From assembly GCA_027005635.1 (NCBI GenBank), contig JALTLI010000139.1, positions 1 to 43,701 on the forward strand: a stretch of 43,701 nt of DNA. The letters run 5' to 3'. The translations under genes were made by a program, and so were the position numbers. The notes below the pieces were generated by a model. It searched no databases and was not told the origin of the DNA. It saw only the letters and a program-made list of their open reading frames with translations. Of the stretch, positions 1 through 43,701 are shown piece by piece (the first letter of the stretch is position 1; every line of letters starts with the position of its first letter). Origin of the DNA: Alphaproteobacteria bacterium (GTDB lineage: Bacteria > Pseudomonadota > Alphaproteobacteria > UBA2136 > JALTLI01).

Positions 1-127
1 CACGAATACGAATCTCAATTAATTTTGAAACAGCAATTTCACCATAATAATTACCATCATTTCGTATGCCAATAAATAACGCTTTTCCCGCTGTAGCAAA
101 TGTTAAATCAAATGCTATTGTATTTCC
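1..127. repeat. Exact direct repeat of 43575-43701 (circular-closure overlap or short terminal redundancy)
   Basis: Compared base by base: nt 1-127 (cacgaatacgaatctc...ctattgtatttcc) equal the last 127 nt of the window. Offset is 43,574. Confidence 0.95.
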
Positions 128-349
128 GGGGGTAATGCTATGCATTGAAGGTGCTGTAGCACCAGCAGCATAATTAGTACCTACAGGAAATTCCATATAA
201 CCGGCTGGATTGGTAATATTTAAAACATCAGATTTTGCTTCCCAATCAGCCCCAATAATAGGGGTCGGGTTGTCTCTTATGTTACCTGTCCGGTTAAATG
301 TATCTAATAGTTCATAAATTACTGGATCTACAGGATTAAAATTTTTCAT
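1..349 (-). CDS. 5' part (about 116 codons) of a 209-aa wrap-around CDS, hypothetical beta-rich late protein; continues at 43574 -> 43294
   Basis: ATG at 349-347 overlaps the TGA of the upstream ORF (ATGA). The frame stays open to nt 1 (MKNFNPVDPVIYELLDTFNRTG...SKLIEIRIR) and is in phase with ORF 43294..43554 once the 127-nt overlap is removed. Absent from the ORF track. Confidence 0.7.
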   Translation of the reverse strand, partial: MKNFNPVDPVIYELLDTFNRTGNIRDNPTPIIGADWEAKSDVLNITNPAGYMEFPVGTNYAAGATAPSMHSITPGNTIAFDLTFATAGKALFIGIRNDGNYYGEIAVSKLIEIRIR

Positions 350-780
350 AATTCTTGTACCGCCTCAAAATAAATATGTGAATCATTAGCTGTTACTTCA
401 GCACTATCTACAATAAATTCTACCTGTGTAGGCAGTTCACTTTTAGGATCAAATGAATAAATTTCATCACCATCCATTTCAATTTCCCTTCTTAACCCCA
501 CCACATTTACATCATTATGAATGGTGTTATTAAATGATAAGAAACATGAAGAAACTACAGGTGTAACCCCTGATTTTGAAATAAGTTTTACCCTTATTCC
601 TAATAACCCATTAGGAAAAAATCGAATGTATTTTGTAGGTGAAGTAACCGTACTTGGCAATTCATCTACAGACAATATACCGAAAAGATTTTGTGGTAGT
701 TTAACGTGCTTATGCTTATTTGAAGATTCAGCATCCTCTTGATTCAATATATTTTCTACTGCATTTTTTATGCTACTCAT
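346..780 (-). CDS. Hypothetical late protein (144 aa)
   Basis: ORF track. It is tightly packed after the spanins, with an 8-nt overlap upstream and an ATGA overlap downstream. No motif recognised. Confidence 0.6.
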   Translation of the reverse strand: MSSIKNAVENILNQEDAESSNKHKHVKLPQNLFGILSVDELPSTVTSPTKYIRFFPNGLLGIRVKLISKSGVTPVVSSCFLSFNNTIHNDVNVVGLRREIEMDGDEIYSFDPKSELPTQVEFIVDSAEVTANDSHIYFEAVQEL

Positions 781-1102
781 AATTTTTACCTTCTTTAGTA
801 TTGGCTCTAATTAATGTTTTAGAATATTCCTGTAGGGATATACTATATTTAAAAACCTGTTCCATGCTATAAGTAAAGTTTTCTATATCTTTTCTACTTT
901 TAAAACACATATAATTATTTACTTCTTTGTATTCCCATAATCTTAATTCAGGGGGTTGTGGTTTTGGGATAACCTGTAACAAATTCACGGGTTCTATTTT
1001 GGTAATCTTTGAACACCCGCTTAATACCAATATTATAAGACTTAACAAGCCTATCCATTGGTATTTTATTAATATCAGATTTATTAAATTTTTTAAATTC
1101 AT
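773..1102 (-). CDS. o-spanin (outer-membrane lipoprotein, Rz1-like), overlapped architecture
   Basis: N-terminal signal with lipobox 'LVLSGC', then a Pro-rich mature part (IPKPQPPEL). The start lies inside the i-spanin gene in another frame. Confidence 0.75.
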   Translation of the reverse strand: MNLKNLINLILIKYQWIGLLSLIILVLSGCSKITKIEPVNLLQVIPKPQPPELRLWEYKEVNNYMCFKSRKDIENFTYSMEQVFKYSISLQEYSKTLIRANTKEGKNYE

Positions 1103-1307
1103 TATTAGTAGCCTCTGAATATTCTATATTTAATTTTGTTACTGTTTTTCCTAATTGAAAAAGGGCTTCTTGTGTGTCTCTAACATTAGCTATTAAACTT
1201 TCATTATCCTTTTTAAGTATTGCATTTTCATTTATAAGATAATATACCCCATAAATTCCTGTAGCAATAATAGTTATTATTATAAGCCTAAATATCAGTA
1301 GATTCAT
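948..1307 (-). CDS. i-spanin (Rz-like, N-terminal TM plus coiled coil)
   Basis: TM segment 'LLIFRLIIITIIATGIYGVYYLI' followed by a charged helical region. It sits directly downstream of the holin-like gene and overlaps the lipoprotein ORF. Confidence 0.7.
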   Translation of the reverse strand: MNLLIFRLIIITIIATGIYGVYYLINENAILKKDNESLIANVRDTQEALFQLGKTVTKLNIEYSEATNNEFKKFNKSDINKIPMDRLVKSYNIGIKRVFKDYQNRTREFVTGYPKTTTP

Positions 1308-1593
1308 ACTTAAACGCCTTAATCTCTTTAACAGTAGCTAAACCCAAATATCCCAAAATAATAGAAGCATGAAAACCAGCTAACCAAATCAAAGCACTAA
1401 CCATTTGTGCTATTACTACTTGATCTTCTACTTTTACGTTTTCTACTAGAATTAAGATTTTTATTGTTATCATTGCTGTTACTATCCACATCAGTAAATA
1501 GCTTAACCATGCCATCCTTCGCCTGTTTTTCCATTTTTGATTTTCCAGTGTTAATTTCTTTTGTTCTTGATTCATACCATTCACCCACATCAA
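1288..1593 (-). CDS. Holin-like 2-TM membrane protein (start uncertain: 1593, 1575 or 1515)
   Basis: Two hydrophobic spans (MAWLSYLLMWIVTAMITIKILILV; VVIAQMVSALIWLAGFHASIILGYLGLA). Located between the amidase and the spanins. Confidence 0.55.
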   Translation of the reverse strand: MMWVNGMNQEQKKLTLENQKWKNRRRMAWLSYLLMWIVTAMITIKILILVENVKVEDQVVIAQMVSALIWLAGFHASIILGYLGLATVKEIKAFKYESTDI

Positions 1594-2011
1594 AGCATGG
1601 GCATACTTTCACCCATTCATTCTTAGTAATTTTACCATCTTTATTTTTATCGGGGCTATAATCCCTGTGACCTTTAATTTCTGATATATTGAACTGCCAT
1701 TTAAAGCCATCAACTAATAAACCTAAAGAATTAAATTGATTTTCAGTAAAATTATTTTCCGGTTTACCTTTTAAATTTAACCCGCCTATTAAACAGATAC
1801 CAATGGAATCAAAATTATGGCCTTTAACATGCGCCCCTGCTTTTTCTATTGGCCTTCCTATTTCTATTGTACCATCTGGAAGAATAACAAAATGATAACC
1901 AATATCTAACCACCCTTTAGATTTATGCCAATTTCGTATAATGTCAGCATTTACTTTTTGATTGGGTTTAGTAGCTGATGCATGAATAATAACTTTATTA
2001 ATATTTCTCAT
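1397..2011 (-). CDS. N-acetylmuramoyl-L-alanine amidase endolysin (T7-lysozyme/PGRP type) with an extra ~45-aa basic Ser/Asn-rich tail
   Basis: Motifs 'VIIHASAT', 'GYHFVI', 'SIGICLIGG', 'GHRD', 'VCPCFD' align to T7 lysozyme, including the Zn ligands. The tail 'NSSRKRKSRRSSSNS' extends past the domain. Confidence 0.85.
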   Translation of the reverse strand: MRNINKVIIHASATKPNQKVNADIIRNWHKSKGWLDIGYHFVILPDGTIEIGRPIEKAGAHVKGHNFDSIGICLIGGLNLKGKPENNFTENQFNSLGLLVDGFKWQFNISEIKGHRDYSPDKNKDGKITKNEWVKVCPCFDVGEWYESRTKEINTGKSKMEKQAKDGMVKLFTDVDSNSNDNNKNLNSSRKRKSRRSSSNSTNG

Positions 2012-2022
2012 AATTATTACCC

Positions 2023-3090
2023 TTAATAATTTTTAGCTATTGTAGCTATAAAATAAAAATAATCATTGGGATCAACTTCACATTTAACATCAATATACCT
2101 TGGATCATCTTTATTCAGATTACACGCTGAAAATTCAGCAAATCCATTTAAACCAAGTATTAAATCAGTTGTAGCCCCTGCTGCTAAAGTTAAATCATTC
2201 CAGCTCCCCCTGTTTATTCTAAATCTTAATACATAAGAAATTAATGATAAATTCTGTATTTGTATTGTTCCTTCTGTAGTTATACCTTTGATCTTAATAA
2301 AATCAGTATCTATATAATAATCACCTGCATAGTCTATTAATTTTGTAGGTGATAATTTAGAAACAATATTAACACTTGGCTTAACACCTTTTACTTTTGT
2401 ACCACCAGCATAGCTTACATATTTCAATTCTGAATTTGCACTTTTGGATGAATTACTTTCTGCCATCCCGGATAAGCCAAAAGGTAAATTATTATCATCA
2501 TCAATAAAAGATGAAATTTTAATATAATTAAAAGTATCGGATGATAGGGGTGTATCTTCATCTACCACTAATAATAAAAGTGTATCTGGTGCGGAATAGG
2601 ATACACCAACAATTTCAGCATATATATTACCTGTAGCAACACCATTTAATTTTATTCTTGATCCTAATTTATATATAGATGTTCTATTACCGGGTATGTT
2701 GATCCGTGTGGATGATACATAAACAGGGGTATCACCCATATCCACCCACATAAGATCTATATTATACAATATCCAATTTGTATTACTTTCATTCACCCCA
2801 CCATCACCTACAGGATCATTACCTGTATTGGGATTTACTATAGATTTATAAACATTTCCATCTGATCCCGTCACTAAACTATTTTTTATATACTTAGTTG
2901 AAGCATCCCATTCAGGAATGCCCCTTTCATTTACATGTTGACTAAAAACATCCTGTCTATTCAAAATCCAGTTAAAATTTTGATAAGTAGGAATTTCTGA
3001 AATCCATCCATTTTGTACTTTTGTTACCCCCGGATCTGTTTTATTTCCTGTTTCAGCCCATGCATTTAAAATATCTGGTTTAGCTGGCAT
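2023..3090 (-). CDS. Tail fibre protein
   Basis: Last structural gene after the baseplate I-like gene. The N-terminus (NAWAETGNKTDP...NFNWILNRQD...WDASTKY) resembles conserved phage fibre N-termini, and the rest is beta-rich. Confidence 0.55.
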   Translation of the reverse strand: MPAKPDILNAWAETGNKTDPGVTKVQNGWISEIPTYQNFNWILNRQDVFSQHVNERGIPEWDASTKYIKNSLVTGSDGNVYKSIVNPNTGNDPVGDGGVNESNTNWILYNIDLMWVDMGDTPVYVSSTRINIPGNRTSIYKLGSRIKLNGVATGNIYAEIVGVSYSAPDTLLLLVVDEDTPLSSDTFNYIKISSFIDDDNNLPFGLSGMAESNSSKSANSELKYVSYAGGTKVKGVKPSVNIVSKLSPTKLIDYAGDYYIDTDFIKIKGITTEGTIQIQNLSLISYVLRFRINRGSWNDLTLAAGATTDLILGLNGFAEFSACNLNKDDPRYIDVKCEVDPNDYFYFIATIAKNY

Positions 3091-3109
3091 TTTATATTAC
3101 TCCAAATTA

Positions 3110-4483
3110 TTAAGATGTTGAAAATTGAAAAACAGAACCACTACTTGAGCTAACAGTATAAAATTCTGTTCCATTATTCTTAAAAAATAAACCTTGTACT
3201 GTAGTTTCTTGTGCTGATATATCAAAAGAATCTAATAATGATGCTGTAGTAATATCCCATGCAGTTGTTAGCTTATAATGATATATGGTATCTGTATTTT
3301 GATTACAAACAAACATCTTAAACCCATCATTTCTAAAATATATATCTGATATGCCATTTATTACTGTAAATGAATCCCCGCTATAAGATGCTGTAGTAAT
3401 ATCCCATGCAGTTGCTAAATCATATTTAAAAATTTTAGTACCATTATCTGTTACAAACATTTCAAGCCCGTTAGGGTTAAATGAAATGCCTGTGGGGATA
3501 CCTGTTTCAGTAGATACACTAAATGAATTGCCACTATAAGATGCTGTAGTAATATCCCATGCAGTTGTTAAACTATATTCATATATTGAATCATTTACTG
3601 AACCTACAGTAAAAAATGTCAAACCATCATTTTTAAAATATAATCCTAAATTTACTGTATCTTGTACTGATAAATTTAACGAATTACTACTGTAGAATGC
3701 TGTACTAACATCCCATGCATTAGTTAAATTATATTCATAAACTGTTACTGTTCCGGTTACAAACATTTTAAGTCCATCAGGTGAAAATGAAATCCCCCTT
3801 GAATCTGCTAATTCAGCCGATATATCTTTAAAAACATTATTATATACTGAGTTTACTAATCGCCATGCATTGGGTATATAACTTAATTTAACACCCACAA
3901 CATCTGATAATAGATCTAATTCAGTTAATAATAAAATCTCATTAGAATTTAATTCTCTATCAAATGATAGTTGTATTTCATTTTCTGTAGAATTTATTAT
4001 TTCTAATGTATATACATGATCTATATTTAATAATGCCTTTGATGCTGAAACAATATCTTCCATTATACCGGAAGCAGAATTTTTTATTATTTTTGTTTTT
4101 ATAACTGCCCTGTATTGTGTATCGTCCAACAATGTATTACCTGTTTCATTGCTACCTTCACCACGGAAAATGCCCCCTACTGATGGATCATTAATATCAC
4201 CAAAAGAACCAACATTTACCCCCACAACACCAGCAAAACCAAAAAAAGTAAATCCACTTGCCAAAACTAATGGCCTCGGTATCCCTACAATTTTACCGAT
4301 AATATTAAGCTGTTCCCCTACTGCTGTATCAATACTTCTATTATTTAATAAATTATTAAAAACTTGATCCAATTCATCAGATCCTTTTAATAATGTTCTA
4401 ATATAATTTATTAAATTTGTAGATTCTTTAAATTGTGTGGCTAATCTACTTTCCGCAAGATCACCATGATTTATTAAACTCAT
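3110..4483 (-). CDS. Baseplate wedge/tail-fibre-attachment protein (P2 gpI / Mu gp48 position) fused to a 5-repeat beta-propeller-like domain
   Basis: Follows the J-like gene with a 4-nt overlap. The C-terminal ~250 aa consist of five 48-52-aa repeats '(T/N)AWD(I/V)(T/S)TA..S......GI.F..(D/N)G..MFV....IY.Y.L'. Confidence 0.6.
   Translation of the reverse strand: MSLINHGDLAESRLATQFKESTNLINYIRTLLKGSDELDQVFNNLLNNRSIDTAVGEQLNIIGKIVGIPRPLVLASGFTFFGFAGVVGVNVGSFGDINDPSVGGIFRGEGSNETGNTLLDDTQYRAVIKTKIIKNSASGIMEDIVSASKALLNIDHVYTLEIINSTENEIQLSFDRELNSNEILLLTELDLLSDVVGVKLSYIPNAWRLVNSVYNNVFKDISAELADSRGISFSPDGLKMFVTGTVTVYEYNLTNAWDVSTAFYSSNSLNLSVQDTVNLGLYFKNDGLTFFTVGSVNDSIYEYSLTTAWDITTASYSGNSFSVSTETGIPTGISFNPNGLEMFVTDNGTKIFKYDLATAWDITTASYSGDSFTVINGISDIYFRNDGFKMFVCNQNTDTIYHYKLTTAWDITTASLLDSFDISAQETTVQGLFFKNNGTEFYTVSSSSGSVFQFSTS
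3113..3871 (-). repeat. Five tandem coding repeats (147-153 nt) inside the gpI-like gene
   Basis: A 28-nt block gatgctgtagtaatatcccatgcagttg is perfectly repeated at 3240-3267, 3387-3414 and 3540-3567. Two more diverged copies flank these. Confidence 0.85.
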
Positions 4484-5649
4484 ATTATAGTAATCCTTGT
4501 AGTATCAAAATCCGCTTTTTCAAATTCATTTATAACTACATTTGATGTAGCTACAGGTGGAGTTACTGTATCCACTTTTAAACTGTTTACCTGTACACCT
4601 GAAACTGAATTTATAGGTATATAAAGTTCACTATAAATTACATCATCAGAAACACCATATCTTTTACCTTCGATTAAAAGCCCATTAGCAAAATCTACTA
4701 TAGCTTGTTTAACTTGTGTATCACCATCACCGGGATAATCTGATAATGGGGTTATATCCACTTCTATAAAAATATTAATAAGCGTTGGCCTTCTGAATTT
4801 TATTGCATGTGGTACATTTTGTGAATCCAATACATTGACAGTTACATTCCCATCAGTACCTATACCAATAGGTTTTTTATTAAAAATGGCTTGGGCTACT
4901 TCTGAATCAGTAGCACCTTCTACTACTGCTGAAAATGAATGTGGTGGTATTCCCAAAGCATCTACGGCTGTAGTATCATTTTCATAAATAAAAGCATCAA
5001 GCACTGTAGGTATATTTAAAATTTCTGCTAATAAGGATTCAATTTGTGCAACTGATCCAGATCCAAAGGATTTATTTCTTCTTATTCTCAATTCAGCATC
5101 AGTTTCTTCATCATCACCAATAGTAGCATCACTTGGATTAGTTACAGTATCCCATCCAGTAATAGGGGTATCAATAACAGTTAAAGTACCTGCAAAAGCA
5201 TTTACTGTACCCGATACTGAAGCTGTGGCTGTACCTGAACCAGTACCCGCCGCTATAGTAATATCAGCATCTACTACAAACTGTGCTTTAGTATCCGATG
5301 TGGAAATTAAACTACCCGCCGTTACTATTGTTCCATCTGTACCTGTCACATTTATAATAGCATTAGAAAAAGTAGCCGGTTTTCTAGTAATCCCGTTTAG
5401 TTGTACAAGGTTCGATAATGAAGCCCCCGTAGCTGCTGAAGGGTTATATGCATTGTGTACCGCTTCAGCAATTTCCCATAAATTAGCTTGTGATTCTGCT
5501 ATAACCCCATTTACCTGACCATCAGGGGATTGTGGATCTAAATTAAGATTATCACCAAAAACCGCCTTCATTTCAGCATTTAATTCAGATAATAATTGAT
5601 CTAAACGCTTTCTTTTAAAACCTGTAGAAAGTAATCCTGAATCAGACAT
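4480..5649 (-). CDS. Baseplate J-like protein (P2 gpJ / Mu gp47 type)
   Basis: 389 aa, placed between the W-like and I-like genes. The N-terminal 'GF..K....L...L...MK..FG..L......P.GQ' pattern is typical of Baseplate_J. Confidence 0.7.
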   Translation of the reverse strand: MSDSGLLSTGFKRKRLDQLLSELNAEMKAVFGDNLNLDPQSPDGQVNGVIAESQANLWEIAEAVHNAYNPSAATGASLSNLVQLNGITRKPATFSNAIINVTGTDGTIVTAGSLISTSDTKAQFVVDADITIAAGTGSGTATASVSGTVNAFAGTLTVIDTPITGWDTVTNPSDATIGDDEETDAELRIRRNKSFGSGSVAQIESLLAEILNIPTVLDAFIYENDTTAVDALGIPPHSFSAVVEGATDSEVAQAIFNKKPIGIGTDGNVTVNVLDSQNVPHAIKFRRPTLINIFIEVDITPLSDYPGDGDTQVKQAIVDFANGLLIEGKRYGVSDDVIYSELYIPINSVSGVQVNSLKVDTVTPPVATSNVVINEFEKADFDTTRITII

Positions 5650-5998
5650 TTATAGTTACCCCTTCAATTATGCCAAAGGTGGTTATGGCATCAAAGTTAA
5701 TAGTTAATTTTCTTGTATCACCATTAAATGATGATTGAAATCTGGTTAGTTTTTCTATATCAGGTGTATTTAAAATTTCTGATTTTAAAATAGCTTCTAC
5801 TTTTGCAATATCAAAAGGTTTTTTCAATATATTCTGAAAATAAGGAACACCTGCTTCAATATCTAAAAACCATTCACCCAAAAAGAATTTTAAACGGGTT
5901 CTTAAATGTTGTACTGTCTGTGCCCCTTTAGTAACAGTAGAAAATTTACCATCTTTTATAAATATATCATTATTGCTGTTTAATGCTTTACTTATCAT
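5642..5998 (-). CDS. Small baseplate wedge protein (gpW/gp25 position)
   Basis: 118 aa, immediately after the spike gene and overlapping the J-like gene by 8 nt. Carries a 'LGEWFLD...G.PYF' motif. Confidence 0.5.
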   Translation of the reverse strand: MISKALNSNNDIFIKDGKFSTVTKGAQTVQHLRTRLKFFLGEWFLDIEAGVPYFQNILKKPFDIAKVEAILKSEILNTPDIEKLTRFQSSFNGDTRKLTINFDAITTFGIIEGVTINV

Positions 5999-6010
5999 AA
6001 CAATACCTTT

Positions 6011-6709
6011 TTAACTAGGTGGATCTGATTCTTGAGGGGAAGATCCAGTTCCAGCACCTATATACCCATGTGTATGGTTTTTTAAACTGATACCGCCACC
6101 TATAACATCCGTGGCTGCTGTTATGGTATCAGTGCTTGTTATGGTTCCATCTACATCCACATTACCATTTACCTGAAGCCCCCCATTAACTGTAAGTGTG
6201 TTGGTGTCTATTTGCATTGATCCATCAGCTTTTAATATTAATTTATTATCATTGGCTTCATTACGAATAGTTAAATTATTTGAATCATAATTATTTAACG
6301 CTTTTGGATTAGTCCTTAGCCCCATTAAAACCATCCCATCAGATAAATCATGAAACCGTTTATCATTGGGTTTTCTAATATCACCAAATTTCAGCCAATT
6401 ATCAATAGATCTTTCACTAAAAACTATTAAACAATCATCCCCTTTAGCTATTGGGAGTGTAATACTAAACCCCCCGGCTGTAGGAAAACACACAGGCACA
6501 TTAATCAATAAAGGTAAATTAACTGTTTCACCATCTACAAAAACACGTTTAATAGCTGGCTGTACTGTGCATGTCTGGGTAGATGGATCAAAAGTATCTA
6601 CTACTCCCGGCATAGCCGTGTGTAGCTCTTTAAGGGCATTAGTTACCGCCTGCTGTGTCAATGCTTCAAGTGATGGAAGCCCTTGTTTAGCTCTATTATC
6701 CTGACTCAT
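6011..6709 (-). CDS. Baseplate spike / assembly protein V (Mu gp45-like)
   Basis: 'PLLINVPVCFPTAGGFSITLPIAKGDDCLIVFSERSIDNW...RFHDLSDGMVLMG' matches the gpV/Mu gp45 OB-fold core. I prefer the ATG at 6709, which forms an ATGA overlap with the upstream stop, over the track start at 6739. Confidence 0.75.
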   Translation of the reverse strand: MSQDNRAKQGLPSLEALTQQAVTNALKELHTAMPGVVDTFDPSTQTCTVQPAIKRVFVDGETVNLPLLINVPVCFPTAGGFSITLPIAKGDDCLIVFSERSIDNWLKFGDIRKPNDKRFHDLSDGMVLMGLRTNPKALNNYDSNNLTIRNEANDNKLILKADGSMQIDTNTLTVNGGLQVNGNVDVDGTITSTDTITAATDVIGGGISLKNHTHGYIGAGTGSSPQESDPPS

Positions 6710-7554
6710 ACACTTACACCTACTATAGCTGAACTCCATTCATCCCCATGTGTATCACCTACATGGGTTATTTTCCGTATCTTATAAATGCCTTCACCTG
6801 CTGTTTTTTTAATGTCTCTAAAATTCAAATCACCTAATGAAATATTTTGTGTTAATGATTCTATTTTTATTTTTCCATTAGGAATATATTCTGGATTCAA
6901 TAATGATTTAACATCAGCCCCTATTTCTGTGATTGTTGGACTACCTATCATGCCTGTGGATGCCGTTATTAAAAAAGTTCTATCAAGTGTTTTATCTTTA
7001 GATATTATATTTAATTCACCGTTATTAATAGACCATTCAAAATTATTTTCCTGTGCATACTGATCAAGTATATCTTTACTACTCCCACTTAAAGATACAC
7101 CTTGTAATTTATCACCTAAATTATCAAGCCCTTCTATACTCCCTTTAACAGTATCTTTAAAAGTATCAATAACACTTTCTATAATTTGTTTTACAGTTGT
7201 TCCTTCCTTAAAGGTAATATTTGTTTTTGCTGTATCAAAATCTTTAGCTCCATCATGTGCATATATAGTAGTAATCATATCTACACCTTGTTTTATATGT
7301 GTTACATTTCTAATCTGGCCTTTGAATAATAATTTAACATTATTTTCATATCCTGCATTTAAAATTATATTTTCTAATTCATCTTGTATTCTATCCCGTG
7401 TAAATTTAGATAAATTAAAAATTTCCAATTTAGCTAAATTAGGATAACCTGTTAAATCCTTTGTTATTTCAAATTTTAATCGCAAGCCAGTTATACGGAT
7501 ACCTGCAAGATCACCTATTAACAGTTCATAATCTCTTTTATACTGTAATGGCAT
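6706..7554 (-). CDS. Baseplate hub-like protein (gpD / Mu gp44 position)
   Basis: 282 aa between the post-TMP genes and the spike. Assigned by synteny only. Confidence 0.45.
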   Translation of the reverse strand: MPLQYKRDYELLIGDLAGIRITGLRLKFEITKDLTGYPNLAKLEIFNLSKFTRDRIQDELENIILNAGYENNVKLLFKGQIRNVTHIKQGVDMITTIYAHDGAKDFDTAKTNITFKEGTTVKQIIESVIDTFKDTVKGSIEGLDNLGDKLQGVSLSGSSKDILDQYAQENNFEWSINNGELNIISKDKTLDRTFLITASTGMIGSPTITEIGADVKSLLNPEYIPNGKIKIESLTQNISLGDLNFRDIKKTAGEGIYKIRKITHVGDTHGDEWSSAIVGVSV

Positions 7555-7861
7555 TATCTATTTCTTCCTGTGTAGCATGAACTAAAACTACTCTTTCCCC
7601 AATATCAAAAGCTGTAGCATCTATATTAGTTTGCTCTAAATCAACCATAAATAAAACACCTAGCCCTAAATTAAATTGTTTAATTATATCCGTTCCTAAA
7701 ACCATGCTTATACCCGAAGCAATTTCTACATTGTTTTTAATCAAATCAAAAGACCAATTATTAAAACGTGAATTATATAATGTTCTAAATTCATAAGTTT
7801 CGCTCAGAATCTCAATCTGAAATACTGCTGAATAATTTTTAGATAAAGGTATAATGTTCAT
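7538..7861 (-). CDS. Tail/baseplate assembly protein, hypothetical
   Basis: 107-aa ORF packed between tail genes. No motif recognised. Confidence 0.45.
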   Translation of the reverse strand: MNIIPLSKNYSAVFQIEILSETYEFRTLYNSRFNNWSFDLIKNNVEIASGISMVLGTDIIKQFNLGLGVLFMVDLEQTNIDATAFDIGERVVLVHATQEEIDNAITV

Positions 7862-8476
7862 CTAACCACCTATGCTTTTTGCAATACTAAATAGAACACT
7901 TTCATTTTTTGGTGATTGTAACTGTTTCCTTCCTTCATCTATCGGACTTGATCCCTGCTGCTGTGTTTTATCAGCTTCTAATGTTTCTACAGGAAAATCT
8001 ATTTCTTTAGTAGATGCAATTATTATTTCAGTTATTTTAGCAGTAAAGAATATAGCTTTTGAATTATCTTTATTTTGGGTAACAGAAATATTTGAAATCA
8101 GCATATTGTTATACTGTTTCAAACCTGTTTGAATATTAATAGGTTCCCTTGCTTCTTGTAACGCTATAAGAGCATCATAGGCCGATTGTGAACGGGTTCT
8201 GCTATCTTCTGAACTACTTCCAAAGAAGCCGGACTGTGTAAATGTATTGCCTATATTTGAAATAACACCTAAACCAAATAAGGGGGAATCAGTTACTACT
8301 CCTTCTAATGTGTATTCTTTTGGTTCTATAATCGCATGATCATTAATATCAGCCCCAAGTTCTACAGGGTTTTTTGTGATTCGTACAGTAGAAGATGTGG
8401 TTTCACTTATAACAGCATCAAGGGTTATATCACCTATTTGTTTATTGGATCTGATTAATAAGTTTTCAAAAGCCAT
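7862..8476 (-). CDS. Tail/baseplate protein following the tape measure (Mu gp43 position)
   Basis: 204 aa, starting 2 nt after the TMP stop. Assigned by synteny only. Confidence 0.45.
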   Translation of the reverse strand: MAFENLLIRSNKQIGDITLDAVISETTSSTVRITKNPVELGADINDHAIIEPKEYTLEGVVTDSPLFGLGVISNIGNTFTQSGFFGSSSEDSRTRSQSAYDALIALQEAREPINIQTGLKQYNNMLISNISVTQNKDNSKAIFFTAKITEIIIASTKEIDFPVETLEADKTQQQGSSPIDEGRKQLQSPKNESVLFSIAKSIGG

Positions 8477-8478
8477 TT

Positions 8479-9978
8479 TTACATATCCACCGTGGAAGTA
8501 GTATTTCTTATACCGTTGCTTATAAATTCTTCCATAACTTTTTTAACTTCCTGTCCGGCTTCTTTAGGACTGTCACTTTTTATAATAATAGTATTTGTTT
8601 GCTTTACTGTATTCTTATTAGAATTATTTTTATTATTTATTGTTGCACCCGCTGAAGCAGGTGGTGAACTACTAAACGGATTAAACCCTGATAAAAATTC
8701 ACCTGCACTATCCAATGCACCTTCAACAGTACCTAATGGATTATCAATAACCTGTTTTATTTTTACAACTGAATCAAAAGTAAATTCACCTATTGCATTT
8801 CCTATATCTTCAAAGAAAACTAAAATATCATTAAGTAAATTCTTTAAAAATTCAAAAGATTTAGTAACCATTGGAAAATCTTTTAACATTTTTCCAAATA
8901 ATGAATCACCGCCATTTATAAAGGTTAAAATATCATCTATTAATAAGCCTAAAGCTGCTATTGCTGCTCCAATTAAAATAGGAATTAAAAGCATTTTAGC
9001 ATTCATAACTAAGGCGGCTGTTCCTGCTGTTCTCATTAAATTGATAAATGTTATAAACATTGCGCCTATACGCATGGCTACAATAGCACCAAAAGTTATT
9101 ACTAATAATTTAAGTGCATTATCAAGGCCGCCTACTACATCTATAAAACGTCCTGTAAGATCCAGTATAAAACTAAAAATTTTACCTAATGCAGAAAGTA
9201 CCTTAGCAAGAATTTTTATAAATTTATCAAATTTCTGTTTGATTATTTTTTTATTTACTTTTAACCATTCTGTAAATGAATCTACTACTTCCTGAAGTTG
9301 TGGTAAAACACCAGTAGCTATCATTCTTCTTACAGTATTAAGTGCCCTTAGCATTCTTGCCTGTGCATCATTAAACGCTTCAGCAGCTTTAGAATCAGCT
9401 TCAGTAATCGTACCTAACGCTTTTGCTTCATTTGTAAGTTTTCTTATTCCTTCAGAACCATCCCTTAATAGTAAATCTATTTCTCTAATACCCAATTTAT
9501 CAGCAAGTTCTAAACGCTGACCTTGATCCCCTAAATTATTTAAAGCATCTGCTGTTTCTGAAAGTAATACATCAGTAGATTTTAATTCACCATTCGTATC
9601 AGTTACGGAAACACCTAAAATACCAAAGGCTTCAATCCCCGAACCAACACCACGGGCGGCCTCTGAAGCCCTTACAGATAAATTCTGAAGGGCACTAGCC
9701 ATATTTTGTGAATTACCTGTAGTAATTTCAGAGGCATGGAGAAGGGCATCATATTCGCCCGTTAAAATATTAACTTGCCGGGCTTGTTTTGTTATTTCAT
9801 CTGTCGCAGTAGCAGAAGTTTTAAGCAAAGTACCTACAGCAGCAGAAGCCGCAAAGGTAACTTTAATAAACTTACTCAAAATGGCTTTACTTCTATCTAC
9901 AGACTTTTGAAATGAATCTAAATCCTTTTCATCAAATTCAAAGCCTAAGCCTACTAAAAGTTCATCAATGATAGCCAT
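8479..9978 (-). CDS. Tail tape measure protein
   Basis: 499 aa. The helical N-terminal half is followed by a hydrophobic central block (LLVITFGAIVAMRIGAMFITFINLM...LLIPILIGAAIAALGLLI). Located between the chaperones and the baseplate genes. Confidence 0.8.
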   Translation of the reverse strand: MAIIDELLVGLGFEFDEKDLDSFQKSVDRSKAILSKFIKVTFAASAAVGTLLKTSATATDEITKQARQVNILTGEYDALLHASEITTGNSQNMASALQNLSVRASEAARGVGSGIEAFGILGVSVTDTNGELKSTDVLLSETADALNNLGDQGQRLELADKLGIREIDLLLRDGSEGIRKLTNEAKALGTITEADSKAAEAFNDAQARMLRALNTVRRMIATGVLPQLQEVVDSFTEWLKVNKKIIKQKFDKFIKILAKVLSALGKIFSFILDLTGRFIDVVGGLDNALKLLVITFGAIVAMRIGAMFITFINLMRTAGTAALVMNAKMLLIPILIGAAIAALGLLIDDILTFINGGDSLFGKMLKDFPMVTKSFEFLKNLLNDILVFFEDIGNAIGEFTFDSVVKIKQVIDNPLGTVEGALDSAGEFLSGFNPFSSSPPASAGATINNKNNSNKNTVKQTNTIIIKSDSPKEAGQEVKKVMEEFISNGIRNTTSTVDM

Positions 9979-9980
9979 TA

Positions 9981-10127
9981 TTACTTTCTGCCTTTCGGTT
10001 TTAATGCTTCTTTAAGATCTAATGCTTCATGCATATCAGCCAGATCTTCTATTGAATAGGTTCCATCCTGTAATTCATGCAATTTGCATAGTGGCGGTTC
10101 TGCAAGAATCGGCCGCCATATTTCCAT
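9981..10127 (-). CDS. T-like segment of the tail assembly chaperone (-1 frame of 10142..10594; probably made as a G-T fusion)
   Basis: The ORF in the -1 frame (MEIWRPILAEPPLCKLHELQDGTYSIEDLADMHEALDLKEALKPKGRK) fills the gap before the TMP. It has no SD-like sequence. The frame is open upstream back to nt ~10225. Confidence 0.5.
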   Translation of the reverse strand: MEIWRPILAEPPLCKLHELQDGTYSIEDLADMHEALDLKEALKPKGRK

Positions 10128-10141
10128 TTTTAAATTAGGTG

Positions 10142-10594
10142 CTATTCTTTCAATGCTTTCCCCGCTGTGTCCCTCAGTTTTTCTATGTTTAGGCCGAAGC
10201 CTTTTATAAAATTTCCATAGTTCACCTCAAGCACAAAAAAGAACACCTGATACATTTCTGAATATTCATCCTGAAAGGCTTCATCAAAAGAAATGGCTTC
10301 TGAACCCATGCCATCCATAATACGCTTACCATCACGGGTAGCAGTTTCTACCACTCGTTTTATTAAAGCCATTAATTCTTCAGGATTAACACTGTTAAAA
10401 ATAGAATCCAATGCCTTACCAAAGGCTTCAGCCTGTACTTCATCATCTTTACCTTTTGCAGTTAATAAAGATGGGAGAGCCTTACCTAAAATACGGGTCA
10501 ATTCATATTTTAATGGTAATGCTTTAGTTGGGGGCAGTTGTCTTACATAGTAAGAATGCCCATTGATCATTTTCTTATCTTCGCGTGTTGCCAT
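10142..10594 (-). CDS. Tail assembly chaperone (gpG-like)
   Basis: 150-aa acidic protein between the tube and the TMP, the canonical position. Confidence 0.65.
   Translation of the reverse strand: MATREDKKMINGHSYYVRQLPPTKALPLKYELTRILGKALPSLLTAKGKDDEVQAEAFGKALDSIFNSVNPEELMALIKRVVETATRDGKRIMDGMGSEAISFDEAFQDEYSEMYQVFFFVLEVNYGNFIKGFGLNIEKLRDTAGKALKE
10208..10214 (-). other. Candidate -1 slippery heptamer A_AAT_TTT in the chaperone gene
   Basis: In zero frame (GGA AAT TTT ATA) it fits the X_XXY_YYZ pattern. It lies inside the stretch where the -1 frame is open through to the T-like ORF. Confidence 0.4.
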
Positions 10595-10621
10595 AATTAA
10601 TACCAGCCTTATTAAATCCAG

Positions 10622-10696
10622 CCTAAATAAAATCTGCTAACCGAGGTACATTAAAACAGGGCTGGTCTATTTAATGTACTTAGCCCCGATCAGCAG
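10622..10696 (-). terminator. Long intra-operon hairpin plus U-tract (attenuator/terminator) between tube and chaperone genes
   Basis: Minus-strand RNA folds into a 12-bp lower stem (CUGCUGAUCGGG/CUCGGUUAGCAG, with G-U pairs) and a 10-bp upper stem (GUACAUUAAA/UUUAAUGUAC), with a 14-nt loop, then AUUUUAUUU. Confidence 0.5.
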
Positions 10697-10703
10697 ATAA
10701 CCT

Positions 10704-11123
10704 TTATGCCCCACCCAGAAGCATATCTAACCGTTCAACCACTATACGCCATTCCTGCCCATTGATACTTGTACCACGGGAGAGATCAGCGGGTTTAGGG
10801 ATGTAACCCTGTGTACCTGATGCAAGATCATTACCTTCTGTATCTTTGAACTGTACAAAAACAGGCACAAAAGCCCCATTTTCAGCAGCAGTAACAAGCC
10901 CGGTTAAAAATTCATTACTTTTTGATGTTTGCTGTAGATTAAAGGTAAATTCACCTGACCGATCAGCAGATAAGGAAACTGCCATTTCACCACTTGCACC
11001 AATTACATGGGATGCTGAATCATTAAGCCGGGCAATCTGAATTACATCATCACCTTCAGCCCATTCACCAATTTCCACACCTTGTACAAGAACAATGGTA
11101 TTTAAAAAGCTATATGTTTTCAT
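10704..11123 (-). CDS. Tail tube protein
   Basis: 139 aa immediately downstream of the sheath gene. Beta-rich, with high coding GC relative to its neighbours. Confidence 0.7.
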   Translation of the reverse strand: MKTYSFLNTIVLVQGVEIGEWAEGDDVIQIARLNDSASHVIGASGEMAVSLSADRSGEFTFNLQQTSKSNEFLTGLVTAAENGAFVPVFVQFKDTEGNDLASGTQGYIPKPADLSRGTSINGQEWRIVVERLDMLLGGA

Positions 11124-11126
11124 GTT

Positions 11127-12581
11127 TTAACGCTCCAAAGTTCCGTTAATTTGAACAGTATGTACAGCACCCGCCAATAATGCAGTAAAGCTAAGGGTGG
11201 GGGCTTTACGGGCATCTTTATCAGCCTGTGGCATATCAGCTACAGCCTGAACAGACGTAGAATAACCAAGCCCTAAAAATGTTCCATCTATTGTGGTTCC
11301 CGGTGCAAGTAACCCATTATTTACACCTTCATCCAATGCTTTAATTAATTGTTGTTCTAAAGCAGCACCACCTTTATCAGTCAATGGTACTTTTGTTGTG
11401 CGGGAATAAAGATAACCGAAAACATTATTTTCAATGGCATTAGTAAGCCAATCAACACCATGAACTTCATCAAAGAATACACCATTTGCCGTAACGCCTT
11501 CAGCCACAATAGAAACATTGCCTACACTGGTGTAAACATTAACATTTTTTCCTTCTGTAGCTAATTTTTCAGAAGTTGTTAATTGGGTTACACTAACACC
11601 CGGCAACTGTTTGAACTTCAAAGTAATTGTTGTATCAGTTCCCCCAAAATCTACAGTAAATGCACGGGCAAAAGCTGAAACGTGCGGGTACATTGTTGGG
11701 TCAGGATGATAGAAAGTAAAAGTTCTTCTATAACCAGACAGCTTTAATAGAGATCCAATATCTGTAGTGATTGCGGCATTTAGAATTGTTGCATCTTGTG
11801 AACTATGGCAAAGCACCTTTACACGGGCTTCTATATCAGCCGCTAATGCTTGAATCTGTGTAGCTGTAAGGCCATTTGTAACTGCCAGCCCATACCACGC
11901 ATTAGACTTATCAATGATTGGGGCTACAGCATCCACAGGATCAGCTTCAGCCACAAAGCCTGTTTGTAATGTAGCAACACCTACCGCAGTATCCATAAGG
12001 GCTGTTAAAGCTGTTCCTGAAGCCGCTGCTGAAGTGGCTGATACTGTAGATGTAGCACCTGTAGTGCCAGAAGTAAAAATAAATGCACCGTTGATATACT
12101 GAACTGTAGCGGCTGTAAATCCACCTGCTGCTATTGCCTGAACTGCTGCTTCAATAATTGCCGCTACTGCTGCCATACTTGTGGCGGTAGTAAAATCCAT
12201 ATTTAAAATATCATTGGCAACACCATCTATGGAAATATTAAAACTTCCATCTGTGATAGCGTTCCATGTTGCTAAAGTGGATGTATTGTTACCTCCACCT
12301 AACATCTGCCCCGGCTGATCAGTAGTGAATTGTCTGCTGATAGCTAACTGTGTGGGTTTTGGCTCCTGTGAAAAATAGGCTTTTGCCATATCTAATTCAG
12401 GATCACCATCAGAAAAATCATTTTCTACCCCTGTAATATCTGAATAAAAGCGGATTCTTTCTACAGCGGGTATTACATCAGTAGTACCTAAAATATTTAA
12501 TACCCCAAAACCTGCCCGGCTAGGATATTGTGGGGTGGTAGAAATACCCACATTTACAATAGTGGAAGCTGGTATAGTCAT
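11127..12581 (-). CDS. Contractile tail sheath protein
   Basis: 484 aa, directly upstream of the tube gene and after the connector genes. Ala/Thr/Gly-rich composition typical of structural proteins. Confidence 0.7.
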   Translation of the reverse strand: MTIPASTIVNVGISTTPQYPSRAGFGVLNILGTTDVIPAVERIRFYSDITGVENDFSDGDPELDMAKAYFSQEPKPTQLAISRQFTTDQPGQMLGGGNNTSTLATWNAITDGSFNISIDGVANDILNMDFTTATSMAAVAAIIEAAVQAIAAGGFTAATVQYINGAFIFTSGTTGATSTVSATSAAASGTALTALMDTAVGVATLQTGFVAEADPVDAVAPIIDKSNAWYGLAVTNGLTATQIQALAADIEARVKVLCHSSQDATILNAAITTDIGSLLKLSGYRRTFTFYHPDPTMYPHVSAFARAFTVDFGGTDTTITLKFKQLPGVSVTQLTTSEKLATEGKNVNVYTSVGNVSIVAEGVTANGVFFDEVHGVDWLTNAIENNVFGYLYSRTTKVPLTDKGGAALEQQLIKALDEGVNNGLLAPGTTIDGTFLGLGYSTSVQAVADMPQADKDARKAPTLSFTALLAGAVHTVQINGTLER

Positions 12582-13111
12582 TATGATGACCTCACGTTAA
12601 TGTTTATATTGGTTACATTATCCCCTGATTCTGCTACACCATTAATATCTGCTGAATCAACAGCAAGAACAGTATCAGTGAAATTGGTTAAGGCATAAAG
12701 AGTTAAATCTAATTGTGCTCTTTTTTCCCATAATTCTTTATTAATTTCAGATATATCTCTAATATCTGAAACCCCTGCATATCCTAAATTTCCGGCTTTA
12801 AAAATATCTTGTAAAGCATTTCCTTGTAATTGTGTTTCAAAAGAACTAGCATTTTCAAAAGCATTATCTTTAAAAAAATTAACACTTACTTTTATTTCCC
12901 TGATACCATCTATATTTTCATCAAGATCAATCAGTAAATCATTAGTCAGAGTTACACGATCTAAACCTAATTTTCTTGCAGGTGTTACAAATATGGTAGC
13001 ATAATTAACTGTAGGCCGGGGTGCATCTTGATTAGCTATAATAACTTCTATGCCCGTAGCCTGTGATATAGCATTTACCATAACATCTTCAATGGAAGTT
13101 AAATTAAGCAT
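12581..13111 (-). CDS. Tail completion / terminator-like protein
   Basis: 176 aa immediately upstream of the sheath. Assigned by synteny. Confidence 0.4.
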   Translation of the reverse strand: MLNLTSIEDVMVNAISQATGIEVIIANQDAPRPTVNYATIFVTPARKLGLDRVTLTNDLLIDLDENIDGIREIKVSVNFFKDNAFENASSFETQLQGNALQDIFKAGNLGYAGVSDIRDISEINKELWEKRAQLDLTLYALTNFTDTVLAVDSADINGVAESGDNVTNININVRSS

Positions 13112-13436
13112 TTATACGCCCTGCTAAAACTTTATAATACCCGTGGTGGTTCCAAGGGGTTACAGAAAAAACACGGTAACTATTTGCGCCATCTACTATT
13201 ATATCTGTAGTCCTCACCCCTGCAATATCATTAGTATAAATCTTTATACCTTCGTTAATTTCTTCACCTTCTGGCTTTGACCTTAATTCTTTTGGTGTAG
13301 CTGGCTGTACCGAACCAATTAAACTTGACTCAATTAAAGCAGGTTCAACAAATCGGCCATTAACATAATTTCCTGCTTGCCTTCTTTGTATTTTTACGGT
13401 TCTTTGAAAAGCTAATGGTATTACTGGAAATGTCAT
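13104..13436 (-). CDS. Head closure / head-tail adaptor-like protein
   Basis: 110 aa. The pattern 'V.IQRR....NG.......S..GSVQP....EL.......I..GIKIYT' resembles head-closure (stopper) families. Confidence 0.45.
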   Translation of the reverse strand: MTFPVIPLAFQRTVKIQRRQAGNYVNGRFVEPALIESSLIGSVQPATPKELRSKPEGEEINEGIKIYTNDIAGVRTTDIIVDGANSYRVFSVTPWNHHGYYKVLAGRINA

Positions 13437-13939
13437 TTCTTAAATTCCCATCTTATGCTTTGCCTCATGTGCCCTGTATCAATCAGAGGGTTACTTGATT
13501 TTTTATTTATAATTGTTTGTAGCTTCAACGCTGGACTTCTCAGTGTAACAATTTTTTGCTGTACTGCTGCCTGCATCATCTGTCCAAGTAAGGGTAAAAC
13601 ATCTTTAGAATTTTTATTAAGTGTAAGGATGCTTTTTGCTGCTCCGTCCTTCCAAAATTTTAAAAATGTTTCTCTATTTTCATCAAGTGAAGATCTTAAA
13701 AATGATCTTTCAGGAATTTTACCATCTGATGAACCAAATTCATGAACAATCCCTACCATTATTACACTTGTCCCATCCGGGTAAGGTGAAGCATCTTTAG
13801 GAAGCCCTACTAATAAGCCAGATTTTTGTTTAGCTATTTTCTGAAGTTCATTAATAGCTTTATTTATTTTCTTCCCCCCTTTAATTTTATTTTTAGCCAC
13901 AATATCACCTAACCATTTATGGTTAATATTCCGGGGCAA
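13433..13939 (-). CDS. Head-tail joining protein (HK97 gp10-like)
   Basis: 'VGIVHEFGS....IPERSFLRS' resembles the HK97 gp10 family signature. Confidence 0.5.
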   Translation of the reverse strand: MPRNINHKWLGDIVAKNKIKGGKKINKAINELQKIAKQKSGLLVGLPKDASPYPDGTSVIMVGIVHEFGSSDGKIPERSFLRSSLDENRETFLKFWKDGAAKSILTLNKNSKDVLPLLGQMMQAAVQQKIVTLRSPALKLQTIINKKSSNPLIDTGHMRQSIRWEFKK

Positions 13940-14289
13940 TATCTACGCAATAAAGCCAAATATTGTTGTCCATAAGTTGTAGAATTAAAATAAGCATCAG
14001 ATCCTTTTTCAGCGTTATTAACTGCATAACTTACTGAAACTTCACCTACTGACTGTGAAGCTATTGGTGCTGATGTTCCTGTATTGCCATTTTTAGAACT
14101 TTCACCAACTGTTAAATAATGAGCTGCTAAATAAGCAGTAATTCTATCAGCAATAGAAGTTTTAAATTTTGTTTGATCTACATCCTCTAAAGCATCATCA
14201 ATAAAAGTTTGAACATAGCTATCAGGAAAAATAGCAGTATCACTATATTCAGGAAAACGCGCTCGGAATGTTTGCACTATCAACGCCAT
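13909..14289 (-). CDS. Head-tail connector/adaptor (DUF4054-like)
   Basis: The N-terminal 'FRARFPEYSDTAIFPDSYVQTFIDDA' is typical of this adaptor family. Positioned after the capsid genes. Confidence 0.5.
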   Translation of the reverse strand: MALIVQTFRARFPEYSDTAIFPDSYVQTFIDDALEDVDQTKFKTSIADRITAYLAAHYLTVGESSKNGNTGTSAPIASQSVGEVSVSYAVNNAEKGSDAYFNSTTYGQQYLALLRRYCPGILTING

Positions 14290-14642
14290 TATTTGTTTTC
14301 CTTATTTTCTATCTTCAAACTTTTCTGATATTTATCGTGTGGTAAAACAGCAGCTTTTAATCCATGATTACTATTTAAAAATATAGCAATTAGAAATGCC
14401 GCAATTAATCCACCTATCCATTTAAGAATAGACTGTATATCAACTGTAGAAGTATTATTTCCTGCTAAAGCTATTTTTATTTCACTAAGATCACTGGTGC
14501 AAGCATCTATATTTGCCCCAAATCTTCCTAGTGTCTCATGATGATAGCCTACCCTTTCTTCTAACCGGGCAACTACCCTCAATTCCTTTTTAATAGCTTT
14601 TACTTCATCCCTAATTTCTTTTAATAATTCTTCAGGTGACAT
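14289..14642 (-). CDS. Coiled-coil plus single-TM membrane protein inside the head module
   Basis: 117 aa with a helical N-terminus and a TM span 'ILKWIGGLIAAFLIAIFL'. Confidence 0.55.
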   Translation of the reverse strand: MSPEELLKEIRDEVKAIKKELRVVARLEERVGYHHETLGRFGANIDACTSDLSEIKIALAGNNTSTVDIQSILKWIGGLIAAFLIAIFLNSNHGLKAAVLPHDKYQKSLKIENKENK

Positions 14643-14672
14643 ACAGCCTACCCACCTACATAAAGTTAATGG

Positions 14673-14987
14673 TTATTTATTGCCTGAGTTTTCTTCTGGA
14701 TTTTCACCAGATCCATTTTCAGAATCTTCACCATTTTCTTCATTTTCCAGATTATCATTTTCCTGTTCAAAATCTTCAGGAACTTGAATAGGGGCTTTTT
14801 TACCCACTACCAGATCACCTTTATCAAGATAGCCCTGAACCACAGGGTTTTTCTTTAAAAGGTTCCATTCACCATCTGGGATGGTTTTGAAATCCATAGG
14901 ATTAAGGCGGTGCTTAACAAGCCCACCACGTTTTAACCGACAATTAAGGGTAATTGGTCGGGCACAATTATTCAAAATACCAGCCAT
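14673..14987 (-). CDS. Small protein after the major capsid gene, with an acidic Glu/Asn/Gly tail; paralog of 29691..29915
   Basis: 104 aa. A gap-free alignment to the early ORF 29691..29915 (I.NN...P.T......G......P.D...IPD..W...KKN..V...L.....LVV). Confidence 0.6.
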   Translation of the reverse strand: MAGILNNCARPITLNCRLKRGGLVKHRLNPMDFKTIPDGEWNLLKKNPVVQGYLDKGDLVVGKKAPIQVPEDFEQENDNLENEENGEDSENGSGENPEENSGNK

Positions 14988-14988
14988 T

Positions 14989-15933
14989 TTAAATATCCTC
15001 TGCTACTGCTGCTGAAAGTGGGTAGTACACATTAACGCCAGCGATTGAAGCCATACCGGGAATAACAATTTCTAAGCCCTGTTCTTGAGGCGCAAAATAT
15101 TGAAGTTCACCGGGAATTTCAAGCTGTAATTTATCCGGGCGGCGTGTATAAGCTACCATGATATTTACACCACCTGTACCAGCACCTACCAGTTCATTAA
15201 CTGGGATCACATCATCCACAGAGTTAAGGAAAGGTGAGTTCTGTACAATGTACTGCAAAATAGTTGTATCACTGTTAGAAGCACGGGGAGTAGATGCAAT
15301 GTAATTCCAGTTTGTAGGTGGAAGCAGCAAAGTATCAGCCCGTTCTTTCATCTTGGTGTTTTCAAAAATATCACCAAACAGATCATTAATATCAAACAGA
15401 ATTTCATCAGGTGTTTTGGTAGTCCACTGTGGAGTACCACCAGCACCATTGACCACTGTTACTGTGGGGATGTTAGGGTTAGACAGGAAGCCGGGAAGCC
15501 CTGCATCAGTACGACCATTAAATGCAATATCATTAATCAGTTCTTCAACTGAACGGCGTGATGCATTTGCCCTCTGCTGATCCAGTGAACGGCCTGTAAG
15601 TTGTGAAGCAGCAATTTCTTTAACTGTATAACCATAAGAAGTACCAGCTTCTTTAACAGGAATGGTAACTTCCTTACCACCCACATCAGCACGAGGCAGA
15701 TCTTTGGCATAGTTGTTAATCAGTTTAGCAGCACCTACTTTATCATAAGAACGATAAGTAATAGATGTAATGGCAAAGCCGCCTTCATTACTGACTGGGA
15801 AAAGTGAACGCGCAATTAAATCGGCATACTGAACATCATAAGACTGTGATTTAATTAGCTCCAATTCACGCTGAAAAAATGCGCCTTGTGGGGCATCCAG
15901 AAGTTTAAAAGTTTGCATATTTATTTTCCCCAA
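14989..15933 (-). CDS. Major capsid protein (DUF2184/HK97-fold type)
   Basis: 314 aa. The N-terminal 'FFQRELELIKSQSYDVQYADLIARSLFPV' pattern is consistent with that family. High coding GC, and located after the scaffold and decoration genes. Confidence 0.8.
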   Translation of the reverse strand: MGKINMQTFKLLDAPQGAFFQRELELIKSQSYDVQYADLIARSLFPVSNEGGFAITSITYRSYDKVGAAKLINNYAKDLPRADVGGKEVTIPVKEAGTSYGYTVKEIAASQLTGRSLDQQRANASRRSVEELINDIAFNGRTDAGLPGFLSNPNIPTVTVVNGAGGTPQWTTKTPDEILFDINDLFGDIFENTKMKERADTLLLPPTNWNYIASTPRASNSDTTILQYIVQNSPFLNSVDDVIPVNELVGAGTGGVNIMVAYTRRPDKLQLEIPGELQYFAPQEQGLEIVIPGMASIAGVNVYYPLSAAVAEDI

Positions 15934-15934
15934 A

Positions 15935-16402
15935 TTAACCTAAACGGATTTTACCAATTTTACCGGCTGCCACATCTTCTTCCAATGTTGCCCCGGCAAT
16001 TAGTGTTTCACCAGCACCTACAGCACCGGCATCAATAACACCAGTAGTATCAGTAAACTTAATAGCATCACCGGCAGAACCACCGGAAGGGATAGCTACA
16101 TAAATTTGACCACCGGAACCTAAACGCATTACAGCCAGTGTATCTTTATCTTCATACTGAACCGCGCCTGTATTAGCCGCACCTTCGCGGGCAAGATCAC
16201 GAACAGATACACCCAGTTCTTGACCTGCACCAGAGCCAATGCCTACGGCCGCCTGCCCATCATTAGTACCACGAGAAACAATTACACCAAAAGGGACTAC
16301 ACCTTCAGCCTGTTTTGAATCAATTTCATTAAAGCCAATATCTGCAAGCTGACCAGCTACAGCATTAGCAGTATTAATATCATAAGCTGTTTGAACAGTC
16401 AT
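15935..16402 (-). CDS. Head decoration / capsid-associated structural protein
   Basis: 155 aa, Gly/Ala-rich, between the scaffold-like and capsid genes. Confidence 0.45.
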   Translation of the reverse strand: MTVQTAYDINTANAVAGQLADIGFNEIDSKQAEGVVPFGVIVSRGTNDGQAAVGIGSGAGQELGVSVRDLAREGAANTGAVQYEDKDTLAVMRLGSGGQIYVAIPSGGSAGDAIKFTDTTGVIDAGAVGAGETLIAGATLEEDVAAGKIGKIRLG

Positions 16403-16430
16403 AATTTATTACTCCAAGTTGTTAAAAATA

Positions 16431-17576
16431 TTAGCTGGCTTTTGCAGCATTAACGGGTTTTTTCCAAGCATCACGGCTATCAGCCATGTGCTTTTCCCGT
16501 GCTTTTTCAGAATCAGGAATATCACCATCTTCTAAATTCTGTGCATGGTTTTTCATTGCATCATTAAGTGTATTTGAAACACCTGCTTTCACCATATCAG
16601 CAATGGCATCAAAACGGGCATTAATGTAATCAGCAGATTTATCAGAGAGATCCAGATCTTTATTCTGATCCTGAACTACTTCTTTACGAATTGTTTCACA
16701 ATCTTTACCGGCTGCATCAAAATTCTTAATAACTTTCTTTGCAACTTCAATTACCGAAGTCCGTTTTACTACCAGTGCATCCAGAAGTTCAGGTGTAACT
16801 TTATTTTTTTCTGCATCATCAAGTTTTGCCTGCATGGTATCAAGATCGGCTTTGTGATCTTTTTCCATCTTCATTTTGGCTTCTTTTTCTTTAGCCAGTT
16901 CTTCTTCAGCATCTTCCTTAGCCTGCTTATTTTTTTCTGCATCTGAAAGCACCTTACCAACAGCTTGAGCCGTTTGTTCTGGTGCTTCATACTCAATACC
17001 ATCAATAAGTATTTTTTTCATAGCTTTACCTTTTTTAAGTTCATCACTTATTTTACATTCAGAACCACATCTTCCCATTTTAACAATGGCTATATGGTTC
17101 CCCTTTATGTTGGTTTGAACAGCATCATACTGTTCACCAGCATCTGTTATACCAGCCTTAAAATCTATTTCAGAAGTGTAGCCATTTGATAATTCTACTT
17201 TACCTTCCTGAATATCTTTAATAGCTTTTGAATCAATTACAGTCAAAGTAGTAGTTACAAAAATTCCATCTTTAGAAACTGTTTCCCCTGAATGGCCTAC
17301 AGTAACTTCTTTTGCATTATCAGCATTAACTAATTCTGATGGATGATTATTTGTAACAGGTTTGTTACTGAATGAATCCATTGATTCTTTTTTAAAGACT
17401 TCAGCCGGTGGGCGATAAATTTTAATAACATCGGTAGGATCACGGTCTGTTAAACCTAATTCCCCGGCAAAATATTCCTGAATGCCTGAGCGTGAAATAC
17501 GGGCATCTTTAACAATTAAATAACCTTCATCGGTTATTGTTCTTGCTGATATACCAATTTTATCAAGTAAATACAT
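16431..17576 (-). CDS. Prohead scaffold/protease-like protein (DUF2213-like N-domain plus charged coiled-coil C-half)
   Basis: 'GIQEY...E.....D....IKIYRPPAEVF...S..SF..KPVT..HP' and 'NGYTSE....NHIAIV..GRCG' are seen, followed by a Lys/Glu-rich helical region. Confidence 0.65.
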   Translation of the reverse strand: MYLLDKIGISARTITDEGYLIVKDARISRSGIQEYFAGELGLTDRDPTDVIKIYRPPAEVFKKESMDSFSNKPVTNNHPSELVNADNAKEVTVGHSGETVSKDGIFVTTTLTVIDSKAIKDIQEGKVELSNGYTSEIDFKAGITDAGEQYDAVQTNIKGNHIAIVKMGRCGSECKISDELKKGKAMKKILIDGIEYEAPEQTAQAVGKVLSDAEKNKQAKEDAEEELAKEKEAKMKMEKDHKADLDTMQAKLDDAEKNKVTPELLDALVVKRTSVIEVAKKVIKNFDAAGKDCETIRKEVVQDQNKDLDLSDKSADYINARFDAIADMVKAGVSNTLNDAMKNHAQNLEDGDIPDSEKAREKHMADSRDAWKKPVNAAKAS

Positions 17577-17698
17577 GGGCTACCTTCTGGCTGCTTTTTA
17601 GCTAACACAGGCTTATAATGCCCCTAATATAGAACATATCACATAAAAAGGGAATAGGGCAGGGCTTGACAAAGGCAAAAAATTACCGAAAAAACCCG

Positions 17699-18517
17699 CT
17701 AATTCAGCTCTATCACGGGTTCTGCCACACACCTACACTGAATATCTTCCCCCGGATGCCCTGTATCAGCCGGTGGATCATTCCATTTAAACCGCTTGCC
17801 ATTCTTTGATCTGTGGCTTTCCCTTACCCTTTCATCTGATGATGTACGCCAGATATATTCCTTGATACCTAGATTTTTTTGCCGCCCCTGTGTGATAGCT
17901 GCATTAACTTTTTGTGTCTGATCACGGGCAATTAATTTAGCTCTTTTCTTTGTACTGTGGCCTAATTTTAATATCTCTTTAATAATGCCACCTGAAGATT
18001 TTCCACGCATAGTGCCCTGACTGATAATAGTGTTTAGCTTTTTAAAATATTCATCAGGAATAGATTTTATTAAACTTACATTATCACTAATTGAACTGGT
18101 TAATAATGGCTGAAGCCCTTCTTCTGAAATAATGCCATTCAAATTAACACCTGTAGCATTTTGCAGGGCTTTATAAAAACGCTTTTTATTTTTCTCATTA
18201 ATACCACTCACCATTTCCGCTGAAATTAATTTAGCTTGCCGTGTGATATTGTTCCATCTTGCGGCCAAATTAAAAATGGTATTACTCAAAACTTCGGCAT
18301 AATTATCTTGAATATAATCAGCTTCAAGCCTCTTTAATGATTCAAATAATTCAGCTTTTGTTTGTTGAATTAAATCATTAGCAATGGCCTGAAGATCCCG
18401 ATTGTATTTTGCCTGAATGGATCTATCTTGTTTAACCCCACGGGCTATTTTTTCTTTATTTAATCTTCTGGCTTTATTTTGTTTAAGCCGTTCTTTAATT
18501 GGGATAGGTGCTAACAT
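17699..18517 (-). CDS. Mu gpF / SPP1 gp7-like head morphogenesis (minor capsid) protein
   Basis: The C-terminal hallmark 'HRSKNGKRFKWNDPPADTGHPGEDIQCRCVAEPV' is present. Directly follows the portal gene. Confidence 0.85.
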   Translation of the reverse strand: MLAPIPIKERLKQNKARRLNKEKIARGVKQDRSIQAKYNRDLQAIANDLIQQTKAELFESLKRLEADYIQDNYAEVLSNTIFNLAARWNNITRQAKLISAEMVSGINEKNKKRFYKALQNATGVNLNGIISEEGLQPLLTSSISDNVSLIKSIPDEYFKKLNTIISQGTMRGKSSGGIIKEILKLGHSTKKRAKLIARDQTQKVNAAITQGRQKNLGIKEYIWRTSSDERVRESHRSKNGKRFKWNDPPADTGHPGEDIQCRCVAEPVIELN

Positions 18518-18519
18518 AT

Positions 18520-19965
18520 TTATTCACCTTTTAGATCTTCATCTAATTCCTGTTCAGAATCTTCTTTATCAGACTCATTATCATCAGGCATATCTTCAGA
18601 ATTTTCTTCTTCTAATGTTTCACCTTCATTATTAGCTTCATCTTCCTTTTCAAATTCTTCTATTTCTTCAATATCTTCCTGTGTGATATTTGAATAAGTT
18701 CCTTCTTGCTGTAATTGTTTAGCAACAGTAGAAACTTTTACTACACCCATATCCACATAAATCTGATCTGATTGCGCCCCTTTTAATTTAATATCTGCCT
18801 GCTGTGTTCCCGTTAGTTGCCAGAGTGGGTTAAAAGAATAATCCATTTGTTCAGGATTTATACCCATGTGCCGGGCAAAAATAGCATCAAATTTTTCCAA
18901 TAATGGCCGAAACTCAAATTCTTGTTTTTCACGAACATGATCATAAAAGTTTATTAAATCACTTTCCCCGGTAGCATTCATTCCTACAGGTGCTTTACCA
19001 AATAAACGGGTAGCCGGAATATCAGAAGCAGCACTAATAATAGTCATGAATCTATCCAGCATATCCGGGATACCTGAAAAAGTTACATTATGTTTTTCAT
19101 ATTCTTCTTCAGAATCAAGTAATGTAATATTATTATTAGCTTTTAAAATCTTTGCTAAAAAGAACCGATCAGTTAAAGCCCTTTCACCTTCTGTAGAACT
19201 TAACATAGTCATTAAATTTTTAACTTTAATGACATCTACATTAGTTTCAAATAAAAGTGAAGCTGAAGAATCATTAGCAATATTGGCATTAATTAAGGCT
19301 TCGTATATCCGGTTTATGATTGAATCATGCCAGTAGCGGTTTCTTTGTAATTCATTAAATGGTAAAAGCTGACCATCAAAACGTAGAACACGGGTATGAT
19401 GTATTTCTACCGTAGTTCTTGCTAATCGGTATGTCTCTGGCTTTAAAAAATTATCAGCCATTGGATCTGTTTGATTAAGTTTTACAAATTGGGCATTTTC
19501 AGCATCATATACCTGAAGTGATTTTATAGAACCCTCCTTAACCATATTCAAATCTAAGGGTTCATGGGGTTCACCTGTGCCTTCAATGTTCATAACTATC
19601 AAAGCCCCACCATATAAACGCGCCCATTTTTTAGCTTCATTAAACAGGTATTTAATTCGTAAACGGTTTTCTTCTTTAGTTAATTTCTCAACTACATCAG
19701 AATCCATTTCTGAATCATTAAATTGTCGCCATTCCCTTGTCATTTCATCCGGGATAATATCTACAATTTTTCCGGCTATCCAATCTTCACGATAAAGGGC
19801 TTCCAGTTGTGCCCTATCTAAACGGCCTTTTCCTGTGAATGTAGATTGCCGCCTTTTATCATTTCCTGTATTCATGTTAGCCACAAGATTAGTTAAAGTA
19901 TCAGCTAATGCCTGATGTTTTACTGAATCACTGATAGGGGTGATATTTTCGTTTTTAACTGTCAT
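18520..19965 (-). CDS. Portal protein
   Basis: 481 aa between the terminase and the Mu-F-like gene, with an acidic C-terminal tail. Confidence 0.8.
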   Translation of the reverse strand: MTVKNENITPISDSVKHQALADTLTNLVANMNTGNDKRRQSTFTGKGRLDRAQLEALYREDWIAGKIVDIIPDEMTREWRQFNDSEMDSDVVEKLTKEENRLRIKYLFNEAKKWARLYGGALIVMNIEGTGEPHEPLDLNMVKEGSIKSLQVYDAENAQFVKLNQTDPMADNFLKPETYRLARTTVEIHHTRVLRFDGQLLPFNELQRNRYWHDSIINRIYEALINANIANDSSASLLFETNVDVIKVKNLMTMLSSTEGERALTDRFFLAKILKANNNITLLDSEEEYEKHNVTFSGIPDMLDRFMTIISAASDIPATRLFGKAPVGMNATGESDLINFYDHVREKQEFEFRPLLEKFDAIFARHMGINPEQMDYSFNPLWQLTGTQQADIKLKGAQSDQIYVDMGVVKVSTVAKQLQQEGTYSNITQEDIEEIEEFEKEDEANNEGETLEEENSEDMPDDNESDKEDSEQELDEDLKGE

Positions 19966-19967
19966 GA

Positions 19968-20102
19968 TTATCTACCTTTTGATTTAGATTTATTCTGCTG
20001 TGCTTTAATTGCCCTTCCTTGTGCTTCTGCTTTCTCAAGTGCGTAAGCCCCTGTATAACAAAATCCATTTTTACCTTCTCTTTCACATTGTTGAAATGGC
20101 AT
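19968..20102 (-). CDS. Unannotated 44-aa basic ORF between terL and portal
   Basis: MPFQQCEREGKNGFCYTGAYALEKAEAQGRAIKAQQNKSKSKGR. Its ATG is 1 nt after the terL stop and its TAA is 2 nt before the portal ATG. Below the ORF-track cut-off. Confidence 0.4.
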   Translation of the reverse strand: MPFQQCEREGKNGFCYTGAYALEKAEAQGRAIKAQQNKSKSKGR

Positions 20103-20103
20103 T

Positions 20104-21627
20104 TTAAATAGCTCCCAAATACATATTATTGGCTTCTACAAGCATATCCTGAATGGCATCCATCATAGGATCTATCTGATCATCATTTTTGTGTGTCATT
20201 AATGGTGTAAACTTTCTACATTCACTTAAAAAATCACTTAACCATTCAGCATCTTCAGGCAACCACACATTACCTGATGCTATCTGTGGTACTACATCCA
20301 TAGCCCGGACTACTTTACCTTTACTTCTATCAATCCCTTCAATCGGTATATTGTGTTTTCTTGTAATAGTCTGAACAAGCCCTGATCCTGAACTCTTTTT
20401 TTCCACTAATGCTTTTTGAACACCGATTAAATTATTTTTGTGCTTATATTTATGCTTATTCCAAAATGCTACAAAAGCTGTTTCTAATTCAGGTGTTTCC
20501 AATTTTTCTTTAAATAAATCTATTAATAAAATGCCTTTGGTCGGTGAATACGCCCAACATTGGAAACAAGTGTAATCGTTATGCTCCCCTTTTTCTTGTG
20601 CTGTATCACAGTAAATACGCTTAAATAAAATATCTTTGGGTAGTGCATTAGAATTATAATATTTCCAAAATTCATCTTTAAATATTGATCCACCTTTAGG
20701 GCTTGGCTTCTGTTCATACTGTGAAGCAAAAGTATAAGGATCTGCTTTTTCCATTGCCCTTATATCTTCTTCCGTGTGTTTCATTTTCCATAACGCGCCG
20801 GGTGGTAGGTTATATTCTATCGGTATTCCATGTGTATATTCATGTGGATACCAGTGTTTGACAGGTGCATCAGGAATATCTACAGGTAGCATTAAATGAT
20901 GCCATTTTTCACCTGTACCCCCGGTTAATAAAAATCCACTGGGATCATCTTCATGAACCCTTTGCATAATTAAAATAATAGGGGTATCTGATTCAAGGGC
21001 GAGCCGGGACTTAAATGTATTCATGAATCGGTTATTAATACGGTTCCTGATTGGCTCCTTATAAGCATCATCTGGTTTTATAGGATCATCTATTATCAAT
21101 GCCCCAGTAAACTTGTCCTGTTCCATTCTACCAGCCCTGAAGCCTGTCACCTGACCCCCGGCTGAAGTAGCATATAATCCACCTCCCTGTTCTGTGTACC
21201 ATTTCTTTTTAGAGCTAACATCGTTCCTTATAGCCATAGGAAACAGTTCTTGATATTCGGGGCTTTTAACTGTGTCCCTAACAAGTGTACTGTTCCACAA
21301 GGCTAAATCATCAGAATATGACAGGTGCATAAATAAAGCCTGTGGATTGATTGCTAAACCACGAGCAATAAAATTTACCACTGCTTCTTCTGTTTTTGTA
21401 TAACCGGGTGGGATGTTAATTATTAAACGCTTAATTTTTAAATCCAAAACTTTTTGTAAAGTATCAGCTACTATATGGTGGTGTGCATTAACCATAAATT
21501 TACGAGCTTCACGCTTCTTAAAAAAATAACGTGAAAAATGCAGCCCGGATCTGGGAAGCAAGTATTTAAGCATCCTTTTATCTTGAATTGTGTTTATATC
21601 AATACTCATGTTTAAACACTCTTTCAA
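20104..21627 (-). CDS. terL: Terminase large subunit
   Basis: 507 aa. It has an ATPase core with a Walker-B-like 'ALIIDDPIKPDDA' and a C-terminal nuclease-like part ('IYCDTAQ', 'DQIDPMMDAI'). An alternative start at 21609 is possible. Confidence 0.85.
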   Translation of the reverse strand: MKECLNMSIDINTIQDKRMLKYLLPRSGLHFSRYFFKKREARKFMVNAHHHIVADTLQKVLDLKIKRLIINIPPGYTKTEEAVVNFIARGLAINPQALFMHLSYSDDLALWNSTLVRDTVKSPEYQELFPMAIRNDVSSKKKWYTEQGGGLYATSAGGQVTGFRAGRMEQDKFTGALIIDDPIKPDDAYKEPIRNRINNRFMNTFKSRLALESDTPIILIMQRVHEDDPSGFLLTGGTGEKWHHLMLPVDIPDAPVKHWYPHEYTHGIPIEYNLPPGALWKMKHTEEDIRAMEKADPYTFASQYEQKPSPKGGSIFKDEFWKYYNSNALPKDILFKRIYCDTAQEKGEHNDYTCFQCWAYSPTKGILLIDLFKEKLETPELETAFVAFWNKHKYKHKNNLIGVQKALVEKKSSGSGLVQTITRKHNIPIEGIDRSKGKVVRAMDVVPQIASGNVWLPEDAEWLSDFLSECRKFTPLMTHKNDDQIDPMMDAIQDMLVEANNMYLGAI

Positions 21628-22012
21628 AACGCTTTATTTCAGCTCGGCTTAATTCAGTGATTTCCCCACTTGCTGACTTATCAGTTATCTCTACCGATTT
21701 TTTCTTATTGTGTTGGTATTCTAAAAGTGTTTTGGCTGCATCCCTGCTTACCGCTCTTTCCACTGGTAAAAATCTATGTTCATTTTTAATCAGTTCTACC
21801 AGTTCATCCCACTCAAAAGTATCGGGGGGTTCATCCCCATTAATATTTTCATGATTCAAAATCCACTGATAGACAAGGCTATGCCCCCGCAAATCTTCAC
21901 CATTAGCGAAGCCCAACAGTAAAGTTAGTGGATCTATAAAACCATATTCATCTGCAACTTTTTGTAGTTGTTCATCAAGTTGCATAAAATTAAATTGTTG
22001 AGCCTTGCCCAT
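21599..22012 (-). CDS. Terminase small subunit (putative)
   Basis: 137 aa, first gene of the late arm, overlapping the terL start. Assigned by position only. Confidence 0.5.
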   Translation of the reverse strand: MGKAQQFNFMQLDEQLQKVADEYGFIDPLTLLLGFANGEDLRGHSLVYQWILNHENINGDEPPDTFEWDELVELIKNEHRFLPVERAVSRDAAKTLLEYQHNKKKSVEITDKSASGEITELSRAEIKRFERVFKHEY

Positions 22013-22094
22013 TCAGGATAGCCTTTTATTATCAAGTACATATATGGTAGCAGGGAATAACTGTATATACCACATATAGGGGGGTTCAGGTGCT

Positions 22095-22121
22095 AATATA
22101 CCATTTCGTTCTAATTGTCAA
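22095..22121 (-). promoter_or_regulatory. Candidate late-arm promoter (TTGACA-N15-TATATT, or N17-TATTAG)
   Basis: Minus strand reads cccTTGACAattagaacgaaatggTATATTag, about 85-110 nt upstream of the terS ATG. The leader contains the palindrome GTATATAC (22063-22070). Confidence 0.4.
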
Positions 22122-22186
22122 GGGTTCGGAAAATACCTTTTTAAATCTGACTCTATAAAAATATGCAATTTAAAGAAAAGTGATAT

Positions 22187-22284
22187 GTTCCGTACTGTTC
22201 CTTACTCATATCCGTACTATTTTTGCTAAGTTATTGATTTTATTAAGGGGTAGATCCGAACTATCCTTATTATCCTTATTTTTT
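22187..22284. repeat. Left arm of a ~100-nt modular inverted repeat carrying TCCTTA/TCCGTA iterons
   Basis: Perfect blocks at 22196-22208, 22225-22242 and 22262-22280 are reverse complements of 22453-22465, 22430-22447 and 22392-22410. Confidence 0.9.
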
Positions 22285-22387
22285 CATTTCTATAGGAAAA
22301 AACCATTTTGTGGGGTGGGATTTTGCCTTTAAATTGCTTTAATTTTCAAAAAATACCCCTAAAAATCTACTTTTTCCCACTGAACTT

Positions 22388-22489
22388 AAAAAATAAGGAT
22401 AATAAGGATAATAAGGATATAGGTACTTATAAAATCAATAACTTAGCTACTTTGAGTAAGGAACAAGTAAGGATACAGTAAGGAACAGA
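22388..22489. repeat. Right arm of the inverted repeat: 3x AATAAGGAT (9-nt period) plus 3x GTAAGGA(A/T)ACA (11-nt period)
   Basis: aaTAAGGAtaaTAAGGAtaaTAAGGAtat ... gagTAAGGAacaagTAAGGAtacagTAAGGAacag, read directly. Confidence 0.9.
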
Positions 22490-22593
22490 CACATAAAATT
22501 AAAACACACCACCACCATTATATAAATCATATACTTACATTAAATTTAGTGCTATAGTTACGCTTCTTTACTCCTATTTAAAGGTTTTTTAGC

Positions 22594-22905
22594 ATGAAAA
22601 ACGAAAATGAAAAAATACGAAAATTAAAGGAACTCAAAAAATGCTTTAAACGAGAGCCAAAAAGAGTAATTAAGGTGATAAATAGGCATGAATCGAATAG
22701 AAATAGGCTCTTTACTTCTCGACAAGCGGCACATTTTTTAGGGTTTAGACCAGACTATCTTGCCAAGTTGCGAATATCTGGATTAAGCCCACAGTATAAA
22801 AAGCTGAATGGCCGAGTGTATTACAGAAAGATTGATTTAGTAAGATGGGTAATGAATTTACCTACTTTTACCTGTACAGCAGAAGAAAAAGAAGTTGAAG
22901 ATTAG
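22594..22905 (+). CDS. Xis/AlpA/MerR-type winged-helix DNA-binding protein (first early gene)
   Basis: 'LFTSRQAAHFLGFRPDYLAKLRISGLSPQYKKLNGRVYYRKIDLVRWV' fits the excisionase-type HTH_17 pattern. Confidence 0.65.
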   Translation: MKNENEKIRKLKELKKCFKREPKRVIKVINRHESNRNRLFTSRQAAHFLGFRPDYLAKLRISGLSPQYKKLNGRVYYRKIDLVRWVMNLPTFTCTAEEKEVED

Positions 22906-22961
22906 AATATTTGCAATACCACAGGATCGGGGCTATATTTAGTACCCTGATAAATTAAGTA

Positions 22962-22989
22962 TTGCAATCAGTAATTTTTTGTATATACT
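22962..22989 (+). promoter_or_regulatory. Class-II promoter TTGCAA-N16-TATACT containing the palindrome GTATATAC
   Basis: ttgcaatcagtaattttttgtatatactttaat is near-identical to 31710-31740 and shares gtatatactttaat with 32543-32556. Confidence 0.55.
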
Positions 22990-23164
22990 TTAATTTCCAA
23001 CTCTGAAATATAAACAAATAAATGAAGGGGGTGATTGTTATGTGTGAACAAGGTAAGGAAGCTACCCAAAGTTCACTACTCACATAAAATGCCAATAGAA
23101 AACAATAGCGAAAAAATCCCGTCCTACCTTTTATTTATTTTTAGCACTCTAAATTAGGGCGGGG

Positions 23165-23203
23165 TTTTTAAAACAAACTTATAAAGAGAGATAAATAAAA
23201 TGC
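23165..23203 (+). repeat. 39-nt perfect direct repeat (leader + RBS + ATG), copy 1
   Basis: tttttaaaacaaacttataaagagagataaataaaatgc is identical at 23615-23653. Confidence 0.95.
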
Positions 23204-23607
23204 AAATTAATCTACCAAGTATAGAAATAAATACATTATTATCAAATCCAAAATTCAAAGAAGAATTAGAAGAAAGTATAGCATATTGTATTGAGACATT
23301 AATATCTGAATCCGAATCCTGTTGGGATATAGCCAGAGAAATGTTAAAAGATGAAAGAGTTGCGGCTATCGTAAAAACTGAAATTGAAAATGAGATGAAA
23401 ACCAATATATCTAAATATGTTAAGGAAGCAGTAGATAAACATGTTTCTAATGTTGTTAAAAAAATTACAGTTAATACGTTAGATGATAAGGTAACTGATG
23501 CTATTAATAAGGAAATTACTTATTTTCTTAATAAAGAAATTCCTGATAACTTAGCTAATATTAAATTAGAAGTATCTAAATTAATTAGAAATTACAGAGT
23601 TTTTTAA
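23200..23607 (+). CDS. Hypothetical early protein (135 aa, helical, Glu/Lys-rich)
   Basis: ORF track. Preceded by the conserved GA-rich leader. Confidence 0.6.
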   Translation: MQINLPSIEINTLLSNPKFKEELEESIAYCIETLISESESCWDIAREMLKDERVAAIVKTEIENEMKTNISKYVKEAVDKHVSNVVKKITVNTLDDKVTDAINKEITYFLNKEIPDNLANIKLEVSKLIRNYRVF

Positions 23608-23614
23608 TATACTA

Positions 23615-23653
23615 TTTTTAAAACAAACTTATAAAGAGAGATAAATAAAATGC
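23615..23653 (+). repeat. 39-nt perfect direct repeat, copy 2
   Basis: Identical to 23165-23203. Confidence 0.95.
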
Positions 23654-23832
23654 TTACTGAACAAAATCAAAACCGAATTGAACTCACTGATGAAATCACT
23701 AAAATCCTAATTGATAATGCTGTTAAACAGATTAATGAAAAATATAGTAATAACTACCATCAGCAGAACCCCCACCTTTTAAGCACATTCATAGAACTGC
23801 AAAAAACTATTTATTTATCTACACTTTCTTAA
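23650..23832 (+). CDS. Hypothetical early protein (60 aa)
   Basis: ORF track. It has the same leader as the previous gene. Confidence 0.55.
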   Translation: MLTEQNQNRIELTDEITKILIDNAVKQINEKYSNNYHQQNPHLLSTFIELQKTIYLSTLS

Positions 23833-23854
23833 CCTACATGTTTATAGGTTTTTT
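23831..23854 (+). terminator. Weak intrinsic terminator
   Basis: AACCTA-catgttta-TAGGTT followed by TTTT. Confidence 0.35.
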
Positions 23855-23878
23855 ATAAAAATAAAAAGAGTGTGATAA

Positions 23879-26239
23879 ATGAAGAAAGTAATAATTTCAT
23901 TAGGTCAATCTGTTTATAGAAACAGAATTAAGCAGCAGGAAATATCTGTAAAGGATTTATTTAGGAAATTATCTTTACCTGATATTAGGACTGAAAAAGA
24001 TGGTGCTTATTTTATATTTGCATCATTCACGAAAAATATTAGAAATGCTGTTAATGTAGATAAATATTATGGGGCTACTATTGATCTGGATAATACCCCA
24101 CTCGCTATATCTGAAGTACAGGAACTATTTAAAAAATATTTATACTGCATCCACACTACCCACAGCCACAAAGCCCCCGGAAAAGGTGTTAGATACCGGC
24201 TAGTATTGCCCTATCGTACCCCGCAAAGCCCTGAACGCCATGTAAACACATTATTACATATCATTAATATGTTAGGTATGGATAATGTAGATCTGTCCAG
24301 TAAGGCTTTATCCCGGCCTATGTATCTTCCGGCCTGTCCTAAAAAACGTGAAAAATATTTTAAATTTGTAGCTAATGAAAAAGGGCGGCCATTTAATCCT
24401 GACAGAATAAAACTTGATCCATCATTACAGTGGGAACTTGAGCAAAATAATTTACCGGGGCAGGTTGAACCTTTAGATATAAATAAGGAAATTTCCGAAG
24501 GGGAAAGAAATGAATCAATAGCCCGGCTTGTCGGTAAATTTATCCATAATGGAATGGATTTAGGTTTAATAGAACAATCTGCTATTGTGTGGAATGCTAC
24601 TAACTGTGTGCCCCCATTATCTGATAAAGATGTAAAAACCATTGTAAAATCGGTTTATAAAGCCCATAAAAGAAACAGCAAAGATACAGGGTGGGGATAT
24701 GATGAATTAGTAAGGCGGGTTAAAGAGAGCAAAGAACCTAAGCGGGATTATGACTTACTTATTAATCTTATATCTGGTTCACATGAAAAATTAAAGCAAT
24801 CACAGATTGAATTATTAATCCGGTTATTAAGACAAAAAACGGAAATCCCATTAAACTTAATCCGAAGTGAACTTTCAGCAGCAATAGCAGAAAAGAAAGG
24901 CATTAAGGAAGAAGAAGAAGAACTAAACACACAGAAATCTATTAAAGATCTTAAAAAGGAATTTACTGATTGGGTATATTTACGCAAAGACGATAAAATG
25001 TACAACTCAGTAAATGGGCTTGTATATAAAGTGGAAGGTTTTAATAGAATGCATAGCTCAATGATTGAAAAAGGGGCAATGCATTCTTTATTATTAAAAT
25101 TTAAGTCAGTTAAACAGGCTGATATGCTTCAGTTCAACCCATCAGAAGAACGGGTATTTAAAACAGATCACATTATATATGCTAATACCTATGTCCCACC
25201 TGAATTATTTCCAATGCCGGGAAATGTACGGCCAATGCTAAAACATTTTAAATATCTGATACCGGATGAAAGAGAAAGAAATATTATTTTAGATTTTATG
25301 GCTTTTATCATCCAGAAGCCCGGTGAAAAAATTAGATGGATGCCTGTTATAAAAGGAAGTAAAGGTATTGGTAAATCTATTATTGCTGAATTGATTTTAG
25401 CCCCATTAATCGGCATGAGTAATTTTAAACCTGTAGATTCAAAAGCAGTAAGACGGGATTTTAATAGCTGGCAGTTAGATGCACAGATAGTATGTTTTCA
25501 TGAATTAAAAATAGGTGAGACACGAAAAGAGAAAAAAGCCCTTACTGATTCACTGAAATCATTTATTGCCGATCCTACTATTCAGGCACACAGAAAAGGG
25601 CTTGATGAATATACCGTATTAAATAAGTCCAATGTTCTAGGCTTTACCAATCACGAAGATGCAATAATGATAACCCCTGATGAAAGGCGTTTCTGTATGA
25701 TTCGTTCTGAAGTTATGCCCAAATCAATTAATTATTATAACCGGCTAACAGACTGGTTAAAATCTCATAAAGAAGAAATGCTTTATTATTTCACTGAACG
25801 GGATATAAGCTGCTTCAATTATTCTACAGCACCCGAAACCGAATACACTAAAGAGATTAAAGATAGTAGCCAAATGTGGCCTACATCTATTCTTGTGGAT
25901 GCCTTGGGGGATGATCAGCACCCATTTAATACTGTAGGAGCTATGACTTGGGAAGGCATTGTAAACTTTATCCGATCTGAATCAGTAGGTAAGGATATGA
26001 TGGTAGCGGATAACCTGATTAAAGCCACATCATCACAAGGATATTTATTAATCAATGCTTTGCGGGAAATGGGCTTTAGGAAATTCAACGTAGGGAACAC
26101 TGATAGGGTGAGAATTAATAATAAACTCCATAGGGTATGGGTAGCTCCAAGGTCTGTTAGAGAGTTCAGTAAGTTATCATCTAATACAGTTGCTAAACTG
26201 CTGAAGCATGAAAAACAAATTTATGATTTTGATGAATAA
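23879..26239 (+). CDS. DNA primase / SF3 (D5/P4-alpha-like) replicative helicase
   Basis: 786 aa. N-terminal primase-like region ('IHTTHSHKAPGKGVRYRLVLPY'), a PriCT-like helix ('GERNESIARLVGKFIHNG...PPLSDKDVKTIVKSV'), Walker A 'GSKGIGKS' and Walker B-like 'IVCFHEL'. Confidence 0.8.
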   Translation: MKKVIISLGQSVYRNRIKQQEISVKDLFRKLSLPDIRTEKDGAYFIFASFTKNIRNAVNVDKYYGATIDLDNTPLAISEVQELFKKYLYCIHTTHSHKAPGKGVRYRLVLPYRTPQSPERHVNTLLHIINMLGMDNVDLSSKALSRPMYLPACPKKREKYFKFVANEKGRPFNPDRIKLDPSLQWELEQNNLPGQVEPLDINKEISEGERNESIARLVGKFIHNGMDLGLIEQSAIVWNATNCVPPLSDKDVKTIVKSVYKAHKRNSKDTGWGYDELVRRVKESKEPKRDYDLLINLISGSHEKLKQSQIELLIRLLRQKTEIPLNLIRSELSAAIAEKKGIKEEEEELNTQKSIKDLKKEFTDWVYLRKDDKMYNSVNGLVYKVEGFNRMHSSMIEKGAMHSLLLKFKSVKQADMLQFNPSEERVFKTDHIIYANTYVPPELFPMPGNVRPMLKHFKYLIPDERERNIILDFMAFIIQKPGEKIRWMPVIKGSKGIGKSIIAELILAPLIGMSNFKPVDSKAVRRDFNSWQLDAQIVCFHELKIGETRKEKKALTDSLKSFIADPTIQAHRKGLDEYTVLNKSNVLGFTNHEDAIMITPDERRFCMIRSEVMPKSINYYNRLTDWLKSHKEEMLYYFTERDISCFNYSTAPETEYTKEIKDSSQMWPTSILVDALGDDQHPFNTVGAMTWEGIVNFIRSESVGKDMMVADNLIKATSSQGYLLINALREMGFRKFNVGNTDRVRINNKLHRVWVAPRSVREFSKLSSNTVAKLLKHEKQIYDFDE

Positions 26240-26244
26240 ATAAA

Positions 26245-26382
26245 ATGATTGATTGTAAATATTTAAAAAATCGGCTGTGTACACATCAAAAAGTAAGACA
26301 TTTTAAAAGTGAACACTTTAAAAGGTGTCTACCTAATATATACCCCCATGTTAAATGTTTATATAAAGAGAAAAAGAAATGA
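26245..26382 (+). CDS. Unannotated 45-aa Cys/His-rich (zinc-finger-like) ORF, ATGA-coupled to the HsdM-like gene
   Basis: MIDCKYLKNRLCTHQKVRHFKSEHFKRCLPNIYPHVKCLYKEKKK. Its TGA (26380-82) overlaps the ATG at 26379. Confidence 0.4.
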   Translation: MIDCKYLKNRLCTHQKVRHFKSEHFKRCLPNIYPHVKCLYKEKKK

Positions 26383-27083
26383 TTAACCATAAAAAAGAAT
26401 TTATAAAACTGTTTAACAGTACAGCCCATAATCTTAACAGGTTTGAAGTGTTTTCTGATTTTGTAAAAATGTCAGCTATTGCCATATATAACGCCATTGC
26501 AAAAAATGAAGAACTGGAAAAAGAATATTTAGAAATTGTAGGGAAATATAAAAAGGAAGATGTGGATAATATAGTTAAATTATTTAGTCATGTGGTGATG
26601 GGGCTAGAAGCTGAATTTTGTGATTTTTTAGGTGATGTATTCATGGAATCTGAATTAGGTTCTAATAGAATGGGGCAATTTTTTACCCCCTATCATTTAT
26701 CTAAAATATGCTCGGATCTTACTTATTCTGATGATATAAAAAAATCAAAAGACAAAGAGTTCATAACTGTCCATGAGCCTGCCTGTGGTGCTGGTGGAAT
26801 GGTTATTGCTTTTGCTAATACAATGCTTGACAATGATATAAACTATCAGCAGAAACTATTTGTGAGCTGTATAGATAAGGATTATGTGGCGGCTTATATG
26901 TGCTTCATTCAATTATCACTTTTAAATATCCCGGCTGAAGTGATTATAGGAAATGCCCTGAACATGGATATTCAAAAAGTATTCAGAACCCCAGCTTATT
27001 ATTTAGGTAACTGGGAATATAAATTAAATGCCCCACAGAAACAAAAGATAAAAACAAAGATTATTTTAGAATATAACCCTTGA
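26379..27083 (+). CDS. HsdM/N6-adenine-methyltransferase-like SAM-binding protein lacking the catalytic (N/D/S)PP(Y/F/W) motif
   Basis: Motif X 'GQFFTPYHL', motif I 'EPACGAGGM', 'CIDKD' and 'IIGNAL' are present. The protein ends ~35 aa later and has no PP dipeptide anywhere. Confidence 0.6.
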   Translation: MINHKKEFIKLFNSTAHNLNRFEVFSDFVKMSAIAIYNAIAKNEELEKEYLEIVGKYKKEDVDNIVKLFSHVVMGLEAEFCDFLGDVFMESELGSNRMGQFFTPYHLSKICSDLTYSDDIKKSKDKEFITVHEPACGAGGMVIAFANTMLDNDINYQQKLFVSCIDKDYVAAYMCFIQLSLLNIPAEVIIGNALNMDIQKVFRTPAYYLGNWEYKLNAPQKQKIKTKIILEYNP

Positions 27084-27108
27084 CATATCTTAGCCCCTAA
27101 TATATTAT
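27080..27108 (+). promoter_or_regulatory. Cassette promoter P1 (TTGACA-N17-TATTAT), spacer core CTTAGCCCCTAAT
   Basis: The stop codon of the upstream ORF (27081-83) lies inside the -35. No ORF occurs before P2. Confidence 0.6.
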
Positions 27109-27130
27109 ACATACATGGGCTGCGGGGTTA

Positions 27131-27153
27131 TCCGATAATCCACCCCTGCATGA
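27131..27153. repeat. GC-rich 23-mer TCCGATAATCCACCCCTGCATGA, inverted partner at 29591-29613
   Basis: The reverse complement of 29591-29613 is tcggataatccgcccctgcatga, matching at 21/23 positions. Confidence 0.85.
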
Positions 27154-27198
27154 CTATAAACCATATAAAATTAATTTTAATTATTTTAATAAAATCCC

Positions 27199-27227
27199 TT
27201 GACTTATGTTAGCCCCTAATATATACT
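27199..27227 (+). promoter_or_regulatory. Cassette promoter P2 (TTGACT-N17-TATACT)
   Basis: ttgacttatgttagcccctaatatatact. The ATG of the next ORF is 39 nt downstream. Confidence 0.75.
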
Positions 27228-27272
27228 TGTATCCAAGTTAAACATAAATACATAGGAACAAGGCTATGAAAA
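27199..27272 (+). repeat. 74-nt perfect direct repeat (promoter + leader + ATGAAAA), copy 1
   Basis: Identical to 29912-29985. Confidence 0.95.
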
Positions 27273-27475
27273 CAGAAACAGTAAAAGCAAGTAATATAAA
27301 CCACGGTGACACAATTATCATTAACGGTAAAGAGTTTACTGTAAACGGTGAATATATAAAAAACGGTTTTTTCGGTACTACCATTCATGGCCATAATATC
27401 AAGGGCAGTGTAGAACGTGTTTTATTCCCCAAATGGTATAAAGGAAAAATTGTAAAATATGTTCCCCAAATTTAA
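27266..27475 (+). CDS. Hypothetical cassette protein (69 aa)
   Basis: ORF track. Has its own promoter, P2. Confidence 0.6.
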   Translation: MKTETVKASNINHGDTIIINGKEFTVNGEYIKNGFFGTTIHGHNIKGSVERVLFPKWYKGKIVKYVPQI

Positions 27476-27494
27476 AATAAATTAAGATTAGGGG

Positions 27495-27523
27495 TTGACA
27501 TAAGTTAGCCCCTAACATATACT
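27495..27523 (+). promoter_or_regulatory. Cassette promoter P3 (TTGACA-N17-TATACT), core GTTAGCCCCTAAC
   Basis: Preceded by TTAGGGG (27488-94), which is complementary to CCCCTAA (27509-15) in the spacer. Confidence 0.75.
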
Positions 27524-27558
27524 TATCACACCTTAAACAAACACAGAGAGAAAAGGTA

Positions 27559-27936
27559 ATGATTAATTTAACATATTTCATTTCAAAGCAACAAACAAAA
27601 GTGATTAAATCACTGATTAAAGGTGAAGAAGGCAAGTTTTTTGCTGATAAACTGATTCAATTACAGCACATTATTGAAACCATGCCAAAATCCTATGAAC
27701 AGGATGGTAAAGGGGATGAAGCTGTAGCATATCTCCACTACTTCAAAGGTGGGTATGATTTTTATATTACTGAAAGGGATATTGAAAAAGAACAACATCA
27801 GGCTTTTGGTTTAGTTTCAGGCCATGAAATAGAAATGGGCTATATTTCAATAGTAGAATTATTGGCTAATAATGTAGAAATAGATCTGCATTTTGAACCT
27901 ACTACCTTAAAGGAAATAAGAAAAAATTTAAAATAA
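27559..27936 (+). CDS. DUF2958-like protein (family common on conjugative plasmids/ICEs)
   Basis: 'YEQDGKGDEAVAYLHYFKGGYDFYITERD...AFGLVSGHEIEMGYISIVELL...VEIDLHFEPTTLKEI' matches my recollection of the DUF2958 signature. Confidence 0.5.
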   Translation: MINLTYFISKQQTKVIKSLIKGEEGKFFADKLIQLQHIIETMPKSYEQDGKGDEAVAYLHYFKGGYDFYITERDIEKEQHQAFGLVSGHEIEMGYISIVELLANNVEIDLHFEPTTLKEIRKNLK

Positions 27937-27950
27937 ATTAAAATTAGGGG

Positions 27951-27979
27951 TTGACTTATGTTAGCCCCTAATATATACT
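27951..27979 (+). promoter_or_regulatory. Cassette promoter P4 (TTGACT-N17-TATACT)
   Basis: The same upstream tttaaaataaattaaRattagggg as P3. TTAGGGG at 27944-50 is complementary to 27965-71. Confidence 0.75.
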
Positions 27980-28017
27980 TATCTCAAGTTAAATAAATAC
28001 AGAGAGAGATTAAAGCC

Positions 28018-28239
28018 ATGACTAAACAAATCAAAGTAATTATGAAAGACACACTGAACAATGACAAAGAAATTACTCGTGACATTGATATTAGTAATTT
28101 CTATATAAATGGTGGTTCTTCATGGGTGGTTTCTTCTGATGTTGAACGTCAAAGAAAGATGCTTTTAGATTGGATTGAAGAGCGTGCTAATGAACAACAT
28201 AATACACTTTTAGAATTAAAAGCATGGTATATTTTTTAA
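28018..28239 (+). CDS. Hypothetical cassette protein (73 aa)
   Basis: ORF track. Has its own promoter, P4. Confidence 0.6.
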   Translation: MTKQIKVIMKDTLNNDKEITRDIDISNFYINGGSSWVVSSDVERQRKMLLDWIEERANEQHNTLLELKAWYIF

Positions 28240-28257
28240 AATCAATTTTAAAAAGCC

Positions 28258-28286
28258 CTTGACATAAGTTAGGGGCTAACATATAC
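28258..28286 (+). promoter_or_regulatory. Cassette promoter P5 (TTGACA-N17-TATACT) with the 13-mer core inverted (GTTAGGGGCTAAC)
   Basis: Colinear with P3 for ~60 nt except for the flipped core. Upstream AGCCC (28253-57) is complementary to GGGCT (28272-76). Confidence 0.75.
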
Positions 28287-28323
28287 TGATCACACCTTAA
28301 ACAAAAAGAGAGAGAAAAATATC

Positions 28324-29181
28324 ATGACTTATTTCCGTGAAATGACACATGCCCACAATGTTGAATTAACTAATGAAGCAATGCTTCAAAACGCCCCTTC
28401 TGTATTCGCTGAACAACCATTTAATGAAGTATCTAGCAAGTATGGCTTTGTTCCTACTATTAACGTGATTGAAGGCTTACGGGCTGAAGGCTGGCTTCCT
28501 GTGGATGCTACTCAAAAGAATGTAAGGAATAAGGATAAAACGGATTTTACTAAACATCTGATCCGCTTCAGACGTTTAAATGATGATATTAAAGTAGGTG
28601 ATTCTGCTGTAGAACTGCTGCTAACAAACAGCCATGATAGAAGTTCAGCCTTTGTTCTTCATGCTGGTATCTTCCGTATGGCCTGTGCTAATGGCATTGT
28701 AATCGCTGATAGCACATTTAATAAGGTATCTGTACGCCATAATCAAAACGCCCTTGAAGATGTTATAGAAGGCTCTTATCAGGTACTTGAAGAAGTTCCC
28801 TTAATTACCAATGAAGTAGAAGCTATGCAAGAGGTGATCTTAAACCGGGAAGAACAGAAAATTTTTGCCGGGGCTGCTTTGGATTACATGCTACCTGAAC
28901 CCAAAGAAGGGGAAGCTAAAATAGTTACTTCCAAGGATGCATTAATAGGCCAAATCCTACACCCTAAGCGTTCTGCTGATACTGGCAGTGATTTATGGTC
29001 TACCTATAATGTAGTGCAAGAAAAAGCCTTACGGGGTGGCCTGATCAGTCATAAAATGGATGCTAAAGGCCGATATAGAAGAAACACCACACGGGCTGTA
29101 AAGAGCATTGATAAAAACGTAAAGCTGAACAAGGCTTTATGGGAAATGGCTGTGAAAATGAAGGAATTAAAAGCAGCTTAA
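28324..29181 (+). CDS. DUF932-like protein (phage/plasmid/ICE family of unknown function)
   Basis: 'ELLLTNSHDRSSAFVLHAGIFRMACANGIV' matches the DUF932 core (NSHDGS...G.FR..C.NG). Confidence 0.65.
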   Translation: MTYFREMTHAHNVELTNEAMLQNAPSVFAEQPFNEVSSKYGFVPTINVIEGLRAEGWLPVDATQKNVRNKDKTDFTKHLIRFRRLNDDIKVGDSAVELLLTNSHDRSSAFVLHAGIFRMACANGIVIADSTFNKVSVRHNQNALEDVIEGSYQVLEEVPLITNEVEAMQEVILNREEQKIFAGAALDYMLPEPKEGEAKIVTSKDALIGQILHPKRSADTGSDLWSTYNVVQEKALRGGLISHKMDAKGRYRRNTTRAVKSIDKNVKLNKALWEMAVKMKELKAA

Positions 29182-29189
29182 TTTTAACG

Positions 29190-29210
29190 GGGCAAGGATG
29201 CCCTTAATTT
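29190..29210 (+). terminator. Short hairpin terminator candidate
   Basis: GGGCA-agga-TGCCC followed by ttaattt. Confidence 0.35.
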
Positions 29211-29223
29211 AGGAATATAAAAA

Positions 29224-29508
29224 ATGAATATTTTTGGTAAAATAAATAATGAGAAAGCAAGAAAACAACTTAATTTACCACATGACTATGAAATATTTAT
29301 AATGGCTACGGAAATTGATTATTTAAAAGATGATTTTAGCTATAAAGTACATGATTTGTATAGTGAAATAGGATATTTATCTAGTGATGATGTAAATTCA
29401 ATATTTAAAGAAATAAACATAAGCATAAAACTACCACAAAACTATATATTAGTTGGCATGATTAATAAAAATAATAATTCTGAAGTTTATGGGATAATAG
29501 AAGTATGA
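29224..29508 (+). CDS. Hypothetical protein (94 aa, very AT-rich)
   Basis: ORF track. Confidence 0.55.
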   Translation: MNIFGKINNEKARKQLNLPHDYEIFIMATEIDYLKDDFSYKVHDLYSEIGYLSSDDVNSIFKEINISIKLPQNYILVGMINKNNNSEVYGIIEV

Positions 29509-29588
29509 GTATTGAACAACTTACCCCTGAAGAACTGGTTTTATTAATATTGGCATTTATTGTAGGGGCAATAATCGCTAGAATTTAA
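29505..29588 (+). CDS. Unannotated 27-aa hydrophobic peptide (ATGA-coupled)
   Basis: MSIEQLTPEELVLLILAFIVGAIIARI. Its ATG overlaps the TGA of the upstream ORF. Confidence 0.3.
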   Translation: MSIEQLTPEELVLLILAFIVGAIIARI

Positions 29589-29590
29589 TA

Positions 29591-29613
29591 TCATGCAGGG
29601 GCGGATTATCCGA
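29591..29613. repeat. Inverted partner of the 27131-27153 GC-rich 23-mer
   Basis: tcatgcaggggcggattatccga. Confidence 0.85.
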
Positions 29614-29629
29614 CTATCCCGGCTGATGT

Positions 29630-29658
29630 AAGTATTATATGTTAGCCCCTAATATAAT
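29630..29658 (+). promoter_or_regulatory. Degenerate cassette promoter P6 (core GTTAGCCCCTAA plus TATAAT, no TTGAC -35)
   Basis: aagtattatatgttagcccctaatataat. The ATG of 29691 is 33 nt downstream. Confidence 0.4.
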
Positions 29659-29690
29659 GCAAGTAATATTTTGAATAAAAGGTAAATAAA

Positions 29691-29915
29691 ATGACTGAAA
29701 TTATAAACAACACCCGCCACCCTTTAACATTTCATCATGAAAATAAAGAAGGTGAAATAGAAATAACTATCCTTCCTTTTGATTCTGGTGAAATACCAGA
29801 TAATCTATGGAAGAAATTCAAGAAAAATAAAACAGTAAAAGAAAAATTGGAAAATAAAAGTTTAGTAGTAAGAGAAAAACAAAATTTTTTTAAAAAATTG
29901 TTTAAATTTAGTTGA
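29691..29915 (+). CDS. Early paralog (74 aa) of the capsid-adjacent gene 14673..14987
   Basis: See the alignment given for 14673..14987. Its stop codon lies inside the -35 of P7. Confidence 0.6.
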   Translation: MTEIINNTRHPLTFHHENKEGEIEITILPFDSGEIPDNLWKKFKKNKTVKEKLENKSLVVREKQNFFKKLFKFS

Positions 29916-29940
29916 CTTATGTTAGCCCCTAATATATACT
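29912..29940 (+). promoter_or_regulatory. Cassette promoter P7 (TTGACT-N17-TATACT)
   Basis: Identical to P2. Confidence 0.75.
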
Positions 29941-29985
29941 TGTATCCAAGTTAAACATAAATACATAGGAACAAGGCTATGAAAA
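29912..29985 (+). repeat. 74-nt perfect direct repeat, copy 2
   Basis: Identical to 27199-27272. Confidence 0.95.
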
Positions 29986-30134
29986 ATATTGAAATAACAG
30001 CAGCACAAAAACAGCTTTTAGATAGCATATTTGAAGTTAATGCTAAAAGGATTGATCAGCTTATAGTCAGATCTTTTAGATCTACCGGAAAAGAGCCACA
30101 TGTTTACGGAACTGAATACCAATATAAGGGGTAA
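29979..30134 (+). CDS. Unannotated 51-aa ORF driven by P7
   Basis: MKNIEITAAQKQLLDSIFEVNAKRIDQLIVRSFRSTGKEPHVYGTEYQYKG. It has the same leader, RBS and start as 27266. Below the track cut-off. Confidence 0.55.
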   Translation: MKNIEITAAQKQLLDSIFEVNAKRIDQLIVRSFRSTGKEPHVYGTEYQYKG

Positions 30135-30138
30135 TGAA

Positions 30139-30360
30139 ATGTACAGCAAAAACAGAAAAATGAAAAAAGTTGAAGTGGATGATCTTGTAGTAGTAAATGA
30201 TCTTCCTGATACCACTGTTTATATGGTTTGTTCAGTAGAGAATGGGCAGGCTGAATTAGAATATGAATCAGGCTATAAAAAAATTAATGCAGGTAAAATG
30301 CCAGTAGAATTATTATTAAAACCCACGAAAGAACAGCTTAAAAATAGTGGGCTAAATTAA
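30139..30360 (+). CDS. Hypothetical protein (73 aa; start moved from 30100)
   Basis: The internal ATG at 30139 follows AAGGGG and the stop of the 51-aa ORF. The track start would overlap that ORF by 35 nt. Confidence 0.55.
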   Translation: MYSKNRKMKKVEVDDLVVVNDLPDTTVYMVCSVENGQAELEYESGYKKINAGKMPVELLLKPTKEQLKNSGLN

Positions 30361-30396
30361 CTGGGAATGATCCCATAATATAAAAGGTGATAAATT

Positions 30397-30591
30397 ATGT
30401 TTAAAATTCAGTGTAGTAAAAAATCAACAGGTGGTAAGGCTTTTGTATCCAATCATCCTACCGGATCTGAATCAGTTCAGTTTACAGATAATGAAAGTCA
30501 AGCCTACATATTTAGTGATATGGCACAATGTAAAAATATCCGTGATGATATTCTTCAATATGCTGATAATGTAACAATTCTGAAAATCTAG
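30397..30591 (+). CDS. Hypothetical protein (64 aa)
   Basis: ORF track. RBS aaaaggtga. Confidence 0.5.
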   Translation: MFKIQCSKKSTGGKAFVSNHPTGSESVQFTDNESQAYIFSDMAQCKNIRDDILQYADNVTILKI

Positions 30592-30635
30592 GAAGGCTGG
30601 TAGGCATGGATGCCATTTTATGAAGGTAACAATTA

Positions 30636-30806
30636 ATGAAAACCAATAAAAAAACTAATGCTGATTATGTTCGTGATCATGTGGCACGAAGAAAGGAAGC
30701 CGGATTAATTCAGGCTAAAGTATGGGTACATCCTGAAGAAGCTGATGCTGTACGCAAGTACGCAGCCCGTAAACCAAAAACAAAAGAAATCATGAAAAGG
30801 TTATAA
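30636..30806 (+). CDS. Unannotated 56-aa basic protein, possible RHH/Arc-like DNA binder
   Basis: MKTNKKTNADYVRDHVARRKEAGLIQAKVWVHPEEADAVRKYAARKPKTKEIMKRL. It fills the gap and stops 1 nt before the next ATG. Confidence 0.4.
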   Translation: MKTNKKTNADYVRDHVARRKEAGLIQAKVWVHPEEADAVRKYAARKPKTKEIMKRL

Positions 30807-30807
30807 A

Positions 30808-31527
30808 ATGAATACAGAAAAAGTAGATTGGATTAAATTATCAAATGATCCAGAAATAAGAAAATTAGCAAAGGAATTATGTGAAAAGCATGGATTCAAT
30901 GCTGATAGTTTAGTTTTTGGCTCCACACCCTATCCTGATTCAGATCAAAAAGTAAAAGATGTGGATCAATATTACTACAGGTGGCGTGAATATGTAGTGG
31001 ATGCTGTGACCATTTCACAAAAAAATAGAAATAAATGTGAACATGGACTACCTATAGATGATCACTGTGCATTATGTGAAAGGGGTTTTGATATGGCTAT
31101 GGATGGGGAATGTAAACATGGAACACCAGAAAATGTATTTTGTAACCAGTGTGAATCCGAATATCAGGAACACAAAACAGAATCAGATCCATCAGGCAAA
31201 GCACAGCATGAACCCGGTGCTAAATTAGATGCTGGAAAGATAAGGCCGGGCTTAGTGCTTGGGGGCTTTGCAAGGGCATTATGGGCAGTCTGTGAGGTAG
31301 GTACTAAAGGTGCTGCCAAATATTCAGATAACGGCTGGATGGAAGTGGAAACAGGAAAAGAAAGATATACTGATGCAGGTTTACGCCACTTTCTAAAGTC
31401 TGCTATGGGTGAAGATATAGATCCAGATTTTGACCTGTTACACATGGCACATGAAGCATGGAACAGCCTAGCAAAGCTGGAATTGAAATTAAGAGAAATT
31501 GAAGCTAAGAATGCTGATCAGCAATAG
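30808..31527 (+). CDS. Fusion protein: N-domain + two CxHG-x8/9-CxxCE zinc knuckles + DUF5664-like (dNTP-pyrophosphohydrolase-associated) C-domain
   Basis: 'KCEHGLPIDDHCALCERG' and 'ECKHGTPENVFCNQCESE' are tandem. The C-terminal 'DAGKIRPGLV...GAAKYSDNGW...AGLRHFLKSAMGEDIDPDFDLLHMAHEAWN' fits the DUF5664 pattern as I recall it. Confidence 0.5.
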   Translation: MNTEKVDWIKLSNDPEIRKLAKELCEKHGFNADSLVFGSTPYPDSDQKVKDVDQYYYRWREYVVDAVTISQKNRNKCEHGLPIDDHCALCERGFDMAMDGECKHGTPENVFCNQCESEYQEHKTESDPSGKAQHEPGAKLDAGKIRPGLVLGGFARALWAVCEVGTKGAAKYSDNGWMEVETGKERYTDAGLRHFLKSAMGEDIDPDFDLLHMAHEAWNSLAKLELKLREIEAKNADQQ

Positions 31528-31678
31528 CTTTAAACCATGCTGACACAGTAAGGCCACAGGCTTTAGCAGCTTGTTTATAACGCTTTTTCTGGTCTACTGT
31601 AACCCTGAAGCCGGGAATCAGTTCAGACGCTTTAAGGCTTGCGGGCAATGGGGGTCTACCCCGTTTATTTTTACTCAT
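31505..31678 (-). CDS. Unannotated 57-aa ribbon-helix-helix (CopG/Arc/MobC-like) regulator on the opposite strand, apparently leaderless
   Basis: MSKNKRGRPPLPASLKASELIPGFRVTVDQKKRYKQAAKACGLTVSAWFKAIADQHS (basic arm, beta strand FRVTV, two helices). The local GC is clearly higher than in the flanks. A perfect TATAAT ends 8 nt before the ATG. Confidence 0.6.
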   Translation of the reverse strand: MSKNKRGRPPLPASLKASELIPGFRVTVDQKKRYKQAAKACGLTVSAWFKAIADQHS

Positions 31679-31686
31679 GGGAAATT

Positions 31687-31715
31687 ATTATAGTATATAC
31701 ATAAAAGGCTTGCAA
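31687..31715 (-). promoter_or_regulatory. Leftward promoter TTGCAA-N17-TATAAT for the RHH gene
   Basis: Minus strand reads catgaTTGCAAgccttttatgtatatacTATAATaatttcccATG. It shares the self-complementary -35 hexamer (31710-15) with the rightward promoter. Confidence 0.6.
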
Positions 31716-31737
31716 TCATGATATTTTTGTATATACT
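31710..31737 (+). promoter_or_regulatory. Rightward class-II promoter TTGCAA-N16-TATACT
   Basis: Near-identical to 22962-22989. Flanked by two AATCATGATA boxes. Confidence 0.6.
31714..31723. promoter_or_regulatory. Operator-like box AATCATGATA (palindrome ATCATGAT), copy 1
   Basis: Abuts the shared -35. Confidence 0.45.
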
Positions 31738-31740
31738 TTT

Positions 31741-31750
31741 AATCATGATA
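31741..31750. promoter_or_regulatory. Operator-like box AATCATGATA, copy 2
   Basis: Starts 4 nt after the -10 and covers the expected transcription start. It is 27 nt from copy 1. Confidence 0.45.
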
Positions 31751-31768
31751 AACGTATAGAGATAAAAA

Positions 31769-32020
31769 ATGGATGGTGAAAAACTATATTGGAATGCTGA
31801 AAAGGGTGAATATCAAACTGAATTTCCCAATAAAACAGATAGAATAGTTTATTTAATGGGTGATGAAGGATTGACCTTGCATGAAGCATTAGCTGTTAAA
31901 AAAGCATTAGAAGAAACTATAGATACTAAAGTAGATGCAGGGGTGAAAAGAGGGATACGCCCACTTAGGAAAGCCCTACTAAAATTGGAAGAAGGTATTT
32001 ATTTTTCCCAGAGGTATTAA
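31769..32020 (+). CDS. Hypothetical protein (83 aa)
   Basis: ORF track. First gene downstream of the rightward switch promoter. Confidence 0.55.
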   Translation: MDGEKLYWNAEKGEYQTEFPNKTDRIVYLMGDEGLTLHEALAVKKALEETIDTKVDAGVKRGIRPLRKALLKLEEGIYFSQRY

Positions 32021-32022
32021 AA

Positions 32023-32202
32023 ATGCTGGTAATTGAAACAAGAAAAACATCAAATGCTGAACATACTGTAAACTGGTTTTTGTTTGGTTATAAACCAATC
32101 CGAATAAACAAATCTATCCCAAAAGGATATTTAAAAGTTTTTGATGAATCACATTTACACAATGGCGCAATTCAAAGAAGGGATAATAAAAATGATAATT
32201 GA
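32023..32202 (+). CDS. Unannotated 59-aa ORF
   Basis: MLVIETRKTSNAEHTVNWFLFGYKPIRINKSIPKGYLKVFDESHLHNGAIQRRDNKNDN. It starts 2 nt after the previous stop and fills the gap. Confidence 0.4.
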   Translation: MLVIETRKTSNAEHTVNWFLFGYKPIRINKSIPKGYLKVFDESHLHNGAIQRRDNKNDN

Positions 32203-32275
32203 AGTATTAAAAACCATTGCATCAATTTTATGTATATTGGCATTATTTGTAATTTTCGGATATGTACCATCATAA
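32192..32275 (+). CDS. Unannotated 27-aa hydrophobic peptide
   Basis: MIIEVLKTIASILCILALFVIFGYVPS. Overlaps the previous ORF by 11 nt. Confidence 0.3.
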   Translation: MIIEVLKTIASILCILALFVIFGYVPS

Positions 32276-32299
32276 TTAAGATGGATAGAGGTTTAATAT

Positions 32300-32527
32300 A
32301 TGAAAAATTGTAGAAACTGTGAATATGCTGAATGGACTGTAATAAATGGAAGAAGAAAATTTAATAACTGGGCTGAATGTAAAGCACCAATTAATATAGA
32401 TTTACTTCCTGCTTCAGCATGGGAAGCAATAAGACTTTTGAAAAATAAAAAATTAACAGTAGCGAGTTATAAAAATGAAAATATAGAATGTTCACAATTT
32501 TTAAAAAAGGAGAAAAAAAACACTTGA
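32300..32527 (+). CDS. Small Cys-containing protein (75 aa; CxxC...C...C)
   Basis: ORF track. 'CRNCEYAEW...AECKAP...ECSQF'. Confidence 0.5.
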   Translation: MKNCRNCEYAEWTVINGRRKFNNWAECKAPINIDLLPASAWEAIRLLKNKKLTVASYKNENIECSQFLKKEKKNT

Positions 32528-32551
32528 ATAAAATTAATTAAAGTATATACT
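32524..32551 (+). promoter_or_regulatory. Class-II-type promoter TTGAAT-N16-TATACT with GTATATAC
   Basis: cacTTGAATaaaattaattaaagtaTATACTttaat. The upstream stop codon lies inside the -35. Confidence 0.5.
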
Positions 32552-32600
32552 TTAATTCTGTAAACAAATTATTTTTTAACAACCAAAAAGGTAAAAACAA

Positions 32601-33122
32601 ATGGCTAAGATTACGATTGAATTTGATGATGAAATTATGGCTGGCTTTCTTGATCAGGTAGCAGAACAGGCGGCAAGTTCAGCCACAACCACTACAGATA
32701 AAAAACCTGCTGGCAAAAAAGAAGATAAAGAACCGGCTTCTGAAGAAACATTTAATGCTGAAAGCATTAAAGAAATGTGTAATAAATTGCTGGATCTGAC
32801 AGATAAAGCAAAAGTGAAAGAAGTGCTTTCTGAATTTAACTGTACCACTGTTTCAAAAGCTACAAAGCTGGAAGGTGATGATCTTCAGGATTGTGGTGAA
32901 GCATTACAAGAAGCCATTGCTGAAGCTGAATCTGGTGGTTCTGGTGAAGATGATGAAGTAACTGTGGAAGCCGTAAAAGTTGCTGTTCAGGCATTCAGTA
33001 AGAAAAACGGAAAAGATGATACAAAAGAAATCCTTGAAGATTTTGGTATCAACTCTGTGCGCGGCCTGAACAAACTTTCTCAAGAAGATCTTGAAGAACT
33101 GTATGCTGAGGTCTGTGAATAA
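32601..33122 (+). CDS. Acidic protein with two copies of the module also found at the SSB C-terminus
   Basis: 173 aa. 'ESIKEMCNKLLDLTDKAKVKEVLSEFNCTTVSKATKLEGDDLQDCGEALQEAI' aligns to the C-end of 34643..35413. Confidence 0.6.
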   Translation: MAKITIEFDDEIMAGFLDQVAEQAASSATTTTDKKPAGKKEDKEPASEETFNAESIKEMCNKLLDLTDKAKVKEVLSEFNCTTVSKATKLEGDDLQDCGEALQEAIAEAESGGSGEDDEVTVEAVKVAVQAFSKKNGKDDTKEILEDFGINSVRGLNKLSQEDLEELYAEVCE

Positions 33123-33138
33123 ATCCCTGTGGTTGGGT

Positions 33139-33163
33139 AGCCCCTTGAAATAAGGGGCTTTTT
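33139..33163 (+). terminator. Rho-independent terminator
   Basis: AGCCCCTT-gaaat-AAGGGGCT followed by TTTT (8-bp perfect stem). Confidence 0.75.
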
Positions 33164-33230
33164 AAAGTGTAGCTTGTGCATCCTGTGTGAGTTGAGCTGT
33201 GTTGTGGTCTAATAGCACAGGCTACACTTT
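33164..33230. repeat. Large hairpin/inverted repeat (16-nt arms, 1 mismatch) with a GT-rich 35-nt loop
   Basis: aaagtgtagcttgtgc (33164-79) pairs with gcacaggctacacttt (33215-30). The loop is atcctgtgtgagttgagctgtgttgtggtctaata. Confidence 0.8.
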
Positions 33231-33260
33231 AAAAAGCAAACAAAGAGAGAGAAATATATA

Positions 33261-34565
33261 ATGGCTAAACATCATTCTCTAGGTGGATCAAATACCTACA
33301 CATGGCTTAACTGCCCCGGCTCCCGAAAATCCATTGAAGCGGCAATAGAAGCCGGACTAATACCAGAAGAAAGCCCCGGAAATAAATACACAGAAGAAGG
33401 CACTGTAGCCCATGCTTTAGGTGAAATATGTTTAGATATGGGGCTTGATCCAAATGATTTTTATAATAAAACAATCCCTTCAGTTATCGGTAAAAAACGC
33501 ACAGCAAAATATTTAAACAAATCTGAATTAGAACACATAGATTTAACTAAAGAATTAATGACTTCTGAATATATAGAAGCCGTGGAAATCTATGTTAATT
33601 ATATCCGTGAACAGCATTCAATAATGGAAGGTTCTACACTTCTTTTAGAAGAAAGCTATTCTTTAGAAAATTATGTAAATGATGATTGTGGTGGTAGTGC
33701 TGATGCTTCTATTTTAGGTGTGAAGGGATTATTAGAAGTGGCTGATTATAAACATGGAAAAGGGGTAGTAGTAGAAGCCCCCGGAAATCCACAAACTAGG
33801 CTCTATGGTTTAGGGGCAATATTAAAACACAATGATGAATATAATTTTAAAGAAGTAAAATTAACAATAATTCAACCCCGTGTTTTTCATACTGATGGTG
33901 CTATCAGAAGTGAATCCCTATCTGTAAAAGAACTATTGAAATGGGGTAGAACTGTAGTAAAGCCAGCCGTTAAATTATTAAATTCTGATAACCCTGAATT
34001 AATTCCCGGTGAAAAACAGTGTATGTGGTGTAGGGTGAACGGGATCTGTAAAGCCAATGCTGAACAAGCCTTGATGGTAGCACAAAAAGAATTTTCTGAT
34101 ATTGCCCTCCCCGATGATGTATTAGCTGAACCCCAAACACTTACAATAGAAGAAGCAAATTTAATTGTCTCAAATAAAAAAAGAATTGAAAAATGGCTTA
34201 ATGCAGTTCAGGCTTATGTGGAAACTGCTGTAGAATCGGGTTCAGTTGAATTACCGGATTTTAAATTAGTTGAACGTATTTCAAACAGGCAATATAAAAA
34301 TGAAAAATCTATTGTCAGAAGATTAAAGCGGCTGCATCCCGAATTAAATCCTTATGATGAACCAAAAATAAAAAGCCCGGCACAAATGGAATCTTATTTA
34401 AAAGCTGAATATGGATATAAACCAAAAGAAGCTAAAGCCCTTGTAGATAAATTTTGTGAACGTGTAAAAATTGGTATTGCACTTGCCCCTATTACTGATG
34501 GAAGAAAAGCTATTGAGCCACCCATCAAAACAGAATTTGCTGAATTTGTTGATAATGACAAATAA
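33261..34565 (+). CDS. PD-(D/E)XK Cas4/RecB-like exonuclease (DUF2800-like)
   Basis: 'LGGSNTYTWLNCPGS', 'EGTVAH', 'ADYKHGKGVVVEA', 'NPQTRLYGLGA' and the Cys cluster 'CMWCRVNGIC'. Confidence 0.7.
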   Translation: MAKHHSLGGSNTYTWLNCPGSRKSIEAAIEAGLIPEESPGNKYTEEGTVAHALGEICLDMGLDPNDFYNKTIPSVIGKKRTAKYLNKSELEHIDLTKELMTSEYIEAVEIYVNYIREQHSIMEGSTLLLEESYSLENYVNDDCGGSADASILGVKGLLEVADYKHGKGVVVEAPGNPQTRLYGLGAILKHNDEYNFKEVKLTIIQPRVFHTDGAIRSESLSVKELLKWGRTVVKPAVKLLNSDNPELIPGEKQCMWCRVNGICKANAEQALMVAQKEFSDIALPDDVLAEPQTLTIEEANLIVSNKKRIEKWLNAVQAYVETAVESGSVELPDFKLVERISNRQYKNEKSIVRRLKRLHPELNPYDEPKIKSPAQMESYLKAEYGYKPKEAKALVDKFCERVKIGIALAPITDGRKAIEPPIKTEFAEFVDNDK

Positions 34566-34573
34566 AGTAAATA

Positions 34574-34605
34574 ATCAGAAGATCAGAAGATCAGAAGATC
34601 AGAAA
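34574..34605. repeat. Tandem 8-mer (ATCAGAAG x3 + ATCAGAAA) creating three GATC sites at 8-nt spacing
   Basis: Read directly, in the exonuclease-SSB intergenic region. Confidence 0.95.
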
Positions 34606-34642
34606 AACCCGTAAATAGAAAACAAGTTAAAAGGTAAAAATT

Positions 34643-35413
34643 ATGACTACTAAAAAAGATCCCACCCGTGTAGTAACAGGTGTATGCCGTTCGTCATTCA
34701 TGTTTGTGAATCAATTAGAAGCTGATGATAATGGTAATAAAAAATGCCGGACTCAAATCATTATTAAGAAAAGTGATAAGGCTACTATTGCCAAACTGGA
34801 TAAAGCTATTAATGCTGCTAGTATGAAAAAGTTCGGTAAAAAAGCGGCTAAAAATTCCCGTTCTTTTGGCTACCCATTGCGTGATGCTGATAAAGAAATA
34901 AAAGATGGTACTTTTGAACCAGCAGATCCAAAGGTTTATAAAAACTGTTATTTCATGAACACTACAGCCTATAAGCTGCCCGGCCTTGTTGATCAGGATA
35001 ATGAACTAATTGAAGATCCTGATGAACGTGCTGAAATGGCTGTATCAGGTTTCTATTTCCGGTTCTCTGTTACTATGAAGGGTTATGATAAAGATGGTAA
35101 TAAGGGTGTCCGGGCTGAACTGAATAATATGATGTTTATCAAAGAAGGTGAACGCCTTGATGGTGGTGTAGCTGCTGATTCTGAAGATTGGGGTGATAGT
35201 GGCGATCAAGATCCTGATGATGAAAACGATTCAGATAATGATTATTCCCCTGAAAAAATTAAAGAACTCTGTGCCGAATTGAAAGAAGAAGATGCTGAAG
35301 CCCTTGATGAAATTCTGGAAGAATTTGATTGCAAGAATGCACGGGCGGCATCAAAACTTGATGATGATGAACGCGCTGAAATTGGTGAAGCATTGGAAGA
35401 TGCTTTAGATTAA
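34643..35413 (+). CDS. Single-stranded DNA-binding protein (DUF2815 / T7 gp2.5-like) with an acidic C-terminal module
   Basis: 'RVVTGVCRSSFMFVNQ', 'GYPLRDADKE', 'SGFYFRFSVTMKGYD..GNKGVRAELNNMMF' followed by an Asp/Glu-rich tail. Synteny with the exonuclease and polymerase. Confidence 0.65.
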   Translation: MTTKKDPTRVVTGVCRSSFMFVNQLEADDNGNKKCRTQIIIKKSDKATIAKLDKAINAASMKKFGKKAAKNSRSFGYPLRDADKEIKDGTFEPADPKVYKNCYFMNTTAYKLPGLVDQDNELIEDPDERAEMAVSGFYFRFSVTMKGYDKDGNKGVRAELNNMMFIKEGERLDGGVAADSEDWGDSGDQDPDDENDSDNDYSPEKIKELCAELKEEDAEALDEILEEFDCKNARAASKLDDDERAEIGEALEDALD

Positions 35414-35432
35414 TTCCTTTGCTGGGAATATT

Positions 35433-35458
35433 GGGGCTACAGGATGTGCCCCTTTTTT
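35433..35458 (+). terminator. Rho-independent terminator
   Basis: GGGGC-tacaggatgt-GCCCC followed by TTTTTT. Confidence 0.6.
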
Positions 35459-35479
35459 AATTTTTAAAGGTAAATAAAA

Positions 35480-35608
35480 ATGACTCAAAGTGAAGTAGGT
35501 TATAAAGTAATAAAATACTTTTGCAATTTCTTTCTAATACTCTGGATTCTATGCCAAGGTGAACCAGATCTTTTAGATGCACTAATCAGATTTTTAATGA
35601 ATAATTAA
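35480..35608 (+). CDS. Unannotated 42-aa hydrophobic ORF
   Basis: MTQSEVGYKVIKYFCNFFLILWILCQGEPDLLDALIRFLMNN. Preceded by the recurrent RBS context aaaggtaaataaaaATG. Confidence 0.4.
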   Translation: MTQSEVGYKVIKYFCNFFLILWILCQGEPDLLDALIRFLMNN

Positions 35609-35618
35609 AGAATATAAT

Positions 35619-37640
35619 ATGCTCCCTGTTCCTTTTGATAATAATGATAAGTTTAAAAACTTTATAGATCTTGATTTTGAAACCAGATCTGAAGCAAAAC
35701 TGGTTACAAAGGAATCTGTAGGTGCATGGAGTTATGCTGAACATCCATCTACTGAAGTTTTAATATGCAGGTATTCTATAGAAGGTGGAAAAACGCATAG
35801 ATGGTTATATGGTGATAAACCACCTAAAAAACTATTCAGGGCACTTAAAAAAGGTATGTTTATCCGTGCCCATCATTCTTTTTTTGAATTTGTAATATGG
35901 AATTTATGCGCCGTTCCTAAAATGGGGTGGCCTGAGCTACCCATAGAACGCTTTTACTGTACACAAGCTGTAGCGTGTACCCATGCATTCCAGCCATCCC
36001 TCGAAGATGCCGGTGAACAAATGGGGCTTGATATTCAGAAAGATAAAGAAGGAAAACGCCTGATAAATATGTTTTCTAATCCTTCCAGAAAAGCAGGTGA
36101 ACATTTTAAAGAACCACGGAATTATTGGGAAGAATTTTTAAGGTTTGATAAATATTGTGAAATAGACGTTTTAACACAACAGGGAATAGTTGATTATTTA
36201 CCCCTATTAACACCCCTTCAATATAATATTTTTTTACTTACTGAAAAAATGAATGCACGGGGCGTACCTATTGATATTGAAATGTGTAAAGGTGCAATAG
36301 CTTTAGAGCGCAAAGCAAAAAGAAAAGCTAATAGGGAAGCAAGAAAATTAACAAATAGGGCTTTTGAAAAATTATCACAGAGGGAAGCTGTATTAGATTG
36401 GCTTAATGATAATGGATGCAACATACCGAATATGCAAGCTAAAACTTTAGAACGTGCATTAAAAAATATGAGGGAAAAATTAGATCCTGATGTTTATCGG
36501 GTTCTTGAATTAAGGGCATCTACTACAAAAACATCCACAGCAAAATATCCAGCAGCCCTTCAGCGTGTTTCATCTGATGGGCGTGTACATGAAACCTTAG
36601 CCTACCATATAGCTAAAACAGGTAGATGGGGCGGTAGGGGCTTACAGACACATAATTTTGCACGTCCTACACTCCCTAAATGGGTTGATTATGAATACAT
36701 AGCTGAACTGATAATTAAACAGGATTCAGATACCATAGAAATGTTATATGGTGATGTGATGAATGTTTTAAGTTCAGCATTAAGAACCATGATTAAAGCC
36801 CCTGAAGGTCAAAAATTTATAGCGGCTGACTATGCACAAATTGAAGCCCGGCTGGTTTTTTGGTTTGCTGATGAACAAAAAGCATTAAATATTTTCAGAA
36901 GAAAAGAAGATATTTATTGTGATATGGCGGGTGATATTTATCAAAAGAAAGTAACTAAAGCTGATGAAATGGAACGCTTTATAGGTAAGCAAACAGTTTT
37001 AGGATTAGGCTTCCAAATGGGTGCGGCTAAATTTAAAAGCCAGCTTTATGATCAATTTGATGTAACTATTACTAAACATTTTGCTGAAGCTGCTGTAAAA
37101 CTCTACAGAACAAAATATAAAAAAGTAAAAGCATTATGGGGTGAAACTCAAAAAGCGGCTATTAATGCTGTTCTGTTTCCCGGTAAAAGATTTACATGTG
37201 CTAAAGGAAAAATTACTTATAAAGTAGAAGAAGATTTTTTATATTGCCGCCTGCCATCAGGAAGAAAATTAGCTTATCACTTACCAAAAGTTAAAGAGGT
37301 TCCTAATCCTTGGGGTGGTGATATGATGATTAGCCAATTATCATTTATGGGTTTTGATTCATATACCCGCAAATGGAAAAGACAGACTACCTATGGTGGT
37401 TCATTAGTGGAAAACTATGTACAGGCGGCATCTGCTGACATTACAGGGCACGGGATGTTAGAAGGTGAAAAGGAAGGCTACGAAGCCATATTTACTGTGC
37501 ATGATGAATCTATTTCATTAGTCCCTGAAGATTTTGGAAGCTATCAAGAATATGAAGAAATTCTATGTAGGCTTCCTGATTGGGCTGAAGGGCTTCCTGT
37601 AGCTGCTGAAGGGTGGGAAGGTAAAAGGTATAGGAAATGA
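35619..37640 (+). CDS. Family A DNA polymerase with 3'-5' exonuclease domain
   Basis: Exo I 'IDLDFETRS', motif A 'IAADYAQIEARL', motif B 'RFIGKQTVLGLGFQMG', motif C 'FTVHDES'. Confidence 0.9.
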   Translation: MLPVPFDNNDKFKNFIDLDFETRSEAKLVTKESVGAWSYAEHPSTEVLICRYSIEGGKTHRWLYGDKPPKKLFRALKKGMFIRAHHSFFEFVIWNLCAVPKMGWPELPIERFYCTQAVACTHAFQPSLEDAGEQMGLDIQKDKEGKRLINMFSNPSRKAGEHFKEPRNYWEEFLRFDKYCEIDVLTQQGIVDYLPLLTPLQYNIFLLTEKMNARGVPIDIEMCKGAIALERKAKRKANREARKLTNRAFEKLSQREAVLDWLNDNGCNIPNMQAKTLERALKNMREKLDPDVYRVLELRASTTKTSTAKYPAALQRVSSDGRVHETLAYHIAKTGRWGGRGLQTHNFARPTLPKWVDYEYIAELIIKQDSDTIEMLYGDVMNVLSSALRTMIKAPEGQKFIAADYAQIEARLVFWFADEQKALNIFRRKEDIYCDMAGDIYQKKVTKADEMERFIGKQTVLGLGFQMGAAKFKSQLYDQFDVTITKHFAEAAVKLYRTKYKKVKALWGETQKAAINAVLFPGKRFTCAKGKITYKVEEDFLYCRLPSGRKLAYHLPKVKEVPNPWGGDMMISQLSFMGFDSYTRKWKRQTTYGGSLVENYVQAASADITGHGMLEGEKEGYEAIFTVHDESISLVPEDFGSYQEYEEILCRLPDWAEGLPVAAEGWEGKRYRK

Positions 37641-37786
37641 ATAAACGAAAACAGAATGAATATTATACTTCAAATGAAGAAATAGAAGAATTGATTAAAA
37701 AATGTAAAAATCCTGTTACAAAAAATTCTTATAAACAAATTTTAATTAATAGAAAAAAGAGGTTGAAAAAATGCGACAATATTTAG
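37637..37786 (+). CDS. Possible 49-aa basic ORF bridging pol and thyA
   Basis: MNKRKQNEYYTSNEEIEELIKKCKNPVTKNSYKQILINRKKRLKKCDNI. ATGA overlap with the pol stop, and it overlaps thyA by 16 nt. Confidence 0.3.
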   Translation: MNKRKQNEYYTSNEEIEELIKKCKNPVTKNSYKQILINRKKRLKKCDNI

Positions 37787-38634
37787 ATATGTTAAATGAA
37801 GTAATGCTATGGGGTGATAGGGTTCCCGGTAGAAATGGGGAAACCATTGAACTTTTTGGATTACAAAATGAATATGATTTAGCTGAAGGCTTTCCATTGA
37901 TCACCACTAAAAAAATGGCTGTTAAATCTATCATAGGTGAATTACTAGCATTCATCCGTGGCTACCATCATGTACAGGATTTTCAGTCTTTAGGCTGTAA
38001 TGTATGGAATGCTAACGCAAATTCAAGCTATTGGCTTAATTCTGAATTTATGAAAAGCATGGTTGAAAATTCCCCTGAAATTGCTGATGGACTTCTAGGC
38101 CGGATATATGGGGTACAATGGCGAAACTGGACTAATCCACTTGGGGAAAATACAGATCAATTAGTAGAATTAATTGAAGGCATTAAAAATGATCCGTATG
38201 GTAGAAGGCATGTAGTATTAGCTTATAATCCGGGTGAATTAAAATACATGTGTTTACCACCATGCCACATGTTTTTTCAGGTAAACATAACACCATCAGG
38301 AAAATTAAATTTAAAAGTATATCAACGTAGTGCTGATATGTTTTTAGGGGTTCCTTATAATATTGCTTCCTATGCTTTTTTGATGTTAATCCTGTGCCAT
38401 CAAACAGGTTACACCCCCGGTAAATTTATCCATTCTTTTGGTTCAACACATATTTACTCTAATCACTTTGATCAGGTAAATGAACATCTAGGCCGAATAC
38501 CACATAAATTACCTTCTGTTAAAATCAGTTCTGAACTGAATTCTAACTGTGCCCTAGAAGATTATCAGCCAGAACATTTTATTATTGAAGGCTATAATCA
38601 CGAACCGGCTATTAAAGCTGAAATGAATGTTTAA
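37771..38634 (+). CDS. thyA: Thymidylate synthase (ThyA type)
   Basis: 'FPLITTKK', 'RRHVVLAYNP', catalytic 'LPPCHMFFQ', 'YQRSADMFLGVPYNIASYA', 'GSTHIYSNH'. Aligns along its full length to E. coli ThyA. Confidence 0.9.
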   Translation: MRQYLDMLNEVMLWGDRVPGRNGETIELFGLQNEYDLAEGFPLITTKKMAVKSIIGELLAFIRGYHHVQDFQSLGCNVWNANANSSYWLNSEFMKSMVENSPEIADGLLGRIYGVQWRNWTNPLGENTDQLVELIEGIKNDPYGRRHVVLAYNPGELKYMCLPPCHMFFQVNITPSGKLNLKVYQRSADMFLGVPYNIASYAFLMLILCHQTGYTPGKFIHSFGSTHIYSNHFDQVNEHLGRIPHKLPSVKISSELNSNCALEDYQPEHFIIEGYNHEPAIKAEMNV

Positions 38635-38924
38635 TGAACCCTGAAACAAAAATAGAAAATGATTTTGTTTCACTGGTTGAGAATAGCCCTTATTCAGCAA
38701 TGGCGGTAAAATTGGTGCTATTTGCTGGTAGGGGTTTCCCTGATAGAACAATACTTGGAAATGGAAAATGTTTCTTTATAGAATTTAAAGTACCGGGAAA
38801 AGATTTAGATCCACCACAAATAAAGTGGAAAAAACTTTTAAACAGATTAGGATTTAAAGTATATGTTTGTACCAGTAAAGAAGCGGCGTATAAGATCTTT
38901 ATCAAAGAAATGGAACCCCCATAA
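38634..38924 (+). CDS. VRR-NUC domain nuclease
   Basis: 'GRGFPDRTIL...CFFIEFKVPG...PPQIKW...LGFKVYVC' (D...ExK core). Confidence 0.8.
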   Translation: MNPETKIENDFVSLVENSPYSAMAVKLVLFAGRGFPDRTILGNGKCFFIEFKVPGKDLDPPQIKWKKLLNRLGFKVYVCTSKEAAYKIFIKEMEPP

Positions 38925-40338
38925 ATATCAACTTAAAGCCATTGCACGGGGTACTATTCAAAAATACTTAGCCTATTTTTTAGATCCGGGCTTAGGTAAA
39001 ACTTCAATAATATTAATGTTATTTAAAATTTTGAAACATGCTGGCCTTGTAAAATCTATGCTGATAGTAGCACCCTTACGCCCATGTTTTTTAGTATGGC
39101 CTAAAGAAGTTCAGAAGTGGTCTAATTTCAGTGATCTATCAATATGTGTTTTACATAATGAATGGAAAGTAAAAAAGGAAATTTCTATTAAACAAAAGCA
39201 TGATATTTATGTTATTAATCCTGAAGGATTACCTTGGTTAAAAACTCAATTAAAAGGAAAGAGAAAAAAGAATTGGCCTTTTGATATGCTGGTAGTAGAT
39301 GAATCCACCAAATTTAAAAATATGAGTAGCCAGAGGTTTAAAAATATAAAAAAAATGCTTCCTGCTTTTATGAGAAGGTATATTTTAACCGGTACACCCA
39401 TCCCTAATGGATTAGATAATATTCAAGGCCAAATTGCTTTAGTAGATTTAGGGCAGACTTTTGGGATAGTAAAGAAATATTTTCATCATGATTATTTTAA
39501 ACAGATAGGAAAGCCAGAATGGAATCAATGGGTTCCAAAAAATGAAGAAAGTGCTGAAGCTATTTATAAAAAAGTAGCCCCTTTTGCTATGAGGATGAAA
39601 GGATCTGATTACTTGGATTTACCTGAGAGAATAGATAATATAATTAAAATAAAACTTACAAGAAAAGCCCGTAAACATTATGAAGAAGTTGAAAATGAAC
39701 TATTTACATTAATTGATAATAAAGATATTAACGCTTCTACCAGCGGGGTAGCAGCTATTAAATGTCAGCAGATAGCCAATGGTTCTATTTATTATGATGA
39801 TGATCCAATAAACCCACAATATAAAAATAATGATAACAGACCATACCATATTATCCATACCGCTAAACTTGATGCCCTTGAAGATCTGATAGAAGAACTA
39901 AACGGAAAACCATTATTAATCGGATATAAATTTAAGCATGATTGGAAACAATTAAAAAAACGATTTAAAAAGGATATTGTGACATTAGGAAAAGGCACTT
40001 CTATGAAAGAAGCCTTGAAAATAGAAGCACAATTTAACAAAGGAAAAATTAAGTTATTAGCGGCATACCCCGGAACAGCAGCTTTAGGGCTAAATCTTCA
40101 GGAAGCATGTAATAATGTATGCTGGTATTCAATGATACATGATTGGGAAGCCTATGATCAGTTTATTAAACGTGCTGAAAGGCAAGGAAACCACCATGAT
40201 CATGTAATGAACCATTTATTAATTGCAGAAAATACGGTAGATGAAGGGATATATAGATCTGTTACATCTAAAGGGGCTACTGAAGAAACATTTTTAAATG
40301 CAATGGTAAAATATAGAAATATTAAAAAACTCTTTTAA
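38863..40338 (+). CDS. SNF2-family (DEAD-like) helicase
   Basis: 'LDPGLGKTS' (motif I), 'LVVDESTKFKN' (II), 'LTGTPIPN' (III), 'FIKRAERQGN' (VI). There is a 62-nt overlap with VRR-NUC if the ATG at 38863 is used. Confidence 0.85.
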   Translation: MFVPVKKRRIRSLSKKWNPHKYQLKAIARGTIQKYLAYFLDPGLGKTSIILMLFKILKHAGLVKSMLIVAPLRPCFLVWPKEVQKWSNFSDLSICVLHNEWKVKKEISIKQKHDIYVINPEGLPWLKTQLKGKRKKNWPFDMLVVDESTKFKNMSSQRFKNIKKMLPAFMRRYILTGTPIPNGLDNIQGQIALVDLGQTFGIVKKYFHHDYFKQIGKPEWNQWVPKNEESAEAIYKKVAPFAMRMKGSDYLDLPERIDNIIKIKLTRKARKHYEEVENELFTLIDNKDINASTSGVAAIKCQQIANGSIYYDDDPINPQYKNNDNRPYHIIHTAKLDALEDLIEELNGKPLLIGYKFKHDWKQLKKRFKKDIVTLGKGTSMKEALKIEAQFNKGKIKLLAAYPGTAALGLNLQEACNNVCWYSMIHDWEAYDQFIKRAERQGNHHDHVMNHLLIAENTVDEGIYRSVTSKGATEETFLNAMVKYRNIKKLF

Positions 40339-40389
40339 AATATTTGATTTTTTTATTATTTTAATATAATATTTGTATTACATTAATTC

Positions 40390-40641
40390 ATGAGGTTAAT
40401 GAAAATGCCTATAAAAATAGATACTGATGAATATTTATCTAAAAATAATTCTTCAGAATTTAGAGCCATAATAAAAGAAAATCAGATTAAAAAATGGTTT
40501 TTTTGTATAGGCTTTGATATATCTTATGTGGTTATAGGTACATATCACAATGCGTGTGAATCTGTAAAAAAATATTTCAAAACTAGCTATAAAGCCAGTT
40601 ATGGAATAATTAAACTTTCTAAAATTGAAGATATAAATTAA
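40390..40641 (+). CDS. Hypothetical protein (83 aa)
   Basis: ORF track. Confidence 0.45.
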   Translation: MRLMKMPIKIDTDEYLSKNNSSEFRAIIKENQIKKWFFCIGFDISYVVIGTYHNACESVKKYFKTSYKASYGIIKLSKIEDIN

Positions 40642-40652
40642 AGGTAAATAAT

Positions 40653-40964
40653 ATGGCTACTAAAAAGGCTGGAAAAAAAGTAACTGCAAAATCCATCATT
40701 ACTAAAGGTATTAAATCAGGCTGGACTATGGCACGGATTATAAAAGATGTGCTTAAAAAAGTACCGGGTTCAAAAATCAGTGAACAGGTAGTACGGGTTT
40801 ATGCTTCATCTATGTGTAAATCTGGTGAAATTTCACAGCAACAGAAAGAAAAATATCTGATTCGTAAAACAGGTAAAGCCGTGGCTAAAAAGAAAGTAGT
40901 TAAAAAGAAACCCCCAATGAAGAAAGCAGTTAAGAAGAAAGCGGCTAAGAAAAAAGCAAAATAA
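40653..40964 (+). CDS. Lysine-rich histone-H1/Hc1-like DNA-binding protein
   Basis: 103 aa with a globular N-part followed by 'KAVAKKKVVKKKPPMKKAVKKKAAKKKAK'. Confidence 0.55.
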   Translation: MATKKAGKKVTAKSIITKGIKSGWTMARIIKDVLKKVPGSKISEQVVRVYASSMCKSGEISQQQKEKYLIRKTGKAVAKKKVVKKKPPMKKAVKKKAAKKKAK

Positions 40965-40966
40965 TT

Positions 40967-41158
40967 TTGAAAGCTGTTATTAAAAAGCGTGGGGGGATAG
41001 AGCTAAAATGTTCTATTACCCCTATTTGTAAATATTCTGATTTAGTATTAGTTGAAGTTAAAGCAATTAAAGGCCATGGGTATGCATTAACTACTTGTGG
41101 CATAAAAGATGCTAGAAAAACAACCAGAAAACTTATAAGAACATTGCTTCATAAGTGA
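40967..41158 (+). CDS. Hypothetical protein (63 aa, TTG start)
   Basis: ORF track. Non-ATG start, last ORF of the plus arm. Confidence 0.3.
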   Translation: MKAVIKKRGGIELKCSITPICKYSDLVLVEVKAIKGHGYALTTCGIKDARKTTRKLIRTLLHK

Positions 41159-41263
41159 ATGCTTATGCTCCCTGTAATCCATTCTAAGGGGTTTTTTCAT
41201 ATATAGGGCTGTAATGATACCCATATAGGCTGTTTAATAGCACCTACCCCCATTTTTTATAGT

Positions 41264-41551
41264 TCAATTAGTATAAAATCCCAATAAATAAGAACCTCTG
41301 ACTGCTACCCAATAGATAATAGCTATGGGTAGGTACAAAATGCTCTTTGAAATAATACCCTGAAAAAATAGATTATCAGCCCGGAATGCCGAAACTGGCT
41401 TGAATCTTCTTAACATATCATGCATAACACAGAACTTTTTAATACCCAGATCCGGGGCATAAGTACACCCATCTGTTTTATGGCCTTCATCTAATTTTTG
41501 TTGTGTAAATTCCATAGCTTCCTGAAGATCCATATTTTTTAATTTTCTCAT
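41264..41551 (-). CDS. Small membrane-anchored protein with a prokaryotic phospholipase-A2-like motif
   Basis: 'DGCTYAPD-x7-CVMHD' parallels the 'CTxAPD...CxxHD' of bacterial secreted PLA2. C-terminal hydrophobic span 'ILYLPIAIIYWVAV'. The start at 41551 is preferred (RBS AAAGGTAGA). Confidence 0.4.
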   Translation of the reverse strand: MRKLKNMDLQEAMEFTQQKLDEGHKTDGCTYAPDLGIKKFCVMHDMLRRFKPVSAFRADNLFFQGIISKSILYLPIAIIYWVAVRGSYLLGFYTN

Positions 41552-41670
41552 TATTCTACCTTTATAAATTTGAAATACCATTTTCTGTAAGATCAATACA
41601 TAATGGTTTCCTCTTTGCGCCTGTTATCTTTGCATAACTACTTCTTAAACTAGACATAATTTCAACCTTT

Positions 41671-43266
41671 CTATATTGAACTGAATCTATAATTTTTACC
41701 TAATCCAAAATTAGTATGTCTTTTTACTTGAGTAGAATGTTTTTTAGTTCCATTTAAAATACCATCAGCTTCAATATAATTAATTATCATATTTCCCTGT
41801 TTCTTTAATTCTATTGATAAATATGTAGCCCTTGCTTCTGGTATTGTATATGGATTCCTCCCTGTCCAATCTGCCAGCCAATTTACAATAGTTCCCCTAT
41901 AATAATATTTTTCCTTTATTAAAGGGTGTAATCTGTGTGAGAAAGCAGGACATACCGCACCTGAAGAACATTCTAAAATATTTAATTCCACATTATTTTC
42001 ATCCTGTGGAAAATATAAATAATATTCATAAGGTCTATGTGTATCCCCATGCCACCCCACTACCGGGGCATTATAAGCCTGTGCTTTTGCACATACACTA
42101 TCATTTAATGATGTCATTAATGATCTAAATTCAGAAACATAACTGATAGTATCCCCTGAAGTATCAGCGGTATAATCATGTAATGGCTGCTGTGCCCCAA
42201 ACCATGAGCTATTATACCATCCACTAGATTTTTCTGATAACCTAAAACTGGCATCAGAAATGTGTTTACAGCTTAAAGGCAAAGCCACCACTTTAAAAGG
42301 GCTGGAAGTATCTAATGCATTTTTAATATCTACTATTTGTGCATCACCTAATAGTTTATTAGCTGAAATATTATTAGTTTCAGTAGCAGTATCATAATAT
42401 AGTGTTAGTGGGGTTAAAGAAAAACACCTATCTAATGCTATGACTTCCAATGATCCTACTCTTTGAACCCATGCAGCACTATTATTAATGTTTAAATATG
42501 TATTGGTAGCACCAACAGTATTTAAAAAAGCATTTTTGGCAGTTAAAATCTGTGCTGCTGTTAATGTATCATCTTCAGCAGGATTATTTTTTAATTCCCA
42601 ATCCCCAACACTTGCCCATTTTGGGCAATTTTCCCGGCAATAAATACGATCTTCTTCATTAAAATCTGGTACATATCCTACATTGTCCTGATCAGTTTCC
42701 ATCAACCCCAGATAACATGCATAGGCAAGATACCGACTATACTCTGTCCAATCTACACGGGGTTCCCCTGCATACCTTCCTGTTCCGTTTGTTCCCGTAT
42801 CATTTGTTCCTAATCTGCCTGTATATCCATGATCATCAGTGTGTATAATTGTTTGAACATTCCCTTCTTCTATTTCCCTTCTGATTGACTTCCAAGCACC
42901 TACACCTAAAGTTAAAGATCCAAAAGAATCACATGTAATAAATATTATCTTACTATCAACATCACCCAGATCGGGGTTAGTTTTACCCTTACGGGTTATC
43001 CCATCCTGCGTAACAGATAAATTAATTCTTTCCTGTTTTAATCCTAATATATCAACTGTAGCCACATACAAAGCTACAGGATATACATCAGAAGAATCAG
43101 TAGCCCCACCTATTCCATCAGTACCAAAACCTATCATATTTAATACTTGTGGGGATCTTCCATCTACTGTTAAAGTAACGGGTGAATTTGAAAAGCTATA
43201 AACAGCAAATTTAACACTACTACTATTTATTATGCCTGTACCAAATGTAAAAGGTAATTTAGCCAT
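41671..43266 (-). CDS. PhoD-like metallophosphoesterase-fold protein (divergent)
   Basis: 531 aa. A beta-sandwich-like N-domain, then 'IIFITCDS', 'TIIHTDDHGYT', 'SVGDWELKNN' and 'GWHGDTH' in the same order and spacing as PhoD 'FAFASCQ', 'HLGDYIYE', 'TWDDHEVENN' and 'LTGDVH'. No signal peptide. Confidence 0.4.
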   Translation of the reverse strand: MAKLPFTFGTGIINSSSVKFAVYSFSNSPVTLTVDGRSPQVLNMIGFGTDGIGGATDSSDVYPVALYVATVDILGLKQERINLSVTQDGITRKGKTNPDLGDVDSKIIFITCDSFGSLTLGVGAWKSIRREIEEGNVQTIIHTDDHGYTGRLGTNDTGTNGTGRYAGEPRVDWTEYSRYLAYACYLGLMETDQDNVGYVPDFNEEDRIYCRENCPKWASVGDWELKNNPAEDDTLTAAQILTAKNAFLNTVGATNTYLNINNSAAWVQRVGSLEVIALDRCFSLTPLTLYYDTATETNNISANKLLGDAQIVDIKNALDTSSPFKVVALPLSCKHISDASFRLSEKSSGWYNSSWFGAQQPLHDYTADTSGDTISYVSEFRSLMTSLNDSVCAKAQAYNAPVVGWHGDTHRPYEYYLYFPQDENNVELNILECSSGAVCPAFSHRLHPLIKEKYYYRGTIVNWLADWTGRNPYTIPEARATYLSIELKKQGNMIINYIEADGILNGTKKHSTQVKRHTNFGLGKNYRFSSI

Positions 43267-43293
43267 TTATCACTTCCTATTAAAATATATTTA

Positions 43294-43701
43294 TTACCAT
43301 ACCCGTAAATTACTGATTCTGATATTTGAATCAGCATTACCACCAAAATAAAAATATGATCCACCATAAAATCTATTTGTAGCAATAATCACAGGTTCCA
43401 TTGAACCAATTTTTACAGATATATTTTCCCTATTATCCGATATAACTACCGGTGTTTTTGTTGTTCCAAGTTCGCCACCTGCTACTGTATCTATTAATGT
43501 ATTATTAATAACATCATTTCCCTTATCATCAGTTTCAATTTCACGAACACGCACATATACATCTGGTGATGTATCACGAATACGAATCTCAATTAATTTT
43601 GAAACAGCAATTTCACCATAATAATTACCATCATTTCGTATGCCAATAAATAACGCTTTTCCCGCTGTAGCAAATGTTAAATCAAATGCTATTGTATTTC
43701 C
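43294..43701 (-). CDS. 3' part of the wrap-around CDS (joins 1..349)
   Basis: The frame of ORF 43294..43554 stays open upstream to the window end. The track's 'M' at 43554 is a GTG Val codon inside the longer gene. Confidence 0.7.
   Translation of the reverse strand, partial: GNTIAFDLTFATAGKALFIGIRNDGNYYGEIAVSKLIEIRIRDTSPDVYVRVREIETDDKGNDVINNTLIDTVAGGELGTTKTPVVISDNRENISVKIGSMEPVIIATNRFYGGSYFYFGGNADSNIRISNLRVW
43575..43701. repeat. Second copy of the 127-nt end repeat
   Basis: Identical to nt 1-127. Confidence 0.95.

Follow-up and report, generated by a model that had tools for sequence, protein, structure and literature searches.

The origins of lambda, SaPI and P4 lie inside or abut the gene of the initiator, and that of lambda is located inside the O gene. 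In pSC101, R6K gamma and lambda O/ori, helically phased initiator repeats are accompanied by a melting region and a site for IHF, and the specificity has been exchanged between relatives; this kind of swapping is typical of initiator/origin pairs. The alpha protein of P4 comprises a primase, a helicase and a C-terminal origin-binding winged helix, and its origin is built from repeated short motifs that occur in either orientation. Geminiviruses use one set of iterons in their common region for the origin as well as for the control of divergent promoters. SaPI origins contain 6-12 penta- or hexanucleotide iterons, half of them on each side of a central region and in opposite directions, which are bound by the C-terminal winged helix of the self-loading, SF3-type Rep helicase (fused to a primase in SaPI5) and whose sequence differs between related elements (PMC9371898). 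The experimentally confirmed origin of the Ceduovirus (c2) phages is a non-coding region between the divergent early and late gene blocks, and several types of it occur among otherwise conserved phages (PMC7150918).

The window, i.e., the whole stretch of 43,701 nucleotides that was analysed, starts with 127 nt (1-127) that are exactly repeated at its end (43575-43701), and thus the assembly is circular and represents a complete phage genome of 43,574 bp. Since 127 nt is a usual overlap length in k-mer assembly, it is uninformative on the real termini of the phage DNA. The genome has a GC content of 33% (67% AT). A leftward structural block extends from a 137-aa putative terS (21599-22012), named by its position, and terL (20104-21627) back to about position 346. 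The early/replication block is rightward, begins past 22594, and encodes a primase-helicase with PriCT_1 and DUF5906 SF3 helicase domains (23879..26239, + strand), together with a DUF2800 nuclease, an Enc34-type ssDNA-binding protein, a family A DNA polymerase, a VRR-NUC nuclease, an SNF2 helicase, ThyA, and a MazZ-like diphosphohydrolase. Ribosome sites are in general weak (AAGG/GGAG type) and promoters are sigma-70-like. On account of these ribosome sites and of the clear TTGACA-N17-TATACT promoter families, a Bacteroidota host and Bacteroidota promoters were rejected. The nearest cultured phages are the Pseudomonas phages KPP23 and RSP, with ~35% primase identity, and a nucleotide search against cultured phages gave only distant terL matches. 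A GTDB scan for the host yielded one match, a 7.7-kb contig in a 'Mollicutes' MAG that does not contain the control region and whose binning is uninformative.

Between the divergent late and early blocks, positions 22180-22492 form an imperfect palindrome of ~310 bp, with arms of ~150 nt each that pair nearly to the centre in a gapped alignment. The earlier note had described here an inverted repeat of ~100 nt, which is real, although its size was understated. Its three perfect inverted blocks were found again, with lengths of 13 nt (22196-22208 / 22453-22465), 19 nt (22226-22244 / 22429-22447), and 19 nt (22262-22280 / 22401-22419) and centres at 22330-22341, and the ~11 TAAGGA-type iterons that it announced correspond to 11 TA(A/C)GGA sites. 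Five of these sites are in the left arm and six in the right one, mirror-oriented, forming two opposed sets round a central spacer. Each arm has two tiers, i.e., an outer triplet with a 10-12-nt period and an inner doublet or triplet with a 9-nt period.

The left outer cluster (22186..22221, - strand) contains three GTA(A/C)GGA sites spaced 10 and 12 nt apart (22189, 22199, 22211). It is followed by the left 19-nt block (22226..22244, - strand), which contains AATCAATAACTTA, matching the IHF consensus WATCAANNNNTTR, and by the left inner cluster (22254..22280, - strand), with two perfect TATCCTTAT units and a degenerate ATCCGAACT at a 9-nt period. Read on the + strand, the left-arm sites are TCCTTA at 22199, 22264 and 22273 and TCCGTA at 22189 and 22211. 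Beyond the spacer, the right inner cluster (22392..22419, + strand) contains three copies of AATAAGGAT(A) at an exact 9-nt period, the right 19-nt block (22429..22447, + strand) carries again the IHF-like AATCAATAACTTA, and the right outer cluster (22453..22489, + strand) contains three copies of AGTAAGGA(A/T)AC at 22455-22487 with an 11-nt period. These right-arm triplets and left-arm sites had all been correctly located in the earlier note. The match to the IHF consensus occurs once per arm, mirrored, between the outer and inner tiers; such matches are not enriched genome-wide (5 vs. 7 expected).

The 11 TA[AC]GGA sites fall within 316 nt (22189-22484), where 0.23 would be expected from the rest of the genome, and 9 of the 34 exact TAAGGA copies of the genome are in the array. 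The repeats cluster at this single locus of the phage genome. Folded as single-stranded DNA, the region reaches -69.5 kcal/mol vs. -25.8 +/- 3.7 kcal/mol in shuffles (z = -11.7). The central spacer (22281..22391, ~110 nt) is weakly self-complementary and is proposed as the melting or loading zone. It had been called an AT-rich centre bracketed by GTGGGA/TCCCAC. The bracket is present (GTGGGA at 22315-22320 and TCCCAC at 22376-22381), but an AT content of 62-78% does not stand out in a 67% AT genome, and the nearest-neighbour duplex stability of the spacer lies between the 9th and the 35th percentile of the genome windows, i.e., the centre is not a markedly AT-rich, easily melted element. The least stable and most AT-rich DNA of the genome is found at 40306-40400, in the gap after the SNF2 helicase gene, and it could be an alternative melting site or a second-origin candidate. 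The minimum of the cumulative GC skew lies at ~22 kb, where it is confounded by the switch of the transcribed strand. DnaA boxes were also considered, since the inner unit TTATCCTTA is identical to TTATCCACA at 7 of 9 positions, but they were excluded because the repeat sequence changes completely between close relatives. An exact search of IMG/VR for (AATAAGGAT)3 gave three matches (L021-L023), all of them coding (DNK)n repeats in unrelated contigs.

The layout of the array matches the published description of the SaPI origins point for point, apart from its weak AT-richness and its distance from the initiator gene. As in SaPI/PICI, two opposed sets of hexamer-core repeats, 11 in total, are found together with a fused primase-helicase. 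Unlike in SaPI, where ori is immediately downstream of rep, the array heads the operon, 0.3-6 kb upstream of the primase gene across the loci compared, so it is neither inside nor adjacent to that gene. The array is also larger (~310 bp), with a two-tier 9-/11-nt phasing, IHF-like sites and a centre that is not markedly AT-rich. It shares with P4 the repeated motifs in both orientations and a multidomain primase-helicase, whose C-terminal DNA-binding domain is here only predicted, but P4 has an ori plus a distant crr, whereas the window has a single array. With respect to the iteron-plasmid and lambda origins, it is distinguished by its cores of 6-10 nt and its mirror symmetry. Its location between divergent early and late blocks and the existence of multiple types among relatives are as in c2; however, the c2 origin acts through the non-coding PE1 transcript, needs no phage protein and has no iteron palindrome, and both the c2 phage and its host are unrelated to the phage of the window. 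Finally, multiple putative sites between divergent early and late promoters are also found in the phi29 p4 switch and the geminivirus region, but no p4-like or Rep-like regulator was identified here and the conserved promoters lie outside the array.

Related metagenomic phage contigs were retrieved through their terS and primase homologues. The earlier note had made its proposal depend on the persistence of the repeat architecture in close relatives, and in fact the layout is kept in 12 related loci, where a comparable array is found every time at the head of the early/replication operon, while the repeat sequence itself is exchanged. The array locus is orthologous among relatives. TAAGGA-type repeats are present in the window and in L027, L025, L029, L031, L034 and L038, and all these relatives have the two-tier inverted layout except L038, with mixed repeat orientations, and L027, which has a single inner site. 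The repeat is AGTTGAACTAGT in L024 and L054, GGACTATAT in L053, GTAATGAACAG in L036/L055, GGTTGA(T/A) in L056, where the array is reduced to one inverted and three direct copies, and GAACAG in L057. There are at least five different types of repeats, each of them enriched from 12-fold to several-hundred-fold within one stretch of 300-580 nt. The 9-nt plus 10-12-nt phasing is observed in most loci with a full array (the window, L024, L025, L029, L031, L034, L036 and L053), and the outer triplets of L025, L027, L031 and L034 have a 10-12-nt period. The sequence ATCAATARYTTA, related to the IHF-like AATCAATAACTTA, appears in the control regions of L025, L027, L034, L036, L038 and L056 regardless of the repeat type; this recurrence would fit a site for a host factor. 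The sequence of the central spacer is not conserved among relatives. The identity between arms within a genome (77-91%) is about that between genomes (68-93%), and no claim of concerted arm evolution is possible. No comparable repeat array was found in L037 and L041, whose primases are ~45% identical, and judging from these two loci the architecture appears to fade at that level of identity. L037 lacks the repeat palindrome and has, directly 5' of terS (810-865), three exact tandem copies of GGTTTCTAAGCACCTTAGGTTT with a 17-nt period.

On the late side, the blocks TGGTATATAC..CCCTGCTACCATATATG and TATATTAGCACCT (22040..22121, - strand) are located between the array and terS and are conserved in relatives, also in those with another repeat type; they are candidate late promoters lying outside the array. 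A leftward TTGACA-17-TATTAG promoter-like site was also detected on this side, scored in the window only. On the early side there are two conserved sigma-70-like promoters on the + strand, P1 (TTTGCA-18-TATATT, 22910-22939) and P2 (TTGCAA-16-TATACT, 22962-22989). Just 3' of P2, a strong Shine-Dalgarno sequence, AAGGGGGTGAT, precedes a mini-ORF of 3-15 codons (MRG* in L025, L027 and L031), this leader being located at 23022-23088 in the window, at ~3290-3350 (rc) in L001 and at ~840-880 (rc) in L024; it could encode a leader peptide or serve in regulation. None of the relatives examined has lost P1, P2 or the mini-ORF leader, not even L024 with its different repeats. The distance between P1/P2 and the array is 420 nt in the window, with an inserted gene between them, and ~100-180 nt in relatives. 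The presence of conserved promoter blocks on both sides indicates that the array is flanked by outward-facing promoter regions without belonging to them.

Some other elements of the genome deserve to be mentioned. A family of early/middle promoters, TTGAC(A/T)-TATGTTAGCCCCTAATA-TATACT, is repeated in 6-7 copies (27054-28315, 29638-29656, 29918-29936) with a conserved and partly palindromic spacer (TTAGCCCCTAA / TTAGGGGCTAA) that could be the operator of a different regulator. Both 5' of terS (22080-22097, - strand) and in the 41.2-kb gap at the other end of the leftward gene block (41236-41252, + strand) there is a motif TAGCACCT-N1-3-CCCCC with TATA after it, which may belong to a late promoter or a terminator. 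A direct repeat of 39 nt without mismatches (23165-23203 / 23615-23653) covers the ribosome site and the start of two genes encoding 135-aa and 60-aa proteins. The 135-aa gene, at 23200, has no homologue in the 12 related loci searched, and the repeat that brackets it suggests an insertion by recombination at this point.

Concerning the protein that might bind the repeats, the earlier note had pointed to the adjacent helix-turn-helix gene and to terS. The former (22594..22905, + strand) encodes an HTH_17-like protein with 24.2 bits, below the Pfam cut-off of 27, and a PHROG assignment as 'excisionase and transcriptional regulator'. It has no homologue in the 12 related loci, six of which keep the TAAGGA repeats, and this speaks against its being the binder; it has the appearance of an accessory insertion, found in the window only among the loci compared, that separates the array from the early promoters. 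The putative TerS has no Pfam or PHROG match and its AF2 model has a pLDDT of 50. As a binder it is also disfavoured by the related loci, in which the repeats persist without a window-type terS (L038, L056) or differ next to a similar one (L024). No DNA-binding signature was found in the other conserved neighbours of the array.

The leading candidate as repeat binder is the C-terminal domain of the primase-helicase, an enzyme that SaPI Rep and P4 alpha, as its analogues, would suggest for this role. In the AF2 model, residues 621-786 have a pLDDT of 91 and the last ~90 residues form three helices and a beta-hairpin. The top Foldseek matches of this domain are the winged helices of PadR, MarR and TubR, none of them significant (all E >= 1.2); it has no Pfam match, and no sequence or Foldseek match to the P4 origin-binding domain was detectable in the protein. 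The co-variation with the repeats is mixed. In L024, the C-terminal domain of the primase is disproportionately diverged (48% vs. 58-80% in the rest of the protein), while in L038, which has TAAGG repeats, it is not unusually diverged (55% vs. 58-64%), and this one comparison fits; however, L056 and L036 have a nearly identical putative recognition helix (SSQGY) with different repeats. A recognition-helix code based on a lysine or a histidine before SSQGY, which at first seemed to tell two classes of repeats apart, was tried and rejected: its prediction for L057 failed, and the pair L056/L036 contradicts a simple code. A 60-aa protein, p60 (23650-23832), has homologues of 58-66 aa in L024, L025, L027, L029, L031, L036, L038, L043 and L053, with a conserved Y(H/Y)KQNPHLLS..I.LQK..YL motif and no family match. 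Its gene is nearly always just 5' of that of the primase, either immediately adjacent or separated from it by one small gene, also in the mosaic loci, and p60 may be a partner of the primase-helicase.

The three functions offered in the earlier note, i.e., origin, master switch and pac site, did not fare equally with the comparative evidence: the origin is kept, the switch is kept less strongly, and the pac site is disfavoured. If the array were a pac site, TerS oligomers would sit on phased repeats flanking a cleavage zone, as in SPP1 pacL/pacR or the P1 pac hexamers. Phased repeats that flank a cut site are a known pac architecture, the array is 170-480 nt upstream of the gene in terS position, and a circular assembly with a 127-nt overlap is compatible with headful packaging. 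However, the related loci separate the array from packaging. L038 has AGTAAGG repeats along with p60 and primase homologues, but no homologue of the terS, terL or portal of the window was detectable in it, and a different 171-aa/471-aa pair takes their place. In L056 the array is still present next to an unrelated structural/packaging block with a Terminase_2-type small subunit, and in L057 terS is 2.3 kb away from the array, with four genes between them. The TerS of L024 is 70% identical to that of the window (63-88% in the TAAGGA group), yet its repeats are wholly different. That is, the repeats do not co-vary with the small terminase, whose identity in the window is moreover given by position only, and we consider a pac function very improbable. 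In the mosaics (L038, L056, L057) the array stays with the primase/p60 early module. It is always at the head of the same operon as the primase, upstream of it, with accessory genes intervening, at 1.4 kb in the window, ~0.3-0.6 kb in L053, L038 and L056, 3.6 kb in L057, and 6 kb in L036. All these linkage results fit a regulatory array of the early operon equally well. It might also be the long hairpin or cruciform that functions, and not the duplex sites, be it as a structured RNA, as a hairpin for initiation on single strands, as the target of a telomere resolvase or as a MITE-like insertion. The very strong fold of the window, a palindromic alignment that runs through the spacer, and the extended self-complementarity of L034 and L025 agree with this idea, but the hairpin potential is not conserved in L027 (z = -4.3) and L024 (z = -1.5), both with intact repeat arrays, suggesting that what matters is the repeat sites and not the hairpin. 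Furthermore, the centre is not a perfect palindrome, no second copy of the array exists in the genome, as would correspond to a dispersed mobile family, and Rfam gave only sub-threshold noise (MIR5380 with 29 bits vs. 150, and an S4 leader with E = 0.8). Neither a protelomerase nor a transposase was recognised in the genome, and we consider a hairpin function very improbable.

A more serious competitor, although less probable than an origin, is an early/late transcription switch for which the array would provide the binding platform, similar to phi29 p4 or the geminiviruses and with IHF-assisted bending. In such a switch, a phage regulator would coat the arms and repress or activate either the outward promoters or weak promoters starting inside the array. 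In favour of this idea, the array is located precisely where the late and early blocks diverge and heads the early operon in every case, and the order of repeats, IHF-like site and promoter is the classic geometry of an upstream regulator. In L027 a lone repeat overlaps the would-be -35 position of the conserved TATATTAGCACCT block. The inner units yield GATAAT -10-like hexamers, and weak divergent promoter-like sites, not conserved, are found inside the array at 22349 (-) and 22374 (+). In addition, specificity swapping is also typical of repressor/operator pairs. Nevertheless, promoter-like hits are no commoner in the array region than in shuffles (7 vs. 7.0 expected), and the sites neither overlap nor abut the core promoters that they should control: P1 and P2 are found at 100-420 nt from the array, in the window with an inserted gene separating it from P1, and both promoters are kept in L024. 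No regulator gene is conserved beside the sites, the HTH gene being window-specific. The seven-copy early/middle promoter family (27054-29936) has no TAAGGA repeats and carries a different conserved element. Gene-family annotation recognised no lysogeny or immunity genes in the phage genome, and no integrase, repressor or partition genes either, so the readings of the array as a ParB/centromere site or as an immunity operator were discarded as well. Origin and switch may coexist, as in the geminivirus common region. A particular form of this coexistence, which we find rather improbable, is that a dual origin and early/late switch is read by an unrecognised small phage protein, e.g., p60 or one encoded elsewhere, and not by the primase-helicase. 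The specificity of this reader would move horizontally, uncoupled from the replication enzymes, so that one lineage would contain at least five types of origin, and the 9- and 11-nt tiers would reflect two binding modes, i.e., spiral coating and same-face clustering.

For the array as an iteron-type replication origin of the SaPI/P4 kind, we estimate the chances to be about even. This reading is based on the 11 hexamer-core repeats in two opposed sets, as in the SaPI origins, on a conserved layout whose repeat sequence is exchangeable among relatives, and on the association of the array with the primase/p60 module and not with the packaging genes. It is also based on the clustering of the repeats at a single locus, on the location of the conserved promoters outside the array, on the presence of a fitting PriCT_1 + DUF5906 primase-helicase, and on the precedent for such a location in the Ceduovirus (c2-type) phages. 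Against it are a spacer that is no standout unwinding element, an array that is not in or abutting the primase gene, the mixed co-variation, and the lack of a significant Foldseek winged-helix match. Most likely, the array is an ordinary iteron-type origin and not a packaging site.

If the array works as an origin, a phage-encoded initiator would bind the GTA(A/C)GGA repeats, whose opposed sets flank the ~110-nt spacer. The outer triplet of each arm lies nearly on one helical face and the inner doublet or triplet follows the 9-nt period. A host IHF-like bending protein would act at the mirrored ATCAATAACTTA between the tiers, and would fold each arm into a compact complex, and two helicase assemblies would then be loaded head-to-head on the spacer. 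The late and early promoters, firing outwards on both sides of the array, would help to open the spacer through the negative supercoiling that they generate. The initiator would most plausibly be the primase-helicase (23879-26239), which would use its winged-helix-like C-terminal domain in the way of SaPI Rep and P4 alpha.

If it is an origin, this locus offers a first access to how replication starts in low-GC phages of ~43-48 kb that form an uncultured lineage known from metagenomes only. The five or more comparably laid-out repeat types are a natural series to study how initiator/origin specificity changes in phages, and they could explain incompatibility or exclusion between co-infecting relatives. 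There are also two lessons for annotation, i.e., that a repeat array adjacent to terS is not to be taken for a pac site by default, and that a neighbouring HTH gene is not necessarily the binder.

Three additional features were observed far from the array. The genes at 30808-31527 and 37771-38634 encode a MazZ-like dATP/dGTP diphosphohydrolase domain (PF18909, E = 2.6e-23) and a thymidylate synthase, which neither demonstrate nor exclude a modified-base pathway. Within the leftward ORF of 457 aa (3110-4483), four copies of a ~73-nt repeat with a ~150-nt period (3215-3743) probably encode a repeated domain of a tail fibre or another structural protein. Finally, a 23-nt inverted repeat, 96% complementary and with a 35-nt loop, is located at 33157-33237, just 5' of the DUF2800 nuclease gene.

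What the first reader, a model, noticed from the sequence alone, without database searches (positions are those of the whole stretch)
26245..27083. Zinc-finger-like mini-ORF translationally coupled to an HsdM-like protein that has lost its catalytic motif: candidate anti-restriction decoy or SAM binder
Seen: the 234-aa product keeps methyltransferase motif X (GQFFTPYHL), motif I (EPACGAGGM), 'CIDKD' and 'IIGNAL', in the order seen in type I HsdM and gamma-class N6-adenine enzymes. It terminates ~35 aa later, with no (N/D/S)PP(Y/F/W) tetrad and no target-recognition or C-terminal region. A 45-aa Cys/His-rich ORF overlaps its start (ATGA). Known: motif IV is essential for methyl transfer, and phages and plasmids deploy methylase-related or SAM-targeting proteins early against restriction and BREX-type defences. 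Inference: it is a non-catalytic HsdM mimic that could sequester HsdS/HsdR or SAM, or a pseudogene truncated when the promoter cassettes inserted. Its stop codon sits inside P1.
Basis: partly seen in the sequence, partly recalled or inferred. Interest (0 to 1): 0.65.

Follow-up and report, generated by a model that had tools for sequence, protein, structure and literature searches.

The report
Conserved half-methyltransferase, likely anti-restriction gene
This phage gene encodes only the cofactor-binding half of a type I restriction-system methylase; it belongs to a large uncharacterised family found in the early-entry regions of phages and resistance plasmids, where it probably helps them evade host restriction, while the small "zinc-finger" gene in front of it is probably not real.

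Summary
The sequence observations hold. A 234-aa ORF (26379-27083) carries methyltransferase motifs X, I, II and III, has no motif IV, overlaps a 45-aa ORF by ATGA, and its stop lies in a promoter -35 hexamer.

The truncation is not a local accident:
- All 265 relatives retrieved are short or carry the same half-domain, and none of the first 120 has an NPPY-type motif.
- A profile finds 2027 clusters at E<=1e-30.
- 2191 plasmids carry the gene, 1511 of them conjugative.

The structure model is confident (pLDDT 90.5). It shows an HsdM-like helical N-domain and three Rossmann strands, then a hairpin strand and C-terminal helices.

Context points to anti-restriction:
- In F-type plasmids the gene lies in the leading region, between PsiB/PsiA and an antirestriction gene beside oriT.
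- About 650-aa proteins fuse the domain to anti-restriction factor ArdC.
- The nearest relative of this phage lacks the gene.

In 42% of relatives, but not in this copy, the protein ends in a QL[S/D]LF sliding-clamp-binding motif.

The mini-ORF has no homologue and no zinc-binding pattern, and it lies on a decayed promoter cassette.

Best reading: a non-catalytic, SAM-binding mimic of HsdM. The mechanism is untested.

The parts
26379..27083 (+). Gene for a 234-aa 'half-methyltransferase': HsdM-like helical N-domain, AdoMet-binding region (motifs X, I, II, III), extra hairpin strand and C-terminal helices. No motifs IV-VIII and no target-recognition or C-terminal region.
   Evidence: ORF. Pfam N6_Mtase covers profile 22-128/311. 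Full-length match to phrog_5696 at E 2.5e-79. AF2 pLDDT 90.5, pTM 0.88. Foldseek best hits are gamma-class N6-adenine methyltransferases and HsdM.
26673..26699 (+). Motif X (GQFFTPYHL, residues 99-107). Q100, F102 and P104 are invariant in the family.
   Evidence: aligned to motif X of M.BseCI and EcoR124 HsdM.
26775..26801 (+). Motif I (EPACGAGGM, residues 133-141). E133, P134, G137 and G139 are conserved in at least 90% of members.
26868..26882 (+). Motif II (CIDKD, residues 164-168), at the end of strand beta-2. D166 is invariant.
26943..26960 (+). Motif III (IIGNAL, residues 189-194), strand beta-3. G191 is invariant and N192 conserved in at least 90%.
26988..27002 (+). Family-specific TPAYY segment. 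T204, P205 and W212 are conserved in at least 90%. It follows a hairpin strand (197-203) and is not a structural equivalent of motif IV.
26245..26382 (+). 45-aa Cys/His/Lys-rich ORF. Probably not a functional gene; at most a short coupling reading frame left at the conserved start site after the primase stop.
   Evidence: No family hit. No counterpart upstream of homologues in 7 loci. No homologue and not called as a gene on its own contig. Absent from relative L021. Open frame of 40 or more codons in 44 of 5000 shuffles. AF2 pLDDT 61.
26295..26378 (+). Decayed copy of the repeated promoter + 5'UTR cassette. It keeps CCTAATATATAC, GTTAAA and the AAAGAGAAAAAG ribosome-binding site. The -35 has become CTTTAA and the -10 TATACC.
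   Evidence: Alignment A3; exact CCTAATATATA at 26332; not listed as a promoter.
27062..27108 (+). First strong promoter cassette (TTGACA-17-TATTAT). Its AT-rich upstream part supplies the last 7 codons and the stop of the 234-aa ORF.
23879..26239 (+). Upstream primase/helicase gene (PriCT_1 + DUF5906). It ends 5 nt before the mini-ORF ATG and probably supplies the transcript that carries the half-methyltransferase gene (inference).
   Evidence: same junction in relative L021.
27199..29940 (+). Array of five more near-identical sigma-70-type cassettes (-35 at 27199, 27495, 27951, 28259, 29912). Each precedes a small early gene, including DUF932 at 28324-29181.

Best explanation
The 234-aa ORF is an intact member of a very large family carried by phages, conjugative plasmids and integrative elements. 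The family consists of the N-terminal helical domain and the AdoMet-binding region (motifs X, I, II, III) of a type I HsdM-like adenine methyltransferase. The catalytic region (motifs IV-VIII) and the C-terminal region are missing.

Shown here:
- The short form is ancestral to the family and conserved.
- It is predicted to fold confidently.
- The residues that contact AdoMet in real enzymes are the most conserved ones.
- The gene travels with anti-restriction and establishment genes, and in some proteins is fused to ArdC.

Inferred:
- It binds SAM or SAH but transfers no methyl group.
- It acts early after DNA entry as a mimic of the HsdM subunit.
- It interferes with SAM-dependent, methyltransferase-containing defence complexes (type I R-M, possibly BREX-like). 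It could do this by capturing HsdR or HsdS, or by joining non-productive assemblies.
- In the 42% of relatives with a C-terminal QL[S/D]LF tail, the module would be tethered to the sliding clamp on newly synthesised invader DNA. This copy lacks that tail.

The 45-aa upstream ORF is most likely a chance open frame over a decayed promoter cassette, not a zinc finger.
For: - **Family and length:** 631 hits at E<=1e-5, the best 120 being 209-348 aa, and none of these 120 has [NDS]PP[YFW]. A profile search gives 2027 clusters at E<=1e-30; of the best 150, 144 are 185-358 aa and six are longer fusion proteins (642-704 aa). The match to phrog_5696 is full-length.
- **Fold:** pLDDT 90.5 and pTM 0.88. 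The model has helices 4-90, strands 129-134, 160-166 and 186-192, a hairpin strand 197-203, then helices.
- **Nearest structures and profiles:** gamma-class N6-adenine methyltransferases and HsdM and type I methyltransferase profiles.
- **Conservation:** invariant or at least 90% conserved Q100, F102, P104, E133, P134, G137, G139, D166, G191 and N192.
- **Fusions:** P0132, P0133 and P0135 carry ArdC-N (two of them also the zincin peptidase domain) with this domain at the C-terminus. They correspond to phrog_23459. ArdC is required for plasmid R388 to overcome recipient hsdRMS restriction (PMC7213743).
- **Plasmid context:** 2191 plasmids, 1511 conjugative. The order ParB-PsiB-PsiA...gene-antirestriction-SLT-traM occurs in two F-type plasmids, with ArdA also upstream in pNDM4-191773. 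Lar and a C5-methyltransferase are neighbours in pPALA38. A SprT-like gene is adjacent in Dulem virus 37. RadC, SSB and DUF4942 are nearby on the closest plasmid-like contigs.
- **Accessory status:** the gene is missing from the nearest relative of this phage.
- **No partner:** no gene in the window carries a motif IV; the only match in any frame of 60 or more residues falls in an ORF antisense to a gene.
- **Clamp motif:** present in 109 of 259 short members, against 0.4 expected from shuffled tails.
Against: - No experiment or publication on this family was found, so function rests on context and domain fusion.
- SAM binding is inferred from motif conservation only. I had no model coordinates to inspect the pocket, and part of the cofactor pocket of real enzymes comes from the missing motifs IV-V.
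- Nothing shows contact with HsdR, HsdS or HsdM.
- The N-terminal 80 residues have no significant sequence match to HsdM_N. There is only a structural overlay at TM about 0.5 and PADLOC alignments that reach residue 24.
- Neighbourhoods vary, and some (ParA/ParB, replication genes) would equally suit a replication or maintenance role.
- The clamp motif has no obvious place in a simple decoy model, and this copy lacks it.
Confidence: 0.42

Rival explanations
1. Pseudo-enzyme partner of a methyltransferase. The inactive half-domain would bind an active methyltransferase, either the host M2S1 complex or an element-encoded orphan enzyme. It would stimulate or redirect methylation of the incoming DNA. 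This is restriction alleviation in the manner of lambda Ral or Lar, and is architecturally analogous to DNMT3L or METTL14.
For: - P0206 fuses an active small methyltransferase (Methyltransf_23, with ANPPF) to this domain.
- DUF4942 or C5-methyltransferase genes lie nearby in L008 and pPALA38, and a separate 'DNA methylase' gene lies in the same leading region.
- Lar is a neighbour in pPALA38 and lies about 3.6 kb downstream in Dulem virus 37.
- A clamp tail would place such a complex on nascent DNA.
Against: - No methyltransferase gene was found in this window.
- No partner gene is conserved across the loci examined.
- No interaction data exist.
Confidence: 0.2
2. Replisome-directed factor. 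The family would use the sliding clamp to reach replication forks or primed ssDNA, and would promote replication or establishment of the element, or disturb host replication, independently of restriction.
For: - A C-terminal QL[S/D]LF motif, or QMTLPL in P0206, occurs in 42% of members. It is far above chance and often forms the very C-terminus. It matches the published clamp-binding consensus (PMC4549789).
- The gene often sits in replication modules: after the primase here, near DnaD and the helicase loader in phage Taranis, and near ParA/ParB in plasmids.
Against: - The window copy and the enterobacterial plasmid copies lack the motif.
- This phage encodes its own family A polymerase and primase-helicase.
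- This reading does not explain the strict conservation of the AdoMet-binding motifs.
Confidence: 0.12
3. SAM binder or sensor that lowers free SAM, or captures a SAM-derived signal, so depriving SAM-dependent defences of their cofactor.
For: Motifs X, I, II and III are the most conserved positions. Phages are known to attack SAM (T3 SAM lyase; my own knowledge).
Against: - Cellular SAM is abundant (order of 0.1 mM in E. coli; my own knowledge), so stoichiometric sequestration by a protein is implausible.
- The invariant D166, which binds the ribose hydroxyls in real enzymes, argues against a 3'-substituted ligand such as SAM-AMP.
- A clamp tail and an ArdC fusion point to DNA-associated action rather than a cytosolic sponge.
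Confidence: 0.08
4. An active but unconventional methyltransferase, for example a homo-oligomer that completes the active site, or one that uses the conserved T204-P205 segment.
For: T204 and P205 are conserved in at least 90% of members, 12 residues after motif III, roughly where motif IV would lie in the linear sequence. Databases name the proteins 'N-6 DNA methylase'.
Against: - No [NDS]PP[YFW] motif in the 120 members tested.
- Strand 197-203 is joined to beta-3 by a 4-residue turn, so it is a hairpin and not a canonical beta-4.
- Strands beta-5 to beta-7 and any target-recognition domain are absent.
- The database names derive from partial Pfam matches.
Confidence: 0.07
5. A decaying pseudogene, cut short when the promoter cassettes inserted.
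For: The last 7 codons and the stop are cassette sequence. The closest homologues are about 25 residues longer and carry a linker and clamp motif that this copy lacks.
Against: - The missing catalytic half is missing in the whole family.
- The conserved domain is complete and keeps all invariant residues, and the model is confident.
- Many natural members of 209-240 aa also lack the tail.
- There are no frameshifts or internal stops.
Confidence: 0.03

Closest known systems
HsdM, the methyltransferase subunit of type I restriction-modification systems (Pfam PF02384; e.g. EcoR124 HsdM 7BST, StySJI M 2OKC, 3LKD, PacII M 7VS4)
   Same: - The helical N-domain is followed by the D-x-LG segment, motif X (GQFFTP), motif I (EPACGxGG), motif II (acidic residue after beta-2) and motif III (GN-L) in the same order.
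- The best PADLOC profiles are type I methyltransferases.
- The whole-chain structural overlay gives TM about 0.5.
   Different: - It ends after beta-3 plus a hairpin strand.
- There is no NPPF/Y motif, no motifs V-VIII and no beta-4 to beta-7.
- There are no C-terminal helices that bind HsdS.
- No adjacent hsdS or hsdR gene.
- It is carried by mobile elements in anti-defence neighbourhoods.
ArdC (plasmid R388 anti-restriction factor; ArdC-N ssDNA-binding domain plus zincin metallopeptidase)
   Same: It occupies the same genomic niche (leading or early regions). In about 650-aa proteins the ArdC module and this domain share one polypeptide. ArdC counteracts a type I hsdRMS system in the recipient (PMC7213743).
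   Different: The window protein has no ArdC-N or peptidase domain. It corresponds only to the C-terminal appendage of the fusion proteins.
Catalytically dead methyltransferase paralogues that act as partners (DNMT3L, METTL14)
   Same: A methyltransferase-fold protein without catalytic residues, kept under selection.
   Different: Those proteins keep a complete fold and have lost or altered cofactor binding. Here the fold is halved and the cofactor-binding motifs are the best conserved part. There is no evolutionary relationship (comparison from my own knowledge).
Ocr and ArdA (DNA-mimic inhibitors of type I R-M and BREX)
   Same: Early-expressed proteins of phages and plasmids, often in the same leading regions (ArdA in L004).
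   Different: Those are strongly acidic DNA mimics. This protein has pI 5.6 with 31 acidic and 26 basic residues and a methyltransferase fold.
C-terminal beta-clamp-binding motifs of transposases, Hda, polymerases and TrfA
   Same: In 42% of family members the consensus is Q-[LM]-[SD]-L-F at or near the C-terminus, after a low-complexity linker (PMC4549789).
   Different: This motif has not, as far as I could find, been reported on a methyltransferase-like or anti-restriction protein. It is absent from the window's copy.

Membership tests
Gamma-class N6-adenine DNA methyltransferase / HsdM (PF02384) | AdoMet-binding region: motifs X, I, II and III in that order | tested here: met
   GQFFTPYHL 99-107, EPACGAGGM 133-141, CIDKD 164-168, IIGNAL 189-194; aligned to M.BseCI and EcoR124 HsdM; Pfam E 4.8e-10.
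Gamma-class N6-adenine DNA methyltransferase / HsdM (PF02384) | Catalytic motif IV, (N/D/S)PP(Y/F/W), on a loop after a parallel strand beta-4 | tested here: not met
   No such tetrad in this protein or in 120 homologues. The strand after beta-3 is a hairpin.
Gamma-class N6-adenine DNA methyltransferase / HsdM (PF02384) | Motifs V-VIII (strands beta-5 to beta-7) and a target-recognition or HsdS-binding C-terminal region | tested here: not met
   The Pfam match stops at profile position 128 of 311. The model has four strands only. Foldseek TM normalised to the targets is 0.14-0.34.
Gamma-class N6-adenine DNA methyltransferase / HsdM (PF02384) | Methyl transfer from SAM to adenine N6 | not testable with these tools
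   Needs biochemistry or methylome sequencing.
Type I R-M system (operon membership) | Adjacent hsdS and hsdR genes | tested here: not met
   The neighbours are a primase and small early genes. No hsdS or hsdR appears in any related locus examined.
Short mobile-element 'half-methyltransferase' family (phrog_5696; RefSeq 'N-6 DNA methylase' of about 210-350 aa) | End-to-end match, comparable length, and the family's invariant residues | tested here: met
   phrog_5696 at E 2.5e-79, residues 3-227 against profile 18-246 of 250. 41-57% identity to 119 homologues. All invariant columns are present.
Short mobile-element 'half-methyltransferase' family (phrog_5696; RefSeq 'N-6 DNA methylase' of about 210-350 aa) | C-terminal linker plus clamp-binding-like Q-[LM]-x-L-F (a facultative feature) | tested here: not met
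   The window protein ends ...KIILEYNP. The motif is present in 109 of 259 relatives.
ArdC anti-restriction factor | ArdC-N ssDNA-binding domain and zincin metallopeptidase | tested here: not met
   No such Pfam hit in the window protein. These domains occur only in the fused homologues P0132, P0133 and P0135.
Zinc finger / zinc ribbon (for the 45-aa ORF) | Paired metal ligands (CxxC, CxxH or HxxxH knuckles) and membership of a recognised family | tested here: not met
   The Cys and His spacing has no pairs. No Pfam or PHROG hit. No homologue. AF2 pLDDT 61, helical.
DNA-mimic anti-restriction proteins (Ocr, ArdA) | Strongly acidic surface that mimics DNA | tested here: not met
   pI 5.6, with 31 acidic and 26 basic residues, and a methyltransferase fold.

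The most novel reading that the evidence does not exclude
The family is a previously unrecognised class of anti-restriction effector. It is an HsdM-derived, SAM-binding pseudo-methyltransferase that disarms type I (or BREX-like) complexes. In many elements a C-terminal QL[S/D]LF tail tethers it to the beta sliding clamp on freshly synthesised invader DNA. It is carried near oriT by about 3% of sequenced plasmids, including many Klebsiella, Enterobacter and Acinetobacter plasmids, and is currently annotated as an active DNA methylase.
Probability: 0.25. Interest if true: 0.8.

Novelty: new variant of a known kind. Interest (0 to 1): 0.6.

Why it matters
If the reading is right, a gene present on more than 2000 sequenced plasmids and many phages is not the orphan methylase that databases call it. 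Most of those plasmids are conjugative, and many come from clinical Enterobacterales, Acinetobacter and Pseudomonas. The gene would instead be a non-catalytic establishment factor.

That has three consequences:
- It would add a new mechanism, subunit mimicry with or without clamp tethering, to the known anti-restriction repertoire.
- It would explain what the C-terminal appendage of some ArdC-type proteins is for.
- It would correct a systematic annotation error (GO: DNA methylation) that distorts methylome and R-M surveys.

The family is small, soluble-looking and easy to test in standard restriction and conjugation assays.

Tried and rejected
- **Split methyltransferase.** I looked for the missing half in the window. 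The ten largest remaining plus-strand ORFs have no methyltransferase domain. The only [NDS]PP[YFWH] in any frame of 60 or more residues lies in an ORF antisense to a gene. No partner gene is conserved in related loci. Rejected.
- **Full-length ancestor among relatives.** None appears among 120 + 150 listed homologues. The long ones are fusions to other domains.
- **Close relatives of the phage, to test conservation of the mini-ORF.**
  - Megablast against GenBank phages found nothing.
  - The IMG/VR contig L020 ends inside the primase gene.
  - An exact cassette search in IMG/VR found nothing.
  - A degenerate cassette search in metagenomes gave L021, which lacks both ORFs.
- **Small RNA from promoter P27080.** There are no Rfam or tRNA hits, and the fold z-score is 0.10. 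Rejected.
- **Literature.** Six keyword searches for the family and one accession search found no paper on it. YfjB/HerB of F plasmids is a ParB-like protein and is unrelated.
- **Weak Pfam EcoR124_C (HsdR C-terminal domain) hits in the N-terminal helices.** These occur in 10 of 77 members (best E 0.0033, below the cut-off). I treated them as compositional and did not use them.
- **Defence-system membership.** PADLOC gave only partial methyltransferase matches.
Full report
**1. What is in the sequence**

The two ORFs exist as described. The 45-aa ORF runs from 26245 to 26382 and the 234-aa ORF from 26379 to 27083, both on the + strand, overlapping by ATGA. In the 234-aa product:
- GQFFTPYHL is at residues 99-107.
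- EPACGAGGM is at 133-141.
- CIDKD is at 164-168.
- IIGNAL is at 189-194.
- There is no (N/D/S)PP(Y/F/W) tetrad.

The stop TGA (27081-27083) is the central triplet of TTGACA at 27080-27085. That hexamer is the -35 of a near-consensus sigma-70-type promoter, TTGACA-17-TATTAT.

The resemblance to methyltransferases is significant but partial:
- Pfam N6_Mtase matches at E 4.8e-10 and covers only profile positions 22-128 of 311.
- A family profile aligns with solved structures only over motifs X, I and II of M.BseCI, EcoR124 HsdM, PacII M and StySJI M.
- The best matches in the PADLOC defence library are type I methyltransferase profiles, with alignments that reach back to residue 24.

**2. The truncation is a family trait**

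The protein matches phrog_5696, a 250-position profile of unknown function, end to end at E 2.5e-79. It also matches the C-terminal third of phrog_23459, a 649-position profile.
- A search of 5.8 billion proteins gave 631 hits at E<=1e-5. The best 120 are all 209-348 aa, and none has a motif IV.
- A profile search of 1.84 billion cluster representatives gave 6680 hits at E<=1e-3, 4391 at E<=1e-10 and 2027 at E<=1e-30. Of the best 150, 144 are 185-358 aa and six are longer fusion proteins.
- tblastn found the gene in 13 GenBank phage records, from Vibrio, Faecalibacterium and Flavobacterium phages and faecal viromes.
- It also found the gene in 2191 PLSDB plasmids, 1511 of them predicted conjugative. 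The counts by genus are Klebsiella 709, Enterobacter 272, Acinetobacter 259 and Pseudomonas 159.

A smaller version of it may be true. Alignment of the cassettes (A3) shows that the last 7 codons, ATT ATT TTA GAA TAT AAC CCT, and the stop TGA are the AT-rich upstream part of the 27080 cassette. The closest homologues run about 25 residues longer. The cassette may have replaced a C-terminal tail. Many natural members of 209-240 aa also lack that tail.

**3. Structure and conservation**

With a 77-sequence alignment, AlphaFold2 gives pLDDT 90.5 and pTM 0.88. The model has these elements:
- Five helices span residues 4-90.
- The motif X helix spans 105-125.
- Strands lie at 129-134, 160-166 and 186-192.
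- A further strand at 197-203 is joined by only four residues, so it must be a hairpin partner of beta-3 and not a canonical parallel beta-4.
- Helices at 205-209 and 212-231 follow.

Foldseek against the PDB returns gamma-class adenine methyltransferases first: lmo1582 (2F8L), PacII M (7VS4/7VRU), HsdM (3LKD, 3UFB, 3KHK) and M.BseCI. The query-normalised TM-score is 0.28-0.52 and the target-normalised score 0.14-0.34. That is what half of the fold would give.

The family's invariant or at least 90% conserved positions are Q100, F102 and P104 (motif X), E133, P134, G137 and G139 (motif I), D166 (motif II), G191 and N192 (motif III), and the family-specific T204, P205 and W212. In characterised enzymes of this class, those four motifs form the AdoMet-binding region and motifs IV-VIII form the catalytic region. 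This is established knowledge of methyltransferase motif architecture and was not tested here.

My inference is that the family still binds SAM or SAH and cannot catalyse transfer in the conventional way.

**4. Genomic company**

In two F-type plasmids, K. pneumoniae pNDM4-191773 and E. asburiae pKAM576_2, the gene sits in the leading region. The order is ParB-like, PsiB, PsiA, several small ORFs, this gene, 'antirestriction protein', SLT transglycosylase, then traM. ArdA also lies upstream in pNDM4-191773. From my own knowledge of F-type plasmids, oriT lies between SLT and traM. That places the gene in the leading region that Samuel et al. found enriched in anti-defence genes and 'orphan methyltransferases' (PMC11541004).

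Other contexts:
- P. aeruginosa pPALA38: a Lar restriction-alleviation gene, a C5-methyltransferase and a PAPS-reductase-family gene.
- A. baumannii pDETAB7a: a PAPS-reductase-family gene, DUF2786 and ParA/ParB.
- The closest homologues (53-57% identity): plasmid-like contigs with RadC, SSB, DUF4942, ParA/ParB-KorB and YoeB/Phd.
- Dulem virus 37: directly after a SprT-like peptidase gene, with a Lar gene about 3.6 kb downstream.
- Window: after the primase-helicase, and before an array of small promoter-driven early genes and a DUF932 gene.

The most informative result is a domain fusion. P0132, P0133 and P0135 (about 650 aa) combine the ArdC N-terminal ssDNA-binding domain with this half-domain at the C-terminus. 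Two of them also match the zincin metallopeptidase domain, and two match a CbtA-like segment. ArdC is required for R388 to overcome the recipient's hsdRMS system (PMC7213743). Another fusion, P0206, joins an active small methyltransferase carrying ANPPF to the half-domain.

The gene is also accessory in this phage lineage. The nearest relative I could find is metagenome contig L021 (44,796 bp, about 76% nucleotide identity across the primase and the homologue of window 20104-22079). After the primase it has a completely different string of small ORFs and no half-methyltransferase.

**5. An unexpected family feature**

Many relatives carry a low-complexity linker that ends in QLSLFD, QMSLFD, QLDLFDF, QVDLFDF and similar sequences.
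- Among 259 short members, 109 have Q-[LMIVF]-x-[LMIF]-F in the last 18 residues.
- Shuffled tails give a mean of 0.4 and a maximum of 3 in 200 shuffles.
- Only 4 matches occur anywhere else in the proteins.
- Position 3 of the motif is S or D in 78 of the 109.
- F is the final residue in 33.
- P0206 ends in QMTLPL, which resembles the hexapeptide variant of the motif (the hexapeptide form is recalled from memory).
- Phage-borne homologues end in GQLSLF and LQLNLF.

This matches the bacterial beta sliding-clamp-binding consensus QLxLF, whose full form is QLSLF (PMC4549789). The window's protein lacks it. The motif suggests that the family acts on or near DNA that carries clamps, that is, newly synthesised DNA. 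That argues against a purely cytosolic cofactor sponge.

**6. The mini-ORF**

The 45-aa ORF has no Pfam or PHROG match. Other evidence against it:
- There is no counterpart upstream of the homologous gene in seven other loci.
- It has no homologue in the 5.8-billion-protein collection, where it was not even called on its own contig.
- It is absent from relative L021.
- Its Cys and His residues (C4, C12, H14, H19, H24, C28, H35, C38) form no CxxC- or HxxH-type pairs.
- The single-sequence model is poor: pLDDT 61, pTM 0.29, short helices. This is weak evidence on its own.

The DNA beneath it aligns with the repeated promoter + 5'UTR cassette. It shares CCTAATATATAC, GTTAAA and the AAAGAGAAAA ribosome-binding stretch before the ATG. 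The -35 has become CTTTAA and the -10 has become TATACC. The last 18 residues of the ORF are therefore cassette-encoded. All six intact cassettes have stops in every frame.

An open frame of 40 or more codons arises in 44 of 5000 dinucleotide shuffles of this gap. That is unusual for one gap but not across the many intergenic gaps in the window.

The ATG lies at the conserved junction after the primase stop (TAA-ATAAA-ATG). In L021 a real gene starts at that position behind an AGGAG. The window has no Shine-Dalgarno sequence there. The 234-aa gene keeps the cassette-type ribosome-binding site and does not need coupling.

I conclude that the mini-ORF is probably not a gene. At most, ribosomes leaving the primase gene may pass through it.

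**7. Mechanism**

*Shown:* a conserved, foldable, HsdM-like AdoMet-binding module without a catalytic region. It is mobile between phages and plasmids, embedded in anti-restriction neighbourhoods, fused to ArdC in some lineages, and clamp-tagged in many.

*Inferred (confidence about 0.4):* it is a non-catalytic mimic of the HsdM subunit that interferes with type I (possibly BREX-like) complexes early after entry. It could titrate HsdR or HsdS, or form dead-end assemblies. In ArdC fusions it could direct the peptidase to the restriction complex.

*Rivals:*
- A pseudo-enzyme partner that boosts protective methylation (0.2). It is supported by the fusion to an active methyltransferase and by Lar and methyltransferase neighbours.
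- A clamp-directed replication factor (0.12).
- A SAM sponge or sensor (0.08). This is disfavoured because SAM is abundant and the protein looks DNA-directed.
- An unconventional active methyltransferase (0.07).
- A pseudogene (0.03).

**8. Comparison and novelty**

The protein fails the membership test for a functional gamma-class methyltransferase or HsdM. Motif IV, motifs V-VIII and the C-terminal region are absent, and there is no hsdS or hsdR nearby. It is a full member of the catalogued but uncharacterised short family (phrog_5696; RefSeq 'N-6 DNA methylase').

I found no publication that describes this family, its truncated architecture, its ArdC fusion or its clamp motif. The libraries searched are incomplete, so this is absence of evidence only.

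I rate it a new variant of a known kind: a methyltransferase-fold protein put to anti-restriction use. Interest is 0.6. The window's gene is one ordinary member, but the family-level reading is surprising, clinically widespread and directly testable.

Noticed in passing
Homologues P0002-P0265; loci L014, L018, L019 (C-termini of the genes at about 4001-4860): 109 of 259 short family members end in a beta sliding-clamp-binding-like motif, Q-[LM]-[SD]-L-F, after a low-complexity linker. Shuffled tails give 0.4. P0206 ends in the hexapeptide-like form QMTLPL. The window's copy lacks the motif.
   Followed up: partly
window 27080-27108, 27199-27227, 27495-27523, 27951-27979, 28259-28287, 29912-29940 (+ strand); decayed copy at 26295-26378: There are six near-identical units of about 90 nt. 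Each has an AT-rich upstream stretch, TTGAC(A/T)-17-TATACT/TATTAT, a shared 5'UTR (GTTAAAC...AGAGAGAAA) and an ATG, and each drives a small early gene. This is a duplicated promoter + leader cassette array. The 27080 copy has no ORF before the next cassette.
   Followed up: partly
window 30808-31527 and 37771-38634 (+ strand): One gene has a MazZ-type dATP/dGTP diphosphohydrolase N-terminal domain (PF18909, E 2.6e-23). Another is a thymidylate-synthase-family gene (E 1.4e-89). They lie beside the family A polymerase, the DUF2800 nuclease and the Enc34-type SSB. This hints that the phage may modify its nucleotide pool or its DNA bases.
   Followed up: no
L021 7015-11900 compared with window 26240-30480: The nearest related phage contig shares the primase and the homologue of window 20104-22079 at about 76% nucleotide identity. 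The whole block of early genes after the primase is replaced by unrelated small ORFs, including a peptide-deformylase-like 152-aa ORF (my reading of the sequence, not tested). This is a hypervariable accessory region.
   Followed up: partly
L013, L015, L016: ORF at about 5030-5734 (221 aa) and the half-methyltransferase ORF at 3971-4729: In these IMG/VR phages the half-methyltransferase ends ...NMPLFDM. A neighbouring 221-aa protein ends ...GMPLFDDLPIF. Two adjacent early proteins thus share a similar C-terminal peptide, which may dock on the same host hub (clamp or SSB-interaction site).
   Followed up: no
RefSeq annotations of plasmid homologues (e.g. L004 8869-9699, L012 5869-6699, L005 6992-7768): The family is uniformly named 'N-6 DNA methylase', and several of the plasmid records examined also carry the GO term 'DNA methylation', on the strength of a partial Pfam match. 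The catalytic region is absent, so this annotation is probably wrong for more than 2000 plasmids.
   Followed up: partly
window 26379-26560 (residues 4-60) and 9 other family members: There are weak, sub-threshold Pfam matches of the N-terminal helices to EcoR124_C, the C-terminal helical domain of the type I HsdR subunit. They occur in 10 of 77 members, with a best E-value of 0.0033. They are probably compositional, but curious given the proposed target.
   Followed up: no
window 27559-27936, 28018-28239, 28324-29181 (+ strand): The genes driven by the downstream cassettes include a phrog_5203 protein (125 aa) and a DUF932 protein (285 aa). DUF932, to my recollection, is typical of plasmid and ICE establishment regions. 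The early region as a whole therefore resembles a plasmid leading region.
   Followed up: partly

Follow-up and report, generated by a model that had tools for sequence, protein, structure and literature searches.

Repeated promoter/stem-loop cassettes and leading-region-type cargo in a hypervariable slot beside the primase-helicase gene of a small myovirus

T4-like phages carry "mobile regulatory cassettes" known as promoter-early stem-loops, or PeSLs (Arbiol et al. 2010, PMC2839356; Comeau et al. 2014, PMC4122927). These intergenic repeats, about 100 nt long, combine an AT-rich tract and a strong sigma-70-like promoter with a polyG/polyC stem-loop that lies over the promoter boxes or between them, and a Shine-Dalgarno sequence stands at the 3' end; they are confined to hyperplastic regions, flank small orphan ORFs and mark the indel breakpoints of close relatives. 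Conjugative elements carry leading-region islands of anti-defence genes, in which DUF932 (YubP/UPF0380/PF06067) is family 3, the third-largest with 4661 members, and PF06067/YubP has a median position of 1 from oriT (Samuel et al. 2024, PMC11541004). Furthermore, N6A methylase and ArdC act as hubs among the polyvalent conflict proteins (Iyer et al. 2017, PMC5512222). Here, we describe a phage island whose architecture, as read from its sequence, matches the PeSL cassettes, and whose recognisable cargo belongs to plasmid-type families.

The window (the whole stretch of 43,701 nucleotides analysed here) represents a 43.6-kb uncultured phage. Twelve + strand ORFs, all small, lie in 26245-30600 (Table 1), and about seven further small ORFs between 30600 and 32.6 kb; the initial annotation had put the former number at about 14, while correctly recognising the small-ORF island itself. 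It had also rightly placed the island within the replication genes. The primase-helicase on the left shares 69-80% aa identity with those of four related phages (L028, L040, L043 and L045), in which PriCT_1/DUF5906 is found; on the right stands a DUF2800 nuclease gene (33261-34565), followed by genes for an Enc34-type SSB, PolA, thymidylate synthase and an SNF2 helicase. A NikA-like RHH gene is located near the island (31505-31678). The island is supported as a discrete accessory region because its bounds, 26240 and about 30390, are also those of the segment in which the four relatives differ.

Table 1 Features of the island and its left flank (positions in the window).
Feature	Position	Strand	Remarks
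Primase-helicase	23879..26239	+	786-aa ORF; conserved left anchor of island
45-aa ORF, basic, Cys/His-rich	26245..26382	+	pI 9.9; stop overlaps start of HsdM-like gene; 49% homologue at same site in L043 (family F9)
HsdM-like protein, truncated, 234 aa	26379..27083	+	Pfam N6_Mtase; phrog_5696
Stem-less promoter copy, then conserved GC-rich non-coding element	27077..27160	+	
PeSL-like promoter + leader	27196..27272	+	27199-27272 is left copy of exact 74-nt direct repeat
69-aa ORF	27266..27475	+	phrog_3623, function unknown; window only among five relatives compared
PeSL-like element	27468..27551	+	AT-rich tract, 12-bp stem-loop over -35 box, -10 TATACT, conserved leader with Shine-Dalgarno
DUF2958-like protein, 125 aa	27559..27936	+	phrog_5203
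PeSL-like element	27924..28007	+	G4/C4 stem-loop
73-aa ORF	28018..28239	+	Adjoins DUF932 gene on its upstream side; 46% homologue at same position in L043 (F10)
PeSL-like element	28232..28315	+	Compensatory changes in stem (GCCC...GGGC)
DUF932/UPF0380 (YubP-YafZ family) protein, 285 aa	28324..29181	+	Pfam E 1.6e-43; phrog_12094
94-aa orphan, acidic	29224..29508	+	
27-aa peptide, hydrophobic, MSIEQLTPEELVLLILAFIVGAIIARI	29505..29588	+	GRAVY 1.57; start overlaps 94-aa ORF stop
Inverted promoter + GC-rich element	29584..29665	-	TTGCAT-N17-TATAAT; points antisense into 27-aa ORF
74-aa orphan, basic	29691..29915	+	Weak phrog_14627 match, E 0.0035
PeSL-like promoter + leader	29909..29985	+	29912-29985 is right copy of exact 74-nt direct repeat
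51-aa orphan	29979..30134	+	
73-aa orphan	30139..30360	+	86 aa if started at upstream ATG (30100; AAGGGG Shine-Dalgarno), the likelier start
64-aa ORF	30397..30591	+	First conserved anchor right of variable segment; homologues in L028 (58%) and L043 (46%)

One sigma-70-type promoter, TTGACWTAWGTTAG[CCC/GGG]CTAAYATATACT, occurs in six + strand copies confined to the island; in most of them a G4/C4 stem-loop spans the -35 box and a conserved leader is present. Together with a seventh, inverted copy on the - strand, all lie within 27077-29985. Specifically, the exact site TTGAC-N18-TATACT stands directly upstream of five ORFs (69, 125, 73, 285 and 51 aa; 5 matches observed vs 1.12 expected), and the sixth copy precedes a non-coding element. 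The palindrome GTTAGSSSCTAAY, embedded in the elements, gives 13 strand-matches vs 0.55 expected, all in 27089-29933. Generic sigma-70-like sites are not above chance in total (70 vs 65.7 expected); the promoter evidence is the repetition of a near-identical element and not promoter density. The initial annotation had stated that most ORFs have their own strong promoter, which is overstated; the repeated promoter signal is nonetheless real, and the repeated promoter/stem-loop cassettes, our main structural finding, had been missed.

A gap-free alignment of 26 element copies from five genomes contains a 9-bp helix in which 79% of cells are paired and four pairs have changes on both sides, the compensatory change being carried essentially by one copy; the covariation score was reached by 1 of 500 shuffles. 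Ten of the 26 elements have no stem. RNA folding against shuffles yielded -17.8 kcal/mol (z -5.35) for the hairpin at 27468..27551 and -15.7 kcal/mol (z -4.47) for that at 28232..28315, and for the GC-rich non-coding element at 27077..27160 a fold no better than shuffles. The latter, with its stem-less promoter, recurs in L040 (7815-7900) and L045 (8719-8800). The hairpins have no U-tract, and a terminator scan did not pick them up.

Comparison of island content across related phages, which the initial annotation had proposed, covered five genomes: in the four relatives these elements recur at the corresponding site, but alongside different genes. L040 and L045, whose primase DNA is 93% identical, differ by whole cassettes, and their cassette-sized indels have breakpoints inside the repeat elements. 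The island elements share each of the PeSL properties listed above, the promoters being predicted from sequence. They differ in having an unrelated sequence, a stem placed over the -35 box and no stem at all in about 40% of the copies. Their carrier is not T4-like; it is a 43.6-kb myovirus that encodes PolA, DUF2800 and a PriCT primase.

In the model that we favour, each cassette comprises a small ORF and a conserved upstream regulatory element of about 85-105 nt. This element combines an AT-rich tract, a consensus sigma-70 promoter whose -35 box is covered by a G4...C4 stem-loop, and a conserved leader, about 30 nt long, that contains a Shine-Dalgarno sequence. Host RNA polymerase would read every cassette early and independently, and the stem-loops may shield adjacent cassettes from read-through. 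Cassettes would be gained, lost and swapped through homologous recombination between the repeats, as proposed for T4-like PeSLs. For instance, recombination between the exact 74-nt direct repeats, which are 2713 bp apart, could remove a 2.7-kb unit that begins with the 69-aa ORF, includes the DUF2958-like and DUF932 genes and ends with the 74-aa ORF.

Among the recognisable cargo, the protein initially called HsdM-like does match N6_Mtase (E 4.8e-10, profile positions 22-128 of 311 only), as well as phrog_5696 (E 2.5e-79) and positions 426-647 of 649 of phrog_23459; HsdM_N was not detected. As in type I restriction-modification HsdM, it keeps the SAM-binding motifs X (GQFFTP), I (EPACGAGG), II (D-x-D) and III (GNAL), whereas NPPF/Y of motif IV is replaced by a degenerate TPAYY. 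Motif IV is followed by 27 residues, so that the protein lacks motifs V-VIII, the HsdS-binding C-terminal helix and the catalytic C-terminal half; it also has no hsdS or hsdR partner. Elsewhere, in ArdC-type polyvalent proteins (Iyer et al. 2017, PMC5512222), the same truncated domain, with its TPxY ending, makes up the C-terminal domain of fusions about 650 aa long (P0371, P0374 and P0379: ArdcN + MPTase + truncated HsdM-like; phrog_23459). In the window it is free-standing and has neither an ArdC nor a peptidase part, and the window contains no ArdC gene. In plasmids, the gene has ArdA at a distance of 1.7 kb and a DUF932 pseudogene nearby (pYR4), or ArdC at 1.2 kb (L010). The most likely role of the HsdM-like protein would be interference with type I (SAM-dependent) restriction. 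Among the five relatives compared, only the window carries its gene.

The DUF2958-like protein, present in three of the five relatives, has no direct Pfam match even at E<=1. It is a borderline family member because 46 of its 119 listed homologues (52-69% identity) carry PF11171; the initial assignment holds to that extent. The DUF932 assignment was correct, the Pfam match being clear. DUF932 is kept in four of the five relatives, at 83-85% identity in L040, L043 and L045, above the primase identity. The structural homology searches called for by the initial annotation gave no solved analogue for either protein: the AF2 fold of DUF932 (pLDDT 81.4) has no PDB analogue and no nuclease or recombinase match, and that of the DUF2958-like protein (pLDDT 94.7) no PDB match.

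Alternatively, DUF932, with or without DUF2958, might process DNA as it arrives or replicates, through recombination, end protection or ssDNA-to-dsDNA conversion, and not counteract host immunity. This would explain the place of DUF932 inside the replication genes, between primase and DUF2800 nuclease/SSB/PolA. It agrees with the invariant enzyme-like motifs NSHDR and RMACANG, and with the ORFs flanking DUF932 most often in 38 bacterial loci (Gp3-like recombination directionality factor, 8; YqaJ exonuclease, 7; RadC, 4); in bacterial genomes, recombination/excision genes instead of classical anti-restriction genes are its prevalent neighbours. However, L028 lacks DUF932 despite having the same replication genes, which makes it dispensable for replication; in plasmids DUF932 is the gene nearest oriT among the early-expressed leading genes, and its fold resembles no nuclease or recombinase. 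We therefore consider a DNA-processing role unlikely.

The recognisable cargo consists of families that, by their database matches, are overwhelmingly plasmid-borne: at least 5000 plasmid records (4235 conjugative) vs 27 phage records for DUF932, 2191 vs 13 for the HsdM-like protein and 136 vs 1 for the DUF2958-like protein. Like the conjugative leading-region islands (Samuel et al. 2024, PMC11541004), the phage island is unidirectional and made up of small early-type genes with individual promoters; it has DUF932/YubP (family 3), N6-methylase-like and DUF2958 families in common with them, and ArdA or ArdC adjoin plasmid homologues of its genes. In contrast, it lacks oriT, relaxase and single-strand (Frpo-type) promoters, its promoters are ordinary double-strand sigma-70 sites, the sole SSB gene of the window is the Enc34-type replication gene outside the island, and the classical members ArdA, KlcA, PsiB and hok/sok are all absent from it. 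The original description of the cargo as leading-region-like is borne out by the family membership of DUF932, the plasmid-dominated matches and the fusion, in other proteins, of the HsdM-like domain to the anti-restriction protein ArdC. A single illegitimate recombination that recently captured one plasmid/ICE block would account for the closest HsdM-like homologues (53-57% identity) lying on conjugative plasmids, and for the nearby NikA-like gene. We find this highly improbable: island GC content (0.29-0.37) matches that of the genome remainder, each gene comes with the promoter element of the phage lineage itself, relatives hold differing gene subsets, relaxase, oriT, T4SS and partition genes are lacking, and identity to plasmid genes is only 39-57%.

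Since the three families are typical of the first-entering region of plasmids, an entry or anti-restriction role of the cargo is plausible. Profile searches matched no island ORF to known anti-defence or defence families, and no strongly acidic DNA mimic is found among the island proteins; of the "anti-defence island" originally proposed, the discrete accessory island and plasmid-type cargo stand. The premise that DUF932, DUF2958 and methylases typically co-occur was too strong, because 80 bacterial DUF932 loci contain no member of the other two families within 8 kb. Pairwise co-occurrence is nevertheless seen in unrelated elements, e.g., DUF2958 adjoining the HsdM-like gene in L008 and L047. 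The lack of anti-defence matches would also suit a generic ORFan/moron slot, where any small gene is tolerated and shuffled and plasmid-type families arrive by chance transfer with no common function. In the family table of the five relatives, most cassettes are lineage-unique orphans. L028 holds an unrelated ORF set, including a peptide deformylase (E 2.4e-32) and an OMP-like ORF, and L040 a GIY-YIG endonuclease; given the deformylase, the slot is a general cargo space. Yet the retention of DUF932 above primase identity, the origin of all three recognisable families in one ecological gene pool (plasmid entry regions) and their pairwise co-occurrence render a slot without common function doubtful.

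Overall, we favour, with a probability of roughly 0.6, a hypervariable (hyperplastic) cassette slot directly 3' of the primase-helicase in a small myovirus lineage, carrying leading-region-type cargo that likely aids establishment. DUF932/YubP, DUF2958 and the truncated SAM-binding HsdM-like domain would be drawn from the leading-region gene pool of conjugative elements, and would most likely help newly entered DNA to establish. The main new result is the repeated promoter/stem-loop cassette architecture, found here in a small myovirus; to our knowledge, PeSL mobile regulatory cassettes are known only from T4-like phages.

The island of small plus-strand ORFs directly 3' of the primase-helicase gene is well supported as a hyperplastic slot whose cassettes resemble the promoter-early stem-loop (PeSL) mobile regulatory cassettes of T4-like phages, a reading to which we assign a probability of roughly 0.85. 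The window (~33% GC) derives from a metagenome scaffold (ENA ERZ23495147), and the exact repetition of its first 127 nt at its end indicates that the genome, of 43,574 bp, is complete and either circular or terminally redundant. Minus-strand genes for a head protease, major head, tail sheath, tape measure and baseplate identify it as a small myovirus. No close DNA relative was found among 50,697 deposited phage genomes, the island had no near-identical DNA match among cultured phages, the terminase query recovered no prophage relative from bacterial genomes, and neither Rfam nor tRNA scans of the window gave a match.

Coordinates of features in the window, with counterparts in related phage contigs where available
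Feature	Position (nt)	Strand	Content or counterpart
Terminal repeat	1-127; 43575-43701		
~150-nt repeat, four copies	3215-3743		inside 457-aa gene
457-aa gene	3110-4483		
Divergent intergenic region	22040-22590		between structural and early genes
Arms of 77-nt imperfect inverted repeat	22225-22301; 22371-22447		81% complementary
Block with replication genes	22.6-40.3 kb	+	primase-helicase, DUF2800 PD-(D/E)XK nuclease, Enc34-type ssDNA-binding protein, PolA, thymidylate synthase, SNF2 helicase
Primase-helicase	23879-26239	+	
Island	26245-30600	+	
Stem-less promoter copy with GC-rich non-coding stretch	27077-27160; 29584-29665	+; -	L040 7815-7900; L045 8719-8800
74-nt exact direct repeat	27199-27272; 29912-29985		
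DUF932 gene	28324-29181	+	L043 6446-7303
27-aa hydrophobic ORF	29505-29588	+	
27-aa ORF with facing promoter copy	29505-29662		layout like a type I toxin-antitoxin pair
Promoter copy TTGCAT-N17-TATAAT	29662-29634	-	
64-aa ORF	30397-30591	+	
239-aa protein	30808-31527		
57-aa ribbon-helix-helix protein	31505-31678	-	conserved in L043/L044
173-aa acidic protein	32601-33122		
Enc34-type ssDNA-binding protein (SSB)	34643-35413	+	

Several features outside the island were recorded. The divergent intergenic region, possibly an origin or an operator array, contains the imperfect inverted repeat and iteron-like words (TAAGGATAA three times, GTAAGGAACA and CCGTACTGTTCCTTACT), with similar words at the same place in the relatives L003 and L028. 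PHROG matches of the 457-aa gene are structural and baseplate proteins (phrog_587, E 1.1e-37). The 239-aa protein, present in the window only among the five relatives, combines a Cys-rich N-terminal half with a C-terminal PF18909 match (dATP/dGTP diphosphohydrolase N-terminal domain, E 2.6e-23). Part of the Enc34-type ssDNA-binding protein has a paralogue in the 173-aa protein, which is very acidic (pI 4.3, net charge -22) and shows 39-40% identity to SSBs; the pair is conserved in L043.

Comparison with relatives places the island in a slot of variable content. Four related genomes (contigs L028, L040, L043/L044 and L045) have primases 69-80% identical to that of the window; a primase query of IMG/VR returned one relative, ending at the primase, an exact IMG/VR scan for the promoter element described below gave 0 matches, and a metagenome scan for it gave 29 loci, among which L028 was the only true relative. 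In all four, a series of small ORFs interrupts the conserved backbone immediately behind the primase, always at the same site, and synteny is restored from the 64-aa ORF homologue onwards. The initial annotation had proposed a discrete island between the primase-helicase and the remaining replication genes, and this comparison bears it out. The small-ORF array that it described is likewise present, with 12 plus-strand ORFs of 27-285 aa rather than about 14; where tiny hydrophobic peptides had been listed we see one, of 27 aa, and the other unassigned ORFs are orphans. DUF932 occurs in four of the five genomes (83-85% identity), the DUF2958-like gene in three, the 73-aa ORF upstream of DUF932 in two and the HsdM-like gene in the window only. 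The L028 slot is filled with ~17 unrelated ORFs, one of them for a peptide deformylase (E 2.4e-32), and that of L040 carries a GIY-YIG endonuclease. The cassettes of every relative are preceded, in the same island, by the same promoter/stem-loop element. L040 and L045 have primase genes that are 93% identical in DNA, yet whole cassettes differ between them, and the ends of their collinear blocks (8452/9361, 9105/9286, 9536/9720 and 9468/9922) all fall inside elements. Between the window and L043, DUF932 is 83% identical, against 69% for the primase and 71% for both the DUF2800 nuclease and the SSB, which reflects either stronger constraint or recent cassette exchange.

Generic sigma-70-like sites occur overall at chance level (70 vs 65.7 expected), whereas TTGAC-N18-TATACT has five exact occurrences vs 1.12 expected and the embedded palindrome GTTAGSSSCTAAY has 13 strand-matches vs 0.55 expected, all within 27089-29933. 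Six window copies, and ~20 in the relatives, carry a consensus sigma-70 -35/-10 pair (TTGAC(A/T)-N17-TATACT or TATAAT), around which a longer repeat of 84-105 nt is built (repeat families D1, D3 and D6). An AT-rich tract and usually GGGG precede the -35 box TTGAC(A/T), which is followed by four bases, GTTAG-CCCC-TAAC, the -10 box and a conserved leader that closes with a Shine-Dalgarno sequence and ATG ~30 nt past the likely start site. That most of the island ORFs have their own strong promoter, as previously stated, proved slightly overstated: five lie directly behind the repeated promoter, and those without a copy directly upstream would be co-transcribed neighbours.

Within the element, GGGGTTGAC pairs with GTTAGCCCC; the arrangement GGGGTTGAC-N4-GTTAGCCCC is present in 16 of 26 copies and the stem is absent from the other ten. 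RNA folding of the 27495 copy gives a 12-bp hairpin (-17.8 kcal/mol, z -5.35), and in the 28259 copy the helix is kept by compensatory changes as GCCC...GGGC (-15.7 kcal/mol, z -4.47); folding was lost in a copy lacking the upstream G-run (-5 kcal/mol). Across the 26 copies from five genomes, a 9-bp helix is paired in 79% of cells with both sides changed in four pairs, and the observed covariation score was reached by 1 of 500 shuffles, the compensated stem being seen in one copy. The 74-nt direct repeat flanks a unit of 2713 bp comprising the 69-aa, DUF2958-like, 73-aa, DUF932, 94-aa, 27-aa and 74-aa ORFs. We considered whether the independent 2697-bp Logan contig L002 (SRR10312491), equal to window 27243-29939, was an excised circle, and rejected this in favour of an assembly break because the contig ends inside both 74-nt copies, as assemblers do at repeats longer than the k-mer. 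The conserved GC-rich stretch, GATAATCC(A/G)CCCCTGC, has two window copies in inverted orientation to each other, flanking the island core. It was rejected as a structured small RNA behind the 27080 promoter, as it folds no better than shuffles (z 0.23, -1.85 and -1.10). The start of the 27-aa hydrophobic ORF coincides with the stop codon of the 94-aa ORF, and facing this short ORF is the minus-strand promoter copy, which would give an antisense RNA; this putative layout resembles that of a type I toxin-antitoxin pair.

PeSLs of T4-like phages combine a strong sigma-70 promoter with a polyG/polyC stem-loop that lies over its boxes or between them; they flank orphan genes in hyperplastic regions and mediate indels and mini-circles via homologous recombination (PMC2839356, PMC4122927). 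The element here is likewise a repeated intergenic sequence with a consensus sigma-70 promoter, bears in the majority of copies a stable polyG-then-polyC stem-loop at the promoter, is confined in the window and relatives to a hyperplastic region where it flanks small orphan ORFs, and contains the indel breakpoints between close relatives. In contrast, its sequence is unrelated to that of PeSLs, and its carrier is not T4-like (Tevenvirinae-type), having a 43,574-bp genome with sheath and baseplate and a PolA/DUF2800/Enc34/PriCT replication set. We therefore file it as an element that probably works like a PeSL, outside the PeSL sequence family.

Turning to the cargo, the assignment of an HsdM-like protein was upheld: the 234-aa product matches Pfam N6_Mtase (E 4.8e-10), at profile positions 22-128 of 311 only. 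Motifs X, I, II and III are kept (GQFFTP, EPACGAGG, D166/D168 and G191-N192, invariant in the protein's alignment), whereas the motif IV position reads T204-P205-A-Y-Y instead of (D/N/S)PP(Y/F/W). The protein ends 27 residues further on, and the C-terminal half (motifs V-VIII) is absent. Judging from the known fold, stand-alone methyltransferase activity is unlikely because motif IV is replaced and the protein ends early. The family comprises 1914 clusters at E<=1e-30, and more than 140 of the best 150 cluster representatives are 185-358 aa long with the same truncation; a PDB sequence search with the family profile matched the motif X-I-II stretch only. It occurs in 2191 plasmid records (1511 conjugative) vs 13 phage records, and conjugative plasmids carry the closest homologues in the vicinity of RadC, SSB and ArdC. 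On Yersinia ruckeri pYR4 the gene adjoins the relaxase, with ArdA 1.7 kb ahead of it and a DUF932 pseudogene 3.2 kb behind it. The same truncated domain forms the C-terminus of three independent ~650-aa proteins (P0371, P0374 and P0379) whose N-terminal parts, ArdcN plus an MPTase-PolyVal peptidase, correspond to the anti-restriction protein ArdC, and phrog_23459 shares this arrangement. Among the 'polyvalent proteins' that phages and conjugative elements deploy in conflicts, ArdC and N6A methylase domains are hubs (PMC5512222). Together, the ArdC fusion and the gene neighbourhood make the strongest functional lead that the island offers.

As first proposed, DUF932 (PF06067, UPF0380) is present at full length in the 285-aa protein (E 1.6e-43; 149.5 bits vs a cut-off of 23; residues 34-273 on profile positions 3-227 of 227), which matches at least 5000 plasmid records (4235 of the best 5000 conjugative) vs 27 phage records. 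The corresponding family (YubP/UPF0380/YafZ/'PF06067 domain') is the third largest of conjugative leading regions (FDR p 0), its 4661 members having a median position of 1 from oriT, and is listed as uncharacterised (Samuel et al. 2024, PMC11541004 Suppl. 3). The 125-aa DUF2958-like protein has no PF11171 match at E<=1; the label is fair as a borderline assignment, since 46 of 119 homologues among the matches listed (52-69% identity) carry PF11171, and plasmid homologues are annotated DUF2958. It occurs in 136 plasmid records and one phage record. The single deposited-phage homologue (Xanthomonas phage Rb1, PQ569993.1, 54504-54872, 54.5% identity) is annotated 'internal head protein', which, if correct, would suggest a packaged and injected protein. 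Neither AlphaFold model (pLDDT 81 for DUF932, 95 for DUF2958-like) could be assigned a fold, because the best Foldseek matches against PDB reached E 0.24 and 0.34, respectively, with TM <0.35. A PDB sequence search with DUF932 found nothing, and the viral models (BFVD) matched by the two structures are other uncharacterised DUF932/DUF945/TIGR03299 proteins only. Literature searches on DUF932, DUF2958 and YubP found no functional characterisation; a preprint describes phage-selected SNPs in a plasmid DUF932 gene.

Systematic co-occurrence of DUF932, DUF2958 and HsdM-like proteins on ICEs, which had been taken as known, did not emerge: none of 80 bacterial DUF932 loci had a member of the other two families within 8 kb. 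Individual pairings do exist: a Stenotrophomonas plasmid carries a DUF2958-like gene within ~2.5 kb of a short HsdM-like one, a mobilisable element encodes a distant DUF2958 protein directly upstream of a short HsdM-like gene, and an unrelated 43-kb contig has a DUF2958-like gene within 2 kb of DUF932. In 38 of the 80 loci, the ORFs flanking DUF932 are mainly recombination-directionality factors, YqaJ exonucleases and RadC, which fits an integrative-element context and leaves a DNA-processing role open.

Is the island, then, an anti-defence island, as the initial annotation had it? The resemblance to leading-region cargo is supported, in that the island holds DUF932/YubP, a family statistically enriched in leading regions, and the HsdM-like protein with its many plasmid matches. 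It differs from a conjugative leading region in lacking classical anti-defence and SOS-inhibitor genes, and the window has no relaxase or T4SS gene, the nearest approach being the sub-threshold NikA-like ribbon-helix-helix protein (26.5 vs a Pfam cut-off of 27 bits). Scans of the island ORFs with Pfam, PHROGs, NCBIfam and PADLOC returned no known anti-defence or defence family, and ArdA, KlcA/ArdB, ArdC, PsiB and SSB are absent from the island; NCBIfam and PADLOC gave partial methylase matches only. An acidic DNA mimic of the Ocr or ArdA type was sought and rejected (net charges of the island proteins, -5 to +10). In relatives, the slot also holds plainly non-defence cargo, such as the L028 deformylase. 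It is reasonable, if tentative, to suppose that at least one island gene acts against host defence, and the case is strongest for the HsdM-like protein.

A more specific and rather unlikely possibility is that DUF932/YubP, DUF2958 and HsdM-like proteins constitute an 'entry toolkit' shared by phages and conjugative elements. Both would call on such a toolkit during the first minutes that follow DNA entry; the HsdM-like protein would be a non-catalytic decoy or SAM-binding partner disabling type I restriction, alone or with ArdC, and in this phage lineage the genes would be exchanged as self-contained promoter/stem-loop cassettes. If true, PeSL-type modular shuffling would extend beyond T4-like phages and be tied to counter-defence.

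PeSL-type cassettes have so far been described in T4-like phages only. An independent PeSL-like version in a small PolA-type myovirus, if confirmed, would suggest a general way in which phages build and reshuffle accessory slots. DUF932/YubP, one of the largest leading-region families of plasmids and functionally uncharacterised, appears here as a single cassette of a 44-kb phage, dispensable and putatively with a promoter of its own; beside the truncated HsdM-like domain it would, if confirmed, provide a compact candidate set for entry-phase and anti-restriction functions common to plasmids and phages.

What the first reader, a model, noticed from the sequence alone, without database searches (positions are those of the whole stretch)
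27080..29940. Seven copies of a promoter cassette with a quasi-palindromic spacer; one copy has the 13-mer exactly inverted, with compensatory upstream change
Seen: TTGAC(A/T)-N17-TATACT occurs at 27080, 27199, 27495, 27951, 28258 and 29912, with a -35-less copy at 29630. The spacer always carries GTTAG-CCC-CTAA(C/T). Each copy is followed 33-45 nt later by a purine-rich RBS and an ATG. Twice the upstream stop codon lies within the -35. P5 (28258) is colinear with P3 (27495) for ~60 nt, but its core is GTTAGGGGCTAAC, the exact reverse complement, so the loop of the GTTAG/CTAAC stem is flipped. P3 and P4 are preceded by TTAGGGG, which can pair with CCCCTAA across the -35. P5 is instead preceded by AGCCC, which pairs with the flipped GGGCT, so the complementarity covaries. 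Known: these are near-consensus sigma70 elements. Loop inversion at quasi-palindromes is the signature of template-switch mutation. T4-type phages carry mobile promoter-stem-loop (PeSL) cassettes that shuffle small early genes, and mycobacteriophage repressors bind many dispersed asymmetric sites. Inference: this is a PeSL-like mobile regulatory cassette family in a small non-T4 myophage. Its spacer is probably an operator and/or part of a terminator hairpin.
Basis: partly seen in the sequence, partly recalled or inferred. Interest (0 to 1): 0.75.

Follow-up and report, generated by a model that had tools for sequence, protein, structure and literature searches.

The report
Repeated promoter-hairpin cassettes in a phage
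A small uncultured phage puts the same ~85-base unit, a strong promoter fused to an RNA hairpin, in front of each gene of a fast-changing accessory island, closely resembling the "PeSL" cassettes so far described only in large T4-like phages.

Summary
The repeats are real and far beyond chance: 5 exact TTGACW-N17-TATACT sites against 0.03 expected, and 7 cores against 0.09 expected. All lie in 27080-29940 of a circular ~43.6-kb phage genome.

The "quasi-palindromic spacer" is the 3' arm of a 10-14 bp sense-strand hairpin. Its 5' arm is the upstream (TTA)GGGG plus the -35 hexamer itself, because TTGAC pairs with GTTAG through two G·U wobbles. In the window P3, P4 and P5 form this hairpin (-16 to -20 kcal/mol, z about -4.5 to -5.5). 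P1, P2 and P7 have lost the 5' arm. P6 is a different unit.

P5's "inverted" triplet is a true compensatory change. Orthologous cassettes before DUF932 in two relatives read GGGG...CCCC, whereas P5 reads GCCC...GGGC.

The cassette, with an invariant TTAGCCCCTAA core, recurs in four related low-GC genomes and in a 44-46% GC lineage. It is absent from more distant relatives. Homology blocks between genomes break inside cassettes.

Verdict: a sequence-unrelated analogue of T4-type PeSLs in a non-T4 phage family. No U-tract follows the stem, so it is probably an attenuator, insulator or 3'-end protector rather than a classic terminator. An extra operator role is unresolved; a conserved 56-aa protein co-occurs with the core.

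The parts
27077..27160 (+). P1-type unit. It comprises promoter TTGACA (27080) - N17 - TATTAT (27103-27108) with core TTAGCCCCTAA (27090-27100), followed by a GC-rich element ending in GGATAATCCACCCCTGCATGA (~27117-27155). It has no 5' hairpin arm (CCC upstream) and no gene before P2.
   Evidence: Homologous units occur in L013 (13040-13110), L006:703, L015:3253 and L021:1935. Local fold energy is 0 kcal/mol.
27168..27265 (+). P2 cassette: -35 at 27199-27204, core at 27209-27219, -10 TATACT at 27222-27227, a 5'UTR, then ATG at 27266 (69-aa gene). The upstream arm is CCC, so there is no long hairpin.
   Evidence: D1: 88% identical to the P7 cassette over 105 nt. Fold energy is -3.4 kcal/mol.
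27468..27558 (+). P3 cassette: a 12-bp hairpin at 27488-27515 (5' arm TTAGGGGTTGAC, loop ATAA, 3' arm GTTAGCCCCTAA), -35 at 27495-27500, -10 at 27518-27523, ATG at 27559 (125-aa gene).
   Evidence: -17.8 kcal/mol, z -4.49, 0 of 200 shuffles fold as well; antisense energy -11.6 kcal/mol.
27924..28017 (+). P4 cassette: a 13-bp hairpin at 27943-27972, -35 at 27951-27956, -10 at 27974-27979, ATG at 28018 (73-aa gene).
   Evidence: -19.9 kcal/mol, z -5.51; antisense energy -10.7 kcal/mol.
28232..28323 (+). P5 cassette: a 10-bp hairpin at 28254-28277 with both G/C triplets swapped (AGCCCTTGAC ... GTTAGGGGCT), -35 at 28259-28264, -10 at 28282-28287, ATG at 28324 (DUF932 gene).
   Evidence: -16.5 kcal/mol, z -4.71. 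The orthologous cassettes L013:14709 and L008:5179 read GGGG...CCCC.
29584..29682 (-). Inverted copy of the P1-type unit. On the minus strand it reads TTGCAT - N17 - TATAAT - the GC-rich element (...GGATAATCCGCCCCTGCATGA). On the + strand the same core (29642-29652) abuts a perfect TATAAT (29653-29658) with no -35, upstream of the 74-aa gene at 29691.
   Evidence: (I2).
29881..29978 (+). P7 cassette: -35 at 29912-29917 (containing the stop codon of the 74-aa gene), core at 29922-29932, -10 at 29935-29940, ATG at 29979. Only the inner 6-bp stem remains.
   Evidence: Fold energy is -5.1 kcal/mol.
30636..30806 (+). Gene for a 56-aa protein in the P7 operon. Of the window ORFs, only this protein and the primase have homologues in the 44-46% GC lineage loci, and this one is far better conserved. 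It is a candidate cassette-associated factor of unproven fold.
   Evidence: No Pfam or PDB assignment was found.
31505..31678 (-). Gene for a 57-aa ribbon-helix-helix (NikA-like) protein on the opposite strand. It is present in the motif-bearing relatives L007 and L008 and not found in the motif-less relatives. It is a second candidate regulator.
   Evidence: (PF21983, E 7e-6, just below the curated cutoff).
33261..35413 (+). DUF2800/PD-(D/E)XK nuclease gene and Enc34-type ssDNA-binding protein gene. These could be the phage's own recombination functions acting on the ~85-105 nt repeats (inference).
   Evidence: Enc34_ssDNA-bd in the window protein. (PF10926, PF12705 and PF10991 on the homologues in relatives).

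Best explanation
Each unit is a composite expression and insulation cassette of the PeSL type. It consists of an A/T tract holding the upstream gene's stop codon, a near-consensus sigma70 promoter, a conserved 35-40 nt leader with a purine-rich RBS, and then the start codon of a small accessory gene.

An RNA hairpin is superimposed on the promoter. Its 5' arm is (G)TTAGGGG plus the -35 hexamer TTGAC. Its 3' arm is GTTAG plus CCCCTAA(C), which is the 'quasi-palindromic spacer'. A tetraloop lies between the arms. Transcripts starting at an upstream cassette or reading through from it fold this hairpin just as the polymerase reaches the next -10 box.

I infer that the hairpin attenuates or pauses read-through, or protects the 3' end of the upstream message. 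Each gene would then be an insulated unit expressed at a similar level.

Because the same ~85-105 nt sequence flanks every gene, homologous recombination between cassettes inserts, deletes and swaps genes. The phage's own nuclease and ssDNA-binding genes may take part. This would explain the hypervariable island.

Shown: the repeats, the hairpin and its strand bias, the compensatory change at P5, conservation across lineages, and breakpoints inside cassettes. Inferred: promoter activity, what the hairpin does to RNA, and recombination as the cause of the shuffling.
For: - Repeat statistics are far beyond chance.
- Hairpins of 10-14 bp fold at -13 to -23 kcal/mol with z from -2.4 to -5.5. For six of the eight strong copies folded, 0 of 200 shuffles did as well.
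- 23 of 39 copies across 8 loci have a sense-strand energy of -10 kcal/mol or lower, mean -17.5. The same DNA read antisense averages -10.2, because two stem positions are G·U.
- The proposed register pairs 73.9% of cells, against at most 49.7% when partners are slid. Five pairs change on both sides (2 of 500 shuffles reach that), and the covariation score is reached by 1 of 500 shuffles.
- P5 against its orthologues before DUF932 in L013 and L008: GGG->CCC upstream and CCC->GGG in the core, with the stem kept.
- 'Shifted' copies (L022:7038, L022:7819, L006:574) keep the same stem with a loop made from AC-G-T. The distance between the arms changes by 4 nt.
- In L008 and L013 the 5' arm is degraded to AAAAGGGGTTGAC, which keeps exactly the bases that pair.
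- The island is hypervariable between relatives whose primases are 68-80% identical.
- Nucleotide homology blocks begin and end inside cassettes: 27494-27977, 27930-29192, and 28237 onward.
- The anatomy matches the published PeSL description, including GGGG...CCCC stems and G-T pairs (PMC2839356).
Against: - No U-tract follows the stem. There are on average 2.95 T in the next 8 nt, against a 29% background, and the terminator scan did not call these sites. Strong intrinsic termination is therefore not predicted.
- About 16 of 39 copies keep a perfect core next to a -10 box but lack the 5' arm. These include P1, P2, P6, P7, the control-region copies in L007 and L013, and the class-B promoters.
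- In L008 and L013 the outer TAA(C) of the 3' arm is conserved although unpaired. The hairpin alone therefore does not explain the invariance of TTAGCCCCTAA.
- Covariation rests on few independent events, mainly P5 and one outer pair.
- Nothing here measures transcription, termination or recombination.
Confidence: 0.7

Rival explanations
1. The invariant TTAGCCCCTAA is primarily an operator. [quoted passage not shown] On this reading the hairpin potential is secondary. This could also be true in addition to the hairpin function.
For: - The core is invariant across lineages from 32 to 46% GC, while its 5' partner varies or is absent.
- It stays tied to the -10 box (a 2-nt gap) even in copies without a hairpin. 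It also occurs in the early control region of L007 (8779) and as a tandem pair in L013 (9304/9326).
- It is an 11-21 bp palindrome.
- The 56-aa protein is 58% and 37% identical in the high-GC lineage, where the primase is only ~25% identical. Apart from the primase it is the only window protein found in those loci.
- Both small proteins are absent from the motif-less relatives.
- The 56-aa gene lies in the operon of the last cassette, which would allow feedback.
Against: - A symmetric binder gives no reason for the centre triplet to be complementary to the upstream triplet in all 23 hairpin copies, nor for both triplets to flip together at P5.
- The 56-aa protein has no verified DNA-binding fold. 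Pfam gave nothing, the PDB sequence search gave nothing, the AF2 model has pLDDT 71 and Foldseek found no match.
- The window has no good core in its own early control region.
- The RHH gene's own promoter lacks the core.
Confidence: 0.2
2. The hairpin works as folded single-stranded DNA. It would be a recombination site recognised by a dedicated protein, making the island an integron-like array of gene cassettes that each carry their own promoter.
For: - The hairpin is strand-biased and its arms are invariant. Both are expected if any cassette must be compatible with any other.
- Breakpoints lie inside cassettes.
- The PeSL authors speculated that a GGGG...CCCC-binding recombination protein exists.
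Against: - No integrase or recombinase domain was found in any window protein scanned.
- Breakpoints fall at different points within the cassette rather than at one crossover site.
- Ordinary homologous recombination over 85-105 nt is sufficient.
Confidence: 0.06
3. The units are plain duplicated promoters. The hairpin would be an accidental by-product of the similarity between TTGAC and CTAAC and has no function.
For: P1, P2 and P7 lack the hairpin yet look like intact promoters in front of genes. Most stem pairs never vary.
Against: - The stem persists across lineages whose primases are ~25% identical and whose GC content differs by more than 10 points.
- It survives a 4-nt loop deletion and a triple G:C to C:G swap.
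Confidence: 0.04

Closest known systems
PeSL (promoter-early stem-loop) cassettes of T4-like phages RB49/phi1, PST/T4 and nt-1/KVP40 (Arbiol et al. 2010, PMC2839356; Comeau et al. 2014, PMC4122927)
   Same: - Sigma70-consensus promoter with an A/T-rich tract upstream that contains the upstream stop codon.
- A stem-loop with a G-run and a C-run, including G-T pairs, placed over the -35 and spacer.
- An SD and start codon at the 3' end.
- Many copies clustered before ORFans in a hyperplastic region.
- Gene-content differences between close relatives bounded by the cassettes.
   Different: - There is no sequence homology.
- The host genome is a ~44-kb non-T4 phage with about 7 copies, not ~50.
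- A single stereotyped stem is used, with the -35 hexamer always inside it, and the 3' arm is invariant across distant lineages.
- Terminator activity and mini-circles, demonstrated for PeSLs, are untested here, and no U-tract is present.
Morons of lambdoid phages (Hendrix et al. 2000, as discussed in PMC2839356)
   Same: Single accessory genes carrying their own promoter and a downstream or upstream stem-loop.
   Different: Morons have unrelated, individual regulatory sequences and are thought to move by illegitimate recombination. Here every gene shares one repeated cassette.
Operators placed inside promoters and dispersed over a phage genome: P22 Arc/Mnt operators, P1 C1 operators, Cluster A mycobacteriophage stoperators (from my own knowledge)
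   Same: A short conserved site repeated at many promoters. The position between -35 and -10 is like the Arc operator in Pant. Small RHH-type proteins are encoded nearby.
   Different: No binding protein is identified. The site is base-paired to an upstream arm with compensatory change, which operators do not need. All copies are confined to one 3-kb island in the window.
REP/BIME intergenic palindromes of enterobacteria (from my own knowledge)
   Same: Repeated intergenic hairpins without U-tracts that can protect upstream mRNA 3' ends and act as recombination substrates.
   Different: REPs are not fused to promoters and are chromosomal.

Membership tests
PeSL cassette (T4-type phages) | Sequence matching the sigma70 promoter consensus with an AT-rich region upstream of -35 | tested here: met
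   TTGAC(A/T)-N17-TATACT or TATAAT scores 10-11 of 12. A-tracts lie upstream. Promoter activity itself was not measured.
PeSL cassette (T4-type phages) | Stable stem-loop, often polyG...polyC, between or overlapping the -35/-10 boxes | tested here: met
   Stems of 10-14 bp, -13 to -23 kcal/mol, z down to -5.5, spanning the -35 and the spacer. Present at P3, P4 and P5 in the window, but not at P1, P2 or P7.
PeSL cassette (T4-type phages) | Clustered in hyperplastic regions, immediately upstream of ORFans | tested here: met
   All 7 copies lie in 27080-29940. Most downstream genes have no homologue in relatives whose primases are 68-80% identical.
PeSL cassette (T4-type phages) | Insertion, deletion and replacement events between close relatives bounded by the cassettes | tested here: met
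   blastn block ends at 27494 (P3 -35), 27977 (P4 -10), 27930 (P4 A-tract) and 28237 (P5 cassette start).
PeSL cassette (T4-type phages) | The stem-loop acts as a transcription terminator or attenuator | not testable with these tools
   The sequence argues against a classic intrinsic terminator, since no U-tract follows the stem. Term-seq or a reporter assay is needed.
PeSL cassette (T4-type phages) | Formation of cassette mini-circles by recombination between neighbouring copies | not testable with these tools
   This requires reads or PCR from infected cells.
PeSL cassette (T4-type phages) | Resident in a T4-like myovirus genome, or sequence-related to RB49/phi1 PeSLs | tested here: not met
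   This is a ~43.6-kb genome with non-T4 structural and replication genes. The cassette has no match in annotated phages beyond chance. It is therefore an analogue, not a member by descent.
Rho-independent (intrinsic) terminator | GC-rich stem immediately followed by a U-rich tract | tested here: not met
   The stem is present, but only 2.95 T on average occur in the 8 nt after it. The terminator scan did not report these sites.
Repressor operator within a promoter | Conserved (pseudo)palindromic site overlapping RNA polymerase contacts at several promoters | tested here: met
   TTAGCCCCTAA is invariant, lies in the spacer 2 nt from the -10, and has palindromic arms of up to 8 bp.
Repressor operator within a promoter | A cognate DNA-binding protein encoded by the element and co-varying in presence with the site | tested here: inconclusive
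   The 56-aa protein and the 57-aa RHH co-occur with the motif. The fold of the 56-aa protein is unassigned.
Integron attC-type recombination site | An associated site-specific recombinase | tested here: not met
   No integrase or recombinase domain was found in the proteins scanned. Not every ORF of the window was scanned.
Known RNA family (Rfam) | A match to a curated covariance model | tested here: not met
   There were no relevant hits in 21900-33300 at E<=1.

The most novel reading that the evidence does not exclude
The cassette may be triple-coded, with one ~45-nt sequence serving three functions at once. It would be a sigma70 promoter. It would be an RNA (or ssDNA) hairpin that insulates neighbouring genes. 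Its invariant 3' arm would be the recognition site of the conserved 56-aa protein, or of the RHH protein. That protein travels with the cassette between otherwise unrelated phage backbones, and would either switch the whole accessory or anti-defence island on and off or promote cassette exchange. This would be a self-contained, portable 'gene-cassette platform' for small phages.
Probability: 0.2. Interest if true: 0.8.

Novelty: new variant of a known kind. Interest (0 to 1): 0.58.

Why it matters
The PeSL authors stated that no evidence existed for this kind of cassette-mediated plasticity outside T4-like phages (PMC2839356). In the held literature the term still appears only for T4-like phages. 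Three points follow:
- **Convergence:** an unrelated family of ~44-kb uncultured phages, in two lineages with very different GC content, has arrived at the same design. This suggests promoter-hairpin 'linker' cassettes are a general way for phages to keep a swappable, individually expressed set of accessory genes.
- **Island contents:** here those genes include an orphan N6 methylase and a DUF932 protein, which (from my own knowledge) are of the kind often linked with anti-restriction functions.
- **A tractable model:** the stem is very stereotyped. The -35 lies inside it, two G·U pairs make it strand-specific, and there is one natural compensatory variant. That makes it easy to separate promoter, hairpin and possible operator functions by mutagenesis.

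Tried and rejected
- **Near-identical phage:** megablast of the region against annotated phages found nothing.
- **Cassette sequence against annotated phages:** the distant blastn search gave only chance-level hits inside coding sequence, and none to RB49 or phi1.
- **Motif scan of IMG/VR:** two single, unrelated hits.
- **Rfam:** only spurious miRNA-like hits, on two long inverted repeats elsewhere.
- **My first reading:** I initially read the upstream G-run as unimportant, and P5's upstream CCC as merely the P1/P2 type, so the covariation looked weak. I dropped this after folding the cassettes and comparing P5 with its orthologues.
- **Two adjacent inverted operators:** I considered a model with one operator over the -35 and one in the spacer. 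I rejected it as the main explanation for three reasons. The centre triplets are always complementary. The arm spacing changes from 17 to 13 bp in some copies while the stem is kept. L008 and L013 keep only the paired part of the 5' arm.
- **N4-type hairpin promoter:** I considered this because of the 5-bp stem and 3-nt loop of GTTAG-CCC-CTAAC. I dropped it because no virion RNA polymerase-sized gene exists and the promoters are sigma70 consensus.
- **103-aa HTH_17 protein as regulator:** rejected as the family-wide regulator because it has no homologue in any relative.
- **56-aa protein:** the precomputed PF10723 label on two homologues could not be reproduced. The PDB sequence search and Foldseek gave nothing.
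- **GC-rich element after P1-type promoters:** it has no conserved secondary structure and no significant fold energy.
- **Source names:** the cluster look-up returned none.

Full report
**What the window is.** Bases 1-127 equal 43575-43701 exactly, so the window is a circularly assembled genome of about 43.6 kb at ~34% GC.
- The minus-strand arm (346-22012) encodes terminase, portal, capsid, a DUF3383 protein, a tail-assembly chaperone, Baseplate_J and DUF2612.
- The plus-strand arm (22180-41158) encodes a primase/helicase, an accessory island, a DUF2800 nuclease, an Enc34-type ssDNA-binding protein, DNA polymerase A, thymidylate synthase and an SNF2 helicase.
- No annotated phage is close at the DNA level.
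- The primase defines a family of 43-48 kb metagenomic genomes.

**Check of the observation.**
- The pattern TTGACW-N17-TATACT occurs five times, at 27199, 27495, 27951, 28259 and 29912. Shuffles expect 0.03.
- The 13-mer GTTAGCCCCTAAY occurs seven times with at most one mismatch, against 0.09 expected. The copy at 28268 is on the opposite strand.
- No other good copy exists in the window.
- Extended colinearity is real: P3, P4 and P5 over 84 nt at 79-89%, and P2 and P7 over 105 nt at 88%.
- Corrections to the finding:
  - P1 has TATTAT, not TATACT.
  - P1 is followed by a GC-rich element and then P2, not by a gene.
  - P5 begins at 28259.
  - The '-35-less' copy is, on the minus strand, a second copy of the whole P1 unit. 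The two form an ~85-nt inverted repeat bracketing 27160-29584.

**What the spacer motif is.** Folding the cassettes as RNA shows that the upstream TTAGGGG and the -35 hexamer TTGAC together form the 5' arm of a hairpin. Its 3' arm is GTTAG+CCCCTAA, with a tetraloop between the arms. TTGAC pairs with GTTAG through two G·U wobbles.
- P3 folds at -17.8 kcal/mol (z -4.5), P4 at -19.9 (z -5.5) and P5 at -16.5 (z -4.7). None of 200 shuffles reaches these values.
- Across 39 copies in eight loci, 23 have a sense-strand energy of -10 kcal/mol or lower, with a mean of -17.5. The antisense strand of the same DNA averages -10.2. This is the asymmetry expected of a sense-strand RNA (or ssDNA) element.
- On an alignment of 23 canonical copies, the proposed register pairs 73.9% of cells, against at most 49.7% when partners are slid. 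Five pairs change on both sides (2 of 500 shuffles reach that). The five TTGAC/GTTAG pairs are invariant.

**The P5 'inversion'.** The cassette in front of the DUF932 gene is orthologous in the window, in L013 (14709) and in L008 (5179). All three share the gene, TTGACATAAG or the CACACCTTAAACA leader, and the position.
- The relatives read aaaaaaGGGGTTGAC...GTTAGCCCCTAAC.
- The window reads aaaaaGCCCTTGAC...GTTAGGGGCTAAC.
- Both triplets are therefore swapped and a 10-bp stem is kept. This is a real compensatory change.
- The flipped triplet is a stem segment of the long hairpin. It is a loop only of the small internal palindrome.
- Template switching, meaning loop inversion followed by quasi-palindrome correction, is a plausible route but cannot be tested here.
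- P1 and P2 carry the P5-type upstream CCC with a canonical CCCC core and cannot pair. A simple reading, which is inference, is that they arose by recombination between a P5-type cassette and a canonical one within the TTGAC-to-GTTAG segment.

**Comparative evidence.**
- *Low-GC relatives.* The invariant core TTAGCCCCTAA recurs at promoters in L007/L005/L003 and L013 (primase 80% identical) and in L008 (68%).
- *High-GC lineage.* It also recurs at 44-46% GC in L006 and in contigs of the MAG O_S4.1_bin.4 (L015, L021, L022). There the 5' arm is almost always a full GTTAGGGG and stems reach 14 bp.
- *Absent in distant relatives.* Relatives with primase 45-54% identical (L009-L012) have neither the core, nor consensus TTGAC-N17-TATAAT promoters, nor the accessory island in the fetched loci.
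- *Shifted copies.* In three copies the arms are 4 nt closer but the same stem is kept, with the loop made of AC-G-T.
- *Degraded 5' arm.* In L008 and L013 the 5' arm is reduced to AAAAGGGGTTGAC, which retains exactly the paired bases.
- These last two points favour a hairpin over a pair of protein-binding sites.

**The island and shuffling.** Of the window's cassette-driven genes, only three have homologues in these close relatives: the 125-aa gene (L013), and the 73-aa and DUF932 genes (L008). Nucleotide homology blocks start and stop within cassettes:
- 27494-27977 (P3 -35 to P4 -10) against L013;
- 27930-29192 (from the P4 A-tract) against L008;
- 28237 onward (from the start of the P5 cassette) against L013.

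P2 and P7 share 105 nt that end a few bases into two unrelated genes. The phage encodes a PD-(D/E)XK nuclease and an ssDNA-binding protein side by side. These could supply short-homology recombination, but that is inference.

**Comparison with PeSLs.** Arbiol et al. describe PeSLs as strong sigma70-like promoters with the following features (PMC2839356):
- an AT-rich upstream tract holding the upstream stop codon;
- an SD and start codon at the 3' end;
- a concentration before ORFans in hyperplastic regions;
- a role as linkers for modular shuffling.

Every sequence-level feature is met here. The elements are not homologous in sequence and the genome is not T4-like, so this is an analogue. Terminator activity and mini-circles could not be tested. 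The absence of a U-tract argues for attenuation, pausing or 3'-end protection rather than classic intrinsic termination.

**What the hairpin does not explain.**
- The 3' arm is invariant even where its partner is missing or degraded.
- It keeps a fixed 2-nt distance to the -10 box.
- It also occurs in the early control regions of L007 and L013.

One explanation is that frequent exchange forces all arms to stay mutually compatible. Another is a second, sequence-specific reader.

**Candidate readers.**
- The 56-aa protein (30636-30806) is 58% and 37% identical in the high-GC lineage, where the primase is ~25% identical. Apart from the primase it is the only window protein detected there.
- Both it and the 57-aa NikA-like RHH (31505-31678, minus strand) are missing from the motif-less relatives.
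- The 56-aa protein's fold could not be assigned.
- The RHH gene's own conserved bidirectional promoter lacks the core.
- The 103-aa HTH protein has no homologue in any relative.

**Verdict.** The spacer motif is the 3' arm of a promoter-embedded, sense-strand hairpin, with one natural compensatory variant. The cassettes mark exchange points in a hypervariable accessory island. This is a new variant of a known kind. An added operator or recognition role for the invariant arm remains open.

Noticed in passing
window 27077-27160 (+) and 29584-29682 (-); L013 13040-13110; L006 ~620-735; L015 ~3235-3330; L021 ~1860-1965: This is a distinct 'P1-type' unit. A promoter (TTGACA or TTGCAT, core, TATAAT) is followed ~45 nt later by a conserved block GGATAATCC(A/G)CCCCTGC(A/G)(T/C)G, with the next cassette ~115 nt downstream. 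The window holds two convergent copies bracketing a 2.4-kb block of genes. No conserved fold was found. Candidate roles are a small RNA, a leader or a decayed second core; the function is unexplained.
   Followed up: partly
L008 3411-3437 and 8350-8366; L007 13735-13760; L013 13135-13150; L006 ~610-625 (rc); degenerate at window 29606-29630: A second conserved box, CCGAC(G/A)AACGGTAGTA, lies directly upstream of weak-(-35) promoters that still carry the core. This marks a second promoter class and a possible activator site.
   Followed up: partly
window 30636-30806: The 56-aa protein (conserved LIQAKVWV...PEEADAVRKYAARKPKTK) is strikingly better conserved than the primase between the low-GC and high-GC lineages. 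It always lies in the operon of the last cassette. No family assignment could be made.
   Followed up: partly
window 31687-31737: A compact symmetric bidirectional promoter is conserved in three genomes. It reads AGTATATAC ... TTGCAA (a palindromic shared -35) ... GTATATACT. It drives the minus-strand RHH gene and the plus-strand replication genes and carries no core.
   Followed up: partly
window 22225-22301 / 22371-22447: A 77-nt inverted repeat (81% complementary) containing AAGGATAAT repeats lies in the divergent region between the structural and early arms. It may be an origin or a control region. It produced a spurious miRNA-like Rfam hit.
   Followed up: no
window 33157-33179 / 33215-33237: A 23-nt inverted repeat, 96% complementary with 35 nt between the arms, lies just upstream of the DUF2800 nuclease gene.
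   Followed up: no
window 29505-29588: A 27-aa ORF with a hydrophobic helix (MSIEQLTPEELVLLILAFIVGAIIARI) overlaps the stop of the preceding 94-aa gene through an ATGA overlap. The minus-strand P1-type unit points into its 3' end, an arrangement reminiscent of a small toxin with an antisense RNA. This was not tested.
   Followed up: no
window 26379-27083, 28324-29181: The island's contents include an orphan N6-adenine methylase-like protein (PF02384) and a DUF932 protein (PF06067). From my own knowledge these are typical of anti-restriction and plasmid leading-region gene sets.
   Followed up: partly
window 30808-31527 and 37771-38634: A protein with the dATP/dGTP diphosphohydrolase N-terminal domain (PF18909, E 3e-23) and a thymidylate synthase are encoded here. 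They hint at nucleotide-pool or DNA-modification functions.
   Followed up: no
window 3215-3743: Four ~73-nt direct repeats at ~150-nt spacing (64-85% identity to the reference copy) lie inside the 457-aa DUF2612 gene, indicating a repeated domain in a baseplate or fibre protein.
   Followed up: no
L009, L010, L011, L012: More distant relatives (37-39% GC) show essentially no TTGAC-N17-TATAAT promoters in ~14-22 kb each. They place their ORFans upstream of the primase instead. This suggests a different promoter type or a different host.
   Followed up: no
window 1-127 and 43575-43701: There is an exact 127-nt terminal duplication. It is an assembly overlap of a circular or circularly permuted genome.
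   Followed up: yes
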